Below, piece by piece: positions 1 through 64,000 of a stretch of 64,000 bases of DNA. Source of the stretch: Octopus vulgaris (taxonomy: Eukaryota); the NCBI GenBank assembly GCA_951406725.2, contig OX597824.1:68324001-68388000 (forward strand), in the 5' to 3' direction. Numbering within the stretch: the stretch's first letter is position 1; every line of letters begins with the position of its first letter. Position numbers and translations under genes: made by a program. The notes under the pieces were generated by a model. That model ran no database searches and was not told the DNA's origin. It worked only from the letters and a program-made list of their open reading frames with translations.

Positions 1-359
1 CTCTCAACTAGAGCGTGTTTGTCTTGCAAGTTACTTGGCAACCCCAATGGTGCTGGTGCCATATAAAAAGTAACTGTGCTGGTGCCACACAAGAAGCACC
101 TGTGCTGGTTCCACATAGAAAGCACCTGTTCCAGTGCCATGTAAAAGGCACTTATGTGGGTGCTACATAAAAAGCACCCAATACATTCTGTAAAATGGTT
201 GGTATTAGGAAGGGCATCCAGCTATAGATACCAAGCCAAAAGAGATAACTGGAGCTGGTACAGCTCTCTGGCTTGCCAGCTCCTGTCAAACCATCCAACC
301 CATGCTAACATGGAAAACAGACATTAAGTGGTGGTGGTGATGGTGATGATGATGATGAT
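1..359 (+). mobile_element. RTE-3'-tail-type retroelement (family D) with internal ~27-bp subrepeats
   Basis: Repeated aaagcacc.gtgctggtgccacata units, then ggttggtattaggaagggcatccagct and a (gat)n tail. Same tail at 12590-12900, 23700-23990(-), 35900-36290(-), 48420-48850(-) and 55680-55870(-). Confidence 0.7.
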
Positions 360-879
360 TGTATAAATAATATTCAGTTTAAATGATGGCCACAATTATT
401 TCCAGCCTCAGCCAAATATATTGGAAGAGAGGTAAATAGTTGAATAACTGGTACTTTTTTTATTCCAGTTAACCACAACATGTTGGACTTAGAATATAGA
501 CCTGGAACTAATACCATAAGGGATTTTCTCTAATGCTCTACTGTTCATTTCTAATATAAGCAGAGAGCCAGATATTTAGTTTGAGGGTGTCAGTTGATTA
601 AATTGATATGTTGTAATTTTGTTTGTTGTAAAGGAGAGTAGTACAGTGGGTGTATATAACTTTTTTCTCCATCCACTGAATTTGTATATCTTCTGCTATC
701 ATCAGAGATGTCAATAAAATTTTCCAAAAATTCTTTCTGAAACAGTCATATATTTTTGCTATATATATGTACAGTATGGAATTTTATATATATCTTGATA
801 GTGCATTTGCGGTAAACGGTTAGTTTTCGAGTCACTGATATAGCTTTCCAGCTGTTATAAAAAGATATAGTTAGTGAGA

Positions 880-1222
880 AAGGATCTTAAGATGCTGGGC
901 CTTACTGAGGAAATGACAAGGGACTGGGAGATGTGGCAATTTGCTGTTCTTGATAAGCCATGTCAAGCTGAGTAAAATTGTTGTCTTCTGCAATAACAGG
1001 CTTGTCCTTCAAGTGCCAGTACTGTGTTAATGCATCCATGCTGGCGGCACAAAGAAAGCATACTGCATGCTCTGTTAAGCGGTTGGCATTAGAAAGGGCA
1101 TTCAGCTGTAGAAACTATGCCACAACAGACAGTTGGAGTCTGGACGGCTCCCTGCTAGCCAGTTCTATGTCAAGCCATTCAACCTGTACCAGCATGGAAA
1201 GAGAACACTAAATGATGATGAT
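880..1222 (+). mobile_element. RTE LINE 3' end (ORF C-terminus plus 3' UTR)
   Basis: DLKMLGLTEEMTRDWEMWQFAVLDK resembles the RTE ORF C-terminus. It is followed by the family-D tail and (tga)n. Confidence 0.65.
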
Positions 1223-1534
1223 ATATGATTACTGTGTGTGGTATAATGAGTTGGCTTTCTTTTACACTGAGTAGAACTTAGCCATTTGTTGAATCTAGAT
1301 TTATGTTCCACTAAAAATATCCCTTGAAAGCATTGCTCCAGTTTGGCCCCAATCCAAAGACTGAAGCTAGTAATATAAGATTAAAAAAGATAATATTCTG
1401 ATTAAATTGTCTCATATATACATATATACATTTGCATTCACTCAAGCATACATACAAATGCACACACATACACACTCACTCATTCACCTGCATATATGGT
1501 GGTGATATTTGAAACTGGTTCTTTCTGTTTTTAG

Positions 1535-1787
1535 TGCCTCACATAGACCATTTGAGGACTTGGATGAGAACGACTGCCAAAATAAGCATACCTCTAGATC
1601 AGAGATGCAAGAACAGATGTCTGCTCTACAGAATCAAGTTGAAAAATATGAGAGGGAGATAGAGCGTTTTGAGTACCTCAAGTCTGATTGGCAGCTTGAG
1701 AAAGAAGCTCTTGAAGATGTCCTTATGAATTTGCGGAATCAACTGAAGGATAAGGAGTCTGCTAACAATTTGGCTCAAGACCAAAAG
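1535..1787 (+). CDS. TRIP11: TRIP11/GMAP-210 internal exon (first in window)
   Basis: ttttag acceptor at 1533-34 and AAG|gtgagt donor. Coiled-coil peptide ASHRPFEDLDE...EKYEREIERFEYLKSDWQLEKEALEDVLMNLRNQLKDKE...DQK. Starts phase 2, ends phase 0. Confidence 0.85.
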
Positions 1788-3403
1788 GTGAGTGAATTTT
1801 TATTTTATTTAATCTTTAATACTGCTCTAGGGGGTTCTTAGTAGTTGATTATTTACGTGCTGTGGTAGCATCATTTATTTATTTAGCTACCTATAGAACT
1901 CCCCCCTCTATCTACATTTCTAGCTACCTATACTCACTAAATGACATTTCTTTTGACACTTTACATTCTGAGTTCAAATTCCAGTGAGGTTGACTTTGCC
2001 TATCATCCTTTCAGGGTCGATAAAATAATGTACCAATCAAGTACTGGGGTCAATGTAATTCACTCACTTCTTCCCCAATATTTCAGACCTTGTACTTATA
2101 GTAGGTGTGTGTGTGTGTGTATGTATATGTATATGTATCTGAATATGTTTTTGTCTTCCCTTTGTCTGGATTTTATTTATCTGCTGCGTAAAAATAAGGT
2201 CCCTTTCCCTACAAATTTCGTTGTTTACCATCTGCTGTGAAAACCTTTGAGCTTTGTGCTGTACATTGCTTGAAGGACAAAATACAATAATACATAAAAA
2301 CATAATAATCTTATTAGGAATGAATTATGAATCCAAGCTACACTCCCAGACCAGAAGTGCACTTTAGATTAGAGGTGATTGGCCATGTGGGCTGGATTGA
2401 ATCATAAATTAGATCTCACAGGCCAGACAGAGACAATTATTTCTACAAATCTTCATGATGCCAGTTAAAGTAAATGGGTAAAGGGACCAATATCACCATG
2501 TTTAATTAAGCATTACAGTGAGTGGTATTTGTAGTAGAAATCAGACCAAAGCAGACACTGGAGCATTACGCAGTCCTTAGACTCATCAGATCCCGTCAAA
2601 CCATCCAGCCCTTGCCAGCATGGAACATAGATGTTAGATGATGATGATGATGATGATAGAAAGTAAAAAAATGATTGAGATGTTAACAGAATTTGTGTGC
2701 AGAAATGTGTGGAAAAAGTAAATTCATATTGTGTGCATGCACACATAAACACACACATACATACAATCCTATTAAGACTCCTTAAAGTGAGAATGAAAAT
2801 AGAAGAAATTGTCTAAATGCGTACATATAATTCTTGACAAAACTAGTTCTTGATAGACGGTGTCCGCTGTTTTAGCTGCAAAACCTTTCATTATTATTCA
2901 TATCACTGGAATCCATTTGGCAAACATGTCTGTAAACTAAAAACAAACAAGAAACTTTATTTGGCTGAGTGTGTATAGACTAAGTGAAGGGAAAATAAGT
3001 CACATATTTTACTATATCAATTTATAATCTTCGTGATCGGTTGAGATTCCCTAAGATGTCTGTTTTCACTAATCAGAACTGGTGTTAACCGCAACTGTAG
3101 TCAAACTCATCTCTGACTCTGAAAGCATGTTAAGGATATATATTTAATCGAATAGTTTATATTTCAAAAATAATAATTACAAATTTTTAACATGAAATTG
3201 AGCAACCTAAATCTGCCTGTGACGAGGCTAAACATTACCAAAGACCCGATCTGGCTTGCAGGTTATGTATTCAACCCCTTTGCATTCGATGCTCAGCTCT
3301 CTTTGTATTTATAATTTCAAATAAATTGTACCTATTAAAAAAAAAAATTTCTTTAAATAATTTTGTTCTTTTTTTCTTTTTTTTTTTTCTTATTTATTTG
3401 TAG

Positions 3404-3463
3404 GAATTGGCTGAAGTTGAACGGCAAGAGAAAAACAATGATGATGACATATCTTTTGAAACG
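3404..3463 (+). CDS. TRIP11: TRIP11 internal exon (60 bp)
   Basis: Long poly-T tract plus tag acceptor, ACG|gtaaat donor. Encodes ELAEVERQEKNNDDDISFET, phase 0-0. Confidence 0.75.
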
Positions 3464-4799
3464 GTAAATAGACATCTTTTTCTTTGGTGAAGAAATAATT
3501 CCTATACATGATTTTAAATTTAATTTATGCTCATCTATAAATATCTTTTACTTTCTCTCTCTCTCTTCTGAACTTAAGTTAAATTTAATACAATCTAATG
3601 CTTCAGTGTCAGACTGACTAGTGAAAGAACAGAATTGGTTATTTGGATTGAGAATTACTTTTCTTCAGTTTCTTTTATTCTTTATGTTTATAAACCATTT
3701 TTTTTCTTAAATTTTGTTTTAAAGTCTGAAATTTTTGGTTTGGTTTTATTTGGAATTGTATAAGATATTTTTGAAGATTGGAATAGAAATATGATAAGTA
3801 AGGGAACATATGGAATATATATATATATTAATAAATCCAAACTGAAATTCAATTAAAAAAAAAGAACTAATATATTATGTATCAGATATAAATTTTAGTT
3901 GTGAGTTGTCATTGTTTTTTTGCATTTTTTATTAACCTTTCAACTGTGAAGTTGAATTTCCTGGATATTCCTGTAATACTGTTAAATATCTCTCAGAAAG
4001 TAGAACTCAATACACTTGACATATATCAGTAAAACTAATTTCAAACATGATATGCTTCCACAAAAGATAGATTGATATATAAAACTGCTTTCTGCAGTTG
4101 AAGGTAATGAAAATTTGAGTGGATACATCAGATTTCCATAGTAGCAGTAGTGGTATGGGCAGATGTCCTGTAACAGCGCTTCACTCCATCTACCATTTGT
4201 TGGTGGTTCCCTACTCCTGGTGGATGACACTTCTGCACCACTCCGGTGATAACCCTCTAACCCATGGGTCTGTTTGAGCAGTGGTTGCTAGCGAGAGTTT
4301 TATGAGGTCAAAGTGCAAATGCTACCACAACCTCTTTCAGTTTCCTTTTATGACATGCAGAGGAAACAGGTTTATTGTCTCTTCTTTAGCATGCTGGTCC
4401 CTACTCTGCAGTAAAGGGGTTACATTGCACTTTTAGATGGAAATTCAATGTTTGGTTTCAAACAATAAATTTGATATTCTCAAGGTGAAAAATACAGAAG
4501 CTAACCTTTTACCTAAATTGTTATCTTTGCAACAAAGAAATTCAAGAGAATAAATTTTGTAGACTCACACAACAGTGTTAACCAGGAATTATATTGTAGA
4601 ACTCAAAGAAAATCAAGATTCTGGCATTCAGCATCAATGGCAATCATTGTTGCTTGTTTGTTAGATTCCTCACTAATTATTTCTTATATCCATCTCAATT
4701 TAGTTTTGTTTCTTCTTCTCAGTTTAATTATGTTGCATGTAACATAATGTATACTTTCGCTTGATAGCATTCTGTTGTGATTAATTGGTTAAATTCAAT

Positions 4800-5330
4800 T
4801 TTGAATTAATTTGTGACTGTTATTTAACTAATTATATTAGTACTAATTACTAACTGATCTTGCTAATTGTACATCACAGTTACTTTTGGTAATTTTCCAC
4901 CAGTATCAAGTAATATAAGAGATTGATTGTTGTTACTAACGTTTACTGTCATGGTTACCTTGGTAATTAATCTGTGACATTACTGGCATCTTATAATTAA
5001 TCTGTGACATCATTATTATCTTTACTAGTTAATTGGTGATATCATTCTTATCATACTAGTTAAATGGTGACATCATTGTAACCTTACTGCCTAATCTATA
5101 TTACCTTTCTTCGTAAACCAATTTTTGATGTAGTTGTTACTTTATTAATAAACGTACATTTTTTCACTAGTATTAATTAGTTGATGACATCACTGCTTCC
5201 TTACTAATGAATGTATGGTTACTAACTGGCTAATGATCTCACTGATATCTTACTCTTGTGAACACTTTACTATCCGATCTATAATATTTACCTGCTACCA
5301 TTTGATATTATTACTGTATAATATCACTCT
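4800..5330. repeat. Degenerate ~31-bp minisatellite
   Basis: Recurrent unit (c)ta(a/g)ttaat(c/t)(t/g)gtgacatcatt.ttatc.tta. Confidence 0.65.
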
Positions 5331-6239
5331 CAGCTTAATTTATTCTTCCAGCTTATATTGACAGCATTTTTTTTTCCTCTAGCTGCTAAGAAAACAATCG
5401 CCAGAAATAAAGGACAGCCAATTTGACAGTATTCCCTTCTCTACTTCCATCTAAAAAAAAAAAAAAAACCCCAGAAATTGTTATTTAGAAACTTTATCAA
5501 TCTGCTTTTCATTATTATTCAATTAATATTATGATCTTGTAACAGCCACCCTTGTCATTTGCTAAGAAGGAAAAGGTTGGCTTGCCTTCTCCAACACAGC
5601 AGTTAGACATCTCTCATAAAACAACTGGTGCGTCTCAACTTGTAAACAAAGGAGCTCACTGACCATTGTTCTCACTTGGTCTATTAAGTGTTTTGTTTAT
5701 ATTTCAAATGAAACAGACAGGATCAGGGGTAGTTTGCATCTCTGGATGTTAAACACATTGATAAAGCTATTCATTGTAGATTAAATCACTAAGGCAGTAA
5801 GCTGGCAGAATCATTAGCACACTGGACAAAATGCTTAGCAGTATTTCATCCATTTTTACAGTTTTAAGTTCAAATTCTGCCAAAGTTGACTTTGCTTTTT
5901 TTATTCTCCCAGGGTCAGTAGAATAAGTATTAGTTAAACACTGGGGTGGGGGGGTCTATGTAATCGAATTACCCTCTCTCCCAAAATTGTTGGCCTTGTG
6001 CCAAAATTTGAAATCTGTATTTCTTCAGATTAAGATATTTTCAAATATATCTCACCTTCTTACAATAAAAGCTGTCTACAAGTGATAATGTGAAACTCAG
6101 AGTTATGGTTGTGTAAAATCTCAGTGTGATTTGCTATTATTATTATAAATTCTACTTCAGGTATTGAGTAATATGTATATATACATATGTGCTGTTTCTG
6201 TTTTTGATAGGATCAGCATATCTATATGTGTATCTATAT

Positions 6240-6465
6240 GTGAGCTGGCAGAAATGTTAGCACGCCGGGCGAAATGCGTAGCCGTATTTCGTCTGCCGTT
6301 ACGTTCTGAGTTCAAATTCCGCCGCGGTCAACTTTGCCTTTCATCCTTTCGGGGTCGATAAATTAAGTACCAGTTACGCACTGGGGTCGATGTAATCGAC
6401 TTAATCCATTTGTCTGTCTTTGTTTGTCCCCTCTGTGTTTAGCCCCTTGTGGGTAGTAAAGAAAT
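6240..6465 (+). mobile_element. tRNA-derived SINE family B (young copy)
   Basis: gagctggcagaaatgttagcacgccgggcg...gagttcaaattccgcc (B box)...cctttcggggtcgataaattaagtaccag. Other copies near 1955, 5791, 9480, 16555(-), 53020, 54290, 57470(-), 63010(-) and 63525(-). Confidence 0.85.
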
Positions 6466-6844
6466 ATATATGTGTATGTGAGTGTGGTGTTTCTTTTTTG
6501 ATAGGATCAGTATATTAAAGTACATAATACTTTTCTGAGGTAGAAATATTTCATATGCAGTATCTTATAATCTTTGAAATATCAACTTAAATTTCATGTT
6601 TAGTGAAAGTTACCTGGTTATCTCATATTACCATTGGCCACCTTGAGGCACAACCCAGGCTGAAGGAGAAAGTGGCAACAACTTGGACTAAATGAAGCTA
6701 GTTATCTTTCTCTAAACCTAACTTAAATTGTCTATAAGATTGTAAGATACTCTATGTGTGAGTGTGTGTGTGTATATATGTATTTATAAATCTATGTATG
6801 TCTATATATTTATATGTTGATAGACATATGTATATCTACATATT

Positions 6845-6845
6845 A

Positions 6846-6891
<46 letters not shown>

Positions 6892-6908
6892 CATATATAT
6901 ATATATGT

Positions 6909-6961
<53 letters not shown>

Positions 6962-7080
6962 TATATATATATGTATATATATATATGTGTATATATATAT
7001 ATATATGTGTATATATATATATGTGTATATATATATGTATATATATATATTTATATATATATTATATATATATATACATT
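6845..7080. repeat. (TG)n/(TA)n microsatellite directly upstream of an exon acceptor
   Basis: Direct reading of the sequence. Confidence 0.95.
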
Positions 7081-7101
7081 CATATAATCTTTGTCTTAAA
7101 G

Positions 7102-7308
7102 GCTGAGTATTTACTAGACAAAGCTGCTGCCAGCTTATATCCGCTAAAAATGGGTTATCTGCGTGAACCACGCTCTATGAACAGTGATGAGGAAGATGCT
7201 AGCAGCGACTTCAGCGTTGACATTGAGAAGTTTGACCGGCAGGTGGCCCTGCTCACGCAGGCCAATGCCGATTTGGAAAGGGAGAGAGAGTATCTACTCC
7301 AAGAAAAG
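7102..7308 (+). CDS. TRIP11: TRIP11 internal exon (207 bp)
   Basis: aag acceptor and AAG|gtttgc donor. Encodes [16 protein letters not shown]...[30 protein letters not shown], phase 0-0. Confidence 0.75.
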
Positions 7309-7606
7309 GTTTGCATGACCCTTGGCTACTGTTGTCCATCCGTGTCACTTCCCGCCTTGTCTTGCCTTGCTGTTTTGCCTTATTCTTCTGGTGCCTTTTT
7401 CACATATTTAGACATTTGTTGTGATAGTAGCTTGTTGATGTTTGGGGCCATGTTTTTTTGTTTCTTTTTCTTTTTTACTTTTATTACTATTGTTCTTTCC
7501 ACTCTCTGTGCATTTCTTCTTGCTTGCTTTAGTTTGGTTTCCAAAATATAGAAGAACCTACATACCATCACCAAATCCTTTTCCATTTGAACATGTGCGT
7601 CTGTCC

Positions 7607-7657
<51 letters not shown>

Positions 7658-7664
7658 GTATGTA

Positions 7665-8450
7665 TGAGGCGGTACCCAAAAGTAACCAGAAATATTTTCT
7701 GTGGGACAAGCCCATTATAGCTCAAGCTTCCACTGCTAGATGCAACCCTCTGGCATCAGTCTGCTGACTGGTGCCATTGGCTGATGTCATAGTGCCATGT
7801 AGTGCATCTTTATTTTGCAGTGCTTCTTCCCTATTTGTTGATTTTTGCAATGGCTGAAATGAAGGAACAGCATGCTTCCATGAAATTCATGTTTTCTGCT
7901 GGAGAAAACAGTGGCCAAAACAGATGTCATGTTTCTAACAGCTTACAAGGATATTGTACCATGAGCAAAACACGAATTTATGAGTGATTTCCACTCTTTA
8001 AGAATGGTCATTTGTCGCTTGAAGACCAATCTCGTCCAGGACAACTGTCAATGTCCTGAACAAATGGAAACATCATGAAAATTCATGAAGTGATCTTGGA
8101 GGAATGTCACCAAACAATTGATGAACTTGTTGATATGATTGGTGTGTCCTGGAGCTCTTTCCAATGAATTTTGAGTGAGGAATTGCGAATGAAAAGTGTT
8201 TCCACAAAATTTATGCCTTGCTTGCTCATGGAAGATTAAAAGCAGTCACGACAGCTGAATGTGTGTCATGAACTAAAAGAACAGTTGGAAGTTGGTCCGG
8301 ACCTTTTTCTTTGAAGGTCATCACTGGTGACAAAAGCTGGTGCTACGGAATTTGCAGATGTGGAAGAGGTGAAGGAAAACACGACGGAGGTGTTAAAAGA
8401 CATCACTTCACTAGGGTTCCAGCACTGCTTCAAACAGTGAAAAATGCACC
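7665..8450 (+). mobile_element. Degenerate, internally deleted mariner (Tc1/mariner) transposon
   Basis: Frameshifted mariner HTH N-terminus (MAEMKEQHASMKF...MSKTRIYE*F..FKNGHLSLEDQSRPG), ITGDKSW and C-terminal FADVEEVKENTTEVLKDI. TIR-like start tatgaggcggtacccaaaagtaacc. Confidence 0.8.
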
Positions 8451-8609
8451 AGATAGAAAATTTTACCTTTGTACATAATTTCCATAAAATCTTCAATAGA
8501 TTCACCATCAAATTATCATACTCCTCCACTTCAAACATAACTAACAGTATAGTTACTATGAATAATCAGAAATTATGTGACGTACACACAGACACACACA
8601 CACGCTAAT

Positions 8610-8644
<35 letters not shown>

Positions 8645-10569
8645 CATACACATATTTTAACTTTTCAAATAATACTTTGGAAAACTTAAAGAGCCAAAGA
8701 TTTTGGACCTCTGTCAGTATTTACAGCATTCATAAATAATTTTTTTATGCTCAACTACATTAAAAATTAGAATTGAGATTTTTATTTTATTTTCATTTGT
8801 GGTTGCTCTTATGAACACATTCTGATATACACACACACACATATATATCACCTGCTTCTTTTTTTGCCATTTTGATTTTCTCTTATGAAATGTCTATCTA
8901 GTGGTAATTAGTTGTTGTTGTTGTTGTTGTTAACATTGATGTTGTGGTGGTTGTGGTTTACTTTACAAACATGTTGTTCCTTCTGGCACAACAACAGACA
9001 AGAAATCTTTAAATTCCAGCAGGTGGACAAAGAACTATTTCAGTTAATATCAGCCCAATGTTTGACCTAAAGTTTCTTCGTCATTTGTAAACATTAATTT
9101 GAATATCTTATTTTGTTTTGGTCCCAGTTACATGGTTTCAGGTTCAATCCTACTATGCAGCACACTGCACAAGTATCTTCTACTGTAGCCATTTGTTGAC
9201 CAAAGCCTTGTGACTGAAATTTAGCCTACAGAAATCTTGTAAAAGCCCTTTGGAGGTGGGAACTGTCCCAGTCCTTTTATGTAGGCTTAATCTGTTGCCT
9301 TGTTTAATGATTCTTCTTGGTCCTGAGGTGCTGTAAGCAAAAACCAGTCTGTTGTAAGCTTATGGGCCTAGTATTTGGTCTGGGAGTTACTTCATCTCCT
9401 TCTCCCATCATTATTTTCATTTGTGGTTGCTCTTATGAACACTTTATTATTATTATTATTATTATTAATGGTGATAAGATGGTGAGCTGGCAGAGTCATT
9501 AGCATGCTAAACAAAATGCTTAGCGGTATTTCGCCCATGGCCGCCACATTCTGAGTTCAAATTCTGCCATGGTCAACTTTGCCTTTCATTCTTTCAGGGT
9601 TGATAAATTAAGTACCAGCGAAACACTGGAGTCGATGTCATTGACTCGTCCCCCACCCGCAAATTTCATGCCTTGTGCCTTTTGTAAAAAGGATTGTTAT
9701 TAAAGGTGATGAATCATTAGATCTTTACATTCTGGTTTCAAATCCTGCCTATGTCATCATAGCCTTTCATCTTTTAGAGTCAATAAAATTAAGTACCAGT
9801 CAAGTACTGGAGTTGATGATACAGACTAAACCTCCTGCACTCACTTCAAAGCTTCTGGACTTAGGCCAAAAAAAAATTTGAAACCATTATGATTATTACA
9901 TTAAAGGGGGTTGTTGGGTAAGGCTTGAACAATGTAAGAAGATATAAAGTGGGCTACAAAAAGAAAACTAAACAAAGTTGGAGTTTTACCTTATATATCT
10001 ATATTATGGGGTTATGACCCTTTCTTGAGGACATGTGGACAAGTGTGCGATAGAAAAAGGTCATTGCTCAAATGTGTGAGAAGGAAGGTGACATGCACAG
10101 ACTGGTTCCTATTGCAGGACCAGTTTTTGCATGTAACCTTTCTTCCCCACACATCTGAGCAACAACCTTCTTCCCTCACTCACTTATCCACATGTCATGA
10201 AGCAGGGTTTATTGCCCTGAGATATAGCAATATAAGGTAAAACCCTAACTTTGTTTCGTTTTCTTCTTGTAATTTATTCTATATCTTCTCACATTGTTCC
10301 AGCCTTACCCAACCAGTCTCTTTATTGTAATATCACACAATACTTCACCAAAACTACTTCATAACTATTCTTGTTATTCCTTCATAACACAGTGTAGGTA
10401 AAAATGCACCGGAGTCTTTAGTCATCTGTCAAGTCACATCAAGGATCTCAGACAGATAATACTTTCCTTAAGATGTGTGCTGTGCCCAGTAAGGCTGCGT
10501 TTTGCAAAACATCAATCTTGTATGGATTGTTGTTATTGTCATCGTCGTCATCGCCGCCACCGCCACTGC

Positions 10570-11455
10570 AAACTGGCAGAATCATTAACACGCAGAGCAA
10601 AATGCTTAGTGGCATTTCATCTGTCCTTACCTTCTGAGTTCAAATTCCTCCAAGGTTGACTGCCTTGGATAACTTTCAGGGTCAATAAATTAAGTACCAG
10701 TTGTGTACTGGAGGCAGTCTAATTGACTATCCCCCTCCCCCTAATTTCAGGTCTTGTGCCTAGAATAGAAAGGATTACTGAGCTAGCAGAATCGTTAGCA
10801 CACTGGGCAAAATGCTTAGCAGTATTTCATTTGCTATTACCTTGAGTTCAAATGTCTTCGAGGTCGACTATGCCTTTCATCCTTTTGGAGTCGATAAATT
10901 AAGTACCAGTTGAGTACTGGGGTCGATGTAATTGACTATCCCCCTCTTCAAAATTTCAGGCCTTGTGCCTATAGTAGAAAGGATTATTATTATTATTAAG
11001 GCAGCAAGCTGGCTGAATCTTTAGCATGCCGTGCGAATTGCTTAGTTGTATTTCATCTGTCGCTACGTTCTGAGTTCAAATTCCGCCAAGGTCGACTTTA
11101 CTTTTCATCCTTTAGGGGTTGATAAATCAAGTACTAGTACTGAGGTCGATGTGACTGACTGTCCCCCTCACCACAAAATCCAGGTCTTGTGCCTATAGTA
11201 GAAAGTATTATCATTATTATTATTAGTAGTAGTAGTAGTAGTAGTATTGCAATGAACTGGCGGAATCATGTTATTCAAAATGCTTAGCAGCATTTCTTTT
11301 GGCTCTTTATGTTCTGAGATCGAATTCTACTGAGCTTGACTTTACCATTTTTCCTTTCAAGGTCAATAAAATAAGTACCAGCGGAACACTGGGATCTATG
11401 TACTCCATTTAACCCCACCTCCCCTAAAATTGCTGGGCTTGTGCAAAAAAATTGA
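10570..11455 (+). mobile_element. Head-to-tail array of four family-B SINEs
   Basis: Four ~210-bp units, each (g)ctggcagaatc.ttagca...gagttcaaat...ccttgtgcctatagtagaaaggattatt, separated by (tta)n or (tag)n. Confidence 0.8.
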
Positions 11456-11739
11456 ATTTTCTGTGCTTTGCATTTTGGAATGTGGTTTGCTGTTGCTAGT
11501 AGTGATTTATATTTTTTATCACTTGTTGTTTAAAACATAAATTATTTGTAAATTGCTGTTTTAGTTATTCTTGCTAATTAGTTTTTTTTGTTGTTGTTAT
11601 TGTATTGTTTGTTACTGTTGTCTTTATCTTGCATTTAAAAATTTTTATTGTATTTATATTACATTAATTTTATTGTGACACTGTCTCTGTACAGCTCCCT
11701 TCTGGTGGCAACCCAGATACAGTTTTGCTATATAAGGGC

Positions 11740-12210
11740 ATTGTTGCTATAACAATATCATTGTTATATCATAATAATATCTTTTATAATGATATTGTTA
11801 CTATATCATACAAATGTCTTTGTAATATTGTACAGAGATTGTTGTCATAATTTAATGGTATCATTGTTGTATCATAATGATATTGTTGTTATATCATAAA
11901 GATATTGTATCATAGTGATATTATTGCCATATCATAATATCATTTTCATATCATAAAGATATTGTTATATGAAGATGATGTCATTATTGAATCATAAAAA
12001 TATAACTGATATGAAATAATGTTATTGTTGTTATATGATAAATATATCATTGCTATATCATAAAGATCATTGTTATACTAAAGATATCACTATTATATTG
12101 GGAAGTTACTATTCTTATATCATTATCTACAATGGTATAGCTATGTTACAAAGATTCAATATACATAAGGATAATTTTAATATCCTAAAGATATCATTAT
12201 CATTGTCATC
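11740..12210. repeat. Degenerate ~20-bp AT-rich minisatellite
   Basis: Recurrent gatattgttatatcataa(t/a) units. Confidence 0.65.
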
Positions 12211-14374
12211 AATTTAACATTCTCCTTCCATGCAGGCATGGATTGGACAGTTTGATGGGAGCTGGCCAAGTAGAAGACTACTCCAGGCTATTGTGTCTGT
12301 AACTACATTTTTTCCCCCCATTGTGCCCTCTAGACTTACAGTTGAGCGATGTCTTAAATGGTAATTACACAGTTGGTTGTTGAGCCAATGTGGAAGTCTC
12401 ATGTTTTCACTCACTATGCCACTGCACTGTTGTTGCAACTTACTGTCTGCGGTAATGCAGGCAAGTTGGAAAATGGCAAGATATTTAGAAATATCTTGAG
12501 GCAAGTTGGAAAATGGCAGGATATTTAGAAAACTCGATTCCTTTGCAATACAGTGCAGTATTCTCACCCTTCTCTGAGTTATGAGGTGCTTTGCTGTACT
12601 CGAGAAGACCTGCCCACCACAACAGAATTGAGATCCTAAAACCAAGGTACCACATAAAAAGTATTGGTGTGGGTGTTGGTGACATATAAAATGACACCAG
12701 CACTGGTGCTGATGCCATATAAAAAGCACCTAGTACACTCAGTAGAATGGTTGATGTTAGGAAAACATCTAGCTGTAGAAACCAAGCCAAAACAGACTAT
12801 GGTACTTAGTGTGGCCCCTGGCCTTGCCAGTTCTTGTCAAACCAGCCAGCCCACCCATGCCAGCATGGAAAATGAACATTAATTGTTGTTGATGATGGTA
12901 ATAACAGTTTTATTTGGTTCCATAGAACTGAATCAAACTGTTTCTTAGTAATGTATGTGTCTCCTACTAAATCTATTGAGTGCCACTTTCTTTCATTTAT
13001 CCATTAATTTTCATGGACATACACACATTAGGCCTTGTGCCTATAGTAGAAAGGCTTATTATTATTAAGGCAGCAAGCTGGCAGAATCCTTAGCATGCCA
13101 GGTGAATTGCTTAGTTGTATTTCTTTTAACTTTTAAAATGCTGCTGGTATGTTCTACCTTATTCAATGTGCTGTCAATCACGAAAGATGGAAAAATCACT
13201 CCTCAAAGCAGTTGCTCACTCTGCTAGAAATAGTGACCAAAATTACCTCAAATTGCATGCAATTCTCCTGAAAAAGAGGCATTGGAACACACTAGCTTAT
13301 GTAGTTGTAGGTACCTCTATACAGAGGAAATGGTCACAGCTAGATTATGTTAATTACAGGTCTACTTGATTAAGTTTAATGGTTGACCTGGTGTTCATAG
13401 TTTTTTTCTTTTTCTTTTTTTTTTTGGCTGGTGGGATTTTTCACTGCGAATGCCACATTTATTTCAATGTTCTTAAATTTGTTTTAACCATCACAGGCCA
13501 TGCTACATGTTTGTATTTTTTCACTTTGTATAACTGCTGTAATGTCATAAATGCTTTCTGAATGAATTAATTGAACACAGTAGATAATGCTTTCCCTGAA
13601 GGTTGTTGATGCATTGCTTTACATTCAGATTTCAAGCCCTGATTGTTTGTTGACCTCGTCTTTCATGCTTTTTTATTGTAGCTTATAGATACTAGTTAAA
13701 CACAAGTATCAATCTGACTGGACTCTTCCTTAATAATTGTGTGGTCTTGAAAGTATGATTTTTTATGTTTGTGTGTGTGTGTCTGTGTGTCTGTGTATAC
13801 ATATATGATATATATTATATAGTGTAATTTAGAATTTAAATTACATGACAACCAGTATTTAATGCTCCATGTGTATTCTCTAATATCTGAATGAGGACTA
13901 GTCCTTGTACCATTTTGCAGGAATCTGCACTTCGGTATGTCCAAGTAAAGATACAGTTCATATATAAAGCAAAAAAGGAGAGATCAGTTATAATATATTT
14001 TACACCATTTTCATTAACAAAGAATGATTATTTAATGTAAATTATATAATCAAATTGCATTGTCAAATCTTCAGAAATATATAACATACATCAGTAATAT
14101 TACTGGACTAGTGACAGTATTGCCATCTTCATCACCATCATTGGACCAGCTAACAGATTTTTCTGAGTATGGCAATGCTCTCACTAATTCAGTAATTTTA
14201 CAGATGAATTATTTACCTGCAATGAAGGAGAACTAGAAGAACACTTACTATAGTGGAGGAGTTACCCTTCTAACATGTGCAATTTGAACAACCTGTGTAA
14301 CTGAATAAAAAAAGCTTATGCCTACTTTTGCTATACATAGTTACATATAAAATATACCTACTATATTTACAGCG

Positions 14375-14790
14375 AGGCATGACTGTGTGCTAAGAAGCTT
14401 GCTTCCCAACTGCATGGTTCTGGGTTCAGTCCCACTGCATAACACCTTGGGCAAGTGTTTCTACTATAGTCTTGGGCTGACCAAAGCCATGTGAGTGGAT
14501 TTGATAGGTGGAAACTGAAAGAAGCCTGTCATGTATAATACTTATATGTATATACTTGTGTGTGTGTGAGTCTTTGTGTCTATGTTTGTCCCCCACCATT
14601 GCTTGACAACCTATGTTGGTGTGTTTACGTTCCCGTAACCTAGTAGTTCATCAAAGGAGACTGATAGAATAAGTACTAGGCTTAGAAACAATAAGTCCTG
14701 GTATCGATTTGTTTGACTAAAAATCTCTTTAAGACAGTACTCCAGCATGGCCGCAGTTAAATGACTGAAACAACTAAAAGAATAAAAGAA
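14375..14790 (+). mobile_element. tRNA-derived SINE family A
   Basis: Head ggcatgactgtgtgctaagaagcttgc..ggttcagtcccactgc, central accttgggcaagtgtttctactatag, internal microsatellite, 3' ctccagcatggccgcag..gactgaaac. Confidence 0.8.
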
Positions 14791-15589
14791 TATAAATGCA
14801 GATATAATTAAGGGTGCTACAGCCAATATATCGACCAGACTAGACTATTGGATGTTGTTATACATAGCTGGTCACAATGCACATCCTTGCTAGCTAGGAG
14901 GAATGGGAAACCAGTCCATCGCAGGATTACCTATTTAGAGCTGAATGGATAGGAGCTGTGTCAAAGGAAATGTTTGCTCAAGAACACAATGCACTGCATG
15001 ACTGAGAATCAAAACCATGATCTTGCAGTCATGATTGAAACACCCTAACAACTAGGCCGCTTGCCTTCATTTTATATATATATATATGTAAGTGTGTGTA
15101 TTTATGTATGTATATGTATATATATGTATGTGTGTTTCTGATTATGTCATTAGGATTTATTCTTATAGATGTTGTTTAGCCCCAAAACAGCTCTGACTAA
15201 GCAGAGCTATCATCAAAAGCACTCCAGTCATGTCTATCCTTTGTTATTCCTATGCGCAGAAATCTCAAGGTTACATTGTCTAATGTGTTCTTTTTGTAAG
15301 AGGATAACTTGTTACTTGAGAGTGGGCTTTTGGTTACTATTTTTTGAAGATTCATCAGTCATACAGAGACTCACTCATTGGCTCATGCCATAACAGCTTT
15401 GATCCTGATGTTGGTTTTGTTTTTTTGTTTTTTTATAAATTTAGCGTCAATACAGTTGGAAAATAGCAAAAAAAAAAAAAATAATCAAAAAAAGGCAATC
15501 CCATACTTGCATTAGTTGAAAAAAATAAATTTACTAAAATATACGTCACACTTAATGTAACCTTATTCTTGTGCCATTTATTATTTCAG

Positions 15590-15674
15590 CATCATGCCAA
15601 CGATGAAATCAGCTATTTCAAAGATAAGGCCACATCTTTGGAAGAAAAATACACAGAGAAAGTGAAAAATGAAA
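15590..15674 (+). CDS. TRIP11: TRIP11 internal exon (85 bp)
   Basis: ttatttcag acceptor and gtaaga donor. Encodes HHANDEISYFKDKATSLEEKYTEKVKNE. Phase 0-1, matching the phase-1 start of the next exon. Confidence 0.8.
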
Positions 15675-16037
15675 GTAAGAATATATTTCTCTTAGTCTGA
15701 AAATGTACTCAGCATATCTGAAAACTATATGAAAAGATAGAGCGGAGGAGTTCTGCATATCTAACCAAATTAAAGAACACTCTTATTTGTTTTCACACAT
15801 TTTCTTCAAATATGTTGTAGTTGTTCTGAACCCCCAGGTGGAAAACTATTCCAGCAGTGGTCACTGCTGCCCACTCTATCTTTTATATATCTAGGACTAC
15901 ACAGCCCAATAGCTACTATTTTTATTCTGTTTTTAGATATCAGGTTTATTATGGCTTGTGAGAGATTTAGTTACTATTCCATGCAGCTTGAGTGAGCCAT
16001 GTAGAACCTGTGGATGGGTGTAGTGGATAAGTGTGTT

Positions 16038-16102
<65 letters not shown>

Positions 16103-16898
16103 GCTTCTTTCCTTCTCTCCCTCTCTCAGGACTTCTGGCTTGCAAACTATAATTAAGGTTGCTAGTGAGCAGAATTTTTTTCTTTTTTTTCCTCTTACAT
16201 TGCTAAATCAAGATAAAAGTAATGTCCATGATCCTCTCCAGGGCTCCTCAGACTGGTGGGAAGGAAGGAAACAGCAAGGTATCCTCAAACTGGATTTCTG
16301 GTTTAGAGAGCAGATAATTTCTACATAATACTATCATATTAATACTATCAGATTATATGCTTTCATATAATTCCTATATAATTCTATTATGTATTCTATA
16401 TTATTCCATTATAGTATATGCAGGTACAACATCAATTTTCTTGAACCTTTTGTTCCAAAGCCTTTCTGGTGTACTGAATTTTCCAAACCAGCAGTGGTTG
16501 CCTTAGTCAACTTGCTCCAAATTAAACTAATATTAAACTTGCTTAAATAATCGTTTCTACTAAAGGCACAAGCCCTGAAACCTTGGGGTGGGGCTAGTTG
16601 ATTACATTATCATCAACCCCAGTACTCAGCTGGTACTTATTCCATCAACCCTGAAAGGATGAAAAGCAAAGTTGACCTCGGCTGAATTTGAACTCATAAG
16701 ATAAAGATGGGCAAAATTTGCTTAAATAATAAAATGACTTACAGCTACTTGTACATTAAGTGTAAATTTGTGCAGATTATGAGAGGTTCTGGACCATTGG
16801 TCTCTGGTAAATTGGTGACGTATCTATATTATCATATGATTTCCATCTAATGCTATCGTCATGTACTTTAATTTTCTTTGGTTTTTGTATTGAAACAG

Positions 16899-19800
16899 AA
16901 TCTTTGAAAGAAAAACTGAAGGAAGCCAAGCATCAATTGGCTGAGAAAGATGAACAGATAGAAAAATTAATCAGTGAAAAAGATGATGTTCAGAGTAGTC
17001 TTGAAGAACTGGATTCCCAGCACCAAGAAGCCATAAGTCAGTTAATTGATAACCGCCATGATCTTGCCAAAAAGGTGAGAGAAAAATCTGATCAAATTGA
17101 TCAATTACAAGCCGAACTGAAGCAGATCCAGTTTCAGCTGGATACTGCAAATGATACCGTTTCCAAGCAGAGATCTGATCTAGAAGAACAATCTAGAAGC
17201 CAGCATGTCTCTCATGATCAGCTGAATGAATTGTCTTCTGAGAAAGACAGACTTTCAAATCAAATAGAAGATCTGAAAGCCAAGCTAGAGAAAGCTGCCT
17301 ATGTGGTAAATGAACTACACCTGGATAAAAAGGAACTTTGCCAGAAAATGGCAGAGAAAGAAGAAGGCTTGAACAATGAAATTAGAGAATTAGCAGCACA
17401 AAACAAAGAGCTTGAACTTAAGAACTCTGAGCTTCGGGAGAAACTATCACAACCACAGGAAACTGTGGACACATCTGAAATGGAGTTCAGAAATAAATGC
17501 TTAGATAAAGAAATTCAAAATCTAAAGGAAAACGTAAAAGAGTATGCAGAATTGAATCGCATGAATGAGATGAAACTTGTAGATAATGAAGATAGATTTA
17601 CTAAATTAACTAAAGAGATTGACGAAGTCAAGAAAGATAATACTTCGCTTGTGATGAAGTGTTCAGCTCTGAGAAAAGAAAATCAGTTCCAGCTAAAAGC
17701 CACAGAAGACAAAAACTCCAAGGAGGGATTTGAAATTAACCATCTTCAACAAGGAACTGATAGTCTTAGCCAGGGTCTTGGACATGTTCTACAAGATTCA
17801 GAGAAGCCTGATGCCAGTCTGTTACTTGAGTCTATCAGCTCTACTGGAGAACTATTGGAAGACTATCTTGTAAATGTTTTGGAAAGAAATGGTGCGGAAC
17901 CTTCCGGAAAACCTGCAGAACACACTAAAGCTAAACAAGTTAAAATGTGCCTAGCATATCTGAAAGCTAGGTTAAAAGACAGACAGGAGGAGCTACACAT
18001 ATCTAACCAAAATGAAGAGCATTCCAAGATTATGATAGAGAAGTGTGAGGAAATAGAAGCTTTAAGAACTCAAGTGGTAGAGCTAAGAAAAGATCTAGTC
18101 AGCAGCATGGAAAGAATTCAAGAATTTGAGGATATATCTAACAGAAATCAGGAATTAGAAGACCAGGTAGAAAAGCTAAACAGTAAGAACCTGGAGCTAA
18201 CTAATGAAATGTCTGTTATACTCTCCAACGATTCTAAAGACTCAGCTAATAGCCACTGTGATCCAAAGACTTTAGATTTGATCACAGATTTAGAATCCGA
18301 GTTGCTTTCTTCAAAGAATAAGATTAAATCTTTAGAAAAAATGGTGTGTAAACTCCAGACATCATCAGGAGTTACTCCTGAAAAGGAACTAATGAAAGGT
18401 GTGGTTGATAAGAATTCCTTAAACAGTGAAACAAGTGACATTTTATCACTTCAAGCTAAAGTCGAGAAAGATGAGCAAGAACTCAGGTATTTCAAGAATA
18501 TTCTCCAAGATATATCAAGTATCATAGACTCGGAAAAACTACAAGGATTAAATAAAGATGTCATTGAGTACCTGAAGCAACTGAAGGCTGGAGAATTTGA
18601 AGATAGATATTCTACAGGGGGCAGTGAAGGGGATGCAGATGAAGTAGTTGAAAAAGCTGATGAAATCCGAGATCCAGAATCTCTGAAGTGTTTTTCTGAG
18701 AAGAAGATCGTAAGTGAGGAGATATCTGTTCAGAAGCAGAGTTGCACAGCAGTCGCAAATGGAAATGCACAGGTCGAAGAACTGGAGAAGCTACAACGGA
18801 TTGTTTCAGAAAAAGATAATATCATTCAAGAGTTGCAAAACAACAATGCCATGCTGTTGAAAATGATTGAGTCAAAATCCGTATCGGTGTATGGTGATAA
18901 AAGTCTTCTTGAACTTCATCAGTTATCAAATGATGTGAAGGATTTGAAATTGGAGAAGGAACAAATGATTTCTGTGATGGACGAAAAGACGAGAGAGTGC
19001 AGTTCTTTGAAAGCTGAAGTACACCGTCTGATGGCTATTGTGTCAGAGGAAAGGAATGCAATTGATCATCTACAGCTTGAGAACCAGCAGTTACTACAGT
19101 CTCAGAACAAAGTTGTTTCAAATGATGCTAGTGAGGCTGGAGGAATGCAGAAGGAAGCCCTGCAGAAACTTTCAAACATCATTCGGGACAAGGATGTTGA
19201 AATTGATGCCTTGAAGCAAAAGAACAAGACTCTGCTGACAATATTCCAAGACAGTTCACAGAGTGGTCCACAGATCAACTCACTCATACAAGATAAAGAG
19301 AACTTAAAGAAGCAGTTGGGTGTTCTTCAAGCTGAACGGGATCAGATCGTAAGCTACTTGAACCAAAAGCACCAGGAAAGTGTGGCTTATCACAATGAAA
19401 TCCAACGCTTGAATGCATATATCCAGAATGAAGCTGAAAAATATGACCAACTGAAGTGTGAACATGACCGATTAATGCCATTGTATGAAGACCGGAACCA
19501 AACACTTATCAAAACCCAGAATGAACTTGTGAATTACAAACAGAAGTATTCTGAACTAGAAGCAAAATATGAGGAACTGCTGCAAAGAAGTAATGTTAGT
19601 GAGACAGTTGATGTGATCACATACAACAACAAAGTTGAAGAGATCAGCTTCCTACAGGAACGATTGTCAAAGGTTCAAGCTGCACTGACAGAACAAGAGC
19701 AGAAAGTTCAGGGACAGTTGCATAGCAACAATGATACTGAACGCACCCTGAGAGAAATAGAACTTGAGCGAAACAACCTGAAGAAGCAGTATGATAGTTT

Positions 19801-20155
19801 AACATTCCAGTTCAGTGAGCTTCAGACAAAGCTGAACGAGCTGAAAACAGAGATAGCTTCATCTCAACGCCTCAACGAGGAGCACAACATAGAGATTTCA
19901 GCATTGAAAGAAATAAATCACAAACTGAGCTTGACCATTCAACAGAAAGAATTTGAGCTGCGGAACGTCACTGAGAAAGCCAACACTGTGACAGCAATGT
20001 TACAGAAACAGCAAGGTGAGAGAAGTGAGTTGGATTTGTTGCTAAGGGAGTCCGAATCGATTCGACAGCAAGCTGTTCAATTCCAACAAGAGAGGGACCA
20101 AGTAATTCTTTCCATGAGGAATCTTCAAACAGAGAAGGAAGAGATGACTAAAGAG
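16899..20155 (+). CDS. TRIP11: TRIP11 giant coiled-coil exon (3257 bp)
   Basis: Within ORF 16850-20311, bounded by acag acceptor and GAG|gtaata donor. Heptad-rich, with GMAP-210-like motifs EKTRECSSLKAEVHRLM, LSNIIRDKDVEIDALKQKNKTLL and QKHQESVAYHNEIQRL. Confidence 0.95.
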
Positions 20156-21270
20156 GTAATAGCTCCCTACTTATCTCTATTTCCGCCTGTCACCGTCTCC
20201 TCTTTGACCCATTCCTATTTTCCTTTATTACCCCCAAACTGTGATTCACCTTTGACCAAGGCTCCACTCATGTTCTCCATTCTCTGCATTCACCTCTGTC
20301 CTCATCTATAAACAGCTGCCACTATTGTAAACCTACCTACCCCGCCATCCTTAATTCTTTCTCCCTATTCTCTTTTTATCTGCCTTCTTGTGCCTTGAGG
20401 TTATGCCCTGACACCTCAACTCTAGCTTCTTTTCATTTTCTTCTCCTCTTGTGGGTAACCATGTATCTCCTCTACAGCAAGACACCAGTTCCTGCCCTTC
20501 TATTAACATCTAGTACAAAGCCTTATTTCTCAATATTGCATCTCCATTCTGTCAAAGGCCTTGTCTTGCATGTCACTGGTGCTGATTCTCGAGTTTTTAT
20601 CATTATCATTTTAATGACCACTTTTTCAGCCTTGTGCAGATCATATAGAACTTGCTGAAGCAGACTTTCTATGCCCAGATGCTCTTTCCTTTGCCAGTCC
20701 TCATCTGTTTCCACATAGAGCTATAATTTGCTTTGCAGTCTTTTGAACAATGAACAGCTCAATAGCTAGACTTAATTTTGTGAAAGCTTGTAAACAAATT
20801 AGACTTGTGGTACCGTTCCACCCATGCTAGCATGGAACACGGACATTAACTGATGACGATGATGGTGATCTATGAAAGTGACTTGTCAATTCAAGACCAG
20901 GGTGGAGATACTCAAACACACACCATCACGCGTACATACTTGCATTATCTGTTTCCAAAATTTCACTCACAACAATGATTCAATGCTCAGCTATAGCAGA
21001 AAACACCAGCCAATGGTGTCCATGCAGTGGAACCGAATTCCTAGCCACATGATTCTAAAGTAAACTTTTTAATTGCTCAGCTATTCATGCACCTATCATG
21101 CACATTCATACTCATACATACACAAGCATGCACATATGCATTCATATGCTTACATACTCAGGCTCACATACACATACATCCACACACACACACATACATG
21201 CTCACACACACATGCACATACGCATAGCTAGAGATAGTTGTGACCCTTGTTCCACTTTTTTCTGTTTCAG

Positions 21271-21342
21271 ATGCAGAAGTTCAGAGACAGAAATGACAAA
21301 CAAAACAGGGAACTTGAAAGACTCAAGATGCATTTGCTGCAG
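21271..21342 (+). CDS. TRIP11: TRIP11 internal exon (72 bp)
   Basis: tttcag acceptor and CAG|gtacat donor. Encodes MQKFRDRNDKQNRELERLKMHLLQ (cf. human ELERLRNHLL, from memory). Confidence 0.9.
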
Positions 21343-21539
21343 GTACATTGTGCATTGTACTCTTCACATCTAGTTCTTTGTGTGTCTGCATTTTTATTTT
21401 TGCATGCATGTGTGTTCTTTTGTTTAGCCCTGGGTCATCCCCAGTTGACTAGAGCTATGATCAGTGACATTCCAGCTGTCACCTTCTCACATTTTTTTTG
21501 CTTATATATTAATTGTTTCGTTTGTATATTTAGGACTAC

Positions 21540-21810
21540 ATTCTTTTACTATTTTACTATTTTCAGTCATTAGACTGTGGCCATGCTGGGGCACTGCCTT
21601 GAAGAATTTTAGTCCAATGAATTGATGCCAGTACTTTTATATTATTACAAGCCTGGTACTTATTCTATCGGTTTCCATTTGCCGAACTGCTAAGTTATGG
21701 GGATGTTAACACACCAACACCAGATGTTAAGTGGTGGTGAGGGTCAGACACAGACATATTGATATGAGTGTGTATGTGTGAGTGTGTGTGTGTGTACAAT
21801 GGGCTTCTTT
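21540..21810 (-). mobile_element. SINE family A, inverted 3' half
   Basis: ttcagtcattagactgtggccatgctgg...ggtacttattctatcgg...gggcttctttc is the reverse complement of the family A 3' half. Confidence 0.75.
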
Positions 21811-23163
21811 CGAGGGAGGGGAGGAGAGGGTAAGAAGAGGAGAGGGAGGGAGAGGTGGCAGTGAGTGGAGTGTGTATTATTTTTTAATAAGTTTTTTCCC
21901 TCCATTATTTACTCCATCTGTTACGCTTTCATGTGATTAGTTGAAAGGAAAGGCAAAGATCAAAAGAAAAAGGAGAGTGAAAAAGAGGGTAAGGTGAAGA
22001 GGGAGAGGGCTGTGTATTAAGTCTATAGAATTGTACATAAAGTGTGTATATAAAGTGCATTAAGTAATTATATTCCAATTTATTTCACTTTTCAATAACT
22101 AGCAGATAAAGTTTCCAGACAAAGTTTTCAGAAATAACCCAATAAGTTTACCATTAATTTCATGAAATATTCACATGGGTCCTGCTAGTTATTATCATTC
22201 ATGGTTTGAGAAGTATTTCAAGTGTTTCCTTTCTTACATCAGAAGGAATTAAATACACTTTGGAAAACGCATAAAAATGTTTAAGGCTTAGTTCTGCTGT
22301 TTTCTGTAACCTGTCTGAATGTCCCCTAATAGATATCTTTAGGAAAAAAGCATCACCAAAGTCAGATAGTTCTGCAAGTTTGTTATCCCGTCCTGGAGAA
22401 GAAAGGTTGGGGTGAGCATTTAATACAGATTTTTAGGGCCACAATAAAAAAAGATGGCATCAAGTGCAATGTAAAATCTGTAGTGTTTTCCCCACACTGC
22501 TGTTTTACTTATAGCCATTTGTTCATGAATTAAGAGAGAACCTGTTTGTGGGCCAAGCAGACAGAGGCTGTTATAGTTATATGATTTCAAGAGGAAATGG
22601 AAGAAAAGGACGTTTTCTAATTTGAAATATATTTATTCTGTATTTATTTTGTTGAGGATAAAATGATAATGAAATAGGAAGCCATCTTGTTGTCATTGTG
22701 AAATAAAAGAGGGCCCATGAGTCAGTCTAATAGACTGATTTCAAACGGAGTTTCTGTTTCGCCCCAGAACTCAACACAGAGACTGCAACAGCTGTTGTAG
22801 CAGTAGCAATAGCAGGGGAGGAAGAGAGAGGATAATATTAAAGGAAATAGTAGTAATAGCAAGGTTCATATTCATGATCCAGTTGTTTACTAAGCAAGTA
22901 CCTTTGCTTCAAAACCACTGTGTATCTTATTTGCTCTTCTCCACAATCCACACCTACAAAAAGAAAAAGGATAAAATAAGTGGAATTCTGATTCAGTTTT
23001 GAAAATTGAAACCAAACAGAACAAAACAAAATTGTCTTTGATACTTTCTAATGTATTCCAATGCTACTTTACCAATTGTAAAATATTTTCTGCTTTTTTT
23101 TCCTATCTTTTTGCTATTGTTTTTGTTTTTAAACTAATTTTCCTTCTCTGTCTCTCTCTTAAG

Positions 23164-23285
23164 ATTGAAGAAGCTTACACAAAGGAGGCTTTGGACTCTG
23201 AAGAGCGAGAGAAAAACTTGCGAAACAAACTGGCTGCTACTGAAGAGAAGGCTTACATCACGGCTGCTGCTGTGGAATCAGCTGG
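23164..23285 (+). CDS. TRIP11: TRIP11 internal exon (122 bp)
   Basis: Encodes IEEAYTKEALDSEEREKNLRNKLAATEEKAYITAAAVESA (cf. human [21 protein letters not shown]). Phase 0-2, GG|gtaatt donor. Confidence 0.92.
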
Positions 23286-23344
23286 GTAATTCTTTTCGAG
23301 CATGTTTTAGTGTCTTTTTTTTTTTCATAATTCTATCTTTATTA

Positions 23345-23580
23345 ATGTCTAACCTTTTTGATACCAACCTACCCGAGACTGCTCATAGTTTTATGATAAA
23401 AATTTCCTGTTTAAAGTGATCTAAATTTAAAACCTTCCATCAAAGTTTCTTATTAATCTATGTCCCAAACACCCAGCCTAACAATGACAAAGGTTATTTT
23501 ACTAAATTCTTCATTATTTTCAAAATCGATTAAAGCAAAGGAAGTGTATTTCAACAGAAATGTGATAACAAAAGGGTCAA
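23345..23580. mobile_element. Second piggyBac-like MITE
   Basis: Imperfect terminal inverted repeats taacctttttgatacc...gtgataacaaaagggtcaa. Confidence 0.45.
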
Positions 23581-24759
23581 TGAGAGAGAAAACGTCAAAG
23601 CTGGGAAAAGCTGAACATATATGGTTTAGCAATTGAAAGCTTAAAGTGAAATTTCCAGCTTTCCATAACTAAAAGATAACCACTGGAAACTTGGACAAAT
23701 CATCATCATCATCATCATCATCGTTTAACGTCTGTTCTCCATGCTAGCATGGGTTGGACGGTTCGACCGGGGATCTGGGAAGCCAGAAGGCTGCACCAGG
23801 CTCCAGTCTTATCTGGCAATGTTTCTACAGCTGGATGCCCTTCCTAACGCCAACCACTCCGTGAGTGTAGTGGGTGCTTTTTATGTGCCACCTGCACAGG
23901 TGCCAGGCGAGGCTGGCAACGGCCACGGTCGGACTGGTGTATTTTATGTGCCACCGGCACGGAAGCCAGTCGAGGCGGCGCTGGCCACACTTGGTGTAGT
24001 GTTTTGGAAATTATACATAATCCTAAACTTGTTGGTGTTGTTTGTGGTGTTACTGTTGCCGTGAGTGTTGCTGTTGGTGATGGTATTGTTCTCACCACGC
24101 CACCAATTTCCCAATACACCATTTTCCAAATACAGTCTGTTTTAATTTCCTTACCCCCAATTCCCCAATGCAATCTATCTTAATTGATATGTAAAAGAAT
24201 GCATATGAAATAGATAATTATTTTTACTTTTAAATAACACTATTGACTGTTTAGCATTTAAACCAGCCATATCCAGCTAAAATATTCTGTTTTATGTTCA
24301 AACTTTAAAGTTACCTGCTTGAGTCATGCCAACTCATAAGGGCTGGTTTCCTGGTTTCCATGGCATATGAATCCCTGCCTCCTGGACAGGACGCCGTCCA
24401 TTGTGGGATTACTCATTTTTGCCAGTTGAGTGGACTGGAACAATATGAAATGAACTGTTTTGCTCAAGTACATAACATATCGCCCAGTCCAGGAATTGAA
24501 ACCACAATCTTATGATCATGAGTCCAAAAACCTAACCACTAAGCCACACTACAATATCATTCTAAAAAATTAACTGTTAACTCATCAAAATCTCAGAGCT
24601 GCAAGATAATGCATGATTATTTCAAAGCAATGTGAATAAATAAACATCACTTTTGACAGAATAATGTGAATGCTAAATGGTTAAATCAGTAAAGAAAGAT
24701 ATTTCTTAGCAACTGGCAAATTCATTCCATGTTGAGAGCCACTTGTATTTCTATTACAG

Positions 24760-24923
24760 ACAACATAGTTCTGCTCAGATTGAAAACTTGAATCACCAGC
24801 TGCATGCACTGGCCTCCCAACGTGACAATGCCTATCTCCAGTTAAGCACTTACCAAGAACAGTGTAAACAGTATGCTACCTCGCTCATGAACCTACAGAT
24901 GGTGCTAGAACAGTTCCAGGCAG
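24760..24923 (+). CDS. TRIP11: TRIP11 internal exon (164 bp)
   Basis: Encodes [54 protein letters not shown] (cf. human [22 protein letters not shown]). Phase 2-1, G|gtaagt donor. Confidence 0.93.
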
Positions 24924-24994
24924 GTAAGTAAATTTAAATGGTGGGGCAAAACTGGAATTCATCATCATCATCATTATCATCATCATCATCATCA

Positions 24995-26083
24995 TATCTC
25001 TGTTTTTCCTTGATGATTGCATTTTCATCTTGGGGAAGAGATGGAAGTCGGCAGGTGCTAAATCTAACAAATAGGGTGGGTGCAAAAGCGATACCATTTT
25101 GTTTTCGGCAAGAAACTCACACGTGAGGAGGGCTCAGTGACAGGGTGCATTGTTGTCGTGGAAAATTCAGTTCGTGCTCCACCGATCGGGTTGCTTTTGA
25201 TCGTCCTCCCTCAAACACCTCAAAACGTCATTGATTGCCCTTCGACAATCTTCGTGCACAAGCTGAGGAATTTTCTCCACATTTCTGGGGAAGTCGTTCA
25301 TAGCAGGTCTTCAAGATCATTCATTTTCTTCCAGGGACGTTCTTCTGCTTTTGAAGCACCTGTGGCACTCAAAACATTGCATACAATCCATTACCTCATT
25401 GTCATAAGCTTGCTGAAGCATGCTCAATATCTGTAACAAAGCTTCCGAGTTTAACACAAAATTTCATGTTGACTCTTTGTTTCCACTTCCTGTCCATGAC
25501 AAAAATCACAGAGTACAGCACACACGTGATTGCAAATTTCACCACTTGTGTTGTAAACACAGTGATGTCACTAGGCACACTGCCTCGTGAAGGTCACTGC
25601 TAGCTCTCACTGCACATACAACCATATGCTGCCACCTGTTGGTGTGCTACAGAACTAGTTTGGGAACTCTTTGATACTGGATGGAAGCACTCTGTCGGTT
25701 ACGACGACGAGGGTTCCGGTTGATCCGAATCAACAGAACAGCCTGCTCGTGAAATTAACGTGTAAGTGGCTGAGCACTCCACAGACACGTGTACCCTTAA
25801 CGTAGTTCTCGAGGATATTCAGCGTGACACAGAGAGTGACAAGGCTGGCCCTTTGAAATACAGGTACAACAGAAACAGGAAGTAAGAGTGAGAGAAAGTT
25901 GTGGTGAAAGAGTACAGCAGGGATCACCACCATCCCCTGCCGGAGCCTCGTGGAGCTTTAGGTGTTTTCGCTCAATAAACACTCACAACGCCCGGTCTGG
26001 GAATCGAAACCGCGATCCTATGACCGCAAGTCCGCTGCCCTAACCACTGGGCCATTGCGCCTCCTCTTTGATACTACCTAGTA
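24995..26083 (-). mobile_element. Degenerate mariner with a SINE nested in its terminal repeat
   Basis: Minus-strand LLHPPYLLDLAPADFHLFPKMK (YSPDLAP motif) and LEDERPWKKM-like HTH region. Terminal sequence ggaactctttgatact|acctagta is split by the SINE at 25679-26064. Confidence 0.75.
25679..26064 (-). mobile_element. Young tRNA-derived SINE (family C) with 11-bp target-site duplication
   Basis: Minus-strand head GGAGGCGCAATGGCCCAGTGGTTAGGG (A box) and GGTTTCGATTCC (B box). TSD tctttgatact at 25668-25678 and 26065-26075; CpGs retained. Confidence 0.9.
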
Positions 26084-26152
26084 ATTATAAAAGTAATAAC
26101 TATTATTGTAATTATAGAATTCTGATTTCTTTCTTTTTTGTTTTTTTTGTAG

Positions 26153-26256
26153 AGCGAGAGAGTCAGATGACAGCTGAGAAGCAGAAGAATGAAGTAGAGC
26201 AGAATCACTTAAGGGCATTAATTGAAAATCTTCAGTCCAGTCTCCAAGACACTCAG
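26153..26256 (+). CDS. TRIP11: TRIP11 internal exon (104 bp)
   Basis: Poly-T plus tag acceptor, CAG|gtaaag donor. Encodes (E)RESQMTAEKQKNEVEQNHLRALIENLQSSLQDTQ, phase 1-0. Confidence 0.88.
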
Positions 26257-26547
26257 GTAAAGGACAGATAAATACAGTGGTTTTACCATAGTTTTTAATC
26301 TTTTTGCTGTTGTTGTTTGTATTTATGTGTGAATTTACTAATTTCATTCATTGGACTGCAGGCATCATGGCATACCTTTCTCAAGAATATTTTATCAACC
26401 CCAGTATTTATTTCAGGCTGGTACTTATTGTATTGCTTTTTATTTTGGCTAAATTAGCTCTTAACATGAAGGGATGCATCTCAAAACACTAGTTTATATC
26501 AGTAAACAATATATATATTTGCATGATTGTGTATATATCTGTATGTA

Positions 26548-26582
<35 letters not shown>

Positions 26583-28118
26583 CTTTGAGAGACTTAGAAA
26601 TAATATTTCTATTTTATTAGATCAGTGACTGTGTGTCACTTTGAAAACTATATATTTGAACGGTGAATTCAGCAACACCACCTAGCCAAGCAGCCACACT
26701 ATGTTGATAATGGGCAATAACCCATAAACCAATCCACAGATGTTGTTTTGCGCTAGATGGAAGTACTGTTCTCCCTATTCCTGTCTTATAGGCAGAATCA
26801 GCATACTTGGAGTATGAAGCAAACAACTCTTCTATATTAACATGTTTTTCAGTCATTTTCTGATGAACAACGCTGCAGTTTCCGTCTACCAAATTCAGTC
26901 AGAAGTCTGTCATTGACCTAGGGCTATAGTAGAAAACACTTGTCCAAGGTACCATGCAGAGGGACTGAATGTGGAAGATGTGTTTGGGAAGCAAACTTCT
27001 CAACCACACAGTCATTCTTGCACTGAATGTGTATGTGTGTGTGTGTTTACATTTGTTGTTAAATCAAGCATTGTGTCCCATTATGTCTCAAAGTTAGCAG
27101 TTCATCAAGTAGAAATCTATAAAATAAATGCCAGATTGAAGCATGTACTGAGGTCAGTATGATCAATTAAATTTTTGTAGGTGATACCCCATGGTGACAG
27201 TCGAAAGACTAAACCTAGTAAAATAATGTTTAAAGACTTAATGGCTTCAAAGTTAAGGTAATGGATTACTAACCACAAAATAATGAGTTCCAAATTTCGT
27301 ATTGAACTTCCACTCTATACGATAACACTATATGTATATCTCACTCTACTTGACTTCCAATAATTAACAATCATAATTTGAAGTTGAATGGTTAGCAGTA
27401 AGAAAGAGGTCTAGATTTTTAAAAAAATTATTGGGCAAAATATTCTGAGAAAGAGTGATTTTTTTTCACCACAACAAAACACACACACACACACACGCAC
27501 ACACAGAGAGGCATGTCTGTAGTAACTTCAACTACTACAAATAGCTGTCAAATCTCTCTTAAAACACACCCTTTTGTTGAAAGAAAGACACAGATGTACT
27601 GTATTTCAAGAAGGAAAAATAAAACTATGTGATAGGTCTACTACATCAGAGGCAACTCTGGGCTAAACAAAACACAGATAAGCATACTTCACTTTAAAAG
27701 ATTATCTACTAAATAATACCAATAAAGTTGACTGTATATCTTCGAAGTTCCATTCCCTGGTAAAACGATCTGAAATGAAGGTAATCAGTACAGGGCTGGT
27801 AAGCTGAAGGACTGCAGACCCCAGTCTGATTTGGCGTGGTTTCTATGGCTGGATACCCTTCCTAACACCAACCACTCCAAGAGTATAATGGCTACTTTTA
27901 TGTGTTACTGACATGGGTGCCATTTGCATGACACCACTACTACAATTTCATGACCTATAAAAGAAAACAAAAAAAAACCCAAAAGACCCCCCACACACAC
28001 ACACACACATTCAAGCCAGTGATCATAGTCCTATGAGAGAAACTAGTAAATAAGTTCAAATATAAATCATTTATCTTTCTTTTTTCTTTCAAAATTTCAT
28101 GTGAAATATCATTCATAG

Positions 28119-28218
28119 GAGAAGCTGTCTGAGGCTGAAGACGGTTTGCAGGCAGCTGAGCGCCTTAGTGAACAGATAGACTTAAAGATGAATCATATAG
28201 AACAGTTGAAGGCTGAAG
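28119..28218 (+). CDS. TRIP11: TRIP11 internal exon (100 bp), last recognisable exon in window
   Basis: catag acceptor and G|gtaatt donor. Encodes EKLSEAEDGLQAAERLSEQIDLKMNHIEQLKAE (cf. human [23 protein letters not shown]). Ends phase 1, just before the expected GRAB domain. Confidence 0.9.
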
Positions 28219-28450
28219 GTAATTCAGAATTTGTTTCTGTTGTTTCTTTGGGTTTTTTTGGCGGTTCTTTTTGTGGGGTGGGGGTTAGTTTCCATAATAT
28301 TTCTTACCTTTGTTGTAAAATTTCTAACTGTCTGCTTTGTCTTGTATTGTATTGTATGTTTAGTTCCTTTTGCTAAATACTAGAAACAGACAATGTTTGG
28401 CATTTCTAATGACAAACATTGGCCAATTTTGTGAGTGTATGTGTGTGTGG

Positions 28451-28564
<114 letters not shown>

Positions 28565-29259
28565 GTGAGAGAGAGAGGAATAATATTATGCTACTAACAT
28601 AATATCTTTAACATTTTATGTCCATTTTCCAACCTTGCATGGGCTGGATACTTCTTTTACAGAACTGAGTTCTACTGTTCTTTACAGTTCTTTGTCATTT
28701 CCTTCATGATTTCCCTTTCTTGTGATGATCTTTACCTTGACTTCTGTCTCTCACAGGCTTTCCTCCACTTGAATTTCCTGACATTTCTTTACTCAACTCT
28801 CATTCTTTATATGCTTCACATGTCTGCACCAGCTCTGTCTTCTCCTTTGTCCCATGCATCAGATTCCATTTGTACCTAGCTTTCCTCTCGGCTCATTTGC
28901 AATCCATCATCCATGCGATAAATGGTGGCTGGAATCAAATAAAACTGAGCATGCTCATCTGATTTCTTTCTAGCTCTCACACATCCTTTGCATTCAATGG
29001 CCAAGTTTCTTTTTCATACAATATCACATTTCATATACACGTATCATACCACCTACTCTTTACTCAGTGAGAGAAGACCTTTATTGCCAGCAATAAAAGG
29101 ATTCTTACTCTAGCTACTAGAGACTATCAGAACATCCTTCTCCACTCTTAGACCAGTTACATAATAGAAGCTGTCAACTATTTCTAGGGATCCCTCATAA
29201 CATATAAATTTGTTTTTGTCAGTTTGTCTGTGATCCCACTGCACCTCTTATTTACAACG

Positions 29260-29287
29260 GGTGGTTGTAGGTGTAGTTGTAGTAGTG

Positions 29288-29327
<40 letters not shown>

Positions 29328-29400
29328 CAGTAGTGGTGGTGGAGGTGGTGGTGGTGGTGGTAGTAGTGGTAGTAGTAGTAGTAGTAGTAGTAGTGTGGTA
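29260..29400. repeat. (GGT)n/(AGT)n triplet repeat
   Basis: Direct reading. Complementary (ACC)n/(ACT)n tracts occur at 39787-40260. Confidence 0.9.
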
Positions 29401-30189
29401 TTACAGTGCATCACTGCATTCACTGTTTGTTGGAGATTCTCTACTCCTGGCAGATGACACCCTTGCACCACTCAGGTGTTTCCTTGGGTACGTTGTTGCT
29501 GTTGAGGGTTTTATGAGGTTAGAGTGAAAATTCTACCCCAGCTTCTTTTAATTGCCTTTTACAACTTGCAGAGGAAATGTTGGGTCTATTCTTTGACCTA
29601 CCAGTCTCCCCCACAGTACAATGGATACACCTTATAGGATTTATACCTACTCATTCTCTGCACATCAAACATGGCCTCTTCCCAGGAAGCAATAGAGTTC
29701 TTTCTGTCCTTTTTTTTTCCTGCTAACTAAAACTATTGCCTTTGTTATTTTTACTTGAAGACCGCTCATTTGTAAGCTTTGCTTCCATGTTTGCAATTTC
29801 TTATCTCAATATTCAACAGAATCAACTGTTAGAACAAGGTCATCAGCATACAAAAGTTCTCACAGACAACCAGTCTTAATCTCTTTTGTTTTGACCTGGA
29901 CAATATAATAAACAGAAGACTGGGGTCTAGAATGAAACCTTGATGGTTAACTACATACACACTAAATTCCTCACTAAACAATTTACTAACTCTCATATTG
30001 CTAATACTATCTTTGTACATGGATTGCATGGCTCTCACTAACCTTTTGTCTTCACCTAGTTTGTTTACTGACCAGCAGAGTACAGAACATGGGACTCTGT
30101 CTAAAGCTTTCCCCAGTGAGTGATAGACATAGTGACTTGTTTTTGCTTTGCCAAAAACCTCTTCTGTAGTTCTTTGTTTCTTTGTCGTC

Positions 30190-30740
30190 CTTTTCAAGCC
30201 TATCCAGACTCATGGGCCTGGTTTCCCAGTTTCTGTGGTGTATGTGTTCCCCCAGCTGGACGGGACGCCAGTCCATTGCAGCGTTACTCAAGAAACAAGA
30301 AGAGAGAGTTAGAGAAAGTTGTGGTGAAAGAGTACAACAGGGGTTGCCACCACCCCCTGCTGGAGCCTTGTGGAGCTTTTAAGTGTTTTCGCTCAATAAG
30401 CACACACAATGCCCGGTCTCGGAATCGAAACCGCAATCCTCCAACCACGAGTCCGCTGCCCTAACCACTGGGCCATTGCACCTCCACAAATGTTCCTTCT
30501 CGAGCCATGCCAGATTCATAAGGGCCGGTTTCCTGGTTTCAGTGGTGTAGAAATTCCCCACCTGGACGGGACGCCGGTCCGTCGCAGGATTACTCATTTT
30601 CATCAGCTGAGTGGACTGGAGCAGCGTGAAATGTAGTGTTTTGCTCAAGAACACAGCGCATCGCCCGGTCCAGGAATCGAAACCACAACCTTATAATCAT
30701 GAGTTCAACACCCTAACCACTAAGACGCACGCCTCCACCT
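30190..30740 (-). mobile_element. Cluster of nested family-C-like tRNA SINEs inside the RTE
   Basis: Two heads, ...cctaaccactgggccattgcacctcc (to 30486) and ...ccctaaccactaagacgcacgcctcc (to 30737), with shared body ggtttcctggtttc..ctggacgggacgcc. Confidence 0.8.
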
Positions 30741-31651
30741 TATGTAGTTGTACCAACCTGAAATGCATCTCATCTAAGCTAATTCTTTTCCTAATTAGCT
30801 CTGTTTTATCTCTCTTTGTCCCTACTATAACATGGTCCGTCAATTTGATGCCTTTGTAGTTGCCTCTTTCTCTCTCTCTCTCTCTCTCTAGCACATCTCT
30901 TTTACCCTTGTTGCAGGTAATGATGGTACTGCTGTGCCACTGCTTAGGGATGACCCCTTCCTTAACTGCATGATTATTGATTTTGCAGCTATGCCCTATT
31001 TTACTGGACATTCTCAATATTTCAATGGCTATCCCCAATGTCCTCACCTTTGTATTGTTAATGTTCTCTGAGTTACAGCAATGTCTAAGTGAAAAGTGGA
31101 AGAGGAATTGAGCAATTTCAAATATACCATACAATATTAATATCCATATATAACTAGTTATGGTAATTATATATCCACACACACACACATATATTGATAT
31201 TGTGTGTGTGTGTGCTTCAGCTCAAGGCAGTGCTCCAGCATGACCTCAGTCAAATGTCTGAAACAAGTAAAAGAGTAAAAGAATATATATCTTTAGATTA
31301 TGGAATTGTTGCAGCTCTATAGTGTAAACATAACCAAGACCACATACTTAACATGACACCAGAAGTTGCAGTTTTTTTTGTCTGGGAAATATCCCTTTAA
31401 AGACGTGTTAAAAAAAACACAATATTCTTCTGAGTTGGGTAGAACAAAATCAAATTGAGGGTGATTGAAAGTTTCAGATGCTGTATATCACTGTACTTGC
31501 AACTTATCAAAACCATGCCCTCAACTCGCTTCCAAAACGAAATCAAAGTCTCTAGTCTTAAGTATATAGAAATAGTGCATATATTATTTGCTATGGTGCT
31601 GCTTAACTAGAATAAATTCAGGTTATACAATTGAAGCAGCTCTATAATGTA

Positions 31652-32043
31652 CTAGCAGTATCGCCCGGCATTGCTCAGGTTTGTTTTGACCCTTTAGAAT
31701 TGGAATTTTTGAAAAGTAAAAATTTTGCATTATGTAACTTGTTATACTCTTTAAGTGAACATTTTTCTGGTTGAAATACATCGAAAAATGGCGACACACC
31801 AGTAAAAAAATCATAAAAGATAGGGATTTTCATAGCAAAAAAGCACCTTTTTGATGTAAATAATTTTTGGTGTTAACATGGTCCAATTTGAATTTTATCT
31901 ATTACGGAATGAAGAGCAAGCCTTCTTCTATCATGCTCTCAATTTTGGTCAACTTGCACCGCAGGGTCTAGGAGGAGATAGTGTTAGTTGAAGGCTACCA
32001 AACCTGCCATACACAGACAACTTCAGCTTTATATATATAAAGA
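31652..32043 (-). mobile_element. Non-autonomous Helitron-like element
   Basis: On the minus strand it begins 5'-TC (a|TCtttatatatataaaagctgaagttg) and ends ...gcaatgccgggcgatactgCTAG|t, with a GC-rich subterminal tract and an A|T insertion site. Confidence 0.6.
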
Positions 32044-32554
32044 TTTATATGCATATATTTATGTATGCATGCATACACACACACATTCATATATATGCAC
32101 AAAGACAAAAGCAATTATAATTTTAAAAAAATCAATTTACACTGTTTTTCTTCTTACAATGTATTAAATTCTTTGTTTATCTGCCAATTTATTCCTTCAT
32201 TATAGTTTTCTATTTAAATTAATTTTCAACACTTTACCAGAATATTTTAGAATGCATCATGCGCATGGTTTAAACTACTTGCTGAATGCTTCAGTGTCTT
32301 AAAGTGGCTCGGTCTTGCCTAATAGCTAACATTAATTTGCGTCCAACTTGCGTTCGTTATGTTTATTTATCTATTTACCCATTTACTTCTTATCGATGTG
32401 GTTTTACTTGGTTACAGCATGTACGTCACACTAACAGTTTCACTGATAGTAGTAATGAGTTATTCTGAATACAATGTGAGTTGATTACATGGCACCAATT
32501 AATATTGGTTGCTAATTAGAAATAGAACGATGGGAGCATTGTTTTTTTCCATAT

Positions 32555-33530
<976 letters not shown>

Positions 33531-34381
33531 TTAATTATCAGCTATTTCTAAATCATAATTGATATTGATTATCTTCATTTCAGATCGTTTTAAAGGAAGA
33601 AAAAGCAAAATCTTTCACAAAAAATATACATCAACATCATCATTATCACCAGTCGTCATCATTGTCATCATCATCATCGTCATGTTGATGACAATGATGA
33701 TTTTCATTATCGTTACTATCACCAACCTCATCATCATCATTTCTATCCATTTTTATCAGCTAAATTAATATTCTATGTGTGGAGGCAAACTGTGTGTATG
33801 ATGGCTTAGGCATGGGGACCACCAAAGCACTTCCTAATATTTGTTTTCAGATGTGTGAATATATACATATAAGTGTGTGTGTGTGTGTCTATTCATTCAC
33901 ATGCATACATACATATACATATATATACAGACATGTATATTTACTTGTGTCTTGCCATTGAAATGTAGTCAGGATGGGGATATATGGATATGTGTGTGTG
34001 TGTTCTTTATTTTGGGAGGTGGGAATACAACAGCAGCCTCTCAGTCACCTCTAGTTTCATCACTAGCTCTACTGGAGCTAAATTCAGATTGTTCTAGAAG
34101 ATGTATGCATAGAATTGGCATGGACACCAAGAAAATTATCAAAGAAAATCCCATTAATATTATATAACTTGCATGCATATACATAAATTCATTCAGTGTT
34201 ACATACGCATATATACACCTTACCACTACTTTGTATAAAAAGGCTCTAGATAGTGATATATTGTCTATGTGTGTGCATTTTTAGACACATTCTAATTATC
34301 ATAATTAGTATGCATATCTTGTGCCTGCATGTGTGTGTGTGTGTGTGTGTTTTATGTGTGTATATACACACGCACTCCCTC

Positions 34382-34836
34382 TAAACCTTTAACACTTACA
34401 CTGGTCATATCAGACCCAAACATTCTACCTGTTTTATGTTCAAAGAGGCCAGATCCAGCATCTTACACCTACCCTACAATGTCGTTCTAAAATTTAAAAC
34501 GATCACATATCATTGAAATCTCGATGCCACAAGATAATGCGTGATTAATTCAAAAGAATGTGATTAAATAAGCATTACATTTGACAGTGTCATCTGAATG
34601 CCTGAGGGTTAACAGTATCTCTTAACTCTTTGGCATTTAAAGCAGTCATATCCAGCCCAAACATTGTGCCTGTTTTATATTCAAACAGCCATATTTGGCC
34701 TCTCACACCTTCCCTACAATGTCATTCTAAAATTGAACTACCATATCACTGGAATCTCAAAGGTATGAGATAACGCATAATTAATTCCAAATAACTTGAA
34801 TAAATAAGCACTACATTTGACATGCTAAAGGGTTAA
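34382..34836 (+). mobile_element. Two tandem TTAA-flanked MITEs (piggyBac-like)
   Basis: Termini ttaac(t/c)cttt(a/g)gcatt...atgctaaagggttaa. Related copies at ~24245-24685 (SINE-interrupted) and ~41001-41228 (inverted). Confidence 0.65.
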
Positions 34837-35069
34837 AACTTCATATCAATACATGCGGTGAAAAGTTGGGTGTTCGTCTGTCTGACTGTTTGCCTTTCTG
34901 TCTGTGTATCTTAGTAGCTGTCTGTCTGTCTATTTGTTTATCTAATCTATCTATCACTCTATCAATGTCTGTCTGTCTCTCTTTCTCTTTCAGTTCACCT
35001 CTCTATTCATATCTGACTACTTATCTCCCACTGTATCTATTTTTACATACGTGTGTGTATATATATTTG

Positions 35070-35104
<35 letters not shown>

Positions 35105-35246
35105 ACACACACACACATATATACATTCTTACATACACACACATAATTATTATATATACTTTATACTTATACATGGTTGTGTGTGTACATTGGTATTTAC
35201 CTGATTTAATAACTAGATGTGGTGACCAAACCACTCTTTGATTGAC

Positions 35247-35326
35247 AGGTGCTTGTGTAATCTCAGCTGGTAATATATGAGTGGTTCAATCTCTCACCGT
35301 TACTTGCTGTGGTTGAACTATCACCT
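35247..35326 (+). ncRNA. mir-216: pre-miRNA, MIR-216 family paralog 1
   Basis: 5' arm TAATCTCAGCTGGTAATATATGAG (35258-35281) carries the miR-216 5' sequence UAAUCUCAGCUGG. It pairs with CTCACCGTTACTTGCTGTGGTTGA (35293-35316). Basal stem aggtg/cacct; CNNC motif (catc) about 18 nt downstream. Confidence 0.9.
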
Positions 35327-36900
35327 TGCCAAAACATCTCAACACTCATCAATATCCTCAAATCACAGATTTTGTTATTTTTTTTCAGTTTTCTTTGTTG
35401 CATGTTCTTTTATTACATTGTTTTTTTTTTCATTTTCTTAATTTTTATTTTGTTTTTTACTTGGTTATTTTCATTTATGTTTGCATTTTTGTTTTTTGTT
35501 TTATAATTTTTTTTTTTTACTTTTGTGTTCAGTTTCTGGGTGTTTACATAAGTGAGCCACACATTCATACATATGCATATGCTCACATATGCATGTGTGT
35601 GTATGTGTGTGTGTGTGTGTATCGTTGATATGTAGAGAATTTAGAAATTTTCAGAGAATGGGAAGCAAAAATTGGTTTTTGGAATAGTGAAACTCAAAAC
35701 AGATAAAACTATAAATAATAGCATTTAATATATTGGATGGGAAATGTAAATGGCTGCTTATGGGACACATCTGTAAACCCACATCCATAAACATGACAGA
35801 TATCCTACCATAAATATATACATACATATATGTGTATGTATGTATATAAACACAGCATCTTCATCATCATCATCATTTTAAAGTCCGTCTTTTTTTTCCA
35901 TGTGGGCATCATCATCATCATTGTTTAATGTCGACCTTCTGTGCTGGCATGGTTTAGACTGTTTGACAAGAGCTGGCCAAGCAGAAGACTGCACCAGATT
36001 TCTGTGTCTGTTTTAGCTCGGTTTTTTATAGCTGGATGCCGTTCCTTACACCAACCACCCTGCAGAATGAACTGAGTGCTTTTCACGTGGTACCAGCTCA
36101 GGCAGGTATGGGATGAACATTTTGACAGGATCCACCAGGTCAGATGACCACGTTCTGCTCCACTGTTTCAGTTTTGGCATGATTTCTATATCTAAACGCC
36201 CTTCCTGATGCTAACTACTTTACATAGTATACCAAGTGTGTTTTACTTTGTTTTTGTTTTTTTCACATGGCACAACCCCTAGTAAGGTTGCTTTGTAATC
36301 TGCAAGTCAAAGAACCCCGACGACTGTAGGGTCGTATGGGAAACAGAGTGCTTGATTTAATCAAGGTATTAAGAAGCTGGAGTATGATGGGAGGAGGAAG
36401 AACTGGTTTATTTTTGTGGGTGATAGTCATGGCTACCTTAGATTTTATATGGTTGGAGTTGTGCCTGAAAGAAAGGTTAATATAGTGGTGACAAAGTGCT
36501 GGAATGTACTCTGAAGGAGAACTTGTCCAAGAAGATGAATTGAAGAGAATGTGGAAACTAGAATTAGAGAAAGGGTGGTTTAAAGATGCATATGGTTGGA
36601 GAGTGAGGGATGGACAGAGCTATTGGGTAGAATTGGTTCAATTGTGTATTGAGGAGAAATGTGGTAAATGGTGTGACCAGTGGAAAAGAGAAAGACAAAG
36701 TTGATCTTGATGAGGTTGAATGTAATTGATACTCATCCTGAATGATGTGGAACAGTGTGCTTGGGTAAGATTTTATGAATATCAGTCAATGGAGAAAGAA
36801 CAGGGTTAATGACCTCGAGTAGTGTCCTAAGCTTATCAGATCTGTTGGATGATTTTGGATGAAAGGGGAACCAGAGATACAGTCTAAATGCTTGCAATAT

Positions 36901-37072
36901 AGGCGCAGGAGTGGCTGTGTGGTAAGTAGCTTGCTTAACAACCACATGGTTCCGGGTTCAGTCCCACTGCGTGGCACCTTGGGAAAGTGTCTTCTACTAT
37001 AGCCTCGGGCCGACCAAAGCCTTGTGAGTGGATTTGGTAGACGGAAATTGAAAGAAACCCATCGTATATAGG

Positions 37073-37122
<50 letters not shown>

Positions 37123-37325
37123 CGTATGTGTTTGACCCCCCTAGCATTGCTTGACAATCGATGCTGGTGTGTTTATGTCCCCACCACTTAGCGGTTCGGC
37201 AAAAGAGACTGATAGAATAAGTACTAGGCTTACAAAGAATAAGTCCCGGGGTCAAGTTGCTCGACTAAAGGCGGTGCTCCAGCATGGCCGCAGTCAAATG
37301 ACTGAAACAAGTAAAAGAGTAAAGA
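36901..37325 (+). mobile_element. SINE family A, young full-length copy
   Basis: aggcgcaggagtggctgtgtggtaagtagcttgc...gactgaaacaagtaaaagagtaaagag. Further copies at ~37830, 38625, 44300, 52425, 53840, 59272-59645 and 60332-60710. Confidence 0.85.
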
Positions 37326-38508
37326 GTAATGAAGGGAGTGCCACAAAAGAAGGCACCCAACCACTAGGTACTTAAGTAGAATGATATACATATGAAATCT
37401 TACCTGGTAAACAATAATTACAGTTTGCACCTCATATAGAAGCCCTGCTGTTCTTCACTGGCTCAAAGCAGTGCATATAATTCCTAATATCCTAATATTT
37501 ATCTGGTTTGATTTAACTTCCACCCCTCCACCAAAAAAAAAGTTTCACTATTTATGTTAAGGGTATCCCACAATGGATTATGTCATGTTCATCGTAGTCA
37601 TTTCTTGTGTTTTTCTTTTTTCTTTTTAAATTTATTGTTTATTATTGACTTTTAGCCACAATCATTCATGTCTTGTCTTGAATGGCACTCACATTCCAAT
37701 GGCATTCCTCTTTAATACTGATTACTTTATGGTTCTACTGTCATTGCTAACTGTAATGAAGGATAAGCATTGATCAAAATCTTCACCTCTTGCAGTCTTT
37801 CGCAACATTGACAATCATTTGCGTATGTGGGTGTATGGTAGGTAGCTTGTTTACCAGCCACATGGTTCCAGGTTCAGTCCCACTACGTGACACCTTGGGC
37901 AAGTGTCTTCTACTATAGCCTCGGGCCGACCAAAGCCTTGTGAGTGGATTTGGTAGATGGAAACTGAAAGAAGCCCGTCGTATATATGTATATATATATG
38001 CGTGTGTGTGTCTGTGTTTGTCCCCCAATCATTCATTTCTTGTCTTGAATGGCACTCACATTCCAATGGCATTCCTCTTTAATACTGATTACTTTATGGT
38101 TTTACTGTCATTGCTAACTGTAACGAAGGATAAGCATTGATTAAAGGCGGTGCTCCAGCATAGCCGCAGTCAAATGACTGAAACAAGTAAAAGAGTAAAC
38201 AAAACATTTACAAGTTTTGTTCACCTCAGATATCGCTGACACCCAAAATGCTTCAGCAACATGCACTGTTACTGCACCAACTCAGAGCAGTCAGCAGTGA
38301 CTGTTTCTTAGCAATGCAACCCAAAATACCAAACGTGTGTCGTTCTGCATTATACTGCACATTACAGTTGCCATCTGCTGCTGATGTTGTTGTTGCTGAT
38401 ATTGGTGTAGAAACAGTTAATTGACAACATTCACTATGGCTACCTTTTCTCTAACTGCTTGTACCTGTGCACACACTATGTGTTTGTGTGTATGTGTATG
38501 TATGTATG

Positions 38509-38539
<31 letters not shown>

Positions 38540-39016
38540 TTACCTGTATGTATATGTGTGTGTGTATACATGCCAGCATGGAAGGTGGACATTAAATGAT
38601 GATGATGATGATGATGATGATTATATATGGCTATGTGGTTAAAAAGCTTGCTTCCCTGCCCATATGGTTCCATTCCACACCACCTTGCACATGTGCCTTT
38701 TGCTTTAACCATAGGCTCACCAAAGCCATTTTCAGTGGATTTGTAAATGGAAATTGAAAGAATCCCACCGTGCATGTGTGTGTGTGTGTGTATATACCCT
38801 TGACATTATGTGATAGTTGTAAATAAGCATCACCATCATACAAGGGGTGTTTATTTCCAATCTTCTATGAAAATTGTCTTGTCATGGAGAAATCTAATGA
38901 AGGTTGGTGACAAGAAGGGCATCCAACTGTAGAAAAAAAATCTGCCTTAACAAATTCTCTCTCCTTCATGTTGGCATGGAAAAGTGAACATTAATTCATG
39001 ACGATGATGATGATGA

Positions 39017-39047
<31 letters not shown>

Positions 39048-39693
39048 GCACATATATATGTATGTATATATATACATATATATATACACATACACACACA
39101 TACATGGAGGGGTGCAGGAGGTTGGCCAGATTAAAGCTGTCTTTTGTTCTAATCATAGCACAATTACTTCTCTTGAACACTTCCATTGTCTAATTGGCTG
39201 GTAATTAACATACATTAATTATTCTATGTAAAATAATAGATATCAAAATTTCAGTTTTGTCTCCACCCATTCCTCCAATTCATCATCTCACCCCCACCCC
39301 CAAACACACACACTCACTGCTTATTTTTTTTCAGTTTTGCTCATTTCACCAAAATCATCAACAATCATCATAAGTTAATTATTTTACTTTGTAGCTATGG
39401 CTACAGTTAAAAAAAAAAGAGAAAAAAATGCAAATTTTTCAACACATTCCACAAGACCCCATTTCAGCCATCTCATTTTCCACTACGGTACGCCTGGCAC
39501 TGGAAAAACTTCTGTGGTGCTCCCTCCCGCTGTTGCCCAAAGCATGTGCTTTTATTTTACTTATTGGTTAATCCGAGCTAGTGTGTGCATATATATTTAT
39601 GTCTATATATAATGTAAATAATAACATGTATGTTTATGTATTGTTTTTTTTTTTTTAATGTGCGTGTGTGTGTTTATAATCCTTTTTTTGATC

Positions 39694-39763
39694 TTTGTGT
39701 AATCTCAGTTAGTAATTCCGAGTGGATAAGATAGCCTCAAGTTACTAGCCGAGATTACATGAA
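39694..39763 (+). ncRNA. mir-216: pre-miRNA, MIR-216 family paralog 2 (miR-216a/miR-304-like)
   Basis: 5' arm TAATCTCAGTTAGTAATTCCGAG (39700-39722) pairs almost perfectly with CTCAAGTTACTAGCCGAGATTAC (39736-39758). CNNC motif (cagc) at +17. Confidence 0.92.
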
Positions 39764-42700
39764 TGTCTCAGCTAACAGCATGAATCCACACCACCACTAC
39801 CACCACCACCACCACCACCACCACCACCACTACCACCATCACTGCTGCCACCACTACCACCACAATATTTGCTACTGCTGCTGCTACTGCTGACACTACC
39901 ACCACTACTACTACTTTTGTAATTACGTAAATGCTTTGCTCCACCCCCTAAAAATAATTGGTGAGAACCTGTAACTGCTTCCCCACCATCTTGATTACTA
40001 CTACTGCCCAAAGATGTTAGACCAGGTTTCATGAATGCCTCAATAAATAATATGGACCTATACTGCTGCTGCTGCTACTACTACTACCACTGTTACTACT
40101 ACTACTACAAGATATTAGCCAAGATGACAAGAATGCTTCACTAAAAGACATGAAACACACCACGCTACATGAGTTCACCAACTTCAGCACCACCCTCACC
40201 ACCACAACTACTGCCAGCACTATCACTACTACTACTAGACACCATTATTACAACCATCATACTTAGCTTAGTTTCAAATCTCTGTGATCTTCTCCATTCA
40301 TAACCTCCTCCATCACCTCTTGAGCTGATAAGAGAAATTTTATATAGTCGCTTGAGCTGCTAGAAACGGCAACCAAATTCCCTGCACTAGTACACTGCTG
40401 TCTTAGCAGAGGATAGAATACCCTGGATAGTGTAATCTTAGATGTACAAAAAGAGACTGGATGGTCACATATGGAATGCATTCTATTGAAGTTCTTCTCA
40501 GGAGCTGACATGGGAGTAACCATCACCACCAACACTTGTGTTACCATTTAGTTTGTTGCAATGGTCAGTTTCGATACCCAACTTTACTACCCTAATGTCA
40601 GGGTAACTTTGCCAATAAGGGGTAAGGACAGCTTGATCAGCAGAAATAGTGGTTAAATCTTCCTCAAATCACACTCTTCTTTCAAATGGAGGGATACACT
40701 GGATAGTGTAGTTCAAGCTACACCATGCCAGAATAAAAGGTCAGGTGATGGTCTTTTACCTTTGACCATTAGTCTACTTGGTCAGAATTTAACGCCAATT
40801 TTCTTGTGTGATTAGTTAACTTACTTTAGTAAACAGACAAATTACATCCTTCATAATGGATAATGAACTGCTAGGCGCACTGCATCTGAAAAGTTGGGAT
40901 GGTCATGGTTGGAATGCCATTCTCCTTAGGTTTGTTTGTTTAGAGCACTGCATAGGTTTTGGCTAGCCTGTTCCATAGTCAAATTGGCTGTCTCTTTCCC
41001 TAACCATTTAGCATTCAAATCATTCTGTCATATGTAATGCTTATTTACTCATGTTGTTTTGAATTAACCATTTGTTATCTCATAGCTCTGAGCTCTTGAT
41101 GATGTGATTGGTTATTTTTAGAGTGACATTATAGGGTAGCTGTGAGAGGTTGAATCTGGCCAATTTAAAAGCAAAACAAATAAAATATCTGAGCTGGATA
41201 TAACTAGTTGAAATGCCAAAGGATTAAATATAATGTATCTTCACCATATTTTTGCCTCATCCAATCACCAAATTGTTCACTGTGTAATTCTGTACGACCC
41301 TCGTTTCCTGCATGCTCACACTTCTATATTGATTGATCTTGGAGGCTAAACAAGAACATCAATAGTGACTAAGACAGATACATTGCATCTGGGAAAAAGA
41401 GGTGAGACGGTTATGGTTGGACTATATTTGAATGTACATCAACTTGATTAGGGCTGACCTGGGGCTAAACATCATCATCATCAACAACAACATATGCTGT
41501 AACAGTTATAACATATAGATGAAACCCTTGAAAATAATTGTTGCATTGAGGTGGAGATGAGAAGGTGGTGAGTCCTGGTCTCAGGGCAATGGCATGTAAT
41601 GAAAGGCTGGGAAGAGTCTGTCTGCAGTTTGGTAATCCTACCCAACCCATGGCTATATGGTAGTATAAGACAACTGGCATACAAAGCTCTATGTTGGCCT
41701 GCTGGAAATAACGATTGAAAATCTCCCTGTCAAATCTCCTTCACATTAATGTCTTAGCTAACAGCTTATACCTTCACCACCACTGCTGTCAACGTAGCAC
41801 CACCACCACCCTAAACAAAAGATGGGCTGGTCATGGTTAAGAATGCCATTGATCATGGGTTTGCTTGATCAGAGCTGGCTTGAGGTTAAACAGGAAGAGC
41901 AATAGAAATGATAAAACCTTTTTGATGATGATGACGATGATAACGATCCTTTGTACTTGCATATTCTCAGTTTACTTATTTGTCTGATCACTCAAAACTG
42001 GAGACAAAAACAAAATAAAACAGAGAAACAAACAGAGTACAAGATTGATACCAGCTGAGAGACACCTGGTTCAAATCCAGTTGTGGAGCAGTACACATAA
42101 TTTTTACATGTCCCTCGATTCGCTTTGCTTTTACAAGTAATACAAGAGGGTAACCTACACCTAAACATCTGAGAATGTCATCTGAAGGTAACAAGCAGTC
42201 TATACCAGATGAAACATTATCTCTTCATCCCTTCATTCAATTTGTCTTACCTATCAGGGCTTAGCCCCTTTCGCAGAGTGGGGCACCCATTTCTTTTCTC
42301 CCCTGGTCCCTCAGTGTCTACAGTAGCAGCTTCATTTTTATGCACAGCATTATATGATCCCATGCATGATGTATTACGGTGGTTATTTTGTTTTCAACTT
42401 TAAACATTGTTTGATTTATTTATTTTTCTTTTGTTTGCTTTTGAATTGAATTTGTTTATGTTATGTTATTTCCTTTTATTTATTAATTAATTTTGTTTTG
42501 GTTTTTCTTGTTAATTTTGTTTTTTGTTTCATCCACAAAGACAAACATGTTCACTAATGTTTTATAATATAATATAAAACATTATATAAAACAATGAGTA
42601 TTGTGGCCAAACTATTTTTACGTATGTATAAAATGTATGTGTGTGTGTATAGCCAAGATAAGCAGTTGGCAGAAATGAAAGAGTTTCAGTGTAAGAATTT

Positions 42701-45700
42701 TAATTTTTACACCTCCTAGCATTTCATTTCTCCTTCCTATATTCTGAGTTCAATTACCACTGGTGTTGACATTTTTTTTTTTATCTTCTCTGGGGTCAGT
42801 TAAATAAACAACAGTAAATTATTACTATGTTCCATGATATTAATAAATTTATTAACCATACTACCTCTTCCTCACTGGTATTGTGATTGCCGCAAGCCCA
42901 AAGAAGCCAGTGTTGAGTTGCACTACATAAGCACAGGGTTGTCTTCATGGTTTATTGGATGTAGAGTCTTATTCATCTTATAAAGAACAAAATAACAGTA
43001 ATGTAGCCTTAGATCAAAACTGTTACATCTGTACCCATCACATCTTTTTTCTATTTTTCTTTCTCTTTTCTTTTTTTTAAGATTGCAAGTTGTGATCTCA
43101 AGGAGAGTCGGGGGCTATTTTTAGAGATATAGACCCTCATGTAGCAGGAATGTATTCATATTCTCCATAGTAACCAGTGGAGTAGCATATACAAATAGAT
43201 TTAGAATGTATAAGAAATTTGACTCGCTTGTGTTCTGATGGGATGGTTATTTTCTTTAGCCCATTGATTTGAATAATTCTTCACCAGTTGAGACCCCCTT
43301 CAGTCGTGACTGACCATGGGATTGCACCGAGAAAGTTACCCTCGCAGGCACAAGTCCAGGCAAGGTTGTTTATGGAAGACCAGCAGTCGCCCATGCATAC
43401 CGGCCTCCCCTCTCCACACCACCAGTGTTATCCAAGGGAAAGGCAAAGGCCGATACAGCTTGGCACCTGTGATGTTGCAACTCATTTCTACAGCTGAGTG
43501 AACTAGATCAACGTGAAATAAAGTGTCTTGCTCAAGAACACAATACGCCGCCCCGGTCCGGGATTGGATCTCATAACCTCCCAATCATAAACTCGATGCT
43601 CTAACCACTGAGCCATACACCTTCACAGTAACACGAACATAACATTTTGTAGACAGACACCATTGCATTGCATTGCATGTATATGTATTTATTTCTGCAT
43701 GAAGTTTGTTTTGCATGAGAATTTATCTGAGCATGTTTTGTCATCCTTTCCTGAAGTTAATGCTTTTGACAAGAAGAGAAGATGGGTAACTGGTGAGGGT
43801 GTGCTTGGGATTTAGAGCTTCACTGTAAATTCATTTCCCATACTGGCACAGGTTTAACAGGTGAGCAGGATTTGAGTTAAACCTAATTGGAGTTACTCTC
43901 ATCCTAAATGATTGGAGACCTCATCTCGCTCAGAGATGAGACTCTGCCAGAAAATTATAACTCTGATTATCTATGACAGTGTTGGTTTGGTTACATTCCT
44001 GTGAACTTAAATCTTCCAACCCATGACAGCATGGAAAACAGACAATAAATAGTGATGATGATGTCACCAGTCACATGTTTAATTGCATGCAAAGTTGTCA
44101 GCTCCTCACAGTTAAATATTCTTGAAAATTGATTAGGTTTGACTTGATTATACAACACAACTTGAGATTATCAGCAACATACTTAAAGATTATCAGTGAT
44201 ACAGCTAAAGATTATCTATGACTGACTCAAGTGACATGACAGAGTTTGGAAATCTCTGATCTAGATTATCAAAATAGTAAAATAATAGAGTAGTCTAAAG
44301 TGTGGCTGTATGGTTAATAGATTGCTTCCCAACCACATGCTTTCAGGTTCAGTTCCACTAAGTGGACCTTGGACAAGTATCTTCTACTATGGCCTCTAGC
44401 CATCCAAATCCTTGTGAGTGACTTGGATAAATAGAAACTGAAAGAAGCCTGTCATTGTGTGTGTGGGGGGGGGTCTCCTTGTCTTGACATCATTTGATGG
44501 TAATAAGTAAGCTTCACCATCATACAACAGTATCATTTGTTTCAAGTCTTCTTTGTAAAGACGTCTGGCCATGGGGAAATGTTACCCGCTCAGAAACAGC
44601 TGAAGGTTGGCAACAGAGAGGGCATTCCACCTGATACATGCAAGCACGGCAAAATGGACAATAAGATGATGATGGTGATGAGCAAATTGAGCAGATTGTG
44701 ATTGTTCTTAGAGTTAGTGACAAACACCCTGATCCTAAAACCCAACTTAACAAGGAAGAATAGGGTAATGGAAGGGTAGTGATGTTTATGCTTTTCCCAG
44801 AGGGTACCTGCAAAATCCAATGGTGTGAAATAGCTATTCTACAACATATGAGAATATGTCTTTGTATAACCATCACCTCCTACTCAATGTACAACATTCG
44901 AAATATTGTGTGAGACAAACACTGATTCAGGGTAGATTTAATTTGATTTATCTGCTGTAGCAGTAGCTACTTGGGTGGAGTGTGTGTGTGCATGTATGTG
45001 CGTGTTGGGGTGTGGGATACTTGGTTATTGTTTCTATTGTCTTTGTACCTGCCGGGTCAGGTGTGTTAGTTGGTCAAAGGGCTAGGGGTAGTCCATATAC
45101 CTATGACTCTGCACATAGACCTATGATTCTGCGGGCCTGGAAACCACATGTCATATTCCTAATTGTAGGGGTAGTTGTATGGGGTGTAGTGTGGCTGGTT
45201 GGGCCTGTATTCTCCACACGCACACTGACTGCCATATCTAGTCTTGTGACAGTAGCTATTACTATTTCTTCTTCTTCTTCTTCTTCTCCTCATCCTCCTC
45301 ATCCTCATCCTCCTTCTTCCCTCTATCTGCCTCATCTCCCACCCACCCTCTACTGCCTCATTTCTCTCTTTTTCTCCATCTTTCCTCCTCCTCCCATGTG
45401 CTCTCTCTCTTCCTTTCTGCCTCCTAACTTCTTCCTCTCCATTGTGACAAATTAACTCTCCTGCCCAGGAACATGATGGCTCCCTTTTGTTGGCTTTCTC
45501 ACAGCTTCTCTCTCACACTTCACTCACAAGCCAAGTTTTTTTTAAGAAAAAATTTATGTGGTATTTGACTGGAATTTTTTCTCCTCTTCCTGGGTGGGTA
45601 ATATGGCCATAGTTTTTCCATACCTGCCATCTCTGAAAAGCACATGGTATTAGATAACCTTTCAGTTCTCCAATATTTGTATGCGAAACTGATTTGGTAA

Positions 45701-45780
45701 GACTGGCTGCAACAGATACACAACACTGTATTCTTTGGTTAATATACATACAGGCACACACACACACACACACACACATT

Positions 45781-45898
45781 AAACAAGAATGTTGTTGAAA
45801 GTGACTTTGAACTTTCAGCCAATTAAGCCATTGTCAGACTGCCAACGATGGCTTAACTACCCAAATTTTCGAAGTCACTGTCAACAACATTCTTGTTT
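45781..45898. repeat. 118-bp palindromic element with decayed hammerhead-like motifs
   Basis: Arms aaacaagaatgttgttgaaagtgactttgaa and ttcgaagtcactgtcaacaacattcttgttt (2 mismatches), plus inner ttaagccat/atggcttaa. Confidence 0.8.
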
Positions 45899-46973
45899 GA
45901 GTATAATGTATACTCTACAAAAGTATAGAGTAACCCCTTAAAGTAATGTAAAATTGTATTTATTATAACTGAACATAAAAATAATTGTTAGCACATACAT
46001 ACATATATACATATGTGTGTGTATGTATCACCAGTTCTTATTTCATCACTGCCCCTGGGTTGATGAAAGACAGTGTCAACATCAATAGGATTTGAACTCA
46101 GAACATTTAAGTGGATGTAAATTAGTCTAAGGATAATTTTTGTACTGTTTTCTACCAATTTTGTTCCAGGCATTTTTTAAACTGATTTTATTTTATATAT
46201 ATTTATACTTTTTGACAAGGTACAAGATCATATTCGTTTCTTATTCTATTTAATTTGTTAATTTGAATGGAGAGACATAATTAATTAAAAAAAACTAATT
46301 GTGTAACAACTTTAACCTCTAAACCATCCTACAGAGAAGTGTGCCATAATAAGGTAATGAGTGACATAATGAGATAATGAGGCTACTTCTACATGGTCAC
46401 TCAATTTGTTAGAAATAGCAGCCAAATTGTGGTTGGCATATTTTTTAAGAAACATAAAGCTTATATGTTTCTGCTATTTTTGAAAATAATCTAAGAATTT
46501 GGAGGAATTTAGTAAAATAATTAAATTTTCTATTAAGCCAATGTTTGGATTTTGAGATTAAAACTGGAGATTTTAATAGAAATTTGAATGTTTTAGAGTG
46601 GGTGGTTTTGTAGCTTAGAACGAGATGTCCTTCTTTTGGGTGGGTTGGAATCAAAAGGTTTGTGTACCTGACTCTTTGTGATAATTAAAAATGATAAAAA
46701 GAAAAGAGGAACATTAGATTAATTTAGAGGTAAGCTATTTCGAAAGATGGGATGGTCATGGCCAAAATATCTTTGATGAAGGTTGAACTGATGCTAAACA
46801 ACAATATGATGATTACAACAAGCACCACCAAAAGAACAAGAACAATGACATCTGTGGAAGATATTTCAATGTTTGATATGATTTGCTCAGCCCAGTCTTC
46901 CTCCTCTTCCCTTGGTCCCACTGACCCACCCACCCTGACCACTCCAACTTGGTTTGACGTTGATATTTTTTTT

Positions 46974-47062
46974 TGCCGATCTACAAGCTGTGAGTATTAC
47001 ATCAGGTACTGATTCTTTTGTTGGTTTAGTACATTTTGTAATGCTTGCAGTGTGTATCGGCA
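46974..47062 (+). ncRNA. mir-12: pre-miR-12
   Basis: TGAGTATTACATCAGGTACTGA (46991-47012) is the protostome miR-12 mature sequence. Star arm AGTACATTTTGTAATGCTTGCA (47028-47049); basal stem tgccgat/atcggca. Confidence 0.96.
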
Positions 47063-49424
47063 TATCAGACTGCAACATTAGAAGTATTGGTAACAGTTTT
47101 GGAAAGTACCGTGATCATCCCGCTACCAAAAAATATAAATGTTTAAAAGGAAATTGCACTCACATTCATAACCCTTTATCTCTCTTTCTCTCTCTTTCAT
47201 TCTTTCTTTCCTTCCTTCTTTCTTTCTTTCTTTCTTTCTTTCAAGCAGACCCTCTAAAAAAGCAAAACAGAAAAGAGAGGGCTTTGCCCCTTTCTCCTTC
47301 CACCTGATTTTTTAATGAAGTTTTATGGCAGTGTCAGTAAGCAGGGTTTTTTTCTTGATTTGCCATGTCATTATCAACCCGTTGTAAATCAGGGCCTGCT
47401 TAGACCCAAACAACACGCACCTGCTTTTGGTCTGTTTATGACCTAACTGTGGCTTTGTGGTGACATCACATCACTGTTACACTGCCCTATCAAATGGTTT
47501 TTGTGACTTGGTATTCCTTAGTTCTGACAATGTGACTAACATATTTCACATCAAAGAAAGAAGTAAACAAAATGAAAGAAGAAATTTATTATGAATGATG
47601 AGGATAATTATTATTTTTTTTACTGCCCAAAAGGGTGATGGGATGAGGGCAGTTACATGGACAGATTATAAAAAGTTGAGCAGAGGTACACAGATACTGA
47701 GTGGATAAAGAAAGAGAAGTGATGATATTCACTGTATGATAGAAAGCCCAGATGAAAGGGTAGCTGCAGCCAGCTGTATTCTCTGGCCTTCAAGTGATTG
47801 CTGAGAGTTGGCCCCTTCACACAGTCTATTTTTGCCACTCTCCTTTACATCATCATCAACATCATCAGCATCATCTCATCATCATCATCATCATCATTAT
47901 CATCTATGTTCCATGTTGGCATGGGTTGGACACTTCCTAGGAAATTTACTGGAGAGTAACGCCTCCCTTTTTACCCTTGCACTCCTTTCTGAGTGAAATT
48001 TGAAAATATGGATGAAGCCCTTGACCTAACAGAAAAGTGTTTATTTTCAGTCCTTTTAATATTGCTCACCATACAATCTCTTTTATTGTGGCCACAAGAT
48101 GACACAGAACTACTGGCCCTTCACCAAACAAAGGCAGTAGAGCTATCCTGACAATAAATTCAGCATATATTTGTTAGCATACTACATGTGACAGCAGCCA
48201 TTTGACATTGCTCTAACTTTACAAGTCAGCAATGCTCAGTGTGAGCACATCAAGAATGGTTTCGTTGCTCTGTGTGATATTGTAGACACTTGGCTATTAA
48301 CACTGCTGTGTGCATAAAATTTTATCACAAACCAGCAATGAGTTTTCTTCCTTCTCTGATAGCACTACTGAGCCAGAAATTTCTGAAGGTTTTCCTTGGA
48401 CGGAGTAACCAGAGCTGGCACGCTAGGGGAGCTGCACCACACTCCAGTTTGATTTAGCATGGTTTCTACAGCTGGATGCCCTTTCTAATGCCAACCACTT
48501 TACAGGGTGTTCTGGGTGCTTTTACGTGGCACCATATGAGCACTTTTACATGGTACTACACGAGTACTTTCATGTGGTATGGGTGCTTTTACATGGCCCC
48601 ACACAGATGCTTTTATGTGATTCAGCACAAGTGCTTTTACATGTTTCTGCATGGGCACTTTTATGCGGCACTGCATGTGCACTTTTAAATGGCATCACCA
48701 TGAATGCATTACACCTTCAGAAGGATCAGCCTTAACTCTTCTGCTGCAGGGTGTGGGTCTTCTTGAGTACATCTAGGCACCGGGTATCTTGGTCCTTTGT
48801 CATCTCACCTAAAAGGCTCAGTATCCTGAGGTCTTGTTCTTCTGTACTTCATCATCCAGTGATAGAGGATTGTGAACTCCTGGCAATGTTGTTGATGCCA
48901 GCTTTCCACCACGACTATACTGAATGATGTTTCTACAAAGACATATAGTCTAAGGTTGACCTGGAAGCAAAGTGTCTAACTGTTTATCTATGTGCTTGTG
49001 TGTAATAATAATGGGCTTATTATTAACGCCTGTTCATTTGAAAGTGAGTCTATGTAGACCTTCATATATAATGCCTATATACGTATATACTGGTCTTTGT
49101 CAACTTATGACTACAGTTGGTTCTGACTGATTGGTTGTAAGTTGGCCTATAGGCCTACATAGCTTTGTTTTATATTTTTATATTCTTAAGGTACATTCTC
49201 AGGTAAAAGTCACACACAGCATTCTGTATTATACTATTATACTGGCATTGGTCAAAAATTTCGGAGTTTTAAGCAGCTGTCTTATAAACAAATACGAGGT
49301 TGCCTCGATGGCTCTTTGACAGGGTAGTCATCCTACGCAGTTGCAATTGGTAACCAAACCTAGGAGAAGCATTTGTTAGCTGACATCATCCATAGACAGG
49401 TTAATTTCTCAGAAATTAAATCCA

Positions 49425-49461
49425 TTATATATGTACATATGCATATATGTATATATATATA

Positions 49462-49509
<48 letters not shown>

Positions 49510-49655
49510 TATATATATATATGTATATATATATATGCATTTATATGCATATATATATATATATGCATGTATGTATATATATGCATATATGTATGTATAT
49601 ATATGCATATATGTATGTATATATATGCATATATGTATGTATATATATATATATG

Positions 49656-49701
<46 letters not shown>

Positions 49702-50018
49702 TATATATATAATATATGCATATATATATATGTGTGTGTGTGGGAGGCGCAATGGCCAAGTGGTTAGGGCAGCGGACTCGCGGTTTTAGGATCGCAGTTT
49801 TGATTCCTAGACCGGGCGTTGTGATTGTTTATCGAGCCAAAACACCTAAAGCTCCACGAGGCTCCAGCTCTACTCTTTCGCCACAACTTTCTCTCACTCT
49901 GTCTTCTGTTGGCCTGCTCACTTAGCCTGCGCGGTGGCGTCATCAGAAGACTAAAACAATGCAAAGCACATTGTGACCAACGATGTGTAGCAACATCTGA
50001 AAGCCTGGTCGGTCACGG

Positions 50019-50101
<83 letters not shown>

Positions 50102-50373
50102 CATATATATATATGTACATATGTATATATATGTATATATGCATATATGTATGTATATATGCATATGTATATATGTACATACATATACATATGTATATAC
50201 CTATATATATATATATATATATATATACATACATGTACACACACACACGCATGTGAGTGTGTGTGTATATATATATATGTATATATATATGTACATATAT
50301 ATATATATATATAAATGTGTGTGTATATATATATGTATATATATGTACATATATACATATGCATGTATATATG

Positions 50374-50431
<58 letters not shown>

Positions 50432-50441
50432 TGTATATATA
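49425..50441. repeat. Compound (TA)n/(TATG)n microsatellite flanking a SINE
   Basis: Direct reading of the sequence. Confidence 0.95.
49743..50020 (+). mobile_element. SINE family C inserted in a TA microsatellite
   Basis: ggaggcgcaatggccaagtggttagggcagcggactcgcgg head, the same as the 25679-26064 copy. Related copies at 43288-43625(-), 58705-59025 and 61050-61360. Confidence 0.8.
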
Positions 50442-50839
50442 TTTAATCAGCAAAGTTACAAAATGACTTGAGGTCTGAGAATTTTGTGCTCAAAACTCAA
50501 CCTTTGTGTCACTTTGTAACTTCTGCTGATTAAAAATGTAAAATATATATATACTTGTTTCTTGAGTTCTATTTACACTGTTTGTATTACCAGAGCTGTA
50601 TTAGTTATGCATATATGTGTGTGTATATTTTTGGATTTGCTTTGCTAGCATATATTTGTGCATAAATACTTGTGTATTTACTTGCTTAAGTTTGCCTGCT
50701 TTGATTTCTTTGCTTATCTTCCTGCTTCTATAGATAGATAGATCTGTTCAGATCTGCATGTTAATATATCTTAACTTGCTTTGATATATATAGAGCTGCT
50801 TAGTCTTGTCTTTATTTATGGATCCCTTACATTAATGTT

Positions 50840-51010
50840 TTGCCACGGCTCTCGACAAGAGAAGCAGGGTGCTGCAAAGGTGCCATCACGGTGGCGGAAG
50901 TGCGGGACGCAATGGCAGAATACTCGAGGCACAAATCGCTGGGTTTGGATGGTCTGCCCTACGAGCTTTACAGTTGTATGCCAGATTTGTTTGAAGATGT
51001 CTTGGCAGCA
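50840..51010 (+). mobile_element. L1/Tx1-clade LINE ORF2 fragment
   Basis: GC-rich island encoding PRLSTREAGCCKGAITVAEVRDAMAEYSRHKSLGLDGLPYELY, which carries the KSPGxDGLPxEFY motif that precedes the RT domain. Confidence 0.8.
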
Positions 51011-51162
51011 ACAGAAGTCTGTCGTGATTTATTTCCCTTCACAACACCATCCACACTTCCTGTGAAATGAGACAATTGGGCACAGCTGTTTGGCATAGCT
51101 CAGTGGATATTGCACCTGTTTTGGTGACAGTATTTTTTAGCACTGGAAGCAAGTGCACACAC

Positions 51163-51219
<57 letters not shown>

Positions 51220-52975
51220 CACACACACACACACACACGCACTAACTCGTGTGTGCATAGAAATATACTCATACAGAGAGTGTGAAAGAGAGTGACACTA
51301 AAAATTATTCATCAAACATGATTGACATAAACACTTTCCATCTCCTCATACACATGAAGAAAAATATACTCTCATAGAGAAAGAGAGAAAGATAGGGGGA
51401 GAGTGTGTACGTGCATATGTGTCTGTGTGAGTGAAACATTGAAATAACTGTCAAATAAGTCAGCATCAAATCAGTGCTGCCAAAATAGCTCTGCCAGTCG
51501 CCTCCAAGTTCTTCCAGTACTGTTTATGCCCAAGTTCTCTGTATTTGATACTTATTATCTCCTAAGATTATCTTACTTGGTTCTTCAGATAATTATTTTG
51601 TTTCTTGTCTCTTATTTAATGCTTTTTTTCTCTTCTTACCTTGAAACACGAAATCTTCATAGTTCCTCTCTCGACTCAAACAGGAATTTTAAAATAACTT
51701 CTTTGTTTTAATATAATTCTCACACTTACTATAAGTCCCTAACTGCTAATTTTTTTCTCTTCAGTCTTTAATAGATTTTAGATTACATTTTGCTTCTTTG
51801 ATCATTTTACAGTATTCTGTTCAAATTTTCAAATTCTTTCTTTCTTTATTTATTTATTTATTCATTTTTCTTTTATTTATTATTTTTCTTTTATTTATTA
51901 TTTTTCTTTTTTTTTGTGTGATATTTTTATTTCTATAGTTTGCTTCCAAGTCAATTTTAAATTAAGTCACTCTCCTGCAGCTAAGTTTAGCACTGCTCCT
52001 GTGATCTTGTTAATCTTACGCCCCCACATTGTCCCCGGCTCATTTTCTTCCTTCTTTCATTATTAAACTGTTTTTTTTTTTTTTTCTTTTTAAACCCACT
52101 TACAGACAAGATCAAAATGATTGAACCAGATTTATGAACCTGAAAATTAATGACTTAATAAATAAACATATATATGCCCACAAATACACACACACACACA
52201 CACAGCTATATTTACACTGACATTTACACACATGAATATACATACATGCATGCAAACATTAATTAGTCAGTTTTTCTGCCCACATAAAAGGAAAAAGAAA
52301 CATAGTTTACATTTCACTGGGAGCTAAAATAGCATCACATTATTAAAAGCTACAGCCTACGTTTCACTTTAAATTATACATTTGTATGCACATATTCATG
52401 CATATATTCAGTAGTATGTTTAGATGCAGCTTGGCCAAATGTTTAAGAAGCATGCTTCACTATTACAAGGTCCGTGTTCAATCCTGCTGTATAGCATTTG
52501 GGGCAACTGTCTTTTGCTATAATCTTGGGTTCACCTGAGCCTTTAGTGTAAAACTGGTTTGATGGAAACTGTACTGAAGCTTATCATATGGATTGATTGT
52601 TTGTGTTTCTCATTCAAAGGCCCAGTTTTGTCATACTGTGTCATGCAGATTCTGCTTCAGAATTATTATTATTATTATTATGTTTACAGTTGCTTACATT
52701 TTTTATTTTTTCCGTGAATTTTTCACAGATCCAACTAACTATTATTATTAACCTTTAATCTGTATGTTTGTTTCAATCACTTGCCGAGACACACCCAGCG
52801 TCCTAGGGGCAGTAGCAAAATATCTTCATGTAATACAACTCAGACATTTAAATTGATAGAGCTTTTCTAAGTATGTGAGCAGTACTTGTCAGCACAATCT
52901 TTTGGATTTCTCTGAGACATGGTTCTTCTAGAATGTTATCTTGATGTTTCTGACATCCCTTTTTTATTATACCTA

Positions 52976-53014
<39 letters not shown>

Positions 53015-53726
53015 GAGTGATGAGGTGGTAGAATCTCTAGAGCAGCAATAAAAAATGCTTTGCGGTATTTGTTCCTGCTTTTTAAGTTTTGAGTTCAAAT
53101 TGTGCCAAGGTGAACTTTGCCTTTCATCCCACTGGAGGGATAAAGTTTCTGTCAAGTATAGGACTTGATATGAACAACTATCCCTCCCCTCAAATTCACT
53201 TAATGCTTAGCGGTATTTTGTCCATCTTTTCATTCTGAGTTCAGATTCCGCCAAGTTGACTTTGCCTTTCATCCTTTCGGGGTCTAAAACAGACTAAAAT
53301 GAGTACTAATCAAGCACTGGAGTTGATGTAATCAACTTACCCCTCCCCTGAAATTGCTGGCCTTGTGCCAAAATTTGAAATTAATTATTATTGATATTGT
53401 TTTAAATTTTGTCTTGTTATCAGGTTCAAAGCTGACTGCTTAATTATTAATTATTAAACTCGATAATGTCTTTGCCCTCTTCCACTAACTCGCCCAGCTG
53501 TCTGGAATAAGATTCCAGAACTGCAAATGGAGAGAGAGAGAGAGAAAGAGGTTGAGAGAGAAGAGCATTTTTAACCCATGCATGCTTTCCTTTCAGCTAA
53601 AAATTAAATATAACTTCCAATCCACGTCTTCTGGGTTTTTTTTGCTTTTTCTAACCCATATGCTTCTTTTTATTTTTTGTCAATATTTTATGTTTGTTTT
53701 ATGTTTTGTTCTTTTTTTATCTTGAA

Positions 53727-53830
53727 CATATTGCTTCAGCTGTGCATATACTAAAACTGGAACAATACAGGGAAGGTTTGGCCCCTGCAGAATGATGACA
53801 TGCTAATTTGTGAAGCATTCCATATTCTTT
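53727..53830 (+). pseudogene. U6: U6 snRNA pseudogene
   Basis: Near full-length colinear match to U6 (GCTTC...CATATACTAAAA.TGGAAC.ATACAG.GAAG...GGCCCCTGC...GATGACA.GC.AATT.GTGAAGC.TTCCATATT). ACAGAGA box is mutated to ACAGGGA, the catalytic AGC triad region is deleted, and CpGs have decayed. Confidence 0.88.
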
Positions 53831-54506
53831 TTGTCTAGGCCCAGCCATGATTGTGGTTATGATGCTTGCTTTGCAACTTCACAGTTCCATGTTTAGTCCC
53901 TCTGTATAGTTCAGTCTCACTGTGTGACACCTTGGGCAAGTGCCTTCTACTATAGCTCCTGGCTGACCAATGCCTTGTGAGGGAACTTGGTAGATGGAAA
54001 CTGTGTGGAAGCCTAGTGGCTGTATTGTTTACCTAGCATGTAAACACTATCATTACCACCCACATGGTGTCAGTATTAAACCACTGAAATAAACATTCAT
54101 CCACACTCTCATATATACATATAGACACATATGTACATGACGTAATAAAAATAAAGTAGAAATAAGCTATATTAAATATCTGAATGAGATTGAGTACCCG
54201 TCAAATAAATACTGGTATTAATGTCACCAACTAGCCCCCTTTTCTCACAATTGCTAGCCTTGTGTCTATGTTAGAAATATTAATATTATTTAGGCTGTAA
54301 GTTGGCAGAACTATTAATGCTTGGAGAAAATGTTCAGTAGGATCTTATCTGGTTCTTTACATTCTGAGTTCACTTACTACTGAGGTTGCCTTTGCCTTTC
54401 ATCTTTTTGGGGTCGATAAAATAAGTGCCAGGTAAGTAATGGTATTGATGTAGTTGACTTACCTTTCCCTCTCAGTTTAGTGGCCTTTTCCCTAAATTTG
54501 AAAGAA

Positions 54507-54541
<35 letters not shown>

Positions 54542-54559
54542 GTTATTATTATTATCATA

Positions 54560-54621
<62 letters not shown>

Positions 54622-57600
54622 GGTGATGACCTGGTAGAATTGTTGCATACCAGGCAAATGCTTAGTGGCATTCCGTCTGTCTTTATGTTCTAAGTTCAAA
54701 TTCTGACGAGGTCAACTTTGCCTTTCAGGGTCAGTAAATTAAGTACCAGTGAAACACTGGAGTCAATGAAATCGACTAGTCCACCCTCCCCCAAATTCCT
54801 GGCTTTGTGCCTATAGTAGAACGGGTTATTGTTATTATACATCTGAAGTGAGCTGATGTTTCTGAGGGAGCTCCACAAAATAATTTTTAAGTAGACTCCA
54901 TTCAACCTGCTAGAAACTGCAGTGAAATTCACCACCACTCAAATCACACCATCTTAAAAAAAGTGAACATGCTGGGTAATGTGCATGTAGAGGAAAGATG
55001 GAAACATTATGGCTTAAACCCTTTTGATCATTGGTTTGCTGGATTGGGAGGTCTGATTGGGTGCCAAACTCTAATAATAAATATGTATTACATATATCTG
55101 AATCACTAAGATACTCTCTTCTCAGAACAAATTACATACCACCTCCACCCAAGCTCACTTGACACACGTGCCTCTCTTCTTCCACCACCTCAGTTCTTTC
55201 TCCTTAGGATCTTCAGATTTTGAAATTTCCTTTCCTCCCTTATCAATATTTTTCTTATAGACCTCAGTTTAAGGATATATTTTTTCTGCTGAATGTCAGC
55301 TAATGAAATTTCAACAGCCTTTGAGGGCCTGTCTAGATTGTGGGAAGTGCCCCTTTTCTGTTGAACTAACTTAAGAAAAAAAAAAATGTTCAGGGAGCTG
55401 TTATTGACCCTTGTCTAGAAGCATGAGGAGTTGTAGAACATGTAGGAGTAACTATTGACTAGGCAAATAGCTTAGGGAGGGCAAACATGCAAGTGAAAGC
55501 AATTATTGTTTATGTGTATCTAGAAGCATGAAGGGCACTGCGCAAACAGGAAGGACTAGCTATTGCTAACATACGCCTGGTAACATGATCATTTTGTGCA
55601 TAAATAGAGTTAACTATTCTCTGTAACAAAGATATAGAAAGAGCTGTTGCTGTTGAACCAGGTTTGTTAGCAAGAAACTATCATCATCATTATTTCATGC
55701 CTATTTTCCATACTGGCATGAAATGGACAGTTCAACAGGGTTTGATGAGCTGCAGAGCTGCGTAAGTCCCCAGTGTTTGCTTTGGCAGGGTTTCTATGGC
55801 TGGAACCCTTCATAGCACCAACTACTTTACAGTGTGTACTAGGTGCTTTTCATGCCACTGCCAATAGTGAGATTGCCAAGTAAAAAAGAAAAAAGGAAAA
55901 GGAAAAAGCTCTCACATCTGATTAGGAGTGTATTTGAGGGTGGGAGTGATGGTTTTATGAGAGGTGTCAAAGGCTAAAGTATTGTAAAAAGACAAGTATA
56001 GGTTAGATACAATGCTTCATGAAGCATGGTAGATATAATATGGAGTTAAGTATTGTTAACATAGAACTGGAAAGATGTTGTGGACAGACATGTTAGAAGA
56101 TCTGTTAGTCCCTGCTTGGATACATAAAAAAGGAACATGTAAGAGAAACTGTGGAAACACTGTCTGGTTGCAAGGGGAACATGTAAGGCAAACAGTTACA
56201 TAAAAACATGAATGTGGTAAGCATGTAGGATAGCTGCCACTGTTGATCTACATATAGAAATATAATGGTGACTAACATGTAGGATAAGCTGTTACAATGA
56301 CACATGTATAGAAACATGAAGTAATGGATATTAATGGGTGTTTATGGATGGATCCATGAAAAATTGTTACACTTTTCCTTTTCAGTTGACTAAGTTTTGG
56401 CTTTTAAGAAGAGACATAAGTCTAGAACCATCAATTTAAGCAAATATATATTTTTTTTTATTTAACCAACCAATTCTTCTAAAGATATTTAGATAAGGAT
56501 AAGAAATAAATAAATACCAAGGATATGAGAATTTCTGGTATCACAGGATCACATGATAGTTGAAAATCTAACTTAAATATTTGTCTCTGATTGTATGGGT
56601 AAATAACAAGTGGAGCACTTGTTGATGACTTAAATGTGTAGGGTGTTGTATTATCACCCACTTCTATCTCAAAGACCTTCACTGCTAATGTTTCATTGTG
56701 CATTTGTATGTGTTTGAATGTTTATTCTTTATTCTCCTTCACTAAGTTGTCAGACAAGAATAGGTACTGAATCTCCTGAAAATGTTATTTACAATAGACC
56801 ATTTTCAAGAGCAGGATGGGAGTTGCTTGGAATTGCCTCCTCTGTGGTGTTTAATGTAAAGATATGTAGTAGCACTTGGGACTTCTTCAAAATGAAGTTT
56901 GCCTTTTAAATTTCTCAGAGCAATCTGGGTGAGTCATGAACTTAGATTGATTGGAAATCTCAAACTCTGTCAGTGATCTGGGGGAGCGCATAGCCTATAA
57001 TTAAGATTATCCATTCTCTGTGGACAGCATTTCTAACCTAGTATAGAGTGTGGTTATTGACTTAATACAAAACAAAGTTACCATATGGTTCATTCAAACC
57101 AATGAGGGAACCTGTACATGCTTGGCCTGCAAGAGGCAACAACCAACTTTCCTTCAAATTACTCATCAAATTTACAAAGGATAACAAAGTCTTAGGTTTG
57201 TTTTAGTTAAGAACATAAGCTGCTGGAAGATATTGTCCTAGCTACACTCAATGATCGATTCGATATAGATATGGTGTTTAAAGAGCAACAGCTGTAGGTA
57301 GAAGGAGGTTAGCTGAGTGGATAACTTATAGAACTGCTTCTTTGTACCTCTTTTATTCAAATGCATTACAGATCGTAGTGTCTGCAGGCAGAACATTTTA
57401 CCCAGCTGTCAGAGGTACCAGACCAATGTTGTAATGTTCAGCCTTACACTCAGACTACAGCCTGTGTGTCAGTTCAGTACTTGACTGGTACTTTATTTTA
57501 TCAACCCCTGAAAGGATGAAAGGTAAAGTTAACCATGGCAGGATTTGAACCTTAGAATGTAAAAAAGTGGGAAAAATACTGCAAAGTATTTTGTTTGATA

Positions 57601-58046
57601 TACTAATGATTCTGCCAGTTTACTGCCTTAATGACAGGTGTATCGCAAAAATCGGTTTTACTTGGAACTGCATGCATACTGCATAAAGTGCTGTCTGTCA
57701 GAGGTTCCTTGTTGTGACTTGATAGACAGCACAAATCTTCAACACACACAATGTCTTCAATAATATTAATTTTTTAAATAGATATAATGCCAGAAATAGG
57801 GAGCAGTGGTTAGCCAAATTGACCCTGATGCTTGACTAGTATTTTGCTTTTCATACCATGCCCTCCACCTGAGTTAGTAAAGTAAAATTGATTTGGTGGA
57901 ATTTGTAATCAGAATGTGGTAGGTCATTAGTATATATGGCAAGGCATTTTTGTCTACAGCCTTGCTGTTATAGATTATATTGTAATACATCATGTGCAGT
58001 TTAATATGCTCTTTTGTAATTGGATAGATCTATGAATGCTTGATCT

Positions 58047-58148
58047 AGTCTCAGGGAATAGAGAAACAGTAGGTTTTTTTGGTCTCAGGGAATGGAGAAA
58101 CAGGAGGTTTTTGGTCTCAGGGACTGGAGAAACAGTAGGTTTTTGGTC
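58047..58148. repeat. Three tandem ~31-33-bp repeats
   Basis: gtctcaggga(a/c)t(a/g)gagaaacag(t/g)aggttttt(t)g repeated three times. Confidence 0.85.
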
Positions 58149-59433
58149 ATTAATGGTATACATGAAATAGCTACAGGCTGGAGTTGAATCTGGATTCTAG
58201 CTTTTAGTCAGTTGGGTGCTTATTTCTCCCTCTAATTCAACTCTTGCAGTGTCTTATTGAAACCTACCTATTGTATGTATCTACATCTCTCTGTTTGTCT
58301 GTCCCTTCCAAGAGGGATAACTCTGATTGTATTAGATTTATCTCCCTTGGTTACTTATTTACTAATGACAGAAATATACTTTTGCGACTTTGGTAATATT
58401 GAGTAATCTTATGTATGTAATTCATTGATAGCTAAACAGTATTTTTGCTATTGATAACATATTTATTACAAATAAAAATTTTTTTTTTAATTTAAAATTG
58501 AATAAATATTTTTGTTAGATATTAGTTTTCATTTTATTATTTTGTATAACCACCTTGAAATTTGAATGAAGTAAAATTACTGTGTCCCTGTAATATTAGT
58601 TATTGCATTTGCAAAAATATATTTCCAAAATTATCCATCATGCGGTGGTTAAAATTCAAGTTTATAACAGTTTCATTTATTGGCAAATTAGAAACATTGT
58701 TGTGAAGGTGCATAGCTTAATGGTTAGAGTATTCAGTTTACGATTGCAAAGTTTTGAGTTTGATTCCCTGTGACGCTTTTTGTCCTTGTGAAAAACACTT
58801 TATTTCACATTGCTCCAGTTCGCTCACCTGGCAAAAATGAATTGTACCTGTAATTCAAAGGTCCAGCCTTGTCACATTCTCTGTCACACTGAATCTCTCT
58901 GAGAATTACATTAAGTGTATGCATGTCTGTGGAGTACTCAGCCACTTGCATGTTAACTTCACAAGCAGACTGTTCTGTTGATTGGATCAATTGGAAAATA
59001 CTTTGTTGTGACAGACAGAGTGTCAGTTAAAGAAACATTGATGCTGCTGCAGTTGGTGCAGTTTCTCCCTTGGTCATTTTAATTTAGCTGTACCTGGCAA
59101 CCACTGAGGTTAATGTAATCAGTTTGTCCTCTCTCCTCAAAAATTAATGCTATTGAATCCTGCATTGGACTAGCTTTCCATTCTGGGTGCATGTTGTGAT
59201 CTCAGTCACTTGTACACCATGTAAGCCAGCTAATCAGCTAATTGGCCTTATGAAGCCTAAGCCTCAAGAAAAGGCGCAAGAGTGGCTGTGTGGTAAGTAG
59301 CTTGCTTACCAACCACATGGTTCTAGGTTCAGTCCCACTGCATGGCACCTTGGGCAAGTGTCTTCTACTATAGCCTAGGGCCAACCAAAGCCTTGTGAGT
59401 AGATTTGGTAGACAGAAACTGAAAGAAGCTTGT

Positions 59434-59468
<35 letters not shown>

Positions 59469-62344
59469 TGTGTGTATGTGTTTGTCTCCCTAACATCGCT
59501 TGACAAGCAATGGTGGTGTGTTTACATCCCCTTAACTTAGCGGTTTGGCAAAAGAGACCTATAGAATAAGTCCTGGAGTCGATTTGCTCGACTAAAGGCG
59601 GTGCTCCAGCATGGCCGCAGTCGAATGACTGAAACAAGTATAAAAGATATATATATATATAAGGTACACAATTTTAGGGGTAACAAGTCTAGTGAGTTGA
59701 GGTGAACCCAGGTGTATAAAAAATAAAATTGAGCCTGTTAGAATTTGAATTTGGGATGTTTGTTTAATTAGATTATCAGACATAGGTTTGTGCAAACCAT
59801 GATCTTTGTAGGTTTTCTAAGATTGGTGAAGTTGATATAAGTCAGTGTTCTGTTTGACTATATCAAGATCAACATCTTCAAAAAAAAAAAAAAATAACAT
59901 GATCAGTGAGGGATTCCAAAATGTTATTGAGCTACTGAATCAGTCCCTGAAACAGCAGATCAAAGGTATTCTGGCCATATCCACCCATTGTTGTTGATCA
60001 GGCATAGTGTAATATGGACAACACTATTCAATGTGTTCTTATTTTAAGTTGGGTATAATTTGAGGAAGAGTTGACTGCTGTTTTAGCATATCAAATGGCT
60101 ATGTTTAGGCTTTCTAGTTGGTATGAACTGATTCTAGAAAGCTTCTGTGCTGGAAGGGTAGAATTTTAACAAGAGTAGTCACAGTAGGATTGATGAGAGG
60201 AAGGGAACAGTCTTTGGTAATGGGACATACACCCAGCTCACTCCATTCACTCTAGCCTTTTAATTTAACCACTTTTAATTGATAACATTTTAATAGACAT
60301 TGATGTCAGTGAAATTTTAAATGCAAACAAATAGGCACAGGAGTGGCTGTGTGGTAAGTAGCTTGCTTACCAACCACATGGTTCCAGGTTCAGTCCCACT
60401 GTGTGACACCTTGGGTGAGTGTCTTCTACAGCCTCAGGCCAACCAAAGCCTTGTGAGTGGATTTGATAGACAGAAACTGAAAGAAACCCATTGTATGTAT
60501 GTATACATACGTATGTGTGTGTATATGTTTGTCACTCAACAAGACTTGGCAACCAATGCTGGTGTGTCTACGTCCCCATAACTTAGCGGTTTGGCAAAAG
60601 AGACTGATAGAATAAGTAGTAGGCTTACAAAGTATAAGTCCTGGGGTCAATTTATTTGACTAAAGGCAGTGCTCCAGCATGGCCGCAGTCAAATGGCTGA
60701 AACAAGTAAAAAAATTAAATGCTTTTTATTATCTCTCACTGTAGACAGAAAAATTTGGGGATTTCCTGATTAGTTTCATTTCTGTTTGGGGACTCATTAG
60801 GGAATAAATAACCTTATTAATTTATTGATGTCAGTGTCTTAATTAATGTAGATTGGTGGTTACTGCTGATTTTGAACCATAGTTATCACCATAAGTTTGA
60901 CATTCCAGTAGAGATTGATTACCATCCTAATAAGAAGTAATGGTTAATTTATTGCATGACAAAATAAATCATGTTACCATTCTAAAACAGATTGAAGGTA
61001 ACATTTGGACAGCTTTTACTGTTTTACTGAATTTTGCTAGACTGTAGTTACTGCACATGAGGTAATGGGTTTGATTCCTAGACCAGGCTCCGTGTTGTGT
61101 TCTTGAGCAAGACACTTTATCTTTCATGTTACTCTAGTTCACTCAGCTGTAGAAATGAGTTGCGATGTCACTAGTGCCAAGCTATATCAGCCTTTGCCTT
61201 CCCCTTGGATAACATCACTGGCATGGAGAGAGGAGGCTGGTATCCATGAGTGACAGCTGGTCTTCCATAAAAACAACCTTGCCCAGACTTGTACCTCGGA
61301 AGGTACTTGTACCTTGTAGGTGCAATTCCATGGTCATTCATGACCAAAGGGGGTCCACTGGTTACTGCACCAACAAAAATATAATGGTTGCTACAATCAT
61401 AATATACAATTATGTGAATATTATAATACAGATCAAGGCTTTTCATCATGGTAGATTTTATCATCCTGAGATAAACAAGAAGATAGTTGCTACCTTGGCA
61501 AGGAAACTCCTACATTGCCACACAACTTGCTAGAAATAGTAGCCAAATCTCCTTCATTTCGCACGTTACTATGTTAAAAAGAGAATGACACAAGGGATAA
61601 TGTGGGCTTAGATATACTGTATCTGAAGCAAAAAAACATGAGTTGATCATGGTTAGAATGCCTTTGATTATGGATCTGCTTTGATCAGGGCTAACATGGG
61701 TTACTACCATTGCAATATGGAAGCAAGTTACCATCTCAACAGTTTACTGGTTTTAAACAGACACTTTAGTTACTAGCATAACAGAAAGTGATTGTTACTA
61801 CCATCATAATATAGACTGGTGGTGGTAGTGGTAGCAGGCATTTGAGCATAGGTAAAATCCCTATGGTATTTTAGCTACAGTTCTGAGTTCAAATCCTGCT
61901 TATCTTTCATCTTACTTCATTCAATCAAATATTAAACCAGTGGGAATACAGAAGTGATGGGATAAATTTAATATCCTACAGTATTTAGCTTCAACTCCTT
62001 TTATTTTGTGTTCAAAATTTCCCCAAGGTCAGTTTTGCTTTCCATCCTTCCAGAGAAGCTGAAACAAAGTATTAGGGGTTGATATAGCCATCTGTATTCC
62101 GCTTCCTCCTAAATTTGAGGTGTTGTGTCTAAGTAAGAGGGTGCTATTACAACAAAACAAAAACAGCCGTCATCTCAACAACTTTTACCATTCTGAGATA
62201 AACCATGATTACTAATGTAATAAAATACCTTGATTATAACTGTTCTACCTTTGTTTCAAGTTATTGCCCTAACACTAGCCATGGTTGCAACCTCTATAGA
62301 TATATATTGTAGGGTCTTCATTGGTCAATCTTGGCCATTTTTCT

Positions 62345-62575
62345 TATTTCTTTATTATCCACAAGGGGATAAACATAGAGGGGACAAACAAGGACAGACA
62401 AAGGGATTAAGTCGATTACATCGACTCCAGTGCATAACTGGTACTTAATTTATCGACCCCGAAAGGATGAAGGGCAAAGTCAACCTCAGCGGAATTTGAA
62501 CTCAGAACATAACAGCAGGCGAAATACCGCTAAGCTCTTCGCTCGGCGTGCTAACGTTTCCACCAGCTTGCCGCC
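62345..62575 (-). mobile_element. SINE family B, inverted young copy
   Basis: Reverse complement of the 6240-6465 copy. Confidence 0.8.
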
Positions 62576-64000
62576 ATTTTTCTGTGCATCTATACGGCAG
62601 CCAGAACAAGATTTCTTTGAGGAATGCAAACAGTTGCTCCATACCAATGATCTCTGTCCTAAAGAAAGGCTGCTGCCTTGGGCTGATATAATTGTATGTT
62701 GTTGCAGGCATTACTATTAGAACATAAAATACTGAATCAAATACTGCTCTACCCTCTACCATTTCTGCTAATTCATCCTTCTGGATTGAAATTGTTTTTA
62801 TTAATCTCATCTCTACTGAAAAGGATGAAAGTTAGAATTGACCTCAATGGAATTTGAACACAGAAAACAGTCAGAACAAATACCACAAGGTATTCAATCT
62901 GACACTATCAATTCTGCCAATTCACTGACTTGATAGATGTGAGACCATACTAATAAAAGCTGGTATGATTGCTGTCCTTACAGCAGCAGGGCCTGCCTTA
63001 CCTAATAGTGGTTTCAAATTTTGGTACAAGGCCAGTAGTTTTTGAAGGAAGGGGAAGTCAATTACATTGGCCCCTGTACTTGACTGGTATTTATTTTATT
63101 GACCCAAAAAGGATGAACAACAAACTCAACCTTGGTGGTGTATGAATTCAGAAAATAAAGCCAGGAGAAATGCTGCTAAGCATTTTGTCCAACATGCCAA
63201 CAGCTTTGCTAGCCCACTGCCTTAATAATCTACTATAATAATACTCTTGTGTTTTTCTCCATCACAACATATGAATGTGTTAGGAAGGGGTGATAAATAA
63301 ATAAGGAAGGAAGGGGTGGTGGCTAAATGGTGGGATGATGAACATTCAATGCTGAAAAGAAAAATCAAACAGCATTTCAACTCTGTGTATGTGTGTACAA
63401 GGGAAGTATGTGAATGTATGTGAACATTGACAAGTGTATTAATTTGATTTTCCATCCATATTTATATATAAAATACTATAATTAACTGTCATTTTTGATG
63501 GCACAGGGCCAGCTAGTAATCATAATAATCCTTTCTACTATAGGAACAAGGCCTGAAATTTTGTAGGCAGGAGGTCGCCAATAATTTACTAGTACTTACT
63601 CCATCAATCTCAAAAAGATGCCAGGCAAAGTCAACCTCGGTGGACTTTGAGCTCAGAACATAAAGATAGATGAAATGGCACTGAGAATTTTGTCCAGCAT
63701 ACTAACAATTCTGTCAGCTTGTTACCTCTTCCGACATAATAGTGGTCAAGCTAACTATTCTGTATCATCCATGGCTAGCATTGATTTTAATAGAGACCTC
63801 ATTAGTTCTTGTACCACCACAATACAGGCTGAGCATTGAGCTCTTATCAACCACTGATTTACACACAGCATGGAAAAAGTGACAAAATGTGTTTTCTCTT
63901 CAGAAATCTGTGACATCGAGTTCTTTTAACAGGTGGGATTGAGGCTTTGTAAACTCAGTCATGGTTCGGACAAATTTAACCCATTAAAAGTTGCTTTATA

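Follow-up and report, generated by a model that had tools for sequence, protein, structure and literature searches.

MicroRNAs of the MIR-216 and MIR-12 families have an established connection to the golgin gene TRIP11. Table 2 of PMC11848845 gives the pairs 216~trip11 (Bilateria), 12~trip11 (Protostomia), and 217~trip11 (Chordata); the species treated there include Drosophila, Ixodes, Crassostrea, and Lottia, and cyclostomes are described as keeping Mir-216/217 in trip11. A "12_216" cluster is reported to be conserved among protostomes, namely annelids, molluscs (including Nautilus), a brachiopod, a planarian, and arthropods (PMC12257675). The clusters of fly and mosquito have orthologous flanking exons (PMC2430712). 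Other work cited on these microRNAs comprises PMC6828783, PMC4043116, PMC3150300, PMC4238352, PMC2394756, PMC4019659, and PMC1388199, and the preprints 10.1101/2025.02.25.640161 and 10.1101/2024.12.01.626237.

We analyzed a stretch of 64,000 nucleotides of Octopus vulgaris DNA, termed the window, in which a first-pass annotation had placed three microRNA hairpins within an intron of TRIP11. These very probably represent the ancient MIR-216/MIR-12 cluster as it exists in the octopus, with three sense hairpins in one TRIP11 intron that are likely processed from the TRIP11 transcript. The microRNAs, the cluster, and the host link are already in print, and the octopus offers an unexceptional example of this old arrangement. 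The features are as follows.

1..64000, + strand: middle of the TRIP11/GMAP-210 golgin gene (host), from tblastn, splice sites, and the open spliced frame
16898..20158, + strand: large coiled-coil coding exon, TRIP11 residues 526-1612 (protein P0001), boundaries defined by tblastn
28119..28218, + strand: TRIP11 exon ending after E1798 plus one base; GT donor at 28219
28219..64199 (past the window end), + strand: host intron, phase 1, GT-AG, 35,981 nt
35246..35328, + strand: pre-miRNA of the MIR-216 family with a P2-type seed; 5p arm from 35258
39688..39770, + strand: pre-miRNA Ovu-Mir-216-P2d; 5p arm 39700-39722, loop 39723-39737, 3p arm 39738-39759
46975..47061, + strand: pre-miRNA Ovu-Mir-12; mature 5p arm 46991-47012, star 47028-47049
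64200, 65504, 71772, and 76453 (window-extended coordinates), + strand: starts of downstream TRIP11 exons; stop at 76803

The start of TRIP11 precedes the window, and the four final coding exons of the gene are found 200 to 12,803 nt beyond the window end. The large coiled-coil exon is 99.8% identical over 1,087 residues to a protein labelled Octopus vulgaris TRIP11. The best database matches of the host protein are likewise named TRIP11 and range from molluscs to vertebrates, and a dipteran protein (P0104) aligns to octopus TRIP11 at 24% over 408 residues (E 2e-20). The host intron lies between E1798 and V1799, with its AG acceptor at 64199, and is the largest of 13 introns measured, the 12 others being about 1.1-8.3 kb. 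GT-AG splicing produces a frame that stays open to the stop at 76803 and recreates the C-terminus of the database protein; the junction of 28218 to 64200 is predicted from the protein. Exons found by tblastn, splice sites, and the open spliced frame thus bear out the earlier proposal of TRIP11 as the host of an intronic sense cluster. With the predicted junction, the gene would resume at 64200 and extend beyond 35 kb.

The GRAB domain (PF10375) matches residues 1820-1860 of P0001 weakly, at 20.8 bits (E 3e-4) against a cut-off of 26, and the Daphnia ortholog passes this cut-off. A Pfam search of the genome gave no GRAB match, as two exons share the domain; tblastn recovered these exons downstream of the window. 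Pfam searches of four ORFs of the window returned nothing informative.

Each of the three elements folds as a single hairpin. The predicted energies are -27.7 kcal/mol at 35258 (z -3.25; 1 of 200 shuffles as good), -30.0 kcal/mol at 39700 (z -5.75; 0 of 200), and -41.4 kcal/mol at 46991 (z -7.93; 0 of 200). Rfam calls mir-216 at 35.9 and 31.2 bits and mir-12 at 36.3 bits. All three octopus hairpins miss the gathering scores of these families (53.5 for RF00654 mir-216 and 55 for RF00751 mir-12), and the mir-12 score is also missed by 11 of 12 miR-12 hairpins of other animals. Covariance models made from non-octopus hairpins only (18 MIR-12 and 22 MIR-216 sequences) give 42.4 bits at 35258, 57.1 bits at 39700, and 51.8 bits at 46991. 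After these, the best sense-strand match scores 11.3 bits with the MIR-216 model when the intron is scanned, and 14.7 bits with the MIR-12 model; with these models, no further member of either family was found in the host intron. Strand, fold, and model scores therefore support the hairpin starts at 35258, 39700, and 46991 proposed in the first-pass annotation.

The claim of an exact miR-12 at 46991 was also correct. The 22-nt octopus arm is identical to the curated sequences of O. vulgaris, Platynereis, and Lottia, and its 20-mer occurs once in the 2.8-Gb genome when up to one mismatch is permitted (reversed control, 0). Across the hairpins of 18 other animals, 91% of cells are paired in the MIR-12 precursor, compared with 27-48% in slid controls. 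The comparison with cephalopod entries of MirGeneDB that had been suggested was run, and two of the three hairpins match O. vulgaris rows: that at 46991 agrees with Mir-12 and that at 39700 with Mir-216-P2d. In the curated Mir-216-P2d row, the 3p arm (39738-39759) is given as mature and the star cell is blank (PMC12553114), which corrects the first-pass annotation. Compared by eye among the curated rows, this 3p arm is identical in octopus, two chitons, and a scaphopod, and the octopus 5p arm differs from those of the two chitons and the scaphopod at three positions (PMC12553114).

Among the listed rows of the PMC12553114 supplement that were compared, none was from O. vulgaris for the hairpin at 35258. 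Set by eye against the Nautilus P2c row, this hairpin is similar in its loop and 3p arm, and from this likeness in sequence we infer that it is likely Mir-216-P2c, called P2j in older naming. Table S4 of PMC9699675 gives read counts for Ovu-Mir-216-P2j and -P2k. Expression of these microRNAs in O. vulgaris is taken here from print (PMC9699675, PMC12553114).

Could the three hairpins be chance folds, or inverted repeats that stem from repetitive DNA? All of them fall under the Rfam gathering thresholds, and other windows of the intron, sampled at a coarse 15-nt step, fold about equally well, one of these being a dispersed repeat. However, such an origin is contradicted by the matching curated rows for Mir-12 and Mir-216-P2d and by the published read counts. 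It is equally at odds with the single copy of miR-12, with scores of 42-57 bits from independent models, and with the conserved context described below. We regard it as having almost no chance of being true.

Two other kinds of candidate were discarded. A hairpin at 50449 with 32 pairs was considered as a fourth microRNA and proved to be a dispersed inverted repeat with 39 matches. Rfam matches to "mir-297/466/3149" are TA/CA microsatellites.

Hairpins embedded in longer transcripts are released by Drosha and Dicer, and Argonaute uses the resulting guide RNAs to repress target mRNAs. In the octopus, the TRIP11 promoter would presumably drive co-transcription of the three hairpins, Drosha and Dicer would release them from the TRIP11 transcript, and Argonaute would take up the guide RNAs and repress other mRNAs. 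Regulation of the host itself finds no support: the three seeds have 0, 1, and 0 sites in the 4 kb past the TRIP11 stop.

It is also conceivable that the cluster has been kept in the TRIP11 intron for historical reasons and is transcribed mainly from one or more intronic promoters of its own, independently of TRIP11. There is ample room for such promoters: the first hairpin lies 7.0 kb into the intron, and the hairpins are separated by 4.4 and 7.3 kb. The tissues given for Mir-216 are non-neuronal ones and the hepatopancreas (PMC9699675), and passages cited on the fly cluster describe uncoordinated expression, with miR-283 not co-expressed with miR-304 and miR-12. Moreover, gnathostome Mir-216/217 outlived the loss of the host (PMC11848845), and promoters of their own are frequent in old intronic microRNAs (30-62%, as quoted in PMC11848845). 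However, all 20 of the TRIP11-bearing loci described below have the cluster on the same strand, and the intron is shared across phyla, as would suit a cluster that depends on its host. Independent transcription is therefore a doubtful account, albeit one with a real chance of being correct, and we favor processing from the TRIP11 transcript.

To place the octopus intron among those of other animals, metagenome contigs were scanned for the miR-12 arm, which gave 51 loci in 20 hairpin groups. A TRIP11 C-terminal profile matches 20 of the 51 loci, representing 12 of the 20 groups, and the 73 TRIP11 domain matches at miR-12 loci all lie on the miR-12 strand, with none on the opposite strand. In nine loci (five groups), TRIP11 exons lie to either side of the cluster, the first ending close to residue 1798 and the second beginning close to residue 1799. 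A phase-1 donor was read in all nine of these loci and an acceptor in seven, those of L039 and L072 being left out. Daphnia has the cluster in the same phase-1 intron, seen from both sides, and the insect-like loci show it from one side each.

A C-terminal protein tree took in 12 of the 20 TRIP11-bearing loci. It joins L030 with Daphnia (100), L044 and L037 with insects (98 and 96), and L055 with bivalves (100); L052, L053, L059, and L071 are annelid-like with weak support, and L032, L038, L046, and L047 are unplaced. As judged from these alignments, an intron of the same position and phase holds the cluster in an ecdysozoan (Daphnia) and in lophotrochozoans, with insect-like, bivalve-like, and annelid-like DNA among the carriers. 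The terms "intron position" and "homologous intron" are absent from the main text of PMC11848845, and a literature search, which was thin in subscription papers, found no published statement of exact intron homology across phyla.

The remaining 31 of the 51 miR-12 loci have no TRIP11 match. Eleven of these either are of insufficient length or come from groups that longer contigs place, and 15 others that look related lack both MIR-216 and TRIP11 in up to 10 kb of sequence on one side. In L061 and L077, miR-12 adjoins a homeobox gene, not TRIP11. The link of miR-12 to TRIP11 is thus common, not universal. The last three of the 31, L041, L050, and L073, which had been considered as insect miR-12 with long loops, lie inside bacterial genes and were rejected as chance matches.

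The octopus cluster is long. From the first 5p arm to the last 3p arm it measures 11,792 nt, with successive 5p starts 4.4 and 7.3 kb apart; the corresponding spans are 1.6 kb in fly, 2.0 kb in Nautilus, and 4.4 kb in Tribolium (PMC12257675), and 7.4-8.0 kb in our insect-like loci. The first-pass annotation attributed a length of about 11.8 kb to insertion of transposable elements and microsatellites. The size was right, but stretching is only partly shown, in that recognizable repeats cover 29% of the span (interspersed 21%, tandem 11%), a lower bound for which interspersed repeats were counted by matches within about 250 kb of genome DNA. Repeat cover is 44-48% in two flanking control stretches and 16-34% in other stretches of the intron. 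Repeats contribute, and the cluster span is not unusually repeat-rich. The intron may simply have grown passively in a repeat-rich genome. The same annotation remarked that the cluster exceeds a 10-kb cut-off. This is true end to end, but the point is moot, as neighboring hairpins are 4.4 and 7.3 kb apart; in addition, a 50-kb window has already been used to define clusters (PMC12257675).

Curated rows distinguish P1 members of MIR-216 (miR-283), with the seed AAUAUCA, from P2 members (miR-304-type), with the seed AAUCUCA (PMC12553114). The 5p arms of both octopus MIR-216 hairpins carry AAUCUCA. Thus the proposed identity of the pair with miR-283 and miR-304 fails, as does a one-to-one order with fly 283-304-12, for no miR-283-type (P1) copy was found. 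What does hold of the proposed conservation is the host, the strand, and the order of families, MIR-216 and then MIR-12. No P1-type (AAUAUCA) hairpin was detected in the host intron, nor at the 28 genomic pattern matches that lie outside the window, which score at most 15.5 and 12.3 bits. This genome-wide search used one degenerate 17-nt pattern (30 matches; reversed control, 20) that would overlook a P1 copy if it had diverged or fell in an assembly gap.

Nautilus has P2j, P2k, and Mir-12 within 2.0 kb, and the order in Capitella is P2c-P1-P2d-12 (PMC12257675); a P2-P1-P2 order of three copies is also present in loci L053 and L071. The simplest reading would be an ancestral order P2c-P1-P2d-Mir-12, from which P1, the miR-283 ortholog, was lost on the cephalopod line.

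An alternative is that miR-283 (P1) has its true ortholog in the first octopus hairpin, whose seed turned into the P2 type, and that the fly order 283-304-12 was kept one-to-one. The hairpin stands first in its cluster, as P1 does in arthropods, bivalves, and Platynereis, and a single seed base separates the two types. Also, the P1/P2 split of our hairpin tree (92/89) collapses once the three seed-defining columns are dropped, so the paralog history rests mainly on seed and curated names. However, the curated names give cephalopods two P2 copies (PMC9699675, PMC12257675, PMC12553114), and P2 stands first and P1 follows in L032, L038, L046, L052, L053, and L071. With the seed columns removed, the first octopus hairpin still groups, weakly (83/83), with the first-position P2 of L032, L038, and L046. 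A converted P1 is therefore improbable, and we retain loss of P1 as the preferred reading.

The position of miR-12 after MIR-216 raises a side question about MIR-217. Set against the mir-217 consensus of Rfam, octopus miR-12 agrees at 15 of 18 mature positions and at 17 of 20 overall, on the same arm with an offset of 4 nt. None of 40,000 motif shuffles reaches 17/20, and each of the 20 hairpins compared agrees at 15-17 of 20 positions. The MIR-12/MIR-217 pair was hand-picked for comparison, and the seed-offset comparison uses what we take to be the mature start of miR-217. Both MIR-12 and MIR-217 stand after MIR-216 in trip11-hosted clusters (PMC12257675, PMC11848845). This match, the shared host, and the shared cluster position suggest one origin, in which MIR-12 of protostomes and MIR-217 of chordates would be a single ancestral hairpin whose seed shifted by ~4 nt, and a MIR-216 + MIR-12/217 pair would have occupied this TRIP11 intron before the protostome-chordate split.

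Several results argue against one origin. The mir-217 model scores octopus miR-12 at 19.7 bits with a nonsignificant E of 0.23, mir-305 outscores it on the same sequence at 28.1 bits, and none of 12 other loci matches mir-217 with an E of 5 or lower. Common descent differs from the account in PMC11848845, where MIR-12 and MIR-217 are two independent births in one host. We found no published statement of a relation between MIR-12 and MIR-217 in a literature search that was thin in subscription papers. We consider a single origin possible rather than probable; if true, two family-origin markers of microRNA phylogenetics would merge.

As such, the octopus loci matter little, since they re-find curated microRNAs and a host link that appeared in print in 2025 (PMC11848845). 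Our additions are small: the trip11 link reaches a cephalopod, intron position and phase are common to the octopus, Daphnia, and a number of further protostomes, and the octopus appears to be without a miR-283-type seed. The TRIP11 intron can serve as a landmark for annotating MIR-216 and MIR-12 in new genomes and for spotting lineages in which miR-12 has left its host.

Compared with the known systems, the hairpins at 46991 and 39700 are the same as the MirGeneDB O. vulgaris Mir-12 and Mir-216-P2d (P2j/P2k in older naming), with no difference. The families, host, and sense strand are those of the pairs 216~trip11 and 12~trip11; the Fig. 1 legend of PMC11848845 names no cephalopod, and the octopus adds one. 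The octopus span is about six times longer than that of the Nautilus 12_216 cluster (PMC12257675). Like Drosophila mir-283/304/12, the octopus cluster is intronic and in the sense orientation, with MIR-216 before MIR-12 and Gmap/TRIP11 as host. However, the fly has P1-P2-12 over 1.6 kb, whereas the octopus has P2-P2-12 over 11.8 kb, and a miR-283-type seed was not found there. As in Daphnia, the octopus cluster uses the same phase-1 intron of TRIP11.

Comparison of the golgin gene TRIP11 with five protein sequences (P0001-P0005) points to candidate alternative exons, one of them in L002, the genome stretch downstream of the window.

7102-7308, + strand: 69-codon TRIP11 exon, present in P0002-P0005 and missing from P0001, the reference for residue numbers
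L002 about 5457-5513 (window-extended 69457-69513): match (74%) to the C-terminal 19 residues of P0003

The exon at 7102-7308 is possibly alternatively spliced. The 19 matched residues form the divergent end of P0003, and the L002 stretch could be an alternative last exon, after the exon for the C-terminal GRAB domain.

Two other small elements are a copy of an RNA gene and a hairpin.

53724-53829, + strand: U6 snRNA copy (66.1 bits), within the same TRIP11 intron as the microRNA cluster
50449-50530: 32-pair hairpin, a dispersed, MITE-like inverted repeat

The U6 copy, which has 4 nt deleted and an altered ACAGAGA box, is likely a pseudogene. The inverted repeat has 39 matches in the genome.

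Table S4 of PMC9699675 reports A-to-G editing of the Ovu-Mir-216-P2k 5p arm at "position 7," at up to 4.8% in the axial nerve cord; a passage in that paper's text states 4.8% as the upper limit for seed editing. On the basis of the order in Nautilus, this microRNA is probably the hairpin with its 5p arm at 39700-39722.

The miR-12 hairpin (46980-47060) also resembles the Rfam models for mir-305 (28.1 bits) and mir-217 (19.7 bits). Among metagenome contig loci carrying the mature miR-12 sequence, some lie outside the usual host.

L061:8512-8532: miR-12 hairpin adjoining a homeobox gene of the opposite strand
L077:10001-10021: miR-12 hairpin, likewise adjoining an opposite-strand homeobox gene

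The DNA around both is animal and gene-dense, and neither TRIP11 exons nor MIR-216 were found nearby. Fifteen loci with related miR-12 hairpins (L029, L033, L034, L048, L049, L051, L054, L056, L058, L060, L063, L066, L067, L068, and L076) show neither MIR-216 nor a TRIP11 exon in the stretch of up to 10 kb to one side of the hairpin; L068 carries two miR-12 arms spaced 427 nt apart.

At L032, L038, L046, L052, L053, and L071, the order of MIR-216 seeds (P1, miR-283-type; P2, miR-304-type) is P2-P1 or P2-P1-P2. Such varied orders would fit the loss of different copies from a state with three, and those at these loci differ from the P1-P2 order of arthropods and bivalves.
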